Source: Trichoplax adhaerens (lineage: Eukaryota; Animalia; Placozoa). Taken from it: DNA of 64,000 bases. The position numbers were made by a program, and so were the translations under genes. The stretch is taken from assembly GCF_000150275.1 (NCBI RefSeq), contig NW_002060947.1:8107880-8171879 (forward strand), in the 5' to 3' direction. Each line of letters begins with the position of its first letter. Within the stretch, counting starts at the first letter, position 1. Positions 1 to 64,000 of this stretch are shown in pieces. The notes beneath the pieces are model-generated. The model did not search any database, had not been told where the DNA came from, and was given only the letters and a program-made list of their open reading frames with translations.

Positions 1-2202
1 TGCCCAGATGGTTATAGTTTGATACCTACAGTAAATACTGTATGTTACATATAGTAAACCTAATGCACACTAATGAAATAGTAATCTTTTATATTAATAT
101 CGACGTGATTTAGCGCTCAAGATAAAATCGAACTCTATTGCAAGTTGATGTAGAAACGTAATTATTACCCTACGATTGGAAAGACGCTAAAAGGAATTTT
201 TAATCAGAAATTTTCTATTTTAATTTATATCATTTTACTAAATTTAAAGTTATCTATAAAAAATGACAGTCCTTAATCTTGTAATACAGTAATGATTAAC
301 TGTAAATTATAATCATGAAAAACTATAAATAATGCATAATTTTTGAAAGACGACAATGAAGATCGGCAAATTATTTGACAAATTTAATTGTTGTGAAAAT
401 GCGTATGCTTATTAAAAGCTATATCAGATTATCTAATAAAAGAACGGTTCCTGATGAAAATAATTTGGGTGATGTTCTTGTTTCTGCAAACAAGATTATA
501 ATTAAATGGTAGATCTCGGTAAAGACGATCATACCACAAACACAAATAATCTGAATTACATAGTCTTTTATCGCTTTCTTTCACAGCCATTTAAATTCTG
601 CTTTATAGGTTAGACTAACAAAGATGTTTGATCAAGTTGTTATTGCATGCCCGGCAAATAGATCCACGAAAAAACAAATTTATAATTAAGCAGTTAAATT
701 ATTATCTGAAAACTTGATCATGGATGAATCAGTCATTATTACTCCCCATCAACTAATCCAATTACTTATTAGACAGGGTACGATGCTTTCAAACGTACTG
801 GTACAGAATTACTAGTGACTAATGGTGAATCATATCATACTGTCCTTCTATCAATAGCCTAGTTATTAAACTTTCAAATCATTTGTAGAAATAATCAAGT
901 CCATATACTTTCAGACAGCTGTAGTTTTGGATAATTATAATATATTTCCTTTCGGTAATCTACTAAAACTCCCAATATTGTAACCAATTCTAAAATAGCC
1001 GTACTTGTCAGGGTTAAAAATATTGATAGTGAAGTTAAGTCAAACCGGTTAAAAAAGATAGAGAGAAGCTAGCTTGAAAAGTCAATCTTCTTCTAAGACT
1101 CTTAAAATAATGGAGTATATCGTATTAGTCGCAATAAAGAGTAGACGATCATTGGATAAGGTCGATATCATAAAAGCCTTACCAATATGGTGCTGTATAT
1201 GGGTATATTGTACGTTCACCGTGCAATGCCATGGAATACTAGATAATACAGTATATCAAGTAGTCCATGGCAGTTGTACACTACATTATTTCTCCACTTG
1301 ATCTAGCACCGATAAATAATTAAATTGCCATTGTGCCGTTATTCAAGAACAAGCTATTCCTATTCTCTATTTAGCATCTGGTAAAAGTCCCCTCATAAAT
1401 AAGACGATAAAAGCCATCAAATGAAAGCCACTGATTTACTCCTCCTGTTGTGCTTTCTTTCAAACAACTTACCGCTGTTCTAATTATAATAAATTAATAT
1501 CTAATTTTTATCTTAAAATGGCCAAATGATGCGGATAAGTCTTCTATTGAAAACTACAAAAATCTTGATGAACATCCGCTTAGAGGCATATCATACAAGA
1601 TATTATCCATACTGGGTCTTAGTATTTAAAATGCACTATAATTAGGATATTGACGTCAAGTATTATGATCAGGAAATTCTAGCGAGATGTGGCAGAGGTT
1701 CGGTACAATAATACACTATAGCAGCCAATTAAACATCTATTTGGACTAAAGACCAAATTCGATCGCTGTCATATAAAATGTGCAATAATAAGTATATAAA
1801 TAATAAAACAATTGATCAATTTTAGAATGATATTAACATTAATTATATTAGTCTGCTCCAACTTTGCTGTCTCATTATGTGCTTGCATTATCCTTCGGGC
1901 TATATACTAATTTATGCATGTAATAGCATATCTCATTTAATATTAGCTTCTATTCCGATACTGACTATAGGATAGTGTTTAAAATGGCAATAGAGAATAG
2001 ACGTAAACATCTGTTAAGGTCAATATTATTATGTTTTTAATAGTAATTATTATAAAAAGACAGGAATTGACCGGTAACTTTCTATAACATCAAGTAATTG
2101 GCGTTTTGAGAGTCGTTTATCGATAGAAATCTTACAAACTAGTGGTACATTTACCCGCAGTCGCTATTGCATTTACACTTCATTGCCGTTCCTTTCTTAA
2201 TA

Positions 2203-4329
2203 ATGTCAAGTGATTCAAAAGTTAAACCGAAAGATGTTCAATTAAGTTGGACATCGAATATTAATGCTGATGGGGAGTATATTCGTGCAGTCTCAACATT
2301 TCGCAATAGAGTCAAAGCTGATGGAAGTGGATTTTTTCCAGCGGAAAGTGGCCGGTATCACTTGTATATCTCTTTTGGTTGTCCTTGGGCTCATCGAACA
2401 CTACTCTATAGAAAATTGAAAGGCTTAGAAAACGTTATTACTGTTGATGTTGTCGATTGGCATCTTGCTGAAGGTGGTTGGAAATTCAATCCCGACAGAC
2501 CCGGTTGTACAACGGACAGAGTCAATAACTTTGAATATTTAAGTCAAGTGTATCATCTATCCGATCCTGACTATAATGGACGTGTTACTGTACCTGTCCT
2601 ATTTGATAAAGTCAAAAATATTGTTGTTAACAACGAATCTAGTGAGATAATATCCATGCTAAACAGCGAATTTAATGAATTTTGTGCTACACCGGAACAA
2701 CGCGAGTTGGATCTACGTCCCTCTCACTTAGCTTCAGAGATTGATGAATTGAATAGCTGGATATACGCGTAAGAAAAGTTATTGCAGGATACGTTATATA
2801 ATTGTTGCTGTAAATTACAGTAACCTTATACTAACTGAGTAACGACATGTTTTAAAATTGAGAATTAAACAGAAACCTATGCTGAGTTTGAGTCTTACAT
2901 GTATCATTAATAATCGTAATTACTTATTAAAGTTTAAAAACAGTGATCGTATCTTCAAAGCGAGCTTGATCTTACATACTCGGATGTTTCATAACGCTAT
3001 TACAATCTCGCTTATGTAGAAGAATCATAAGCAATAATCTTTGAAACTGCTTCGTTAATCGTCGTTAGATTTTTAATACCGTATTGCGTTGCTTACGATC
3101 CTTAGGCAAATCAATAATGGGGTTTATCGTGCTGGCTTTGCCAGGAAACAACCTGCTTATGACCGAGCAGTAATTGAAGTCTTTGAAGGATTAGACAAAG
3201 TCGAAGGAATTCTTGCTAAAAATCGTTACCTTACAGGAAAAGAAATAACGGAAGCTGATGTTCGATTATTTGTTACATTGATTCGGTTCGATTTAGTCTA
3301 CGTGCTACATTTTAAGGTAGGTCTGAAATTTTAAGATGTCAAAAGTTTAAAATGCAAATCATCCTTGATTTAAATTAAAAAATTCTGTTGGTAATATGTC
3401 TAATATTGAAGACATAGTTTAAACCAATTTTCTCTATTTTCATCAGTATAGTGATTGCTCTAAATAGCAGTAAGGATTTGAATACTCTAGGATAAAATGC
3501 TTTCCTGCCATTAATATAATGTAGAATGTTTCACAAGGTTATGCCTTAATATAAAGTGAGAAATCTAACGTAAAGTAGTCCAGGGATAAAATGTCACGTA
3601 CATATTAAATGATCAAGATCATACAATTACTACTATACATCTGGATGAAAGTAATATAAAAATAATATACAATTAACTACAGGATCAAATATCAGTAGCT
3701 AAGTTATCATATCTACGAGTACATGAACTATTCCATCTACGCTAAACGCATTTTGATGATTAAAGATGATGTGGTATAAGTTTTATTAGAAGAGTTGGGT
3801 AGTCTACTTGCATCGTAAATTTTTCATAGGTTAAAAGCTTACAAGTAGCTTAATTAAAAATCTTTAATAATTGATTTTATAGTGCAACCTCAAACGCATT
3901 ATTGACTATCCTAATATCTGGGGCTATGTGCGTGATATATATCAGACACCAGGAATAAGCGATACCATCAATTTTGAACATATGAAAAAGCACTATATGG
4001 TAAGAATTTAAGAGAAATAGTTATTCAAATTACCGTGTCCATATGCATTCAACATAAACTGTAGAAATAAGAATAATCAAATTGCATAAAAATTGGTTAG
4101 CCTACTACGATACATGCACCCAATGATCCTTACGTAGAATAATTACCATAAATAAAATTAAGTTTAGAATAACCTAAATGTAAATAAAATATTTGAGATC
4201 AAAGGCTAACTCACTACTTGGATGTTACTTTAGGTCAGCCATGACAGCATTAATCCCCGCGCTATTGTTGCTAAAGGACCAGCTATTGATTTCAATTTAC
4301 CTCATGATCGAAAGAAATTGGATCAATAA
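2203..4329 (+). CDS. Glutathionyl-hydroquinone reductase (GHR, Xi-class / omega-like GST, YqjG/ECM4 family), copy 1, canonical, 329 aa, 4 exons
   Basis: Exons 2203-2768, 3106-3316, 3883-3999, 4234-4329; all GT-AG and in frame. Motifs [106 protein letters not shown] 2203 preferred over the TTG start of the ORF track. Confidence 0.93.
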
Positions 4330-6051
4330 GCAACATTAGCTCCATGTAGGGTAAATATCCTATTTTGAGAAAACATTTCGAATCCGCTTAAAAAGTTTAG
4401 CATTAAACGTTTCCTTTAGCTGTATGTTTTCATGTATCTAAGTTATCCTAACGATAACGTACTTAGTATATTTTTTCTAGTACGTTTATTCATAATTCAT
4501 TGACTTTATTAACTAAATACTTTCAAGCCTTATAATTTTCTATTTACTATTCAATCTCGAACTTATTCATGTTTTGGTGAAATTGATGAAACAGTATAGC
4601 TGTAGCGTTATGCCATCTATAGGTACTATTCAGTGGTTTATATTAACCTATATTTTGGAGGTATTCATTCATATCTGTAGTCAACGAAATCATTTCGTAT
4701 CGCTTAATTTCTGTAACTCTTGTAACTGGTGTTTACGCAATTATCGTAAAACCTAACTTACTTATCTGTTTAATTTTTTATACAATTAATTACTGAATTT
4801 GCGAAATACCTCTAACTTACCCCTGCCATGTATACTAACAAAATAAAATTGAAGTGGCCTATTTTCTATTTCAATATCGACTACGTTTTATACTCAAAAA
4901 TGGTTCTAGCTACTTAAATAACCCAATCCGTAGCACACATACAAGTAATTACTGCTATCCATGATAAAATAAGACTAGAATGTTATATTTTAAGCTGATT
5001 AATTTCATTCAGGGATTTCCATTAGAACCCGTATTTGCTGCTGGTTCACGCTGCATATATGCAATGAAATAGCAAAACAATATTGATCCCTTCCAATGCC
5101 ATTTTTTTATAGTCATTTCATTTACCATAATTCGATGGAATAGCTTGCTATCATTAAAGAATTGGTACTAACAGAGATTCGTTGCCTACTAATATTATGG
5201 AATGTATAACAATAAATGGACCTGCTGAGCAAAGAATATCGTTGATATTAACCTAATCATTTTCTAAAAACTATTTCGAAAGAAAATTAAAACATGAAAA
5301 AGTGACAAAATAGTCGACTTAAATAAGTATCAATCGAATCACTTACCAATTTTACCAATAACGAATAATATTGGACAGTCAAAACGCGATATGTAAACTA
5401 TGAACTATGACTGGCCATTGTGAGAATAATGCAAACTACAAAATAGGCAATAACGAAAAGATAGCAGTTGCAGTTATCTACTTATATTTACCAATAATAT
5501 GTGTAATTCTACTCTTCCTTGCAATACTGCAGTATCCCACTATTTATTATTCAATTACCATGCAAATTAATTAGTAGGACAGAAATGAAATAGAAACGGT
5601 AGAGCAGAGGCTAAACTATGAAATACTTATGTAGTAGTAAGGTCAGAAAGCTTTAAATTAGCATTGGCGAAATTTGGCAAAACGAGCTATGAATTAACTC
5701 GGTTTATCATTGATTGTTATCAGCTCATCTCCTGTCACATCATGCTATATGATGCCAACCAGACATCCATAAGCTCAACAGATTTTGCAGGCCTTTGATG
5801 TCAGCTTTTCTACTTTTATGCCCTAGTTATCATTTCATGATATCCTCATCTTTTATTCATCCTATGCAAATCTATAGTAGATATTATTAGTGGTTCATGA
5901 TCGTATGTAAATTCATTCATCATGCAATGCCATCGCTGGAGTAGCACAAACTGTAGACAACTAGAAAACGAGTAGCAGTTTGTAGACCAAAAATTATTTA
6001 AATCATACACTTGGTGTCACATTAGCATGTATACCGTATAAGGCAGTCTAC

Positions 6052-6062
6052 TGCTGAATCAT
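6052..6062 (-). promoter_or_regulatory. Putative antioxidant response element (ARE) upstream of GHR copy 2
   Basis: TGCTGAATCAT, which reads ATGATTCAGCA on the minus strand and fits RTGAYnnnGCA; about 440 bp upstream of ATG 6498. Confidence 0.35.
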
Positions 6063-6497
6063 TGATAGCTACGCTACATGTATCTTTAGTCTCTTGGCTG
6101 AGTATTAGAAATTTTTAGATATTGATCGGTTAGTAAACATTAATGGATTTCATTCAATTTATTTACAATTTTTGCTTTCTGGTCACATGAACAACGTGGG
6201 TGTGAAGTACCTGCGCATAGGAAATGACGACTATGGAATATACTGATATTACATAAAAAAGGCTGGTATACAGTTTATTGCTATAATTTAAAGTTTGAAA
6301 ACGGACATCACAGTTCGTAAAGTGGTTGGTGGTGAGTAATTGACATCAGATTTTACGGATAGAAATCTCTATTCCTGGTCACTTAAGTAGACACCCTAAA
6401 GTCTAATAATACATTCTAGAACGTAAAGTAAGTAGCATCGGATAGGAGGCTTGAATTGAATAGCTTACCTGCTTAAGGCTTAAGAAATAAATTACTC

Positions 6498-8204
6498 ATG
6501 GCAAATGATTCCAAGTTATCCAATGATAAAGGCGAATTTATTCGTGCTACTTCATCGTTTCGTAATTGGGTAAAGGCTGATGGTAGTAGTCCTTTTCCTG
6601 CCGAAAAGAATCGCTATCATTTGTATGTGTCTCTCAGTTGCCCATGGGCTCATCGCACCTTAATCACCAGAAAATTGAAAGGCCTCGAAAATATCATAAC
6701 GGTCGATATAGTTGACTGGCTTCGAACATCAGCGGGCTGGAGATTTAGTCCGGAGAAACCTGGATGTACAGCAGATACCGTAAATGGTAAGGAGTACGTT
6801 GAGGAAATCTACAAATTAGCCGATCCGCTTTATACAGGCCGAGTGACTATTCCGATTCTTTATGATAAGATCGCCAAAACTATAGTCAACAACGAGTCTA
6901 GTGAAATTATTCGCATATTAAATTCGGAATTTAACGCATTATGTGCAACATCTCAACAACGTGATTTGGATTTATATCCACAAGAAGTAAGGCAGGAAAT
7001 TAATGCCCTAAATGGTTGGATTTACAGGTATCTTGTGAATAATTTTCGATAGACAACTTTGATAGTATCTCTTTCGTAATGCAATGTTATTCTTTACCTT
7101 TACAAGATCATAACACATGATCCACTTTTATCAGCTCTTGTTCATAGTAATGCATTAATAGCTAGTCAACACCACTGTAATTATGCCATAGAGCAGATTG
7201 GTGACTGTTATTGCCAAATAGAAATTGATTAAGTTATATATATACGCTTATGAGGCAATGACACCTTTGCGAAACTTCACTAGCCTGTAGTTAGAGGAGA
7301 TTTGCGGAAATTAAGCTATAAGAATATATTGCTGGCTTGTAATTTATGGTTTCTACTGATATCACTTAGTTTAACAGAAAAAATCTTATCTGATTACACT
7401 TGCAAAAATTTGTTTACCTCCTATATAAAGCCAGATCAACAACGGTGTTTATCGTGCCGGTTTTGCAACAACACAAGAAGCCTATGATAATGCTGTTGAC
7501 GATGTTTTCGATGGGTTAAACAAAGTCGAAGCCATACTATCGAAACGTCGCTATCTGACTGGTGATCAAATAACGGAAGCTGATATTCGAATATTTCCTT
7601 CATTAGTTCGATTTGACACTGTTTATGTGCAACATTTTAAGGTAAGATTCTTCTGTACATGAAGAGTGGAGTAGATAGAGGATACTATAATAGTAGTTTA
7701 GATTAAAATAGCAGATTGCAATTTTTTTATGACTACAGACAATAGCTAAGAATCTAGAATTTTGGATGAATAGTTGTTCTACTATCAGATCTTCTCCATT
7801 GATACGATTCGTTTTCCATTTTATTCCTAAATATTTAGTGCAATATTAGGCGCATCATTGATTATCCCAATATATGGGGCTATTTACGTGACTTATATCA
7901 AATCCCTGAATTTGGTAGTACGGTTCATATGGAACACATTAAGAAGAGCTATATGGTAATAACTCGCAAATATTAAAGATTTATAGATAGTTCATAGGCA
8001 AAATTTCGAATACACCGTGTAGCTTGGATACGTATATCGAGCACTACACAGTTACTAGTAAGTATTATACCGATGATTCATTCTTACAATAACCTTATAA
8101 TTTTTATCTAGATGAGCATGGAGAATATAAATCCGAATGGCGTAGTTGCTAAAGGACCTGAAATTGATTTTAACACTTATCACGGGCGTGATAAATTATA
8201 CTAA
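6498..8204 (+). CDS. Glutathionyl-hydroquinone reductase, copy 2, canonical, 316 aa, 4 exons
   Basis: Exons 6498-7027, 7431-7641, 7839-7955, 8112-8204. Motifs [76 protein letters not shown]; same intron positions and phases as copy 1. Confidence 0.93.
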
Positions 8205-11175
8205 TTAGGGGTAAAAATTCCATCTTCTAAGCAATGCATTAGAATTTACAGCACTTATTATTTTGTAGTAAGTGTTTGACATTTCGGATGTTAGTATACC
8301 TTTATTCATTGCATTCTAAATCAACTTGCAATAGCAAACTTTGTAAAATACTTAAGACAAGTACTTAAATCATCTGGAAAGAATTAGCTTACAGTTTGAA
8401 ATAAACGTATTAGTATTGATAATCCTTTAGTGTAGATTGGATGTTAAGAGTATAAAAAGTATAAGCTATAGCTATCAATATCAATAAATGTTTCTATTTA
8501 GCATGTATCTAATGTTTACTAATCAATGGCATACCAGGCATACCAAGATTGGTTATTAGTGTTTAAAGTATAAAATTAAGGTAGCATTTTCAATTATTTT
8601 TTGAAGTTTTAACTTGCAGTTTCGAAGTAAGAGCAACTCTAATTCTGCTTAATAAATTTTATCATCTTAGCAAGTAATTAAACGGTAGCGATCTAATTAC
8701 TGTAACTGCAAAATCTTTAGATTGCATAACTTGAAATATCTAATGGTTTCGATTTTGTCTTTATTTTCTTATATCGTAACCTTTAATAACTAACAGTATA
8801 CGAACAATGCTTGCTAATGTTATCTCAACAATGCTAATCGATATTGCGTAATTCAGCTGTAAATTTACAACGAGTTCTAGCTTATGGTTTAGTTTATTGT
8901 GATAAATGCATTGACTGAGCCTTTGAACGAAGAGGTCGTAAGAGATTCAAAGTCATAAGTAGAAAAGAATATATCTGACTTTAATTTCGTTAGCATCTTC
9001 ACTTATAGACTTCTGCAGTATTCGCGATATCATTAAATTGTTACCTGCTGCACAAATATGAAAACGAAAATTTAGTAACTATTCTATTTTATTGGTACGT
9101 CTCCTTGAGCTACAGAAATGCTTATTGATCATTTTGTTGAGTTCAAAACTGGTACGGGGCAAGTTCCTCCTTATTAATTCAATAATCTATGTTATGCAAA
9201 TTTTGAGAATAATTCATATTACAAGCTTTAATACAGTAGGTAACTCCTACGGTTTATAGGTTGAAGATTTCGAAGAACATCAGCAGAAACTTAATGATGG
9301 CTGCGATTAACAGCTAGCTAGCTCATAATGATAGTGGCTTTAACAATACAGAACACTGTAATACCTTTGCATTCCTTCTATATACTCAGTCTCTCTTCGA
9401 TATTGCAAATAGGCAAAGGCTAGCTTACACGACTTCTCCCAATGCAATTTGTATATTAAAATTTCTACGTACTAATTATTACTTGCCAACATTATCACTT
9501 GAAATTTTAGTATCAAAATAATAAATTTGAAATTTATTTTTTAAATATATGTATGCCAAGTACTGTTTAAAACAGTAGCTATCGGAAAGTATCTAACAAA
9601 ATACACCTATGTTTATCCCAAATCAATCTGTTATATTTACACGTAGTTTAATTCGACCTTACGCTTTCAGCATCAGTAATAAGTAACCATTTGCCCATAT
9701 GTTACGATGCGTAAGTTCGTCCTAATTATTGAGTAATATTAAATATTGTTTGTGTGGATTGACGTTGTATTAATTATCATTTCTTCATACAATCTGTTTA
9801 ATATAACTTTAAAAGGATAGTTTTATTTTATGTGCATCAGGAGTTTCTGACGAGACTATAAAAGGCTGGTGCCTGAAGATCCCTTTTTAGTTAGTTAGTC
9901 GGTTAGATAGTCAACTAGTTTATCAATTGATATTTAATTGTAAAGATTATAATCTTGGGTGCCAAGATTTCTTCAGTAATAAATGATATTAAATCTCTGA
10001 CTGTCTCGTCTACACTATCTGTGACGCTATAATTATACCATAGTATTCAGTCCTTGGAACTGAATTATTTGATGATATAGCTAATCTCGCCTCTTTAAGT
10101 TAGTAAGTGGCGTTCTCCACAAGGATTGGCGTGTGTAGACTACTTTGTCACTAGTGGTGTGTGACACCATAATTGCCCGCTAAATTTTATATCTTCCTCC
10201 CTGTGTTCAGACTAATTCTTGAAGTTGAGTAATTTCTGAGATAATGTTCAAATCTTGAAAATTTATAAAGTTTAAATAAGTCATTAGATGTATTGAAAGG
10301 GAAAAAATTCAATAATATAAGACTTATTTATTTAGGCTATGTCTAATACTCGCGATATTCGCTGTAGTGTTTAGTTTAACCCTATATTTACTTAGAAGCG
10401 TTGTTCGACTCGTAAAAATTTCAGTAGACGACCAGTTGATATAAATTTTATTTTTTAACGATTAAAAATCTGAATTTTAATAACCGCATCATAGATAAAT
10501 TATCAAAACTAAAGTCACATCGCTCGAGGCAGCATTTTCCACTATACGTATATAATGACATGAAAAGAGTAATTTACGTATGAGATTTAAACATTTCACT
10601 ATTGTCCAACTTCAGAATTTGTAATGTTACTACGCCTTATAGTATTGGTACTAGGTTTGTAAAATTTCTAGTTATTACTATTTAACTCACACATATTAAT
10701 AGTACTGTAAACTCCTACAAATACTTGCTGTACTATAGCATCGCCACAACGCCCACTGTCATTTTACTTCTTTCATACTTACCGCCAAGACTATAATTAT
10801 ATGTGCATAATTAATTATTAAACTTTGTAATGGTATTGCTCCGTGTATTAGATTAACAAAAAACCAAGAGGACAGTTACCAAGCATTCTGTATTTTGATA
10901 AGTAGTACTGCACTATTCTCTCCAATAGCAGTAAAGTAACTGAAGTTATTTTACAAACCATTACCGTGCATCATTTTAATTCTTTGGTGCCATTTGGACG
11001 AAACTACTCGATCAAAGTTGATTTTTATCGTTTACGTGAGGTATTACGTAAGCATTACTTAAGTTTAGTACAGCACGATATTTTAAATATACGTACATCT
11101 AATACAATGTAAATCACCTTCTCGATTTCTGTATTATTTTTATAGAATAGCATTGCTTTCAATTCGAATTGAAAA

Positions 11176-12727
11176 ATGTCTGACCAAGGAAGTGACAGTG
11201 TTAAGAAAATTACAAGTTTTAACGGTCGTGTTTCTAAGGATGGATCTGGCCAATTTCCAGCACAGAAAGGTAGATACCATTTGTATGTTAACCCAGGTTG
11301 TCCTTATGCACAACGAGTCATGATCATGAGAACGTTGAAAGGTTTAGAAGATATCATTACGATGGATATTACACACTGGTATATTCATGAAAACGGTTGG
11401 TTTTTCGACGAGACAGTAGATACGTGTACTAAAGATACAGTTAATGGCTTCAAATTTTTAAGAGAGGCTTACGAACAGACTAATACAAAGTATAGCGGTA
11501 GAATTACTGTACCCGTACTTTACGACAAGGTTAACAAGGTCATCGTTAATAACGAATCTGCCGAAATCATGGAAATTCTAAACAGCGAATTTAATGAATT
11601 TTGCTCTACTCAAGAGCAAAAGGATTTAAATTTATATTCTAAAGAGCATGAAGAAACGGCCAAGGAATTATTAGGCTGGATAACACCGTAAGTGATACTT
11701 AGTGTACTTCCAGCAAAGTGCTATTAATGTGATCTAAATTGGATGTCGACGATACGAACATAGTCGTAAACTGATCGTAAACTTGCTACACAGTACAGTA
11801 TATTGGATCAGTTACTTACACTCATTATTACTTCATTGATAGATAGATCACGATCTTTATCATGACTAATTCTATTTTTGCCCTTATCATTGTTCATGAA
11901 TGACTAGAAACATTATTTCCAGAGTCTTTCGTGTTCGTGATGCCACTGATCAAGAAAGTTATAATCAATCTGTCGATACTCTATTCGAGAATCTCGATCG
12001 ATTAGAAAAACACCTTTCTAATCGTCGTTACCTAACAGGAAAGACTATAACGCACGCAGATGTCAAGTTATTTGTAGCATTAGTTCGTTTCGATGTGGCA
12101 TATTACGTGGTGTATAAGGTTAGTTATCAGTTCTGAGCGTTCTAACTTTGTGCTAAATATACAATAATGCTATGAAAATAATACCAACCTAAGATTTATA
12201 CAATAAATGTAAATAGTCTTACGATAAAATTTGGCAGGCTCAGTTACTTTAACACTATTTCTTGATTGTGAATTATAATTGATTGAGTTTCTTCTGTGAT
12301 GAAATGGTAGTGTAATACAAAACGTATTGCTGATTATCCAAACATTTGGGGCTATTTGCGAGATCTTTATCAATCTCCAGGCTTTGGAGAAACGGTTAAT
12401 ATTGAGCATATTATGAAGCTACACTATGTAAGTGAATATCTTATTTACATTGCTTTGTACACTTGAAATTATTAGAAATTGTGGATATTGCAATTTAACT
12501 TATTTTACGATAAAAATTTAAATTTATTATTGTATTGGTTTTAACTTCTACTCTTTTAAGTTTATTAGTTTACTCTGATTAAAGCTACGTAGCACTGTAT
12601 AAACTTTTATTTATCTGATGTATTGTAGGTGAGCGACAAAAAACAGAAGCCTACTAAAATCTGTCCTAAAGGACCAGTTGTCGACTTTACTGGCAAGCAT
12701 GGACGTGAAGCATTAGCATCAGCATAG
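11176..12727 (+). CDS. GHR-like protein, copy 3, derived subfamily (CPYAQ), 312 aa, 4 exons
   Basis: Exons 11176-11687, 11908-12118, 12311-12427, 12629-12727; intact frame. Motifs NPGCPYAQR, RITVPVLYDK, VNNESAEI, NIISRVFR (in place of INNGVYR), RFDVAYY, HIMKLHY, QKPTKICPKGP. Confidence 0.92.
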
Positions 12728-14257
12728 AATACATGTGTGCAATTACTTGGTCTAGTAAAACGACGGTAGAGTCGCAGCCATTGCAGTAAATCAATCTAGT
12801 TAAGAGAAATGTAAAAGATATCTATATCTAGCATAAAGACTGTTTTAGAGATATAGCACTACAGCTCGTATCTATTTATTTAATGAAGAAACATCTTAGC
12901 TATTTAGATCTTAGTATTTGAAATGTACTGAGAGTTTTACATTTTAACCTATTACACTATTATTTAAAATATACTTGATATTCTCGGTAAGCTTATGCAC
13001 ATGTAAATATACTTTGGGCATTATTCAGTTGCAATAGATAACTTACACATAAGGAACATAGCAAGAGGTGATGGTTGTATAGACACTTTAATCTACCGTC
13101 AATACTACAGTAATCGTATAGCGTAGAGGCTGCAATTATTTTGATGTTGAACTTATGACAGTAATTAGAACTTTCTAGCTTAATTTGTAGTTCGTAGTCG
13201 TCATAGTAAAATAATCATATGTTTAATCAAAACTTATCAAATTACAATAATAAAAAAATATCACGAAATATATTTGGATGATAATGTACCTCGGTCGATT
13301 TCGAATGAAGATACATCCTCACTCTGGAAATGAACATGGAAACGCAGATAGACTTTCAAGACTAGTTTAAATTTTAGAGTTTAAGACTGATAAAGAATAT
13401 AATAAATGATGCTATAATTTTGAGGAATATGAGAATATTAGGGATAATAAATGTAGTAAAGCACCCATATTTGAGGATATCGTAGCTGTATCCATCTTGA
13501 AATAATGTAATATCATACTGTCAATAAATATTCTATGACTTGGTTAACTAAATGCAACCACAGTAAAATCGTTAATCGTAAGTAGGCTGTTAATTCAGTT
13601 ATTTCTAGAACCACGTACGGTATTTCACATAAAATTACTGCTATTAAATGTATAGAGTGCGCCCAGATGTGACGAAATTTACAGTATAATCTTTAATAAA
13701 AAACAGCATACGAACAGTCCATTTCAATATTATCTTAACAATGCTAATGGATGATGTATATCTCAGCTGTGAATTTACAACAAGTTCTAGCTTATAGTTT
13801 AGTTTATTGAGATAAATACATTGACTGAACCTTTGAACGAAGAAGTCGTAAGAGATTTAAAGCCATAGAGCAGAAAAGATACAGAAAAGAATATGTCTGG
13901 CTTTAGTCTCTTTAACATCTTCACTTATAGACTTCTACAGTATTCGCGATACTATTAAATTATTACCTAATACACAATTACGAAATTGAGAATTTAGACA
14001 AGATTCTATTTTATTGGTACTTCTTATTGAGCTACAGAAATGCTTACAAGAAACTTGCTTAAGATTTTAAAGAAAGTTAATAAATTGTCAAGGTATAAAA
14101 GTTTCATAGTCATATAATTAATGCGATACTTAGCCTTCAATATAATAAGTGGCAATATGGTAAGTAAATCTATTCAAAAAATTGCGATACTTCAATCTCT
14201 ATTAGTCATTCTGTTAAGTATAAAACCGGTACAGAGGTAAGTTCCTCGTTTATAATC

Positions 14258-14307
14258 NNNNNNNNNNNNNNNNNNNNNNNNNNNNNNNNNNNNNNNNNNN
14301 NNNNNNN
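14258..14307. other. Assembly gap (50 N)
   Basis: Run of 50 n inside the upstream flank of GHR copy 4. Confidence 0.99.
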
Positions 14308-15947
14308 GACGATGGCTGCAATCAACAGCTAGATCATAAAGATAGTGGTTGTAACAACATCTAATAGTGTAATATAACTAGCTACCAAATTACTTAATTG
14401 TTTTTAGCCTACACTAGAGTATATTGCCTCTGCATTACTTGTACAGTATGTACTCAGTTACTCTTCGATATTGTAAATAGGCAACATCTAGCATACACAA
14501 CTTCTCTAAATACAATTCAGATATTAACATTTCTACGTACTAATTCTTACTTGCCAATATTATTACTTGACTTTTTAGTAGCTGAATTTGAAATTTATTC
14601 TTAAATATATTTAGTACCATTCAAGATAGCAACTACCGGAAAGAATCTAACAAAATACGCCTATATTTCATTCCTGACTAAGTAGCACTATTGGTTTAAC
14701 TACCGAGATTATTAATAACTGTTTACTATTCCCAGTATCTATATTAGCGTAAATGATAATTTAAGACCATTTCAATCAATCTTAAATTAACCAGTAGTTT
14801 AATTTGACCTTACGCTTTCAGCAACAATAATAATAAGGTAACAATTTTACTCTCTAATCTAAGTTGGTCATTCATAAGTGTAACATCGTTATAACAGAAT
14901 CTATGGTAAATAATAGGCTGTCTATATATCAATAGTTCGCAGTTAATCAATTAATTTGGCTATAATGACCAAATTTTATGTCTAACTAACTGTGTTATGG
15001 TTAATCCTCGAAGTTGACTAACGCCTGAGATAATGTTCAAATCTTTCAAATTCAATTAGTTTAATTAAATCGGTATATGTAATGAAAGAGGACAAATTAA
15101 ACGACATAAGATCTATTTGTAAACGCTACGTCAAAATAATTATCAAGATATTCCCTATTGCATCTAATAGAATCCTAAACTGCTCTAAAAATATGAATTC
15201 AATAACGAGAAGTATTATTTGAGCCTTTAAAAAATTCAGTTTAGGACCAAATGATATAAATTTTATTTTTTTATGGTTTAAAATCTAAATTTTAACAACT
15301 ATATAGCAGATTAATGATCAAGACAAAAAGTCAAATCATTTGAAGTAGCATTTCCTACTATACTATAAGTAATTTACAGTATATAATGATATGAAAAAGA
15401 GAAATCTTGATGTAAGAACATTTTACAATGGACCAACTTGGGAGTTTGTGATATTACTTCGCCTTATAGAATTATTACCATTTTAACTCATGCATAATTA
15501 ATTGCAAACTCCTCCGAATCGTTTCTGTATTATACGTACTGAAGCGGCGCCGTAACGCCCATTGCCATTTTACTGTACTTTGCTCATACTTACTGCAAAA
15601 GCACTTGCATAATTAATTATTAAACTTTGTGCCGGCATTATTCCCGTATTAGATTGACAAAAGAACGAGGAGGGCAGTTGCAAAGCATTCTGCACTTTGA
15701 TAGGTGGTACGGTAGTGCACGATTCTCCAATATTAGTACAGATCATTTTTGTGCACTATTTTAATTCTCTGGTGCTATTTGGACGAAGCTACTCGATCAA
15801 AGTTGATTTTTATCGTTTACGTGAGGTATTACGTATGCATAGCTCAGGCCTATTACTTTAAATATCTGGTTAATACAGCGTAAAAGAACTTCTCGATTTC
15901 TGTTTTGTTTTTTGTAAAATAGCATTGCTTTCAATTCGAATTGAAAA

Positions 15948-17451
15948 ATGTCTGACCAAGGAAGTGACAGTGTTAAGAAAATTACAAGTTTTAACGGTCG
16001 TGTTTCTAAGGATGGATCTGGCCAATTTCCAGCACAGAAAGGTAGATACCATTTGTATGTTAGCTTAGGTTGTCCTTTTGCACACCGAACCATAATCACG
16101 AGAAAGTTGAAAGGCTTAGAAGATATCATTACGATGGATATTACACACTGGTATATTCATGAAAATGGTTGGTTTTTCGACGAGACAGTAAATATGAGTA
16201 CTAAAGACACAGTTAATGGCTTCAAATTTTTAAGAGAGGCTTACGAACAGACTAATGCAAATTATAGCGGTAGAATTACCGTACCAGTACTTTACGACAA
16301 GGTTAACAAGGTCATCGTTAATAACGAATCTGCCGAAATCATGGAAATTCTAAACAGCGAATTTAATGAATTTTGCTCTACTCAAGAGCAAAAGGATTTA
16401 AATTTATATTCTAAAGAGCATGAAGAAACGGCCAACGAGCTATTAAGCTGGATATTACCGTAAGCGATACTTAGTGCACTTTCAGCAAAGTGCTATTACT
16501 ATGATCAGAGTTGAATGTCTACAGTACGATACGAATATAGTCGTAAACTTGTCAAGTGCAATATATTAGATCATGGTCTTCACCATGACTAATCAGATTT
16601 TCGTCCTTATACATTATTCATGAATGACTAGAAACATTATTACTGGAGTTTATCGTGTTGGCAATGCCACTGATCAAGAAAGTTATAATCAATCTGTCGA
16701 TACTCTATTCGAGAATCTCGATCGATTAGAAAAACACCTTTCTAATCGTCGTTACCTAACAGGAAAGACTATAACGCACGCAGATGTCAAGTTATTTGTA
16801 GCATTAGTTCGTTTCGATGTGGCATATTACGTGGTGTATAAGGTTAGTTATCAGTTCTGAGCGTTTCTAACTTTGTGCTAAATATATAATAATGCTATGA
16901 AAATAATACCAACCTAAGACTATGCAGTAAATGTAAATAGTCTTACGATAAAATTTGGCAGGCTCAGTTACTTTAACACTATTTCTTGATTGTGAATTAT
17001 AATTGATTGAGTTTCTTCTGTGATGAAATGGTAGTGTAATACAAAACGTATTGCTGATTATCCAAACATTTGGGGCTATTTGCGAGATCTTTATCAATCT
17101 CCAGGCTTTGGAGAAACGGTTAATATTGAGCACATTAAGAATTTATACCATGTAAGTGAATATCTTATTTACATTGCTTTGTACACTTGAAATTATTAGA
17201 AATTGCGGATATTGCAATTTAACTTATTTTACGATAAAAATTTAAATTTGTTATTGTATTGGTTTTAACTTCTACTTTTTTAAGTTTATTAGTTTACTCT
17301 GATTAAAGCTACGTAGCACTGTATAAACTTTTATTTATCTGATGTATTGTAGGTGAGCGACAAAAAACAGAAGCCTACTAAAATCTGTCCTAAAGGACCA
17401 GTTGTCGACTTTACTGGCAAGCATGGACGTGAAGCATTAGCATCAGCATAG
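15948..17451 (+). CDS. GHR-like protein, copy 4, derived subfamily (CPFAH), 312 aa, 4 exons
   Basis: Exons 15948-16459, 16632-16842, 17035-17151, 17353-17451; intact frame. Motifs SLGCPFAHR, NIITGVYR, RFDVAYY, HIKNLYH, QKPTKICPKGP. Confidence 0.92.
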
Positions 17452-20275
17452 AATACATGTGTGCAATTAGTTGGCGTAGTAAAATGACAGTACAGTCGCT
17501 GCAATTACGGTAAATTAATCATTAAGAGAAATGTAAAGATATCTATAACTGGCATAAAGACTGTTTTAGAGATATAGCACTACAGCTCGTTTCTAGTCAT
17601 TTAAGAAACATCTTAGCTATTTAGATCTTAGTATTTGAAATTTACTGAGAGTTTTAGGTTTTAACATCTTACACTATTATTTGAAAAATTTGATATTCTC
17701 GTCAAGCTGATGAACATACAAATATACTTAGGGCACTATTCAATTGCGGTAGATAACTTTCACATAAAGCGCATATCAAGAGATGATACGTAGTTGTATA
17801 GACATTTTAATCTACAGGTAGGCCAGACAATGCTAAAATAATTATATAGCGTAAAGGCTGTAATAAGAACTTATCTAGCTTAATTTGTAGTATGTAGATG
17901 TTATGGTAAAAAAGTATGTGTTTCATTATTGATTATCAAAATACAATAATAAAAAAAATATGACGAAATAGATTTTGGATAATGTTCTATTAGAAATTCT
18001 ACAATTTTAAGTTTAATATCTATATGATTCTAAATTTTACCTTCAATGAGAAATTTTTACTTTAGTTCTATCTTCGAAATGTTTTAGAATGGGTAAAGCT
18101 TTATACAGTGTAAAGTAATTATTAAATGCACGCAATTCATCACTGTACCATCATACGGTTTCGTACTCTACGTCGAACTTGTATTTGCCTTTCTTTAATC
18201 ATTAAGGTATACACATTCTTAATTAATTTCGATAATTTGATAGCAATTCCATTTTACTGGTATATCTCATTGAGCTAAATAAATGCTTACAGGAAACTTG
18301 CTTAAGATTTTTAAGCAAGTTACTTAGTTGTCGACGTATAAAAGTTTCACAGTCGTATAATACGATACTAAGCGTTCAAATTTAATAAGCGGCAATATAG
18401 TAGGTAAAATTGTTAAATAACTTGGGATACTTCAATGATCATTCGGCTTAGCTCAAAAGCGGTACATGGCAAGTTCCTTCTTTATTAATTCAATAATCTA
18501 TTGCATGCAAATTATTAAAGCAATTTATGCTACAATGTTTAATGCAATAGATAACTCTTAGGATTTATTTAAGTTAAGGACGTTGAAGAACGTTTGCGGA
18601 GATTTGATGACGGCTATGATTAATAGCTAGTTAACTCATGAAGATAGTAGTTATAACGATATCTAACACTACATGTAATACAGCTAGCTACTAAATTGTT
18701 CATATATTTTCAGTCTATATTACAGTATACTGCTGTTACACCCTTCTATACACTTGGTCACTCTTCGATACTGTAAATATACAACAACTAGCATACACTA
18801 CTTCCCTAAATAAAATTCATATATTAAAATTTCTACGTACTAATCCTAACTTGCTATTATTATCACTTGATACTATAGTGTCAGAATAATAAATTTGAAA
18901 TTTATTCTTAATTATACGTACTTCCAGTACCGTTCAAGATAGCTCTACTGGAAAGTATCTAACAAAATACGTTTATATTTCATGATCGACTGATTCGCAC
19001 TATTTATTTGACCATTGAGATTATCAAATACTATTTATTGTTTGCAATATCTACATTAGCGGAAGTGATAATCTTAATCCCAAATTAATCTTTTATTAAC
19101 AAGTAGCTAGTTCCGATCTTACGCTTTATGCAACAGTAATAAGTAGCAATTATACCCTCTAATTTAAGTCCGTCATTTGTATATCATTATAGCATGCTAT
19201 ACATTCATAAATAGACAGTGTATATTCGAACGGTACACAGTCAATCAATTAATTTTGCTATAATGATTAAATTTAGTGTCTAGCTTGCTGTGTTATGGTT
19301 AATCCTCGAAGTCGAGTCATGTCTTAGATAATCTTTAAATCTTGCTAATTCAATAAGCTTAAATAAATCGTAATAGGTAATGAAAGAGGACAAATTGAGC
19401 GGCAAAAGATCTATTTGTAAGCGCTACGCAAAAATAATATTTATGATATTCTCTCTAGTGTCCAATAGAATCCTATAATGTTCTAAAAATATAAATTCAC
19501 TTACGAAAAGTGTTGTTCGAGCTACTTAAAAATTCAGTATACGACTAATTGATACAAATTTTATTTTGTTATCATTTAAAATCTGAATTTAAACAATTGT
19601 TTTGTATATTTAATGTCAAGAAAAAAATCAAACGATACAATGCAGCATTCCCCACTAAACTGTAACTAATACACAGCTTGTAATGATATGAAAAAGAGCA
19701 ATCTTCATATTCAATTTAAACATTTCGCTATGGTCTAACTTGGGAATTCACAATATTACTACGCCTCATAGTATTGTTACTAGGCTTGTACAACTCTAGT
19801 TGTTACTATTGAACTTATGGATAATTAATTAATCGTAAACGCCTCCAAATCGTTGCTGTACCACAGCGTCGCCGCAAAGCACACTATCATTTTACTTCTC
19901 TCATACTTACTTACTGCAAGGGCGATAAAAACTCTTGCATAATTAATTAAACTAATTATTAACTTTGTACCGGTATTGTTCCCTGTATTAGGTTGACAAA
20001 AGAAGGAGGAGGGTAATTGCCAATCAGGTATTCTGCACTTTGATAGGTGGTATTAATAGTATTGCAGATCATGATAGTGCATTATTTTAATTCTCTGGTG
20101 CTATTTGGACGAAGCTACCCGATCAAAGTTGATTTTTATCGTTTACGTGAGGTATTACGTATAATATTGCTTAGGCATAGCTCTTTAAATATTAATGGTT
20201 ACTGCAGCGTAAAAGAACTTCTCGATTTCTGTATTATTTTTATAGAATAGCATTACTTTCAATTCGAATTGAAAA

Positions 20276-21846
20276 ATGTCTGACCAAGGAAGTGATAGTG
20301 TTAAGAAAATTACAAGTTTTAACGGTCGTGTTTCTAAGGATGGATCTGGCCAATTTCCAGCACAGAAAGGTAGATACCATTTGTATGTTAGCTCAGGTTG
20401 TCCCTTTGCACACCGAACCATGATTACAAGAACGTTGAAAGGTTTAGAAGATATCATTACGATGGATATTACACACTGGTATATTCATGAAAACGGTTGG
20501 TTTTTCGACGAGACAGTAGATACGTGTACTAAAGACACAGTTAATGGCTTCAAATTTTTAAGAGAGGCTTACGAACAGACTAATGCAAATTATAGCGGTA
20601 AAATTACTGTACCCGTACTTTACGATAAGGTTAACAAGGTCATCGTTAATAACGAATCTGCCGAAATTATGGAAATTCTAAACAGCGAATTTAATGAATT
20701 TTGCTCTACTCAAGAGCAAAAGGATTTAAATTTATATTCTAAAGAGCATGAAGAAACGGCCAACGAGCTATTAAGCTGGATAACACCGTAAGTGATGCTT
20801 GGTATATGTACTTCCAGTAAGTGCTATTACAAAGATCAGAATTGAATGTCTACGAAACGAACATAATTACAAACTTATTGCAAGCTTGCTAAACTTTGCA
20901 ACATTTTAGATCATTTACTTACGCTCATTACGACGGTATTGATAGATAAATCACGATTTTCACCATGACTAATCAGATTTTCGTCCTTATACATTATTCA
21001 TGAATTACTAGAAATATTATTTTCGGAGTCTATTATGTTGCTAATGCCAAAAATCAAGAAAGCTATGATCAATCTGTCGATACTTTATTCAAGAATCTCG
21101 ATCGATTGGAAGAGCACCTTTCTAATCGTCGTTACTTAACAGGAAAGACTATAACGCACGCAGATGTCAAGTTATTTGTGACTTTAGTGCGCTTCGATGT
21201 GGCATATTACCTAGCGTATAAGGTTGGTTCCATCAGTACTGAACATTTCTAACTATATAGTAGTTAAATACATGATAATACTATGATAATAGTACCGATT
21301 TAAGATTATACAGTAAAGGTGAATAGTCTAAAGATAAAATTGACAAGCTCCGCTACTTTAACGTTATTTCTTGATTCTGAATTGGAATTGATTGAGTTTC
21401 GTTTGTGGTGAAATTGTAGTGCTGTATAAAGCGTATCGTTGATTATCCAAACATTTGGGGCTATTTGCGAGATCTCTATCAATCTCCAGGCTTTAAAGAA
21501 ACGGTTAATATTGAGCATATCAAAAAGTTATACCATGTAAGTGAATATCATATTTGTATTACTTTGTACACTTAAAATTATTTGCAATTGTTGCTATTGT
21601 TATTTAACATATTTTTTGCGATAAAAATTGGAATTTTTTATTGTATTAGTTTTCTGTGCTATTTTAAGTTTATTTGTTTACCGTGCTCTGATTAAAGCTG
21701 CGTAGTTCTATATAAGGATTGTTTTTTTTGTATCCTACGCGTTATAGGTGAGCGACAAAAAGCAACAGCCGACTAAAATCTGTCCTAAAGGACCAATTAT
21801 CGACTTTACTGGCAAACATGGACGTGAAGTACTCGCTTCAGAATAG
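20276..21846 (+). CDS. GHR-like protein, copy 5, derived subfamily (CPFAH), 312 aa, 4 exons
   Basis: Exons 20276-20787, 21012-21222, 21420-21536, 21748-21846; intact frame. Motifs SSGCPFAHR, NIIFGVYY, RFDVAYY, HIKKLYH, QQPTKICPKGP. Confidence 0.92.
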
Positions 21847-23478
21847 AGAACGCGTATATGTGTGCGATCATTTGGCCTAGTAATATGACAGTACATTGTC
21901 TTCAAGATATAGGGCTGCAGCTTGCAGCTAGTTATTGATTTAAGAAACATCTTAGCTATTTATATCTTAGTATTTGCAATGCATTGAGAGTTTTTCGATT
22001 TTAATATCTTACGCTATTATTTAAAACACTTGATATCACCGGCAAAGTGATGCATGTACTGTACAAGTATGCTTTGGGTATTAGTCAGTTTGCAGAAGAT
22101 AACTTTCACATAAGGGACATATCAGGAGGTGATAGATAGTTGCATAGACATTTTAATCTTCAGGTAGACCTGATAATACTACAATATTTGTATACGATAA
22201 AGGCTGTAATTATTTTGATATTAGATTTATAACAGCAATTAGAACTTTACTAGCTCAATTAGCTGTAGTACGTAAACGTCATGGTAAAATAATCATGTAT
22301 AGAATCATAGATTAATTATCAAAGTATAATAATAAAACAATATGACGAAATATATTTTGGACAATGTTCTATTAGAAATTCTACAATATTAAGTCTTTAC
22401 TATTTGTAAGATTTTTAGATTTTTTCCTTTAATGAAATTTTTTACTTTAGTTCTATCTTCGAAATGGTTTTAGATTGAGTAATGCTTTATACGTTGGAAA
22501 CCAATAATTACAATACATGTACGTAATTCCTCACAGTACTATGACACAGAGTCGCACTCTACGTCAAAGTTGTGTTTTCCTTTCTTTAATTAATCATTAA
22601 GGTATAGGTATTCTAATTAAATTTCGAGATCTTCTATGTTATACGCATAATATGATGAAAGCACATTCGTTTAGAATTGGCTAAAGCTAAAGTGCAGTTG
22701 AATTCGTTAAGTTCTTAAATTCAATGCAGTAAAAATACTTTTAATAAGTACACTCTAAAATAGTCTGTTCTACTTTAGGTGATTCTTATGCTCAAATCTA
22801 CACACACGGGAATCACGTTTAATTATTACTTCTAGTTATGGAAAAATTGAAGAGGGTCAACTTGAATTTGAAGACTAATACCGTGTGCTTCATTCTTTTT
22901 AGCTATATTACCATAATATTGGACGGTATTTATATTATATTTTTAATATTATGTCAGGTATTTGGAGCTTTTACCAACACTATTGTCTGTTATTCTCATC
23001 CAATTTAAATCAATCCTTGATTAATTATCATTAAGTACGTGTATCTATTTTGACCTTTTGGTGAAATTGATGATGAATATGTATCCTAATGCAATCCAAT
23101 TAGGCGATACATGATAACAATAGTAAAAGCTCGCTGTTGCATGATGAGCAATACCAGTAATCCTATTGCAAGGCTGCATCTGTCCCATTCGCGATCTAAT
23201 AGCTACTTTGTGCTTCTGTGAATTAAAATTACATATCGATTGCATTTTGGCTTTACTTGCATAATTCATGAGTATGGTAAGTCATACTTTAAAGTACTGT
23301 AAAGTATGAGTTAAGTTCTCTTTCATATCCTATAGTATCAGGTAGTGCAAATTCATGACATGCGTTAGTGCGCTTAGACAGCCTGTTATTGATAAGCGTC
23401 TATCTATCATTTTGCAGATAGGTATACGAGTTCCATAGTAACGTCTACGATGACTTAATTAAGTAATTCTAACTATAG

Positions 23479-24337
23479 ACTATTTCAAAATGCACTGTCA
23501 TTTGCTGCTGCAAGGGGTTAAGTATAAGAGACTACGACAAGAAGGTAGCAAAAAATGCATTGTCATTTAGCAAGCTGTACGTGATTGAATACATAAGGGA
23601 CTACTGTAAGAATCAACTAGCTTAAATACTGAAGTACTGCCATGGACTATTTAAGAATGCACTGCCATTTAGTGCTGTGAGTGATAGAGTATCCTAGCCT
23701 GTTCGTCAGAGTCGTATGCTGTAGGTCATATATCTCCATTTTGCAGATACATCTACTTAATTAAGTCTAACTATTTCAAAATGCACTGTCATTTGCTGCT
23801 GCAAGGGGTTGAGTATATGAGACTACGACAAGAAGCTAGCAAAAAGTGCATTGTCATTTAGTGAGCTGTACGTGATTGAATACATAAGGGACTGCTGCAA
23901 GAATCAACTAGCTTAAATACTGAAGTACTGCCATGGACTATTTAAGAATGCACTGCCATTTAGTGCTGTGAGTGATAGAGTATCCTAGCCTGTTCGTCAG
24001 AGTCGTATGCTGTAGGTCATATATCTCCATTTTGCAGATACATCTACTTAATTAAGTCTAACTATTTCAAAATGCACTGTCATTTGCTGCTGCAAGGGGT
24101 TGAGTATATGAGACTACGACAAGAAGCTAGCAAAAAGTGCATTGTCATTTAGTGAGCTGTACGTGATTGAATACATAAGGGACTGCTGCAAGAATCAACT
24201 AGCTTAAATACTGAAGTACTGCCATGGACTATTTAAGAATGCACTGTCATTTAGTGCTGTAAGTGATAGAGTATCCTAGCCTGTTCGTCATAGTCGTATG
24301 CTGTAGGTCGTATATCTCCATTTTGCAGATACATCTA
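23479..24337 (+). repeat. Tandem repeat, about 3 copies of a 291-bp unit, each containing three diverged sub-repeats
   Basis: tatttcaaaatgcactgtcatttgctgctgcaagggg recurs at 23481, 23772 and 24063 (period 291). Copies are near-identical. The internal motif TGCAYTGYCATTT occurs three times per unit. No ORF of 60 aa or more. Confidence 0.95.
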
Positions 24338-25075
24338 TGAGATACGGCAATATCAGCCATCGTTTTACTCTATTGTCTAGTGTACCCATACAGTACTACA
24401 TGAACTGTATAGCATGTTCACCTTCGTTTTAGAATTTTGATGTAAAAAATCGACTTCCTTTGTTGCAATTATTATTATTAAAGTGATTTCAACATGCTAG
24501 AATAAAATCGATCCAGTTTTGATATTGATGATAGCATTTAAAAAGAATTCTTCTATTCTAAAGCGAATGCAAACACGCTCAGCGTGATCTTTTTCCAATT
24601 CTTGAATATGAAGTTAGACACTTCAGTATTCGCCATTTCCACATATCCAAAATTGACCGGATTTTGCCAAGAAAGGGCCCGCATATATATAAGAAGTGCT
24701 AACGCATCGGATTGGAAAAGGATCTTACTGTTCACTGCACAGCGAAGCATCAGGCGCTACTTCAGTACCATGGACTGCTGGAAGAAAATTGTCTACTGTA
24801 CTGTAAGGTGCTTCTAGTGGACTGTAACATGCAATAAACAACATTAAAAATGCTTCATCATCGTTATCATCACGTGATCGAAAGAAGGATTCTACGGTAG
24901 GGTAGTGCTCATTTCTGACCCCCCAAATGAATAAACAGTATGGGCATTGAACGCTTCGCTGCGTTGCCTGTGCGGCAAGGCTACTTCCCATCGATTGGCT
25001 CAAGATGAATCGATGTCAACCGTGGAGGTTGACCTCTATTGTGTCTGGTTTTAGCGCATGGTCAGTACAGTAGAA

Positions 25076-25123
25076 ATTGGCTAGCCAATAGTTGGAGGTG
25101 AGCTATTGGACATGCTGAGTCAT
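25076..25123. promoter_or_regulatory. Promoter module of GHR copy 6: palindromic double CCAAT, a third CCAAT and a perfect ARE/NF-E2 site
   Basis: ATTGGCTAGCCAAT (25076-25089, perfect palindrome), ATTGG 25105-25109, and TGCTGAGTCAT 25113-25123 (ATGACTCAGCA on the minus strand); 88 bp before ATG 25212. Confidence 0.6.
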
Positions 25124-25211
25124 AAGTTAGCAAATCCCAAGCTAGCTGTTTCCAAAGTGTTGAAATCGATTTTCTCGTTGGATTAGGATCACTTTAAAAC
25201 GCTGTTGGATC

Positions 25212-26897
25212 ATGTCTACCAAGAAAGAAGTGACTAGTTTTAATGGCCGAGTTTCCAAGGATGGATCTGGCGAATTTCCAGTGGCCAAGGGCAGATATCA
25301 TTTATACGTTAACCCTGGTTGCCCTTATGCGCATCGAGTCATCATCATGAGAATGTTAAAAGGTTTGCAAGATGTCATCAGTATGGACACCACCCACTGG
25401 TATGTGCATGAAAATGGTTGGCTATTTGACGATACGGAAGAGAATTGCACCAAAGATTCCATTAATGGCTTTAAATTCCTTAAAGAAACTTATATGCAGA
25501 CAAATCCCAACTTTAGCGGTAAAATTACCATCCCTGTGCTGTATGATAAAGTCAAGAAAGTCATCGTCAACAACGAATCTGCCGAAATTTTGGAGATGTT
25601 AAACAGTGAGTTCAATGAATTTTGTCCAACTCAAGAGCAAAAGGACCTCAATATATTCCCTAAGGAACATGAAGAAGCTGCCAAAGAATTACTATCATGG
25701 ATATCACCGTAAGTACTGTGATGTTGATCGATACTGATGTTGCATTCCTGCTTCGTGCAGATACAACGCCAACTGTTCCGAGCCACTAAGGTTATACAGC
25801 TCTGTAGACGATCAATCAGTTATCCATTGGATTGACCTCAGATCATATTCCATTTCAAATGTCGTCATGATTGCTGTCTGTATGCAAAACCAACTACTTT
25901 TTGCATTCAAATGAACGCAACATTTTAGTCGCAGTAACGATGTATTGACACATTCTTATGATTTAGCCCCTTGTCCTACTGGACAAGTGGACAGTGCAGA
26001 TTTCAGACGAGTGTTGTGAATGCAAATTTCCAAATGATGATTCTGTATTGATCAAATAGGAATATCATTACTGGACCTTATCGTGTTGGATTTGCTACTT
26101 CGCAAGAAAATTACGACAAGGCTAGCGATTCCCTGTATGAAAATCTTGACCGATTGGAAAAACACCTATCCAAAAGTCGCTACTTGACCGGAAATTCATT
26201 CACACATGCTGACATCAAGTTATTCGTAGCATTGGTTCGCTTTGATCTTGCCTTTTACACAATCTTCAAGGTTAATATTAGTATTGATGAATTAGTGATT
26301 CACAGTCAGAAAATGACTTCAATTAATTGAAAGATTATGGCTACTAATTACTACAATGCAGTAGTGCCTACATACATGATAGCAACCTTTGATAGTTTCC
26401 TTTCTCATTACTATAAAGTTGATAGTATACGCCGCTGATAGCAATACTTTTGCAATAAAATTGAATTTATTATTGCAGTGCAATTTCAAGCGAATCGCTG
26501 ACTATCCAAATATCTGGGGTTATTTGCGAGATCTTTATCAAACTCCCAGCTTTGGAGATACGGTCAACGCTGATCACATCAGGAAAATGTACTTTGTAAG
26601 TATGCCTTGTTTTCAATGTCAAGGATACTTGTAATAACTAGAAATCATTAATATTAATGCTTAACAAGCATTTCATGGGATATTCATGACATTGAATCGC
26701 TTATATTACCTAACTCAACTACAATCCTACCATTGCAAGTCCTTGATCGCAATGAATGCAAACATGTTGAACAACTCTTTTTATCCTCTATATTATAGTT
26801 GAGCGACCGAAAGCAGAAACCAACTAACATTCTTCCCAGAGGACCCGTTGTTGATTTCTCAGGCAAACATGGACGTGAAGCTTTAGCATCAGCATAA
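25212..26897 (+). CDS. GHR-like protein, copy 6, derived subfamily (CPYAH), 307 aa, 4 exons
   Basis: Exons 25212-25708, 26060-26270, 26479-26595, 26799-26897; intact frame. Motifs NPGCPYAHR, KITIPVLYDK, VNNESAEI, NIITGPYR, RFDLAFY, HIRKMYF, QKPTNILPRGP. Introns show little resemblance to those of copies 3-5. Confidence 0.92.
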
Positions 26898-28670
26898 AAT
26901 GAAAGTAAACTACTTATCTTAGTAGGCGATGTCCATTAAGGGTGTTCTATGATTCACTTGAATCTGTTATGAAAGGATTGCAGTCATGATTTGTTTGCAT
27001 TAACAATATGATTTCTATATCTATAGAGTTAGGAATGTAGCTTAGCGAGCAATAACCAATAGCTTAATTATTACTGTTTCTACAGATAGAACATTTAGTG
27101 AGGTAATAAATCATATAATACCACTTGCACTGTATTTGATTTTATCCAAGACATCATACTGTATATTCAAAATAAAAATTCTAGTTAAAAATTAAATGTT
27201 CAACTGGAGTAGTTTTCTTGCCTTTGGAAACATGGTTGTTATTAAATTGCTGCTTCACATAGACTAAAATTTTTTCTACTACGTAAACACCAACCGATAC
27301 ATTAACAGTCACATAATACGCATCTCGAATACGAATATTGGACCATTTAGATTGCTAAAATCTTTCGTGCTAGTCTTGTTAACCTAGATGAATTCATAAT
27401 TTAACTTTCTAAATATCTTCAGTTATCAGGAAATAATGGTGAATATGACTATTGTAACATTAGGGAATCTAAAGTGGCTGCAATCTCTCCTGCTAGTCCT
27501 ATTAGCAGAAATGTAATCATCACTGAATTACTTGGATATCTTTTAGTGATCCGAATATATCGGTGAATTCGTAGTGCTTGTCCAACTTTGCTTCGTGTAG
27601 GATATTGCTGCATGAGAAATTCAGTTGCACCGTATTTGATATTGCAACGTCGATCTTCTTAAATTATATTACGGAGCCATATCTTAGTTTCACTTTCAAA
27701 CAAGCAAAGCATAGAATTTATAAACTGAATACTCCGGCCATTTCTTCGTAATGTTATTTTACTGTTATCTTCTAATAAGCTTGATCTTCCTTAGCTAATT
27801 GCAGTAAATTAACTGGATAATAAATTCGAATATTCTTAAATTTTACAACTACGGTAATGAAAGCTAATAATTGTTAGAGTGCACAGAAATGACTGTCATT
27901 AATTACAGTAACATACCTGTAGTGTATTCCGCTCATGGTCATCATTCGGAGCTTTGATATATCTGCATTTCTTGTGCTCCAATACAGGATTGTGTACGGT
28001 AAGAATATTACTACAGCCAGAGAGCATTGCAGATCCGAAAGTTAATAATTGGAAGAAGTCAATTATTAGTTATTCTGCTAAGGATATACTGAATATAATT
28101 ATCAATCGAATATTTATCAAAAACATCTAGCCAATCCCCAATATCTGCTTATTTCATAAACCGTGATTAATAATACAAGAAAATCAGGGCCGTATCTCAT
28201 GCCTCAACATGGAAGGATGTTCATAAAATCTGTTTATTGAATTTGATTAGATAGGCTGCATTACGGCCAACGTATGAGAAGATTAATTAAGTAGTAAGCA
28301 GGATCGTGGCTAAACTAAAGATCGATCTATATTACGAATAGATCACTCGAAAAATTTGGTTAACTTTCGTAAATATTTAAATCGGCTACAATATAAGTTC
28401 CCTAGTTTTGATGGATATATCCACCACGTTCGTGTGTATAGTCTTGGCTTATGCACATCTGGCTCTGTGTAGTTATGTACTGTTTTACTATATCTTCTAC
28501 TGTAGGCCGTTAGGGCAAAGCGCCATAGCCCAACTGAATAATTATCGTGAATTGCGAGTATTCCATGCATGGAATTTGATTATTAATAAATTATTTAAGG
28601 TAGCTACAAAAGCAGCTGCTAGTATTACTGGATTCCATTGTCCATGTATGTGTGGTATATTTGACTTAAT

Positions 28671-29097
28671 GCGATCACGTACTATTTTATTTATCTTCAC
28701 AACAATTCTAAGTAATAGCAGAAAAATAAACGATTGATTACGTTGATATGACATCGCGAACCATTATTTCTCACTTTACCATTGTGCATTCATTCAACAT
28801 AATGTTTATACCTTTATCAGATTTAAATAGGCAACATAAATAAGACATTACCACCATAAGTTCTAGATTTTGGAAGCATTTCCCATTATGCTAATCCGAC
28901 TAAGTGCGATCACGTACTATTTTATTTATCTTTTGAACAATTATAAAAAATTAATAATAGAAAAAATAATTCATCACGTTCAAATGACGACATCAACCAT
29001 TATTTTTTATTTTGATACTGGGCATTAAACTAAATCTAGTGTTTATGTCTTTATCAGTTTTAAATAGGTTATATAAATAAGACATTACTACCATAAA
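28671..29097 (+). repeat. Diverged direct duplication, period 235 bp
   Basis: gcgatcacgtactattttatttatctt at 28671 and 28906; both copies end in taaataagacatta(c/t)accataa. Confidence 0.85.
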
Positions 29098-32000
29098 TAT
29101 CTTCATTTTGAGTTGATTGATAAATAAATTACAATAACTTTATCTGAAGTAATTTGTACGTCAATCATAGTTCCGCTAAATAATAGTTCTAGGAATTTTC
29201 AAAAAAAGTGTCATCAACCTCATTTAACTATAAATTATATTCCCGTATTACCAGAATATTACATGCGAATTAGCGCAACCGCGCAACTGATTTATTATTA
29301 TGCAGCATAATATATAATTTTAATTTATAGACAAATGTCAAGACATCATATATTATGTTTATTGTGTATGCTAAGCTTATTGTATTTAAATAATATATTT
29401 TCATGGACATTAAATTAAAACTAAGGCAATTGAATATTATCATCTATGCGCTATTAAATGTTGATTGACAGCGCAATTATGAATTACTTTTATTTTAATC
29501 ATATGAAGCGAATAACTTAATCTAGCTTTAAAATCTGAATTGATAGTTTTCTTTTCAACTGGAGTGTAATTATATTGTACTATTGTATTTTAATTTTTCT
29601 ATTTGATATCGTCCTTTAAGCTGTTAGAATAAAAAGCTTCAGACATTATCATTTGTCGTAACTGAGTAGACAACGAAAGCAAATCAGTTTCTTCATCATC
29701 AAATTTAAATTTTTCAATACCTGTATTGTCATCATCCTTTTAATCTAAGTATCTTGCCATAATTCTGTTATAAATAGTATATATTGTTGCATATCTTCAC
29801 ATATCTATTTTAATAACGCAAATCCTTTTGGATATTCGTCACCATCACGATGCTTCTATTGTTAATTGGTTAAGCGATACTTTTATAAGTAGCATCATTA
29901 ATACTGTTTATCAAAATAGCTCGTAACTTTTTAACAAAATAGATAAAGTTACCGAATTGGCGATTTAATTTTGCTTCTTCGACCAAAAATAGGCATAGAA
30001 AATACATAGCTATTTATATTTAGACTTAAGAGAATTCAACAATACCTACAGTATATATCGCTGGCTTTGCTATTTTTGAAATTATATAAATACAGGATTT
30101 GCTGCTAGTATAGAAGGAATCTGCAAGCATTACAACTGTAATCTAATGGAAACTGGAATGATTTTTTATCTGTATGGGCAAGTCAATTCCAGCATATTAA
30201 TTATTTTATTTTTGAAACTGTAGCATGAATGAACTCAGTTATAAATCAATTCTAATTCTAAAGCCATTATTATTTGGATACCCTAATGTAGACTTTAGTC
30301 AGTAAAGAACAGAATTGGGTTCGAATACAGAAAAAGCGTATCTGACTGCAGTTTAGAAGGATGCACATAGGTTAGTAAATGAAATAATTTTTGCTGCGGA
30401 ATTTTAAAAATGATTGACTTCTGTTTTATCTCATTAGCCTAGAGAAGTAAAAATTTAAAATAGCTGAATATCATCGTAAATAATCTGCGCAATTCGATTA
30501 AAACAACAATATTTAAAAGTAACTATTAATAACTTACTACAAAACAATACGATTAATAATATTTCGTCTCGTAAATATAGTCGCCTTAGGTTACTTAAGC
30601 TCATTTATTACTATCAAAGCTGTTACTTAGTGTTACTTCCTGTTTAATATTATCTGCTATACTATGATTGTTATTTCTATACAGCGTTTATAGTAAAGAA
30701 TGTTGTAAACAGAATACATTACGTCAATACTGTGCAATCAAGAACAGAGCTGATGTTTTGCTATTTACTATTTATTATCTAACAATTTACTTAATTAATA
30801 TTACTATTTCCGATTTGACAGTTGCAGCGCAGATAAATAGCCATCAATCAAAAGAAAAACATTGGCTTATTGTGGTACTAATAAGAAGATTACGATTAAA
30901 TTCCTTTACATTTACTTTATAAGTTATTGTCTTGTAAACGAGTACTGAATAAAAAAATTAGGCAGTTATCTAATTGGCTTGCTGTTATATTACTAGCATT
31001 TATATTGAGTAATAATATAATTCACATAGGATTAGACTATTATTTATTACTGTACTATTCACTTATATATGTATTCTATTCTTCTTCGTTTACCTTGACT
31101 GAGTAAGATTATAAGTAAATTATTTATATCATTCATATTATAGATCAAGGATAATAAGGTGTCAATCAAGTCAAGATGCTGTTTATCATTAGTACTGATT
31201 GATAGCCTATAGAAATGAAAGCGATGCTATTCTTTTCCGTAAATATGATTGATCGATCAAGTTACAAATCAAGATATTAAGTATAATATGTGTGCGTACT
31301 CGATCCTACAAAAGCTCAACATGCAATAGCTTCTTTCAGATTACATGTCCGATATGATATTTGATTGACATATTTCGTAATTTGATTGCTATATCCTTTG
31401 TGTAAGTAGTAAACATAGAGTAGCTTCAATTTTCATTCACCTTAATCTTTTCCTTGATTCTACGAACGTATCGGAAAACTATTTAGAGAGTAACCATCTA
31501 AGGAATAAAATTAGAAAGGAATAGTAGCGCCAGTTATAAGCATTAAAATACTGTTACCCAGTTATCCAGGATTGGATATGGAAAAAATACTTTCATATTG
31601 ATTGTATACTACAAGCATCTTTAGTTTTTCAAATGCAAAATTAAAATTATGTTCAGCTTGCTTAGGTAAAAAGTTAATTTCTAAATCTCGTACAGTTTTG
31701 CGCTTAAAAATGTTTGGCTGGAATAAGTGGAGCCAACAGTTGATAATTAAACTACTGAAACCAGATTAATTCTGATTGTTTATGAAAATACCTCTGATAA
31801 GACAAATGACTGCGGCTTGAGGGAGAAAGTCTGGTGTAGTAGTTATCGCACCTGATATTTTGACTAGCAGTGAATATAAGGCCTTTAAGGCTTTCCATTT
31901 TCAGTCATTTCGTAATTTTAGTAGAACGGAGCTAATCGTATAGAATTGTTCAATTTTGATTGTAAATGACTCAAACCATTTGCAATTCTAATTGCCATTA

Positions 32001-35000
32001 AAATTTTATTGAGTCGTATTTTTTATTTTTTTAATAATATTTAATTTAGTTGATTCTGCTAGTTATCTAATCACGACAGACTTCATATTTTTAAGATTTT
32101 GAAGATTCAAGTGTATTATATCTTTTTATTTAAATAATACGTATTTTAACACTTGCAGTCTAGTGAAAATATTTCTTGATTAAAAATACTTGTTAATGGA
32201 AGTCAGCACTTGAAGAGATTCAGAAAAAAGATAAATATCGGAAATATGAGTATAGTTACCTGTATATAATACACCAATATTTCCAATTCTTTAATGGATT
32301 AAATATTTAAAAGTGTAATTAGATTGTATAGGATTAGTTTCAGTCGTAATTTGATTTGCAGTAACTATTTTAGAGAGATATAAAACGAATAGGACATGTT
32401 ATCGTGGTTACTTAACAGAAATACTGAATTATCTGCAACGAGATAATGTTATAATTTTCATTTACACTTGAATATCAGGTAAATGATCTTTTAGAGTTGT
32501 AAATGAGGATTCCAAACAGGTTCTTTGTGTAATCTATTTTAACAATATCAATCATTAAAATACGCCTTATTGCCTCCTTTAGGATTTCAATCCATAAGAT
32601 TTATGACAAGATTTATCCAGCACATGCTCGAGATCAGTGTCAAGGGCGCAGATATTCCTTCAATTTATCTGCTAGTAAATTCACATTTTGTTCAATTTCT
32701 GGCGTGTATGATACAATTGATTCAACTGTTAAGATATACAATGTTTTTCTAAAATAAATGTTCTCAATTTTACTAATGAGCATATCAATACACATTTAGA
32801 ATAGCTACCACGGTAAAATAACAACAGCACTTAGTGCTGCTAGCAATAATACTTTGTATGGTTATTCCTTGAAAAAGGCTGTCGAAGAAAATTCTATTAC
32901 AAATTGAATATATCTGGTACTATCCACAACCAGAAATTTAAGAAACAGAATAAAGATTGCAATCTTTTGCATTGTAAAGTGGATGACAGTTAACATATAT
33001 ATATATTTGTTTCGAGTTTTACATTGCAGAATTACTAAGAAAGTATCCTTATGCTTATGGCAAGCTTTCATATATGGCAATTCCTACTGCAGCTATAGTT
33101 TTACATAACCCTCAGCTATGCCTCTAGGATAAATTTAAGTCTACATTAATTATAATAACATACCTCAGAAAGATAATCTATAGAAGAAGCTTCTATTAAG
33201 ATCGTTAAAGTTTAAATGCTATAATGAAATTAGTGTGACCTTAAGCTGGATCCTCCGCTGCAATCCATGTATGAGGCGAAATTACACAGACCTTACCCTC
33301 TTTAAACATTTCCAAACTAAATTAAATAATTCTTCGTAACATCTTTCCATTCAAATATTTCTTTTAAACAACAACTCTAGCTGGTCGATTTTAGCTATAC
33401 TTGAAAATTGCCAAAAGTTACCCTCAAAATTCTCGCCCTTGCAGATATTCCAACTTTTAATACTTCCTTAACATAATAACGTCGTAATATTTGCGCTAGC
33501 TATCATTTTTGCAATTTTAACTAGTTACTAAAATATTCATACCATCATTCTCTATTAGGAAGTTTCTTTTCTTACCTAATCTGGCAATTTACTTAAAGTT
33601 TTACTATCATTCGCTTTAGTATAGAATTAAGTTTAATCGGATAAGCAGCCGCTTCAGTTACTGCAGATTTATGTCCCACGACTTAGCTTATCACTGATTT
33701 CTTATCAAAACTTCATGAGCGTATATTTGCAGCGTGGAAATTGTAGTGATCTCTATGATTAATTTCGAACTGTAGTAAAGAGTTAGCTCTTATTCCTAGA
33801 CCTCACTTGTGCTGGTTTAAATCAAGAAATGCCTAGTGAAAATCTAGAATTTCTAAATCGTACAATTGACTAGTTGATGACCTAGTGGATAAACTAGTTC
33901 ATTATAACATATAGATACACTAAAACTATAGCTATCATAAACTATAGCGTCAGGCATTGGATGCGCAGCAAAGTACCTAAAGTAACTTAGATGACGAAAG
34001 TTTACGGTGTCCTACCTGAAAATCGAACTGAAAGTGAAGTAGATGCTAAAATTTCGCAATTTAATAAGGTTGATGATCAAATATTTATTCAGAGATGGAT
34101 AAGGATCTACCCCTTCCAAGTCAGTGATATTTACTAATTTAATAACAATTACTCATCTTGACTAAATAGCTTACTTTAATCTGATTTTTCGTTTGCTAAC
34201 TCTGGTGCAAATTAAAAATTTTAAGGGATTATAGTGAGCAAAAGTCTAAGTACAGTACCAATCCAACATACAAAAATATTGCGAACGCTCATAAAAAAAG
34301 TATTTTCGTTAGTAGTTCATCAATATGGGATTACTTCATTTAAATTATTTTCATTAGTCTGGTGCTTACCAAAACAGTCACAGTAAAAGAATTGAATCTT
34401 TGTTTTTCAAGCAATAAATAAGTAAATTTGGCAATGTTATGACATATTAAATTAAGAGCGTAGCTTCAGCATTCCTTCTAGCCCAGCAATGAAATAAAAA
34501 GATATCGCACAAGTTCATTTACTACTAAATTCATAGATCTAGCCTAATAATAAATAAATTATGAACAGCGAAATAAATAGACTGGCAAAACTTGCTTAAC
34601 TGTTCACTTTATTATTCATGAGAAAGATGATTCTCTGTTTACTAACTTCCTGTTTTTAAATGACATGGCCAAGTTACAGTGTCTTTCATTATTCCTTAAA
34701 TTTCGACATTGATATCAATTTTTTAACTAATGTTATACATACGTACGTAATAATTCGTGGTCTAGACATAAGAACCGAATGTTTAGCATTATACTTTGTC
34801 ATAATTGAGAGGCAAAAAGATTAAACAGTAAAAAGTATGACGACCTTTATGTTACTGTCTGATTCCATGACTGACTTGGCTTTTAAGAAAAATATAAGTG
34901 AATACATTATTTAAATTCTGTTTACCAAAAGTTAATGTCTCTTAATCCCTAGGAGAAATTAGCACTACTAACGGCAAGCAATATTAGGATATAATAGTAC

Positions 35001-38000
35001 AGCCGAATATCTAAGAAAAATCTATGATAGAGCAAAACAATGATAAAGATGACGATGGAATTGGAATAAATTTTAAAGATATGTGAGCAGTGATTCGTTA
35101 AAAATTTGGACTTCACAAGTATATCGGATCACAATTTCTACTACTTCAAATTTTGCATTTACTAGATAAAATTCTCTTGATCAATCTATGATGTTGTTTA
35201 CTTAAAAGATTGACAAGATATAAATTATTGTTGATATATTTATTACTTCTGGCTTAAGGACCTTAAGAATGAAGGCGGCATCTGACACAGTTGTGAAAGA
35301 TTTAAAACCACATTACGTCAATAGACCGCATTCATACCTTATGCACGTGATTTTTGTCGTCAGAATGACGACGATATTACTCAGAAATATAGCTTTTATG
35401 CAATGCTAAAAAATTATACGTAGCAATTACCAGACATTAGAGCGAACTGTAATATTATTTTGTTTACCAGACAATTAGAGAATGTAAAGATATAAATTCT
35501 TAATAATTAATTAATCATGCGGTATGTGAATGATCACTGTTTAGCGGCAATACTGTATCTACAAATAAAGAAAAGAATTAAAGAAGGATTATTGTTAATA
35601 AATGACAGACATTTAAGATTCGTTGTTGAGTGCAATTTTGAAGTTAATGCTGTCAAATTCTCATCAGATTCGACATATCATAGAATTACGACGAAGTTTA
35701 CATTATCTGCTCAAATACGCTTCGTATTGATGATTAATACGTACTTGTTTATCTCATTTAGTTCGAAAGCTGTTTTAGGGCTATTTAATGACTTAAAATT
35801 AAAAATATTAAGGTTTGATAACTTGTTTTCCATTTAATTATGTAAAATATAATCTGGCTAAGAATAAAAAGAAAGGCATCTGACAATAATTGACTTTAAT
35901 GCAAGTGTTCCGATTTAATTCTACCTAATAATCGCTTCTGTTCATTCTGAATAATATTATAATGTTCGTTAATTTTATGACTATGCTATTAAGTATTTTG
36001 TTAATAGAAAATATCGATTGTTTTCTAAGTTTTATTTCCAATTGAAATATTGATAATGGTATAGAACTGATGTTATGCGGAGTGCAAAGCGTCATATTAA
36101 ATGGTACGTGAATATCTTTTACCCGCCTTTAACTCTGACTTTCAATCGCTTATCAATATTGATACCAGAGATACGAGTTTTACATTCTAAAAAGAGTTGA
36201 TAACAATTCATTTATATCCAATTCAATATTAAAGTATTAGAAAACGATCTGGATTTGACATTATCATATTTGAAGAATTTATAGTTCAATATCGTGATGT
36301 CGATAGATTCAAATTTCTCGAAACTATTATAGTAAACATCAGCGTAGGGCATTGTTACTAGTACAATTGTCATTTGTTATTTTAAAAAAATTATAAGAAT
36401 ACCATTTGACTTATTACGGCATGATAGCTATAAAATTTAAAATACTGTTAATAATTAATTTAATAAATCCATTTCTAAGCCCTATTTTATTAAGTTTTAG
36501 GAACTAAATTATTTAGCCTACGTAATTCGATCAGCGTAACTAGTTAAGGTACTTTTATATCTTGTATTCTATTTGCTATAATTTGAAGTGATGTCAAGAT
36601 GAGAAATTCAGGTATTGATTGATTATGGTATCTAAAAATTTCATAATAACGTGCTATAACAATCTAGAAGTTACTTAGGTATTCGGAATATTATAAATTC
36701 CTGACAACTGTGATCCAATCACAAACTATTTTTATAGCAGCTTAGAACCTCTGATTACGAACAATATTCGACCAAAGCCTGACATACTCTGGATGCAATT
36801 GCCTAGGAATAAATCAGTTTATCATAACTAAATATATTGCTTACTAAAGAAATAAAGCCTTCGTTTATTCTAATCTTAATATGTAGCCATATTTTCTTTG
36901 TTTGATATAAAAACTTTCAGGTACAATAACAATCGAAGCGATCCAATTCAAAGTATAATTAAATTGCACAGGTACATATTTAATATAAAAAATGTTCAGA
37001 TGTTAACAGCATTAAGTTGTAAAGTAACTTTATAATAATACTCTATTTTACTCTAGTATTGAATAACAAAATTTGATGTTTTCTACGTCAATTGAAACTT
37101 ATTTTCATCAATTAGGAGTGTGCATTTCTGTATTGGTGGTAGCTATATTTAGGTATATTATATAAAATCTGTCAATCATCGTTAAATTATTCTTATTAAT
37201 ACGGAAGTTCCTGTTTTTCGTGTTCCTTTTAAATCGATCCTTTTATAGTTGAAGGCGTTGATTGCTTGGTAATTTTAAATTATGTTACCATTAATTTTAA
37301 ATAATAAAAATCAACATACGATTTGTCAGTTTACTGCAATGTATGATTTACGGAGAAATTGTTTGTTATTCTTAGTTAATATCATTGCTGAGCTTATATA
37401 ATACATTGAACTTTGATCAAACATGAAAAATATTACTGGCGCTTTCTTGGATTTTACGCCGATAATCAGCTGTTTACTACTTATGCAAACTTCAATAACT
37501 ACCTATAAGTAGTCATAATCTGCGGTCAAGCTGGCTGAGATGCCTAGGAGTCTAGTACGGCTTTATGAATTAGATTTTATGAAGTACAGTAGGATAACAA
37601 CTAATACTCCTAATAAGGTCTAAACAAATACCGATAACAATTTCTATAAAAGATTTCACAAAAGTAGAATCTCTACCAGAGTTCAGTCACACAACATTTT
37701 ATAAAATCTACTGCACTTCATAAAAGGTATGGTTCAGGCAAAAATAGAAATTACTTTCCTAGTGCAGTAGTTACTTTGATTTATATGATCTTGCCTTCGA
37801 ATAATTCTAAATGGATATATTAATTAAGACATGTTTTGAAATTGAATCTGATCACACTTAATGTTTCGTAAATCAGTCAATTTCGAAGTGAATTGTAATG
37901 ACGTAAATTATAAATAGTTCAATTTTTTATTTGACCCTAACTCTAAAGGCTATCAAGGCTATCGCCTTCATCCTGATTTTGGAGTGTTACTGTTTTTCTA

Positions 38001-41000
38001 ATTTGCGTCAATGCCGTTAAAAATTGAATTTGATATTAACAACTTTTACTTTCTCTTTATTTGGTTTACAGACCATGAAAGTCAATGGTGTCAAATTTCT
38101 TATTCTTTCCTGTAAAGTGTACACCGTAAAAATATAATAGGAAAAAATGCATAACTGAATCTATACTCGGGGATTTAGTTATCGATATTATAATCTATTT
38201 CTTTCTTAGATGACTACTTTCAAAAATAACGCTGAATCATCGTATGACAAATAAAATAATAAAATAAATAATCTTACCTGATTGAAAGGTGTCAATCAAT
38301 CAAGCATTGGACGTGAAGCATGGTAGCTTAATAAAGTGCAGCATTCCTCAATCCGTCAAAGATAACATTTAAGTTAAAGGTATATTCATCTATTTACTTA
38401 ATATGAATTTATTATCAAAAATGATTTTCGTATTGTAATATTCCTTCTTATATTCACGCAATATAAGTTAAATCCAGTTGAAATGGAAATTTTGCTTTTA
38501 GTCTTTGATTATGTCATAATAAACTGCTTTTGTTATAACTTAATACGAATTATATTAAAAAAATTTAATTGCTATTACGGTTTGTTTACAATTTGTCTGT
38601 ACCGATAAGAGCTGTCAATTAAGGGACGTATGCAGGCTTTGCAGAGAAAATTGAGAACAGTTTCTACTTGACTTTGGACTAGAATTTAAAGTAATTTGAT
38701 CTAACTTCTAGGCTGGAAATAACTTTATATGTGATTACGGTTGAGTTATTACCAAAGTAATTCTGATATCTTAATTGCTTATATACAATAAAAAATTGCC
38801 TCCGTTTCTGACTCTGTCTACTTGCTATCTCTAAAATTATATCATCATCAAGGCAGCCGAAACTTCTATACAAAGGATCTATAATATAGAGATCCTAATG
38901 AGGATGAATAAATCGCCTCTACAATCTAAAGGATTGATCGCGTGAACAATGCTTTAGAAACAATTAGAAAACAAAATTATTTCATTCTTAAAATAGTACT
39001 TTATAAATATCATAAGCATTGCAACTCTGATAACTAATAGATAATAATTAATTTTATAAATTGCTCCTTCAAATGCGTTGAGAATAACGCTAATTAGTCC
39101 TGAGCTTACTCTAGCACTCCATATTCTTCTTTGCATCAACTTTGCAACAAGGTGTCTCATAACTATAAGAAAATTTCAAGCTATAATTTCTCAACCATTA
39201 ATAATTTGAATCGTTGCTCAGTTGTTTAGAATTGACCGTGTTGAATCGGATGACGAAAAAAAATATAATATTTTTTCACTCTGCTAAATGAAATTGTTAT
39301 CATTTTATTTTAAATACGTATATAGGAGTATGTATACTAACTGTAAAATATATTTAGCAAAGCTTTGGTAAGGATTACATAATATAGTATACGGTCATCA
39401 TTATGTGATCGCCAAGCATTTTTCCGTTTTCTTACAGTACAAAGACAGATTAAGAAATTTGATGGGAATTATATATCATACATCTAAAATATAACTGAAA
39501 GCTTTGAAATATATTAAAATTCTTTTCAGCTAATTAGATATCGTACTGCTTTTATACTATTATCACGTTAAACTCGGGAAATATATTCAAATACGAGTTA
39601 TGGTGAGTTAATGTTATTCCAATAGTACTATGTAAATACTGATTTTGGAAAACTTTTAATTATCGCACTCGCTGATTTTTTCTTTAATGACTATTGACGT
39701 ATTTCAGTATTAGTAGGAAATGAACTGCATGCAAATTATTCATTCATTCTTATAAGTGCCAAAGCACTATTACTTCTTTAACTACCACAGAAAGTGAATA
39801 AATAAAAACTATAGCTTAGTGGTCGGTTTAGTTTTTCGATTTAGTTTCTTTATCTAATTGATGACATAAAATAGGGTGATCATGCGATGTAAATTCCAAT
39901 TATATTTCATGTTTAAGTATTAATTTATGACAAAGTGGTATGAATGAAGAGCTATACAATAGTGATAATATACACGTGGATATAATTAATGGTCAAATTG
40001 CAATAAAAATGATCTTATATATGATAAATTAAGTAATATGTGCAGCTGGAACATACATGTATGATATCGTAAATAATGATTTGTTTTAAATTTGTTGATA
40101 AATTACGTGTCATCTGTTTCGGACGGATTCTAAAATGGGAAAGTTTGATAAATTGTAAATAGATGTTTTGAAGTTTAAGACTGATTAAATAATTATAATT
40201 AATAATAAAAGAATAATGAAAGGGTGATGCTAGCCCATGTTTAATTTTTGGGAATTCTTATTATATATAATGAATTCATCGTTATAGGAATTAGCCAATC
40301 TAATATTATTAAATGTTTTGCCCGGGATACTTTAGATAGGGTAAGTTGTCATTACTAGGCCCATGTATTCGCTCTTTGTAAGTATAGACCATTAATATAA
40401 TTTTAATTCTCTGAAATTTATATCTAGTACTAAATTACTTTTCGTTTCATTTTACGACATAAATCTATGTACATTATTAGCAAATTCTAACTGTCAATGT
40501 TTTCTCTATGGGGTGAATAGCTAATCTATTCTTGGCAGTCTTTTACGTTTACTACATAATTCAAGCCCTTCCCGATAGACTTATAATTATTATTTCACTT
40601 TATGAAATCTAGATGTATTGTAAGATAAATGACGGTAACATTAGATTTGTTTGATTTCCCACATCATGATTAATTTATTAATAACTGTTATAAGTTGCAT
40701 CGTAGGTTGGATAATAATAATAATAAATACTTTATCAATCGCATCCGTAAACTATACAAATCTGAAAACGATACCTAGTCAGGATAATTTTTTATTTGTA
40801 CGGATAAAATAAAACATATAGTACAAATTACGAATGTAACTTTTTAGGCTTATTGACATATCGAAATCTATTTTAATTATTGCATATCCACATACTCATA
40901 TCTGTCAGTTGATTTCATTTATGAACGTTGCTTTGTCATTTGACATTTTGGTAAAGGGCAATTATGTTAAACAGATGGTACGGAAATTGAACGAAATTGT

Positions 41001-44000
41001 TTGTTGGGTTTAAATTCAGTACTTCCTAATTATTGTACTGTTTACATATATGCTTTGAGGAAATTATGTCTAAATTAATAATAGTTAATCAGTTTTAGTT
41101 TCTTCTATTTCTAATTTTGATAGTATTAATTAATATATTATGGTTGATTCTGGATAATATATATAACCAACATTTATAGGTTACTGTAAAGTATTGCGGA
41201 AAATGTCATTATTCATGGTATAAGCATATCGTGATTTTTCTATCGACAAAAAGTAAACGGAAATAAAATGATCGATAAATTTTCAACTATTATATATGTA
41301 ACCTATATATCAAGAATTTGTAATAAAAAAAATAACCAACCGAAAGATTTATTATCAAATAATCTAAAGTTCACTTGTGCCTAAGTATATAAATGTCTAC
41401 TATCCAATTAAAATAGACAGTACAGTATAACAATATCACCAAAAATGAAGAATAGCAACTGCAATTTGTCTTTCCCAGATAATTGAAGTTTCCTTAAGAC
41501 TGACTGAAGCAAATAAGATTCAGTAGTGAAAAATCAAAATAGCACCGGAATATGTTGCCACCTTTCAAAAAAGGATAACAAAAGTCCGATATAAGAAACT
41601 TTATACCATTCATTGGCAATAAATTTTCAATTCTATTGTTTAGGATAGATTGTCCAAGTAAATGCGTGAATGAATAAAGTTCAATCAAGTTATTATTTCT
41701 GTATCTGTACTGGTGGAGAATAATAAATCGCAAAATGGATTTACTAAATATAGATTCCTTTTCTGTTTAAATAGGGCAGGTATTGATTATTTATAGCTAT
41801 GTATATTTGATTATACACCGGTAGCAAAGATATATAGCAAATAGCAATGAGATAATTACCAAGACATAACGTACGGATGTTAATTCGAGTGTAAATACTG
41901 TTCAAACTGCCAGTGTGAATTATTTATATTATTGCATCAAGCCAGAGAGTAGAAATGCTTTTGTAGCTTAATAACGAATCAGTTTTTGTCAACACTCTTC
42001 AATCTGGATTTGTTACTATTAACAGCTTAGTCTTTTGTGCACAAAGTTCTTATATGCATTGGTAATTAGTTGAGAATGGACGCAACTGATACAATCTAGC
42101 TGTAATTACAAATTATGACTAATTCCACATGGTAATTAAACTGCGCTATAGTATCAACTGATATCTGGTTTATAATACTAAAGTAACAAATACTTCATTT
42201 TGTGAAGTGAATCTTGGATCATTTGCTAGAGCAAATTCTTGATTCCTGTCTAGAAATTCGAAGTATGTAGAGTAGTTATTCTATTTGTTAAGATTAATTA
42301 GCTCTATTATCTAGGTATACAGCATTAAATAGCTGCCTATTTTAATATTATATTTCACTTCACGAATTCGATTATCGGCGAGTTAATTGAAATTTGTCAT
42401 ACAGATACTGGTATATGATTAGAATAGACCTTGCTGTCACTCTTTGAAAAGAGGTCTGTCAAGTAAAATCTTTACAATTTCCCGTATAATAACTGTAGCA
42501 TGTTTTAAGATTTCGTTATAATGTAATTTCTTTATTGCATCTGGTTGTTTTATGCATAATTATGCATACTTGTAGTTTAGTGGTAATAAGCGATTGGCTA
42601 ATTTTAGCCGTTTTTCTAGTCAAGGATGCTCGGAACAAAATGAATTGAAATGTATATTTGTGGTTAAAAAGGTATCCTTTGTAGTCAAAGTAATATTTCT
42701 ATACTTTTCTATTTCAGTTATATACCTGCAGTTAAAGAGAATAACAAATTACGACCTTTGTAATTAGCATAAAGCTGTTGCCAATAGCTCAGTAGTCTAG
42801 TTGCTTATGGTATTGCAATATTGAGCGGCTGGTGGTAATGTTTTCATATTTTGAATGGAATGATATCTTTCTCTCACTGATGAATACTGGCATTATTTCC
42901 ATAAAATGGGACTATTTATTGAATTATAATGCTAAAGAAAGACAATGAAGAATAAATATCTGCATAAACCCTATTATTTATGGCAGGAAGTTTGTGACAG
43001 TATCATTAATTGGTTCTTGTTTTTGCATTTTAGACGTGTATTTTGTGAAAGCTGTTGACCCTAACCAATTTATTTGGTTTGAGACAGGGGTGAATATCGA
43101 GTTGTTTATGAAATTTAAAATTCCGTCAATTCTATCCATTATGCTATCGAGGCTATAAATTTGATTTTGGTTATGTTTTATATATGATTCACATTCAATT
43201 GGAAAACAAATTGACAATCTTTGATGTTTAGATGATCGCTATCATCCTGTATTGAATTTTATTGAAAATTAATCAACTTTAAGATATGAAAAGGTACATA
43301 CATATTTCGCCCCCACCCCCCGAAAAAATCAAAAATTAAGAATATGATTTACGTATAGTAAAATTGACGTACCATTAAGAAATATAATCATGATTGTTAA
43401 GATCGTTTCATCATCTTATGCTAACAAATTCTTTCATATTGATAGAATAAAGTTCACTCTCCTTCTATAGGAATACGTGAATTTGACCAATCAATCTATC
43501 GCTATCATTGTAATTTTACTGTTCATAGCTTATTCTTGGCATTTTATTTATCTATACAACAGTCAGAAATAGAAAGTTAAAATAAATATTCTTATAGTCT
43601 AATTCAATCGTTGTCTACATCAGTAATTATACTAGTGTAAGGCTGTATGGAACTAGTTCAAAACCACAACTTGTTTATGTCTTAAATCAATTTGTTGATG
43701 TGCATTAAGAGATGCACTGTCGAAAATAAATTTTATAGTATTAATCAAAATTATGAATGACTATGTCAACTATTGCAATTGTCATTGTTTCTAAATCAAG
43801 TCTTGGACGCTTACTGACTTCCATATTTATAGTGAATTTAATAACTGTTTAGTTTAAGAAAAAATGACATCATTGTTTATAAAGAAATGAGATGCAATTT
43901 TTTCCCTCTCTTATACTATAACAATAAAAATAAGTTTTACAACACGTGTCTTTCCAAAATAGTATTTAATCCACATGATACATGAAAGTGAAATGGATGA

Positions 44001-45398
44001 AATTAGCCTTCCAGAATGGATCCTTGATTGAATCAGTCCATGCTAATAACACCCTAGTCGAGAGAAAGAGGTCCAAATTGGAATGATTACAATAAAACTG
44101 AAAGCGGTACATAATGTCGATCCGATTTCCCATGTGTTGAACTTATTTCATTTAGGTGATTGACTTGAATTGTTCCAAGTTGAAGATGATATTCTTGTCA
44201 ATAGTCTAGGATGCCATCTTCCGCCTTTCAGTCTTGAGTTGATTAAAACGATGAACGATTAAATTGGCAACTCAGGATCATTAAGATGTTGAAGATTGTT
44301 TGGCTAGTTAACGGATCAAGTTGATCATCCCTTGGAGATAGCGTTCTTTCCAGATCAAATCGATGATAACATAGATGGTAAAGTCTAATTATGGATATGC
44401 CATATCTCAGTTTATCGAGTCTATCGCCCGGAAAGTTTAAACCAGATTTCTCTTCCTTTACTTCCAGTATAGGAAGAGAATCGTCCATTTTCCCCTCCAC
44501 ATCTTGTTCTTCAATTCCATTGCATGCGATTCACCATCGATTGGATGACAATCGCGATTGTCATGTCAAACGGCTGAAATGACCTCTGGAGTTGACGTGG
44601 ATAGATGAAGCGTGTATAGAAATGATAAACGTTACGTTGTACAATGGTTAGCATGACAATCTGCGTGTCAGGCTAACCCTATGCAGAGGAGGCATTACTG
44701 CAGATGGAAATTGGCGAAAAAAAACATCAAGTCGTTCATTTTCCTGTCATCATGTCTTCATCCAAGGACATCTGTCAAGACATGGCGTCAAAATGAGAAC
44801 CCAAAATTTCATAGTGGATCCAAAGGACTTCCTTGACACAGATATCGCCAGTTGATTGATAGGACACTGAAAAAATTTTCCATCTCCAATCAGGCGTGCT
44901 GATGTTTGGCGTCAACACACCCATTGCCGATAAGATAACAGTCGTGTCAATCAATCCAGGGTTGTTTTCTTCTTTCACTGAGTGTGTATAGAACATGATA
45001 GAAAGCCTTGCGATAGATATCGTGGTAATCTCACGCTTGACCTATTCATCCGCTCGCCTCACCCATTCAGTACGGATGACGAATAGAATAGGGTGACAGC
45101 AATAGGATTGTTTTGGATAGCATCAATGTCGTACCGGGTTTCACTCTTGTAGTTTGTTGTCGCTGTCATTGGTGTCATCAACATCGCCAGTCAGTCGTTT
45201 TTTGGCGTCAATTGATGGACAATCACCTGTCGTGCCTTTGACGTGTGAAATTATACAAGCAATCAGAGCAATTCCAATGGACGATTTTCATCGTCTTCTT
45301 GCTCATTCAAATCCACTTAGTTGGTGTTGTTTTCGTCTATTTCATGGCTAGACTTACATCATAAGTGGAAATGAACCATTTTTAATCATGAAATATGA

Positions 45399-45633
45399 AC
45401 TATTTCTTGATGTAATACGATCCACTCTTGGACCCAATAGATTTCCAAGGCGATAGAAAGATCAATTTGAAATCGATCGCCATTTGATTAAGAGCAGCTT
45501 CAATTATTTGCTTTACTATTTCTTGACGTAATACGATCCACTCTTGGACCCAATAGATTTCCAAGGCGATAGAAAGATCAATTTGAAATCGATCGCCATT
45601 TGACTAAGAGCAGCTTCAATTATTTGCTTTACT
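45399..45633 (+). repeat. Recent tandem duplication, 2 x 116 bp
   Basis: actatttcttga(t/c)gtaatacgatccactcttggaccc...ttatttgctttact at 45399 and 45515; two mismatches seen. Confidence 0.95.
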
Positions 45634-45939
45634 TCTTTTTAGTACAGATCAAGGTGTAGTGATTTTGCTTTGCTATAGGAAGGCAAAAGCATGTCAAGTG
45701 GGTTATAGAGTCCAAAATGTACTTTGATCCAATATCCAGACCAATGACGTAATGTTGCTCAAAATTGACATAACATAGGAATAACAACTGCTACCGGTAG
45801 TCCATTATCACTATTGTAAACGTGCTAAATCTGTCGTCCAAAATTTGTGGTGATAGTTAAATAGATTTGACCTTCAACAAATGGTTGTAAACTTGCCTAT
45901 GTATTTATGATGAGAGTCTAGCATATTTTAAATTAAATG

Positions 45940-48879
45940 TTATTGCACATCGAGTGTTAGTGATCTTCCAAGTAATGCTTTATGATGTTGACGAGGAGGT
46001 TTATGATCCAAATTGCTGACAAATCGATTAGCAATAATAACTTTAGAAAATCTTCTTTTCAGATTGCACTTACGACGATCCATACTCTTATTGTGTGGCC
46101 CTTCTAATAGTGCTTCGGCAATTCGATCAAAAACTGCCGAAACATTATGACCAGTTTTAGCTGATGTTTCCATATAAATGGATTTGGAAGCAATATCATC
46201 AATATCATCATCTAGAACTTGTCGATCACTTTCAAGATCGCATTTATTACCTACTAAATAAATTTCTTTACGACCACGACCACCGATTACGTCCAAAACT
46301 TCTTTATAGATCTCTTTGACGTAATCAAAGGTTGATTTATCGTCCAATGCAAATACCAATACAATTGTGTCAGCCTTGCGAATTGTTAATCGACGCATTT
46401 CTGGAAATGAATAGTATCCAGCAGTGTCCATAATTTCTAATGTCATACGGCAGCCTTGAGCAATTATTTCTTTCTTATAGAATTCATCGACGGTCGGTTC
46501 ATGCTCAATATTAAATTCATTATCGAGATAGCGTTTGACCAAGCAAGTTTTACCTAATATCGATAGAGAATCAATTACGCATCAGAAAAGAGGTGAGAAA
46601 TCCGCCGCATCAATCAATCTTTGGTTGGTATTTTTAAATAAAGTAGTCCAGACAATTGATTGAATCGTCCAAAAATATTGTAATCAACAACTTTCAATTT
46701 TATAAATTAAACGACAGTTGTTCCTTATTATTCCATTTCTGAAACATAGTAATGAATTCTTTGCTTTTCAACTTATTGTTGCTGTTCATTCTTGATCAAT
46801 ACTGATTACTATTATTTTAACCTTATCTTAGAATGGAGAAATGTCTATATGCTGTAATAGAAAACAATCCAATTTTCTATTCGGGGCATAAATCAATATG
46901 GATATTAGTATTGATTTATATTGACAGTCCCTCCTTGTCTACAGTAGGTCAACACACAGCCATATAATTACTACAACAAACATAGTAAATTACCAATAAG
47001 GAAGGAATAGAAGGAACTTCGTCAAAATGTGAAAATTCAATAAAGGTTTAAAATACTGCTAATGTTAAATGCGAATAAAGACGTGATATGAATTGAAAGC
47101 AGAGACAATCACTACATTGTATCACGTCAGTATATCTCTCCAATGCATCCATTTTATCATCGTAGCTTGCTACTTTTAGAGTTTGAATTTCTAGGAGCAG
47201 GCTTCCATTAAAACCATAAGGTGTTAATTAAATTGGTAGCGTTAACTAGTATAACTTATTGCATGCTTGAACCGCTCATCTGTACCAAGGCACGATAGCA
47301 GATGATTTTACTAAAGTTAGTGTCTTTACTTCTCACTTAAGGCACTACTGTAATGCGATCCGTACTAAATGCAATTGACTTAGAATCTAAGATAAAAGAA
47401 TAGTAGCTGATTTAAACATAATTCCAATTTCAAAGTCAGTAATCAGCCAATATTCGAATAAATCAACTCCCGTAATAGCGTAATACTTAAATATGCAATC
47501 TAATAGGCAAGCTACTATCACAATGTGATACTTTAATAAGGTAGAAGATATCGAAATAATTTATATATACTATTTATAGTTTATCTATTTGACTGAGAAA
47601 GGAAATACAGTTCGGAAATAACGAATAAATTAATTGTGCCATGTTTATCTTTTGCTTAGCGTACTGCTTTATAAATTGTTAAAAGTGTACCGCATAAAAT
47701 TTTGATAAGAAGTATTACATATATGATGTTTTAAACCTAGATATAGTATATAGTAGGTCACTCAAGGCTATTTCACCTGCATTAAATATTCTATCGATAC
47801 CGGATAAATTAATTTAGGAAATAATATTAATTAAAAATTGCTTCGGTATTGCTTTCCAAAAACCATTACAAATAGCTGATAGTAATGTAAACAGTTTTTT
47901 CCCGACAACACTGAGCAGTCGGCTCCACTTCCAGCCTACGGTTAATCAACTATTCGTGGTTATACATGTAAATTATCGACAACCTAATATCTATCCTCAA
48001 TGTCTTCTCTAAAATATAGAGCATTCTCCTATCTTTGAATTGTTAAGAAATTTTAGCATAGTTTTAAGTTGATAATAAGAATGGTCTTTTCCTAGTGTAT
48101 GGTACGTGCTTATAGTTTTATTGCATATTTACAGTATATCGTGACCTTTAAAATTAAAATCGATTCTGTGAAATGATAGTATAATCGAGAAATAATTGTT
48201 ATGGACCATCGTATAAATGTCAATTTACCTATCTACAACGATTAATTAGCATGTAGATTTTAGGAATAAATGACCATTCAGTAGGATTGGTACCATTCTA
48301 CCAAATTACGCAGTATATGAAAGTGCAGTATAAAAACTAAAACTGCGTGTGTCTTGATCCATAAACTAAGTCACAAACTTGAATTTTGGGCCATCTATGT
48401 AATTCTGCCAATTGTTAGTCAATGATTTATCCTTTAAATCTTGAATAATTTATAAAGTCTCAATCAAATCTACCGTAGATCTTTTTGTATTTTAATAATC
48501 AATTTAATCTAACTAGCTATAATAAATTACGTAAAGTAATATGATGATCACATAAGACTTAAACTACTTGACGATATCAGTTATTTTGCAAGAAATTTAA
48601 TAGAATGTCTCTACTGATGCAGCTGATCAAATTTAAAAAAATGGATTATCTGTATATTATAGTGTAGAAATAGAGGGTGTATATGATGAATGGGCTTTGT
48701 CCATACTATCTTGTTGATTTCGAAACAAAATTCTACATTACGAAATACAGAAATCAAAGTAAATGCCAAGAAAATGACTTACCCACTGCTGCTGTTCCTA
48801 GCACCGCTACGCGATGGCAACGAATTTGACGCTGTAACATTTTTAGAACTTGATATTGGATATCAGCCGATGTTGGCAT
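45940..48879 (-). CDS. Ras-family small GTPase, Ras-dva / RASD (Rhes, Dexras)-like, 236 aa, 2 exons
   Basis: Exon 1 is 48879-48783 (MPTSADIQ...RVAVLGTAAVG, donor gtaagt). It splices in phase 1 to exon 2, 46553-45940, restoring the P-loop GTAAVGKT. G2 EPTVDE, G3 DTAGYYSFPEMRRL, G4 NKCD, G5 ETSAK. Start could alternatively be the second Met. Confidence 0.88.
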
Positions 48880-51800
48880 TCGGTTATAACAAAATGCAAT
48901 AATATTAATTAGCGAATAAAAGGAACTTAACCAGGCCAATGGATGGAGTAAGTACACGTTATCGATCGTTTATAGAGAGCAAATGATTAATAAAAATCAA
49001 ACCACTCTAATTTCTCTATCCTAAATTTCAATCCTGGTTTCAAATTTCGAAAAGACCGTATTAGCTTTTTGATCATAGATTCAAAGTCATAAAATTGAAT
49101 TTTATCGACTCTTAAGTTGAGCTCAAAATCGATTACAGGAAATCAATACTAGAGAAATAATTTTACTTGAACAGCATAGACAAATTATGAGGTTATGTAT
49201 TAGATTACAGTAATCAGACTTACTCGTTATGTTAATTGTGTAGTAGGTAATAGAAGCTTCGGCTTTCCTATTGCTAGTATCACAGTGATGTTGACGATAA
49301 GAGATGATGGATCAACTGATGAGAGAATTAAATGGGTTTCTGGTTACATAGATATTTAAAAAGGCAGATAAAAGATCGTAACAAATCAAATTAACAATAC
49401 GGATGGCTAAAGATAGACAATTCTGTCTCCTTCGGGGCTAGATAATACCTAATATAGAATTAAAGAGGAGTTACTAAGCATAATATCATGTCATTCATAC
49501 AATATCGACAAAGGTACCAAGAATTTTATGAAATACTTTCAATTTTCAATGGAAAATGATAATACCTTATAGACTTATTGGAAATATTAATGAAATATTC
49601 ACAATGGCATTGTCTAATTTTAAAATCAATGATACACCCTGGCATGTTGTCAAGTGGATGACAATTTACTTCTGGTCTATTATTTGAATAATTTATAATG
49701 AAATGACTGCAACGTATAGAAATGAAGTAGAAAGGTAGACTCTATTCAACCATGAAAACATTTACGATGGCCAACCCATCGCTTGGAAAAGATATTGTTC
49801 TATTGATTAATGCTTTACTGATGATAACGAAATGAGTGCATGATTATATTAGTATTGATTTGAGTTAATCTACAACTCACGTATTTATTCCACCTATCTT
49901 AACTGCCAGCTATTATTCTCATACAGGCTTGCCCCCTCCTCTTTAACCATGGCCTACTGTGTCAATGCAGTTTATGTTAATATAAAATCTAACTACCGCC
50001 ACATTGTTATTTAGTGGCACGTAATCACTGTTAGCAGTTTATGCCTATAACCACACAGTATAGACTAGAAATAGTAATTGAAGCTTTAATAAATTGAGTT
50101 TATTTTTATTTTTCGCAGTGATAACCTTACTTGTATCAGTGATTTAGAACATTTTTCTAAATAACCGATTTTGCATCCGGATACGTTCATAGCTATATTA
50201 TAGACGACTTTTAAGTCCATAGATAGTATTTGTATATATATTATACTAAAAGGATCGTAAAAGGCTAAAAATATTTATTTATGCCTGTAACTGAATTATA
50301 TATTCATAAATCATATCATTAGTAAAGCAAACATCTTTGAACCAATAACTTAGATTTAGTATTTTACCAAGTTTACCGTCATTCACATAAAATAAACGGT
50401 AATACAACGTTTGTGTGAGAAATATTATAAATTTCACTTCCCTTTTCGTTTTAGATAGTACTATAGCATGAACGGCTTTTGTTTTGATCTTTTATTATTC
50501 ATATTTAATTTCTCCTCCTACTAGAAATGAACACTACAGAATGTAGGATATTTCACCATCATATTGGATTATATAATTTGATATAGGGAAGGATGTACGC
50601 TGTTGACAGCATATGCTGGCCTTGATTTTAATGTGTTAGCAAAATAAGTACCATAGTAAAATGAATCAAATCGTCTTAATTCGGTGAATAATATAGAATT
50701 CCTGCATTTATCCATATGTTAGTAATTTACCTAGAGAACACTGGAAACAATAGGGTGAAATACTATTTTTTAGCTCTTTCGTCATTTTAGGCAATATCTT
50801 GCAGCGCAGGCAAGATATTGTTATAAACCGATTTGATGTTTGTTATTGATTGAAATAATATAATTGCTATGAATGATAATTACAGCCAATTTATATCCGT
50901 TTATCATTTAATAATAATAAAATTGCCCGACATAAAATAATCCAAACTAAAGTAAGAAATATATAGAAAAAAGATAAATAACAATTGCTCATATATTAAT
51001 GAAAAACGTCGCCACTGTCCAAGAATTTTATTTATTACAGAATAAAGTAACAAGCAATATATCTTTCATTATTAATGATAATAATTGTTGTAGGTGTGTT
51101 TCATTTTTATTTTTATTCATTGCATTATCTTCAGGAGCGATCTTACATTTATGGATTACGCTGATTAATTTCGCTCATCAATCTTCTAACCGTGTACACG
51201 TCATGTAGAAAATGAATTACTATGCGTAGGAGCTAATAATACTGGATATCAGCGTAATCATTCTATTCAAATTTTCATTTGGAAATGATTAAGACTTTCT
51301 ATTTATGTAATTATGACATATTTCAAAAGCTCATACATGCATTTGTAGGTAGAAATGGATAATTTCAGTGTCTATTTATGGCGGGTGATCAGTTTAATGC
51401 CGCTGTATTATGACTAATCATGTCAATAAGTGGAACTCTTTTCGCACCGCCTTTCATCTTGCATTAGGTAATATAGGAAATTTGTATGCCTAAGGGTAAT
51501 TTACTTACTGTCAAAGAAATCATCGAGACGAGTCATAGGGTATTTTGGAGAATAATAACGTAAAAATCGAAAAATAGTAGGCTGAAGCCATAGTAATGCA
51601 TCATAGCTTCATAATTTATTTAAATTAAAGAGATTAGATTTTTTATCGGTACTTTTAAATCGAATAACTATCTTTCTAGCATACTAGATCGTAGCTATTT
51701 TAACTATGATTGATGTAATACTTATCGTCATAGGAAAACTAAAGGTATCTTGCAAAGAGAAAGTGCGTAAAACACAATCCAAGTATCTTCAATTTCCATT

Positions 51801-54800
51801 TTATTTACACAAAATAAACTATTGGGAATGATAACGATGAATAATTTACACTATGATTGTTAATAGATATGAAACAGTGCTACACTAGAAAGTTCTGCTT
51901 CGGCTGATATTGCCTTTTTGCTTTATACCGTAAATTTTTCTAAATTTATCGATTACACCATCAGATAGGTATCAAATTCTGTCATGCTACATTAATACGA
52001 TATATGCAACATTTTTAATTATATTAACTAGCCAAAGGCATTATTTGGTTGATTTTATCACAGTTTATTGATAGTACGATAATGCAGGTTACTATAGTAA
52101 ATCATTGTTTACTTTGACGAAAGGGAAAATTTCCATTTTATTGAAATATTTGCTTCATGACGTCGTTTTTGCGGGAAATAAAACAATTCTTCCTCTGTAG
52201 ATAGTACTATCTACTGATGTTTAAATAGTTGTATGGTCGCTATTCGATGTCACGAAAGAATTAATAAAATTCTGCAATGTGAACACATGTTAAAGTGAGG
52301 AAATTTCGTTTGAAACCATATCAAAATACACAGCTTTGCAGCCGTATAGTAAGTAATACGGCCAATGGGCATAATAACAGAATAGTAAAGGCACTACTTT
52401 CTGTTGATATTTTTCAACAGGGCAGTAAGTTCTTTCTTATCTATGTGTATCGTACCACGACGAAATAGATTATTGATTTCTTATCTAATGATTTAAAAAT
52501 AATTATAATAACATAAGAAGATTATGAAATTTCATAACTATTTAGATTGACTATTCTCTCACCTTTTCATTTAATTTAGGTCTTCAACTAAAATTGTTAT
52601 CATCTGATCGCCTCAAATTTATCATATTATACACAAATACTACAGAATAGTTTTATATTTCGTGAAACTAAAACATAACGTAATTTGAATAAATAGTAAC
52701 AACTAAAGTAAATAAACCACAGTAACTAGAAATATTTAACTGACAATTGATGTTCATCTGTAGCCATAAATCTAGCAATTCTAGTACGGTCGAGACTATT
52801 ATATGAAATGTTCTTGTATTCGTATAATGGTGTATAGAAACACTTTCATTTTATTGCGGCCCCTTGATTCTGCAATTATCAAATTAATGCTTTTCAATAC
52901 CTTTAAAACAATAAAGCTTATTCCTTCAGGAAGATGTAATGATTTTACTAAGATTTCATAGATCTCTAGCTATTAATTGAAAAAATGTTATCTACTGCCA
53001 TTGCTAGCTGTTTGCGTCCATGTAGTGTAAAATAAATTTGGTTATAGATGCAAACAATCTTAACACTTTATCTTTCATCGGTTAGTCCCATTAATCGAAA
53101 GATATTGAGAGTGAATAAGGTCAAAAAATGAAAAATTGAACCTAACAAGATTGAACATATTTCTATAATACATTAGTGAATCGGTAGGCATTAACTTCAC
53201 CAACTGCTACTGTAGTATAAAAGTACCTTTTAAGGTGAATAAGTATTATCCCGTTATATTTGCAGCATTATGAGTAGGGAAGTATTAGCAGCGATATGGC
53301 ACATTCTTTTCATTGATGCATATCCTTGACAGTGGTTACAGTCTACCCACTCGTGGAATTGTAGAGGAGAATTGATCCCTTTATAAATCTTGATTGACAC
53401 TAAGAACAGTATGGCGACAACTTTCTGCAACACATCAAGATTAAATATTTTCTCCGTAAGCATCTGTGATCGGCAAAAATCTGCATTCTAATCTTCATAT
53501 TTTTGTCACCGTTCATATACTCGTTAATATTAATTATATATTCGAGGATGTTATAACAATGTTTTAATGGAATAATTGTATTTTTAACTTGAAATTTATG
53601 TTTATCACTACTACTTAAATTCGTAATAGTCAGTTCTGCTTTTACTGATATCGTCTATTTTTTTAACTGATTCATTTGCTAGACACACAATCTATTTCAC
53701 TGATGTGCCGCTAAGTGATTGATAATCTCTTCAAGCTATAAATTGAGGTTCTATTTTAAAAAGAAAGATTTTCTTCAGAGATTTTTACGCGTCACTACTA
53801 TCCTCTAATTCCCACAGAAACCGATTAATGCTGATAATACATTATTATGATGATGATGATGCTATTGAAGATGACAATTAATGCGGCTTGTCAGTAAAAA
53901 TGGCTAAATTGATTTAGATATGTATTGCCAATATCTGTAGTGTTATAATGGGCTGGTACTGCCAATCGTGAGTTATTTTGCAATTATAAAGTGTTGTATT
54001 AGTTTGTGCTGTATGCACTCTAACAGAGGTAATATTCACTTTTACATAAATGTAAATTTTGATTCCATAGGAAAGCCTACCATTGGCTTTTGTATGAAGG
54101 CACAATTGAGTAATTCCTTCCAGGTCTCTCAAGTTACGCATGAGAACATCTACAATAAATTACAATTGCGTAAAGTTAGTTGAATGACTGTTGTATAGTT
54201 TACAACGGAAGACGCGAACGGCATTTCAAACAAACTTTAACATCGATGCGACAGTTATATCAAATATTTTAGGCCTTTTTGTTTAGCATGCATATGATTT
54301 AGCACATTTTAAGTAGTCATGCCTGAATCGTTCTACCATGTCCGTTGCAAAAAACTAAAGGATGGACCTTACATATTTGATCAACTACGCTTGTTTGAAT
54401 TATGCACGTACATACTGCTTCTACAACTCTTTTACCCTAAGTAAACGGACTACATGGGGCGCGTAATATAAATGGATAGCTACTAAATATATGAAAATAT
54501 CTTAATTTGCTGTTACTACTCTACGTTTTTCAAACCTCATTACCAATAAAATTGACTAAAATACGAGATTAAGAAAATTTTACTGCAGCTATTCTATTGA
54601 TTTATGCATGGTACTTGTATAACTAGTGATGATTGCTCTAATTATTATACTTCCAGTTGTCGTATTGTCAATATTTCTACGGCTTCATCCTCCGATAAGG
54701 TTTGATTTGAATTACATCAAATCTATTATAGAACTTTACTTCTCTTTATGCTATTGAATGAAGTAAATTGTTTCTTTTACTTTTTGAAAATTTTTCTAAA

Positions 54801-57800
54801 AAGGATAAGTGTCTTAATTATGCTGTACCCATATTGCATTTAGTAATGCTAAAGATATTCTTAAAGTAATCTTAACGTCATTAAATTGCACTAATATAAT
54901 TGTGAGTTTGTGCTTATATGGTAATTCGATGTTAAGGAACTAGACGTATTCGGAGCGTAAAGCTTCAGAAATTAAACTTCAATGGGCGTATTTATGTCAC
55001 GCTGGGTAAACTAGTTTTAGTAAATGAAATGGTTAACGTTATTCGATACCGTGATTATTGATATACATTTAAGGACATTCATTGTTATAGCATACTTAAT
55101 ATTATATCAAAATATATAGAAGATCATGAAAGTAAAGCTGTCTCATTACAGTAATTGTTACCCAAATTTTCTATTAACAGACTAGACCAATATAATATTA
55201 ATGAATTTTTATTGAAAATGCCTAGACAGAAATGAACTTGAAATATATTCATGGTACATTTTGAATGGCTGCAAGGATGCCCTATATAAATTATAAATAA
55301 ATATTATAGCAATTTGTAATTATTTTAGAATACTGTCACATATTTACCTTGGGTATTTTATTTGGAGATATTTCATTCTTACCCATATATGCAATGACGT
55401 TAAACTTATAATATCGTAAATTAAGAAAGGTAAGAATATCTTCAAATGTCAAAGTAGGAAAATGCAAAAATATCGATTCGTAGGCGATTTTAAAAGTGGA
55501 TTAACTATACAGATCAGTCTTAAGAAATGTTACTATGCATAAAAAATAATGAGATGATTTTTTAGCAGCTGTTTTGACTCGAGGCAGGAGATTGTTAATA
55601 GAATATCAATACTAAGAAATTATATATGTTATTGCTGTAGAACAATAATACAAAACCCAAATAAATAAAAGTATTTACGTGTATTCCATTTTACTAAATT
55701 ATGAAATTATTTGTGTACTCTTCATGCTGCAATAGCAGCATGAACTGGTTTGTTCAGATTACATTTAGCCGTTATACAGATTTACAAGTTGATTAATTTC
55801 TGAAGCAGATTATTCATAAACCTTATATTAGTGTCAGATCTTTAGCCCAAAAGCTTTCATTTTAATATGCGCTTTAATTAATGAATATCAAAAAAGTAGT
55901 GTTACCATTTTTGAATTATGTATGTACTTTTATTCTCGATTCTGTCAAGGGAATTCTTCTATATTTCAGAAGAAACAATATAACCTAAGTGATTGAAATT
56001 AAATTCAATTTAAAAATTTATGAAGGCATGACTAGTTTCATAACGATTTGCTTGATGCCGGTATTGTCATCATATTTCAGTTTACATTGCTATTTTCTAG
56101 CGACAAATGAATCAGCCTCTCAAACATGAATAAATATGTCATGCATTAGATAGAAATGAGTTGCAATTTCAGTATAGGAGTAGAGTATTTCTTATTTCAT
56201 TCTTATTGCTGCTGTTCACTATAATTTATCTATTAATTCAAATAAATGTTTCAAAATTTTAAGAAGTTGAAACGGAAAAAAATTCACCAACGATGAATGA
56301 TTTCGACTCAGTACCTTATAGGATATTTTCATATAAAATAAATAGATAAAGAAAGTGTTGAATGTACTCTATCTCGTCTTAATTGATGTTATTAATGTAA
56401 AGTTTTATTTACAATAGATTAAATTGGTTAGATCAATACCACTTCATTATATATTTATAACAAAAATAAATGGTCTTATCAGACAATTGGGATAATTTGC
56501 TTATTATCGCTTGTATAACTACTGAGGAGATCTGAATATTGACATGTTGATGGCCCTCGTTATCAATGCGTCGTTGATGTCTATAATATGATTAAGTCTG
56601 TTCATATTTCCTTCCTTCCTTTTTATTCACGTAGACAAAAACCCTACCTAATAACATTATTGTAGTCATGGTCGGTTAATATTGATTATACAGTAGTGGT
56701 AAGCATAGGCCAATTCAGCAATTTGAGTCAGGATTAATCTTAAATCTAGCAACATAGTACCCTAATACTGCAGTCTAAGAGAAAATATTAATCAAATTTG
56801 GTAGGGATGACGGTAAGTAATAAGATTAAAGCCGATTGCCAGTTGAGATTGACTAATTTTTATAGCCGAACATACCGATAAATATCTTGATTTAGAAGTG
56901 AATAGCACAGCTGAAAATTGACACGGAATAGAAGTTTACAAATTGATAGTCCAAATCAATAAAATATGGATATGAGAAACTGGTGGGCGGATTGATTAAA
57001 TCACTGCAGCGGCTGTTTACTATTGTTTATTCCATCAATATCCATCGATGGCAATAGGGTACAGGTACAGATCGGAAAATTCCAAAAACTATGGATATGA
57101 TAACCATCATTTTATGAAATAGACACAATAGATGACCCCAATCTTAAAGACAGGTTATGAGATATCAAACTTCTTTTGAAGTCCGAAGCATCAAAAGCGA
57201 AAATAATATGGTAGTTGGGTCTTGTGAGTATTCATAGTTGTAGAAATGATTTAATAGAAGTTTTTGCAATAAACAAGACATAAAATGTGGCAGCATGTTC
57301 ATTACTTCCTTCCTTGTCATCATTTCTAAATGTAAATTATTTCTTTATGCATAACAGCTGTAATTTCCGTCATCTCCACGAATTTTTCATTCCCTCAATT
57401 TTAATTGCTCAAGATTACCAACAAATTATTCTATCAATAATTTCGTTACGGATAGATTATGGTAAAATTTATAGCATTAAAACCAGAACATCTCGGCATC
57501 TCTTATTAACACAATGGATCCATGAACCTATAAATTTGGCTTATTTCTTTATTATACACATATTATTCCATATTTAATTATTGCTTTATCAATCCTAGAA
57601 CAAACACTGATTGTAATTAATATATCATATTTTAAATTTGATAATATCATTCTCGTGTACTGATTCAACTGGCTATATACTTCATTAATGATAAACATAA
57701 TATTAATATGATAAAGACACATGCATTATGAACAGATGTAGAGTACAGTATATTTGATATCTCTAGAAATTCTCTAAGAGGAGATATATATCTCTAAACG

Positions 57801-60671
57801 AGGTATCATGGTTTAAAATGTTAACAATTACAACGGTAGCCATTTAGGAAATTCATTATTCAATTCTCGAGGTTATCGCCAATATTATAATGCAAATTTT
57901 GTGTTATCAATGCTGTAGAAGATAAATGACAATAATTATAATCAAGCTGGTATGTTATGATCGAGGTCAAATTATTTATTCGTGAATGAAATGGTACAAA
58001 ATATCCTATAAAGATAAATTATCGTTTATGACATTGCTTATTGTTATAATTTACTTTATTCAACTGACGGTAGTGCAACAAGATTGATGATAATCGTGAT
58101 ATAGTCTGGCAATGTGAATATTGAAATGCTAAAATAACAGCGAATGATATAATCGGCAGTGATACATGTAGGGAGTTTAGTATTAGAAGTAAATTACATT
58201 CATGAGCAATTATAACTTCGATCTTGCTATATTAATAACAATTACAATTTGCAATATTAATATTGCTGAATAATTGATCATGACCTCGGGAAGTACCAGA
58301 TGTATTCACTAATTGTTAACTTTATTTCGTTGGTGTTTTATTAAAAGAAATTTTCAAAATAATAAGACGACGATAATGGATATCTACCTATACTATATCA
58401 TTTCTATTTCAAGTATTGACCAAACTACTGTATCGATTAATCCCAAAGGTCAGACGGAAAAAAAACTAAAGGTATTGTTAATGATATGAAAGATGTGATA
58501 AAATCTTTCAAATCCGGAGAGAGCGTCGTCATAGTACAGAAAATCTTTGATTTGTAGTGTAAATTGGTTTGGAGGCTGCTGATGTTATTTAGTAAAATAC
58601 GAATAAATACCATTATCTAATTGATGTTGAGTGTTTCATACCAATTGATGCTTGCAAATATGGAGGTTATTTACACGTTTGGTTTATATGTATCATTATA
58701 AGTTGTATACCTTGTTTTTGTTGCGTAATGATTGTCTTTTGGCTGCTTTCATTGATCGATCGTTTGATGAAAAGAAATAAAAAATCGGAAATGACTACTT
58801 TGTATTGAAATGAGAGTAGTTGAGAATTAGGCTATAGGCAACTATCATGAAACTATTTTTATAAAAGATTATTTCACAATGGAAATTAAAGATGAGGAAG
58901 GAAAAGAAAACAATATTATTTCATTAAGTTTTCAAGTAAGCAAATCTACCTGCTAATCTAAGCTATTTGGCTAGGCTAGAGCATCAATAGTTTTTCACAG
59001 AGGGTAAATAAGAATATTCATTTGATCGAAGCTGGTATTATTTTCAAATCTTCGCTAATGATATTTCAGCAGGCAAAATATTTTAGATATTATAATATTT
59101 GAAATAATTAGTAGGTCAAACAAGCGATAGAATAGCTAATTTTTCCACTCAAGTGTTAATTTTATGCTAATGGAGGTTTCAGTATTTCATTTCTAGTAAT
59201 AATCTGCTTCTACACTTTGTATCCCGGGCATTCTATAGAATGCGCGAATCCTTACATGGACCGTGACATATACATACCTTATATAATAATTTAGCAAACA
59301 CCATTTATTTGACAACATCTGGTGTTATTTTTATCCCGTAGATATTTCTGTTTCATTTTAACATAAACTCAGCTTGATATTATAACATATTTACTATAGG
59401 CAATGCAATATATAATCAGGTATGCATCATCTGTACTGTTCGTTGTAAATCTCTTACCTCTTAGGCAATGAACTCATTAAAATTGCATCGAATACTTCAC
59501 TATACTTTTACAGGGCAACTTGGGCGTGCTGCAGCACAGTACATGCTGTGTAGCAGTGCCACATAAATAAATTTTATCATATCTGAGTTCGTAATGGTAA
59601 TTAAATTAGCGGTATATATGCAATCAGTGAAATGAAGAAATGTCCGCAATTTCCCTCTAAAAGATAAGCATTTGTTGCAAGGCAGTTTAGGGATTTCAAG
59701 TAGTCCAAAATATCGACTACAAAGTCGAATAATTCAGGCCTTACTTTATGTGATCCTATTATACTCAACTGCAGGGACAAAAATTAGATTTAAATTGTAT
59801 TGAGAACCTTTTACATTATGGACCTTTGTTTAACCTCGTATGCAGCACTTATTATAAGGACTATTTTATCATAACTATCTCATTATATCTACTTATACGC
59901 TCAAGGTTTAATTTGGTAATATTTTTATGCCGATATACAGAATAAGACATAGATTACAGGTAAAGATTAAAGGCCTACGTTATCAAGCATGGCATAAATC
60001 TTTAGACTGCTGAAATTTAAATAATTGCATTAATCCAGTTACTCCATTTGCCGATGATAATATTTTATACAAAGATTTACCAAATATCTCCCAAACAGCC
60101 ACACACCTACAACTATATAAAACGTCGGAATAAACTGTAGCTCCAAATTAGAAGTGTGCAATGACCAGGACCAATGAAATTACGATAAAACTTCGATTTA
60201 CCTATACTTTATTAACGAAAATATGATAAATTTTGATACCTTAAATTTATCTATTTCGTTATGCAAGACTAGATACATCAGTTCCTAAAAATTTAGAGCA
60301 GAAGCTTTGGAGTAGATCGATGTTTTCATGCTACGATACCATATTGTATAAATCGCTTTTGCAAGCTATCACTGTATAGTACAAGGCAATGTCATAAAAT
60401 ATATATTAAATAACGGAATTAATGACTCGCAAATGCATTTCTTGGGTATAAACCGTCATCATTTCATTCTTAGTTTTGTGGACAATATAATAAGGCTGAT
60501 TCCATCGTTATTTCCAATCTTGGTATTGCATTTAAAACCTAAATACATTATCTAATTTTCATGGATATAACCACCTATACATATACAACCACCTACTAGC
60601 ATTGCATGCAAATACAACTGCTAACAATTATTATTTGTCCATCTGATATTGGCATAAAGTAGAAAAAGGCA

Positions 60672-61906
60672 TTAATATTTTCTTTTGTATACAGGCACTG
60701 TCTTGTTATCGTTATACTTAACAGGTTTAAAGCTTTGCTTGACTGCATATTCTGATGGCATTTTATCACGTAGATAGTATAATTTGGATTGTCGTCGACG
60801 CTCTAATTTCAGTACTTCAATCTTTTGTACGAGCGGCGAATACGTTTCGTACATCATTTCGATGCCATGACCATCAATAATATTTCTTAGGAGGAACGTA
60901 CTGCCTAACTTGTTATTCTTTTTGGCGATACAAATGCCTACAAATCTGCCAATTATATAAAATAGCAAGGTTATGGCCGGTATCCATAACTGGAAGTGAA
61001 TCAATTTAAAGTTGAACTAAAATAACGATATCGACTCAATATCAACAACATTAAGTTCAGGCGAAAAGCATCATTTAAGATTGAAGATTTTAGCGGTAGA
61101 GCAATCATACTATAACATTAAATATTGATTGAAAAAGATGAGGTATCCATTTGACTAGTTTTCCATTGGGTCTAGTCAATAAGGAGAAGGTAAGCATGTT
61201 TCGGTTGATGCAGAAAATACGAAATAGGCATCTGCTAAACGAACGTGCTAGCGATCATCGTAACAGTTTGCCTTCTTCCATAGGCTATATAAAAATACGT
61301 CCATCTGTACAGTATCTACTGCTCTATCTCATACTTGTAGTGGATCGACTTGATCTCTTCTAGTGACTAGAATAGCTTCCTTCTATCGAATTTACCTTGT
61401 AGAGCCACGTTTTATGTAAGGATCTGATTTGACGACCGCCATGATGCTTCCAGTTGTAAAAAAAGGGATATCAATAACCTTGGATCTTTCATGCATATCA
61501 CGGCGCTCTAAAAATTCTATCAGGTTGGTTTTCATTTGCTTTGGTGATTTATAATATTCTTCCCTAGGTAATGGTTGCATTTTTTTGACATCTCTTCTTA
61601 CAACAGTGGGTCGTCGAGGTAATTTCCGTTTGGATTTGCGTCTTCTTCTCGGCCTATCCGTACCACTCGAATCAGCAGCTTCTGGAGCCACTACATCGGT
61701 AGCAGGGGCTGATGTTACAGCTCGTAGACCTGCATTAAAAAGGAATACATTACTCATTAGTCTATTTTCCATCATCAATCAAAGCTTAATTTGCTTTTTC
61801 TCCTAATTTCAATGAACCAACCCTGAAAAATCAAATCTTGCATGGAATTTTGCCTGATAGGAAAGGCATGCAGAAAGTTCTTCAATCTCATCCAGCCAGC
61901 CATCAT
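60672..61906 (-). CDS. MRPL19: Mitochondrial ribosomal protein L19 (bL19m), ~230 aa, 3 exons
   Basis: Exons 61906-61822, 61729-61396, 60945-60672; GT-AG, frame consistent. L19 motifs IPFFTTGSIMAV, RFVGICI, LGSTFLLRNIIDGHGIE, YSPLVQKIEVLKLERR, LYYLRD. The basic, Arg-rich N-terminus is consistent with a mitochondrial presequence. Exon 1 is less certain. Confidence 0.9.
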
Positions 61907-62694
61907 GCTTCCAAGACTACTGATGATGGCGTTGAGGTCCAAAGAGCGTGCGCACATGGTCGGATACGATTGGCTATCCCTTAGTAGCGTTGATACAGGT
62001 AAAAGTAAAAACTTTCTTTTCCTTTATCTCTATGGGTTTGCATGGCCCGTATTGAACACTATACTGTCCCTAGCCAATACGGTATGAAGGGACTGAAACA
62101 GGACTTCACGACTGTTATCACAGTATGCCAAGCAAAACCCATGAAAACTGGCGTCCAGCACCACCCTAAAGCTCGATGCAGGCTGCAGCAGGCTACAGGT
62201 TTTGCTTTAATTTCTAGCGCTTTGCTCATGGGCTTGCAGCTATTTTGTATCGAATCCTTTCCAATGTAGAGCGATTTGGAAGCAAAACCGCTGGCCCTTG
62301 CAGTTATCCAGTCTCCGTCTGATTAATGTGGTAGTTGACCTTTTTAGCCAAGCATCGATTAGCTACAGAGAGCGTAGTAGGGACTTATGACAGCAACTTC
62401 GCTTATCCATGAAGGATTGCATTCATCAGCAGAGCAGCCAGGGCTGATGTAGATTCCAAATTCTTTTAGTTATGAAATAGACTTCGAAGCGGTATACATA
62501 TTCTGCCATTTGTGAAACCTACGTCAGGAATATTACGCTGACTAAATAAATCACAATTGTAGATCTCCGTGTGATTGGTCCTAGATATACTAAAGGTACG
62601 CGTATACTCGTACTATTCATGGTAATTATTGGTAAGTAGCTCAGCCTTGATGCTAGTACAACCTGCAACTGCTCTAAACCAGTAAAACGCCAGT
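61907..62694. promoter_or_regulatory. Probable bidirectional promoter between MRPL19 and RPUSD1
   Basis: 788 bp between divergent ATGs; visibly GC-richer than the flanks. CCAAT/ATTGG boxes at about 61969, 62074 and 62574; NRF1-like GAGCGTGCGCA at 61944-61954. Confidence 0.55.
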
Positions 62695-63893
62695 ATGGCC
62701 ACTGCCGTTAAGGAAAAGAAAGTGCAAATAGTTCATCAAACGAATTCTTATGTGATTATCAACAAACCATTCGATATGCATATCAATAGCAACGAAGAAG
62801 ACGTCAAGCCAACTGTTGCAACACAACTTGCTGAACTCCTGCCTACTTTAGTCGACAAAAGTATCTGTTTTGGTTTCAGGTTCGTCAATCGCTTAGATTA
62901 TGCTACAAGCGGATTACTCTGCATTGCTTTTGATAAACGGGCTGCAAATATGGCCAGGAAACTCTTTGAAGCAAATCATGTGTCAAAGAAATATTTAGCT
63001 TTGGTGAGAATATGCAAGGGATTAATAATCTTGCAATGGTATTGCTGAACAATGTAGCGATGATCATTTCATTTTATGTTACCACCTATAATACTGATTG
63101 TCTGCTATCGACCATTATTATTGCAACGAGAAGGTTATTGAATGCTATTACTACCAGAAATATCGTTGTTATTAGCTGTATCTTAATTCTAAGAGATCGG
63201 TTTTGGTTAACTCAATTGCAGTATAACACTGGTTTGTTGTCTTTTGCAGGTCAGAGGTATCCTAAGCCGTGATAATGGTGATATTCTGGTTAGAAAAGCG
63301 ATAGGGTTGGATCGACGTGATCCTCGTGGATTTCGCATGTGCATACCTGATCATAATCCACATCTCTGTCAATCGCCAAAGGTAATATATTACAATAGTA
63401 CCTTTCATTAATCTTGTAATGTTATTTAGTAGCCCCTTTCAGTTGCCACTGTAGTTGATGATAAACAATGTTAAGTAATGTATTTTAAGCTAGAGGTAGC
63501 AAAATTGATTAAATTGTAGAATCTGGGACTAGACATCACCGTTTGGGCGTGTATTTCATATGCAGTATTTTCTTGTCATTTCATCAATAGGCTGCTGAAA
63601 CTCTCATCCGTATTCTGGGCTATGGCAAGTATGATGGTGAAGATATTACTAAAATTAGCCTAAGTCCAGTTACCGGCAGACGACATCAACTCAGAGTTCA
63701 CTGCTTAACGTTGGGCCATTGTATCGTTGGTGATTATACTTATAGTAATGAAGTTGATAGCAAGCCTTATCGAATGATGCTGCATTCATATAGCTTGAAA
63801 ATACCACTACAAGATTGTCCTGCTATTGAAGTGACGACTTATGATCCGTTTTTGCCTGATCACGATCCTTTATTGCAATTGGAAAATAACTAA
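62695..63893 (+). CDS. RPUSD1: RluA-family RNA pseudouridine synthase, RPUSD1-like, 247 aa, 3 exons
   Basis: Exons 62695-63003, 63250-63381, 63591-63893. Motifs VIINKP, RFVNRLDYATSGLLCIA (catalytic Asp), KKYLALVRG, PVTGRRHQLRVH, GHCIVGDYTY, RMMLHSY, DPF. Confidence 0.88.
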
Positions 63894-64000
63894 ATGATTA
63901 TATCTAATCAAATAGGTCACGAATTGGACTTACGTTATGCACAATATTTTTTACAAAAAATGTTGACGCAGTCTTGTAAACATAAGCTGATTATACACCA

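What the first reader, a model, noticed from the sequence alone, without database searches (positions are those of the whole stretch)
11290..17151. Hypervariable active-site islands inside otherwise homogenised paralogues (copy 3 vs copy 4)
Seen, by manual comparison: codons 1-38 are identical, then codons 39-53 around the catalytic Cys differ by 10 nt, all non-synonymous (8 aa; NPGCPYAQRVMIMRT vs SLGCPFAHRTIITRK). The start of exon 2 differs by 8 nt in 8 codons (SRVFRVRD vs TGVYRVGN) while the rest of exon 2 is identical. Intron 2 (~190 nt) has only ~6 differences and intron 3 (~200 nt) ~3, yet the last 7 codons of exon 3 between them differ by 6 nt (HIMKLHY vs HIKNLYH). Exon 4 is identical. 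Copy 5 varies at the same three spots (SSGCPFAHRTMITRT, FGVYYVAN, HIKKLYH). Known: these segments carry the CPxA loop and active-site tyrosines of YqjG-type enzymes. Inference: gene conversion homogenises the scaffold and introns while selection preserves or diversifies the substrate pocket, giving a repertoire-like enzyme system.
Basis: partly seen in the sequence, partly recalled or inferred. Interest (0 to 1): 0.88.

Follow-up and report, generated by a model that had tools for sequence, protein, structure and literature searches.

The report
Gene-converted GST paralogues, divergent active sites
Three neighbouring, nearly identical detoxification-enzyme genes of the simple animal Trichoplax are kept alike by copying sequence from one another, yet differ sharply in three short stretches that form the catalytic pocket, a known evolutionary pattern (as in red/green opsins) seen here in a new enzyme family.

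Summary
The window (Trichoplax adhaerens) holds six tandem four-exon Xi-class GST (YqjG/ECM4-type) genes. Copies 3 and 4 are the annotated genes TRIADDRAFT_56969 and 56970. They differ by 40 nt and 25 aa. Of these, 24 nt lie in three patches that hold the catalytic Cys loop (Cys63/Trp65 of YqjG), Tyr195 and Tyr296.

The N gap lies in the intergenic spacer. Single DNA contigs from two independent runs bridge it.

Gene conversion is strongly supported. An 0.8-kb c3/c4 tract that includes introns 2 and 3 is 1.8% diverged, against 15-23% in its flanks. Exon 1 is homogenised among copies 3-5.

Spliced RNA contigs show c3-type islands 2-3 and c4-type island 2. All three islands are identical in Trichoplax sp. 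H2, so they are fixed differences, not hypervariable sites.

Evidence for selection is suggestive only. Island 1 has 10 non-synonymous and 0 synonymous changes, but pooled island dN/dS is about 0.94. Island 2 sits at the tract edge. A similar cluster lies in intron 2.

The best reading is functional divergence of the substrate pocket persisting under gene conversion (the Teshima-Innan "divergence peak"). It is not a repertoire system. Relaxed constraint on copy 3 is the main rival. This is a new member of a known kind.

The parts
2203..4329 (+). Copy 1: canonical Xi-GST gene (CPWA, Tyr triad, His pair). Exons 2203-2768, 3106-3316, 3883-3999, 4234-4329.
6498..8204 (+). Copy 2: near-canonical Xi-GST gene (CPWA, Tyr triad, no His pair). 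Exons 6498-7027, 7431-7641, 7839-7955, 8112-8204.
11176..12727 (+). Copy 3 = TRIADDRAFT_56969, 312 aa. Exons 11176-11687, 11908-12118, 12311-12427, 12629-12727. CPYA motif. The Tyr195 equivalent is Phe and the Tyr296 equivalent is His.
   Evidence: All three introns are confirmed by spliced RNA contigs.
11290..11334 (+). Island 1 of copy 3 (codons 39-53): Cys loop and helix alpha-1. It is the c6-like 'type B' form NPGCPYAQRVMIMRT.
11918..11941 (+). Island 2 of copy 3 (codons 175-182, SRVFRVRD). It holds the Tyr195 equivalent (Phe178). It lies at the 5' edge of the c3/c4 conversion tract.
   Evidence: Present in spliced RNA contigs and in DNA contigs.
12407..12427 (+). Island 3 of copy 3 (codons 274-280, HIMKLHY). 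The Tyr296 equivalent is His279, with Tyr280 next to it.
   Evidence: The RNA contig X20 record 13 links it to the c3-specific 3'UTR.
11946..12744 (+). c3 side of the c3/c4 gene-conversion tract: exon 2 remainder, intron 2, exon 3, intron 3, exon 4 and 17 nt of 3'UTR. It has 14 differences in 799 nt.
12195..12203 (+). Non-coding cluster of 4 c3/c4 differences in intron 2, inside the tract.
14258..14307 (.). Assembly gap in the c3-c4 intergenic spacer. The real DNA there is about 120 nt and continuous.
15948..17451 (+). Copy 4 = TRIADDRAFT_56970, 312 aa, identical in Trichoplax sp. H2. Exons 15948-16459, 16632-16842, 17035-17151, 17353-17451. CPFA motif and a full Tyr triad.
   Evidence: Introns 1 and 2 are seen in RNA contigs.
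16062..16106 (+). Island 1 of copy 4 (SLGCPFAHRTIITRK), the canonical-like 'type A' form.
16642..16665 (+). Island 2 of copy 4 (TGVYRVGN).
17131..17151 (+). Island 3 of copy 4 (HIKNLYH).
16670..17468 (+). c4 side of the c3/c4 conversion tract.
20276..21846 (+). Copy 5: intact, 312 aa. Exons 20276-20787, 21012-21222, 21420-21536, 21748-21846. Exon 1 is homogenised with c3 and c4; exons 2-4 are older (dS 0.32-0.38).
25212..26897 (+). Copy 6: 307 aa, identical to Trichoplax sp. H2 RDD43594. Exons 25212-25708, 26060-26270, 26479-26595, 26799-26897. It is the outgroup of c3-c5 and carries the type B Cys loop.
11041..11145 (+). Probable 5'-UTR intron of copy 3 (GT..AG), downstream of a conserved non-coding exon that ends at 11040.
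   Evidence: The spliced RNA contig was laid on the homologous c4 positions, so assignment to copy 3 is inferred.

Best explanation
Copies 3, 4 and 5 are expressed tandem paralogues of a divergent Xi-class, cysteine-type glutathione transferase. Non-allelic gene conversion between the 4.7-kb repeat units repeatedly overwrites most of each gene, introns included.

Three short segments that line the catalytic/substrate (H-site) pocket stay different:
- the Cys loop and helix alpha-1;
- the start of helix alpha-4, with the first triad tyrosine;
- helix alpha-9, with the third triad tyrosine.

The copies have acquired different pocket chemistries. Converted alleles that erase those differences are removed by selection. 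Once diverged, these segments also impede heteroduplex extension.

The two sides changed in different places. Copy 3 keeps the older CPYA Cys loop but has changed the tyrosine segments (G176R, Y178F, G181R, N182D, K276M, Y279H, H280Y). Copies 4 and 5 keep the tyrosines but have rebuilt the Cys loop towards the canonical form (N39S, P40S/L, Y44F, V48T, M51T).

Shown: the clustering, the conversion tracts, the transcription of c3-type islands 2-3 and c4-type island 2, the fixation of all three islands in a second lineage, and the retention of the GSH site. Inferred: that selection, rather than chance tract ends, keeps the islands, and that the substrates differ.
For: - Conversion. The c3/c4 tract 11946-12744 has 14/799 differences, against 104/686 in intron 1 plus downstream DNA (p = 5e-23). 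The runs of concordant polymorphic sites give p < 1e-4. Exon 1 dS between c5 and c3/c4 is 0.09-0.11, against 0.32-0.38 in exons 2-4 (p = 0.002 and 0.0005).
- Active-site location. C42 = Cys63, F/Y44 = Trp65, res178 = Tyr195, res279 = Tyr296, res278/283 = His295/300 (roles from PMC5063366). Fourteen of 25 differences lie within 4 residues of such sites (p = 2.6e-6).
- Family conservation. The c3/c4 differences sit at more family-conserved columns (mean 0.57) than c5-only differences (0.34, p = 5e-4) or c6-only differences (0.44, p = 0.004).
- Island 1. N:S is 10:0 against 9:7 in the rest of exon 1 (p = 0.023). Its dN exceeds exon-1 dS (p = 0.007).
- Mosaic history. In island 1, c3 is closer to c6 (6 nt) than to c4 (10 nt). 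Elsewhere in exon 1 the figures are 113 vs 16 (p = 2.6e-5). A distant placozoan-like exon-1 ORF (P0151) also has the type B loop.
- Not decay of the whole enzyme. W75, V112-P113, E127-S128 and Cys42 are kept in all copies, and c3 keeps 50 of 58 family-conserved positions.
- Real and expressed. Spliced RNA contigs carry c3-type islands 2 and 3 (one linked to the c3 3'UTR) and c4-type island 2. DNA contigs of two runs match. Island 1 was not seen in a copy-specific RNA contig. The H2 orthologue of c3 has identical islands, and c4 is identical in H2.
- The pattern is the one predicted for neofunctionalised duplicates under conversion (PMC3924837; opsins, PMC3213168).
Against: - Pooled island dN/dS is about 0.94, and the island vs non-island N:S contrast (19:5 vs 9:7) is not significant (p = 0.17).
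- Using exon-wide dS as the neutral yardstick is biased, because conversion lowers it.
- Island 2 is contiguous with the unconverted, indel-rich intron 1, so it may simply mark the tract end.
- A comparably tight cluster lies in intron 2, so one of the two clusters inside the tract has no coding role.
- In island 3 both lineages changed (4 in c3, 2 in c4), as expected for an unconverted remnant.
- Copy 3 lost two catalytic tyrosines and His46. It also differs at 3 residues between T. adhaerens and H2, while c4 and c6 differ at none. This fits relaxed constraint.
- H1 and H2 are too close to show long-term conservation of the islands.
- No biochemical data exist.
Confidence: 0.55

Rival explanations
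1. Relaxed constraint on copy 3 plus chance tract ends. Copy 3 is a decaying or catalytically impaired duplicate whose scaffold is repeatedly repaired by conversion from functional neighbours. The 'islands' are simply the pieces that conversion has not yet overwritten. No selection keeps them.
For: - c3 lost Tyr195- and Tyr296-equivalent residues and the conserved His46 and Gly181.
- The c3-lineage changes are almost all non-synonymous, which is compatible with omega = 1.
- c3 shows 3 aa differences between T. adhaerens and H2, against 0 for c4 and c6.
- Island 2 lies at the tract edge.
- An intron cluster shows that patchy conversion occurs.
Against: - The island 1 differences are derived on the c4/c5 side. 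Those copies are intact, and c4 is perfectly conserved in H2, so c3 decay cannot explain that island.
- c3 has no stop or frameshift, is spliced and transcribed, and keeps the Cys and the whole GSH site.
- A Tyr is re-created next door (Y279H plus H280Y).
- All three patches coincide with pocket motifs.
Confidence: 0.27
2. Mutational clustering. The islands arose from a few multi-nucleotide mutation events (error-prone repair or patchy heteroduplex repair during the conversions themselves). They were fixed by drift and happen to lie at the active site.
For: - There are four c3-specific changes within 12 nt in island 3 and four within 19 nt in island 2.
- A 4-event cluster lies within 9 nt of intron 2.
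Against: - Both lineages changed within islands 1 and 3 and within the intron cluster, so these are not single events.
- Three independent clusters all hitting pocket motifs is unlikely.
- The island 1 states of c3 match c6 and P0151, so they are inherited, not new.
Confidence: 0.1
3. Assembly artefact. Copies 3 and 4 are allelic haplotigs or chimeric joins across the N gap.
For: - A scaffold gap lies between the copies.
- Short-read contigs of exon 1 are collapsed, at 3x depth.
Against: - Single DNA contigs in two independent runs bridge from the c3 downstream region across the gap into the c4 upstream region.
- The spacers are collinear with the other spacers.
- RNA and DNA contigs link each island to copy-specific flanks.
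- The independent H2 assembly encodes the same c3-, c4- and c6-type proteins.
Confidence: 0.02

Closest known systems
Primate L/M (red/green) opsin genes under gene conversion; the Teshima-Innan 'peak of divergence' model (PMC3924837, PMC3213168)
   Same: These are tandem duplicates. Conversion homogenises introns and most exons. Divergence persists in short segments that carry the function-defining residues.
   Different: - Here the protein is an enzyme, and the divergent segments include catalytic residues (the Cys loop and triad tyrosines), not tuning sites.
- At least three copies take part.
- In island 1, linked synonymous divergence is absent.
- Long-term maintenance across species is not yet shown.
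E. coli YqjG, S. cerevisiae ECM4 and P. chrysosporium GHR1 (Xi-class GST / glutathionyl-hydroquinone reductases)
   Same: - Same fold family (E = 2e-81 to YqjG over residues 15-307).
- Catalytic Cys at the start of alpha-1.
- GSH-site residues are conserved.
- Copy 1 has CPWA, the Tyr triad and the His pair.
   Different: - Copies 3-6 have CPYA or CPFA instead of the CPWA described as strictly conserved.
- They lack both quinone-site histidines (Leu/Met278, Asp283).
- c3 keeps only one triad tyrosine in place, and c6 keeps two.
Omega and Lambda class Cys-GSTs (CPFA, CPF/YA motifs; PMC4138524 Table 2)
   Same: The active-site tetrapeptide of copies 3-6 (CPFA, CPYA) is the Omega/Lambda one. A deglutathionylating Cys chemistry is expected.
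   Different: The fold, length (312 aa) and sequence are Xi-class, not Omega or Lambda.

Membership tests
Xi-class GST / GHR (YqjG, ECM4) | GST_N_2 plus GST_C_2 domains and full-length similarity to solved Xi structures | tested here: met
   Pfam PF13409 and PF13410 on the exons. P0268 vs 3r3e/4g0i: E = 1.8e-81 over residues 15-307.
Xi-class GST / GHR (YqjG, ECM4) | Catalytic Cys in a CPWA motif | tested here: not met
   The Cys is present in all six copies. Trp is present only in c1 and c2. c3 and c6 have CPYA; c4 and c5 have CPFA. CPYA/CPFA variants also occur in other database Xi-like proteins.
Xi-class GST / GHR (YqjG, ECM4) | Triad of tyrosines (YqjG Tyr195, Tyr253, Tyr296) | tested here: inconclusive
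   Met in c1, c2, c4 and c5. c3 has F178, Y236 and H279 (with Y280 adjacent). c6 has Y178, F236 (with Y237 adjacent) and Y279.
Xi-class GST / GHR (YqjG, ECM4) | Quinone-site histidines (ECM4 H345/H350, YqjG H295/H300) | tested here: not met
   Only c1 has both. c3-c6 have L/M278 and D283.
Xi-class GST / GHR (YqjG, ECM4) | GSH-dependent reduction of glutathionyl-hydroquinones | not testable with these tools
   This needs an enzyme assay.
Duplicates with selection-maintained divergence under gene conversion (Teshima-Innan / opsin type) | Statistically supported conversion tracts between paralogues, including non-coding DNA | tested here: met
Duplicates with selection-maintained divergence under gene conversion (Teshima-Innan / opsin type) | Divergence peaks centred on function-defining residues | tested here: met
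Duplicates with selection-maintained divergence under gene conversion (Teshima-Innan / opsin type) | Differences conserved between orthologues of different species while flanks evolve in concert | tested here: inconclusive
   The islands are identical in Trichoplax sp. H2, but H1 and H2 are very close. No distant placozoan locus could be fetched.
Duplicates with selection-maintained divergence under gene conversion (Teshima-Innan / opsin type) | Demonstrated functional difference between the copies | not testable with these tools
   This needs biochemistry.
   Each copy has one fixed state. That state is the same in T. adhaerens and H2 proteins for all three islands, and in the DNA and RNA contigs of the four runs laid for islands 2 and 3.

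The most novel reading that the evidence does not exclude
The array works as a cassette system. Short active-site segments are kept as discrete alternative 'modules': the type A or type B Cys loop, the Tyr or Phe alpha-4 start, and the YH or HY alpha-9 motif. Gene conversion shuffles these modules among otherwise identical scaffolds, so that placozoan lineages assemble different combinations of pocket chemistries from a small tandem family. Two observations point this way. The type B loop is shared by c3 and c6. Residue N185 appears both on the H2 copy 3 protein and on a c4-type RNA contig of organism B (the label carried by two of the four laid runs).
Probability: 0.1. Interest if true: 0.75.

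Novelty: new member of a known kind. Interest (0 to 1): 0.45.

Why it matters
It is a clean, compact case of concerted evolution and functional divergence acting on the same genes. It involves three genes in 11 kb and introns that serve as neutral controls. The divergent residues are catalytic ones, not peripheral tuning sites.

It defines a placozoan subfamily of Xi-class GSTs (CPYA/CPFA, no quinone-site histidines, variable tyrosine triad). The chemistry of this subfamily is unknown and easy to test with recombinant proteins.

It also adds to the evidence that Xi-class GSTs, often said to be absent from animals, are present and diversified in early-branching and other invertebrate animals.

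Tried and rejected
The DNA around the only distant placozoan-like relative (P0151/P0270, exon-1 ORF) could not be fetched.
- The one metagenome scan with P0268 found only relatives at 53% identity or less, mostly intron-less and bacterial-like. It found no placozoan locus.
- The representative-library search returned no close relative. It showed only the breadth of the family.
- Enrichment of c3/c4 differences at invariant family positions (conservation >= 0.8) was tested and is absent (4 of 25 vs 59 of 312, p = 1.0). Only the comparison with the control sets of differences is significant.
- A recent c6-to-c3 patch conversion as the source of island 1 was considered and rejected. c3 shares none of c6's five synonymous or private states in the island (TGC, GCG, CCT, CAT, ATC).
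- Conversion of island 1 of c4 from c1 or c2 was rejected. The codons differ (AGC vs TCT, TTA vs CTC/TTT, TTT vs TGG).
- PAML, GENECONV and RDP are not installed. Nei-Gojobori counts, a Sawyer-type permutation and a scan statistic were written instead.
- No atomic coordinates are available to scripts. The 3-D mapping therefore rests on the sequence alignment to YqjG plus the published residue roles. No structure was predicted.
- The exon-1 short-read contigs are collapsed consensus sequences of c3, c4 and c5 (3x depth). They were not used as evidence of alleles.
- Spliced models were sent to search tools exon by exon, by reference. The joined proteins were never typed. Full-length searches used the database ids P0268 and P0269, which equal the models. 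Joined CDS were built only inside scripts from window coordinates.

Full report
**What is there**

The window is AT-rich eukaryotic DNA. It lies in a 105.6-Mb assembly of 1414 pieces. Its proteins are identical to Trichoplax adhaerens entries.

It carries six tandem genes on the + strand, each with four exons. Their exons match Pfam GST_N_2 and GST_C_2. Full-length, they match the solved Xi-class GSTs (YqjG E = 1.8e-81; also poplar GHR1, PcGHR1, PcpF, TvGSTX, ECM4). These six are the only members in the genome.

I built the gene models from tblastn and splice sites. All introns are GT..AG and sit at the same three positions and phases.
- Copy 3 equals TRIADDRAFT_56969 residue for residue.
- Copy 4 equals TRIADDRAFT_56970, which is also identical to Trichoplax sp. 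H2 RDD43597.
- Copy 6 equals H2 RDD43594.

Search tools received the models exon by exon, by reference. I did not type the joined proteins. Full-length searches used the database ids that equal them.

**The gap**

The N run 14258-14307 lies in the intergenic spacer. It is 1.5 kb downstream of the copy 3 stop and 1.6 kb upstream of the copy 4 start, so no reading frame is at stake.

Both flanks are collinear with the c2-c3 and c4-c5 spacers. Single DNA contigs from two independent public runs (X2, 2206 nt; X4, 2923 nt) run from the copy 3 downstream region to the copy 4 upstream region. They carry about 120 letters where the assembly has 50 N. The tandem order c3 then c4 is therefore real.

**The observation**

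Copies 3 and 4 differ by 40 nt and 25 aa over 939 nt. Of these:
- 10 nt lie in codons 39-53;
- 8 nt lie in codons 175-182;
- 6 nt lie in codons 274-280.

Codons 1-38, 183-273 and 281-312 are identical. Intron 2 has 4 substitutions and 2 indel columns. Intron 3 has 3 substitutions. Copy 5 varies at the same three places.

Alignment to YqjG gives these equivalences:
- Cys42 = Cys63
- residue 44 = Trp65
- residue 178 = Tyr195
- residue 236 = Tyr253
- residue 279 = Tyr296
- residues 278 and 283 = His295 and His300

The ECM4 structure paper (PMC5063366) names these as the catalytic Cys, the CPWA Trp, the tyrosine triad and the putative quinone-site histidines.

Fourteen of the 25 aa differences lie within four residues of such a site, against 15% of all positions (p = 2.6e-6). 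The sites are clustered, so this p is optimistic.

The c3/c4 differences also sit at better-conserved family columns than c5-only or c6-only differences (p = 5e-4 and 0.004).

**Gene conversion**

Unit-wide alignment shows 15-25% divergence in upstream DNA, intron 1 and downstream DNA. Between 11946 and 12744 there are only 14 differences in 799 nt (p = 5e-23).

A Sawyer-type permutation finds c3 = c4 runs of 27, 27 and 31 polymorphic sites (p < 1e-4).

Exon 1 is a second homogenised block, shared by copies 3, 4 and 5. Its dS is 0.08-0.11. For copy 5, exons 2-4 have dS 0.32-0.38 (p = 0.002 and 0.0005).

**History of each island**

Island 1. Copy 3 (NPGCPYAQRVMIMRT) matches copy 6 (NPGCPYAHRVIIMRM) codon for codon at N39, Y44, V48 and M51. 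It also resembles a distant placozoan-like exon-1 ORF from an ENA contig (P0151, TPGCPYAHRVMIMRK; 71-75% identical to all of c3-c6).
- In the island, c3 is closer to c6 than to c4 (6 vs 10 nt). In the rest of exon 1 it is seven times closer to c4 (113 vs 16; p = 2.6e-5).
- All seven codons with unchanged residues are identical between c3 and c4. c3 shares none of c6's private synonymous states.
- The simplest reading is that the c3 form is the older one. Seven non-synonymous and no synonymous changes then fell on the c4/c5 stem, and three more non-synonymous changes fell in c4. These moved the loop towards the canonical SLxCP(W)AHRT form.
- The Ser39 codon AGC is one step from Asn AAC. It is not the TCT of c1 and c2. 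This rules out conversion from the canonical copies.

Islands 2 and 3. Here the derived states are mostly in copy 3 (G176R, Y178F, G181R, N182D, K276M, Y279H, H280Y).

Position relative to the tract. Island 2 is not inside homogenised DNA. It lies at the 5' edge of the tract, next to the diverged, indel-rich intron 1 and the diverged last codons of exon 1. Island 3 is truly internal (scan p = 2e-4). However, an equally tight cluster (four events in 9 nt) lies in intron 2. In both clusters each lineage has changed. This is what unconverted remnants look like.

**Selection**

| Comparison | Result |
|---|---|
| Island 1 N:S vs rest of exon 1 | 10:0 vs 9:7, p = 0.023 |
| Island 1 dN vs exon-1 dS | p = 0.007 |
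| Pooled islands dN/dS | about 0.94 |
| Islands vs non-island N:S | 19:5 vs 9:7, p = 0.17 |

The yardstick in the second row is itself lowered by conversion. So constraint in the islands is clearly changed, since omega is about 0.2-0.3 elsewhere. Omega above 1 is not demonstrated.

**Reality and expression**

The runs were available only as contigs, so depth cannot rank expression. The contigs do show the following:
- Spliced RNA contigs from two RNA-seq runs confirm all three copy 3 introns and copy 4 introns 1 and 2.
- One 900-nt RNA contig joins copy 3 exon 2, exon 3 with the c3-type island 3, exon 4 and the copy-3-specific 3'UTR.
- Others join the copy-3-specific end of exon 1 to the c3-type island 2, and the copy-4-specific end of exon 1 to the c4-type island 2.
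- Island 1 was not seen in a copy-specific RNA contig; the exon-1 contigs are collapsed or mixed.
- DNA contigs from two runs reproduce c3 islands 2 and 3 exactly.

The H2 orthologue of copy 3 (RDD43596) differs at Q148H, D185N and N190Y only. All three islands are unchanged. The islands are therefore fixed differences between genes, not hypervariable sites.

**Function**

All copies keep the Cys and the GSH-site residues (W75, V112-P113, E127-S128).

Copies 3-6 have CPYA or CPFA, which are the Omega/Lambda-type motifs (PMC4138524). They lack both quinone-site histidines. Copy 3 keeps one triad tyrosine in place, with a new Tyr at 280. Copy 6 keeps two.

Copy 1 is a canonical GHR. I infer that copies 3-6 are GSH-dependent Cys-GSTs with remodelled substrate pockets, and that copies 3, 4 and 5 differ in pocket chemistry. 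This inference is untested.

**Verdict**

The pattern matches the known 'peak of divergence' signature of neofunctionalised duplicates under gene conversion (Teshima and Innan, reviewed in PMC3924837; gibbon L/M opsins, PMC3213168).

I rate this reading at 0.55. Relaxed constraint on copy 3 with chance tract ends is at 0.27. Clustered mutation is at 0.10. Artefact is at 0.02.

I found no paper on this locus.

The metagenome scan gave no placozoan relative. The decisive cross-species test could therefore not be run.

Noticed in passing
window 20276-26897: The annotated protein TRIADDRAFT_25481 (P0267) is a chimeric gene model. It joins exon 1 of copy 5 to exons 2-4 of copy 6. Both real genes (c5 20276-21846, c6 25212-26897) are intact. 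H2 annotates c6 correctly (RDD43594).
   Followed up: yes
window 2203-26897; proteins P0159, P0206, P0212/P0213, P0252, P0018: Xi-class GST relatives are present in other animals (Amphimedon, Ephydatia, Strongylocentrotus, Magallana, Allacma). Several database ORFs end at the same ...W(I/L)YP exon-1 boundary as the Trichoplax genes. The structural literature (PMC5063366) says the class occurs in 'all but animal kingdoms'.
   Followed up: partly
window 11041-11145 (homologous c4 positions 15826-15917): A spliced RNA contig joins a conserved upstream non-coding exon (...CGTGAG) to AATAGCATTGC, 30 nt before the ATG. This gives a GT..AG 5'-UTR intron in copies 3 and 5. Copy 4 has AA instead of AG at that acceptor.
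   Followed up: partly
window 16672 (c4 codon 185): An RNA contig of organism B carries the c4-type island 2 followed by D185N. That is the residue the H2 copy 3 protein has at 185. The DNA contig of a run from the same study shows G (Asp). This may be allelic exchange between c3 and c4 that ends right at the island edge.
   Followed up: no
window 12195-12203: A tight non-coding cluster (1 indel and 3 substitutions in 9 nt) lies in intron 2, inside the c3/c4 conversion tract. Both copies show changes relative to copy 5.
   Followed up: partly
window 12422-12427 vs 17146-17151: Copy 3 has the adjacent pair His279-Tyr280 (CAC TAT). Copies 4 and 5 have Tyr279-His280 (TAC CAT). This is a one-residue shift of the triad tyrosine by two first-position transitions. 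Copy 6 shows a similar shift at the second triad tyrosine (Phe236-Tyr237).
   Followed up: partly
window 23479-24337 and 45399-45633: A 291-nt unit is repeated three times (97% identical) in the c5-c6 spacer. A 116-nt unit is repeated twice further downstream.
   Followed up: no
window 24001-26000, 44001-46000, 62001-64000: Local G+C rises to 0.39-0.40, against a background of about 0.30.
   Followed up: no
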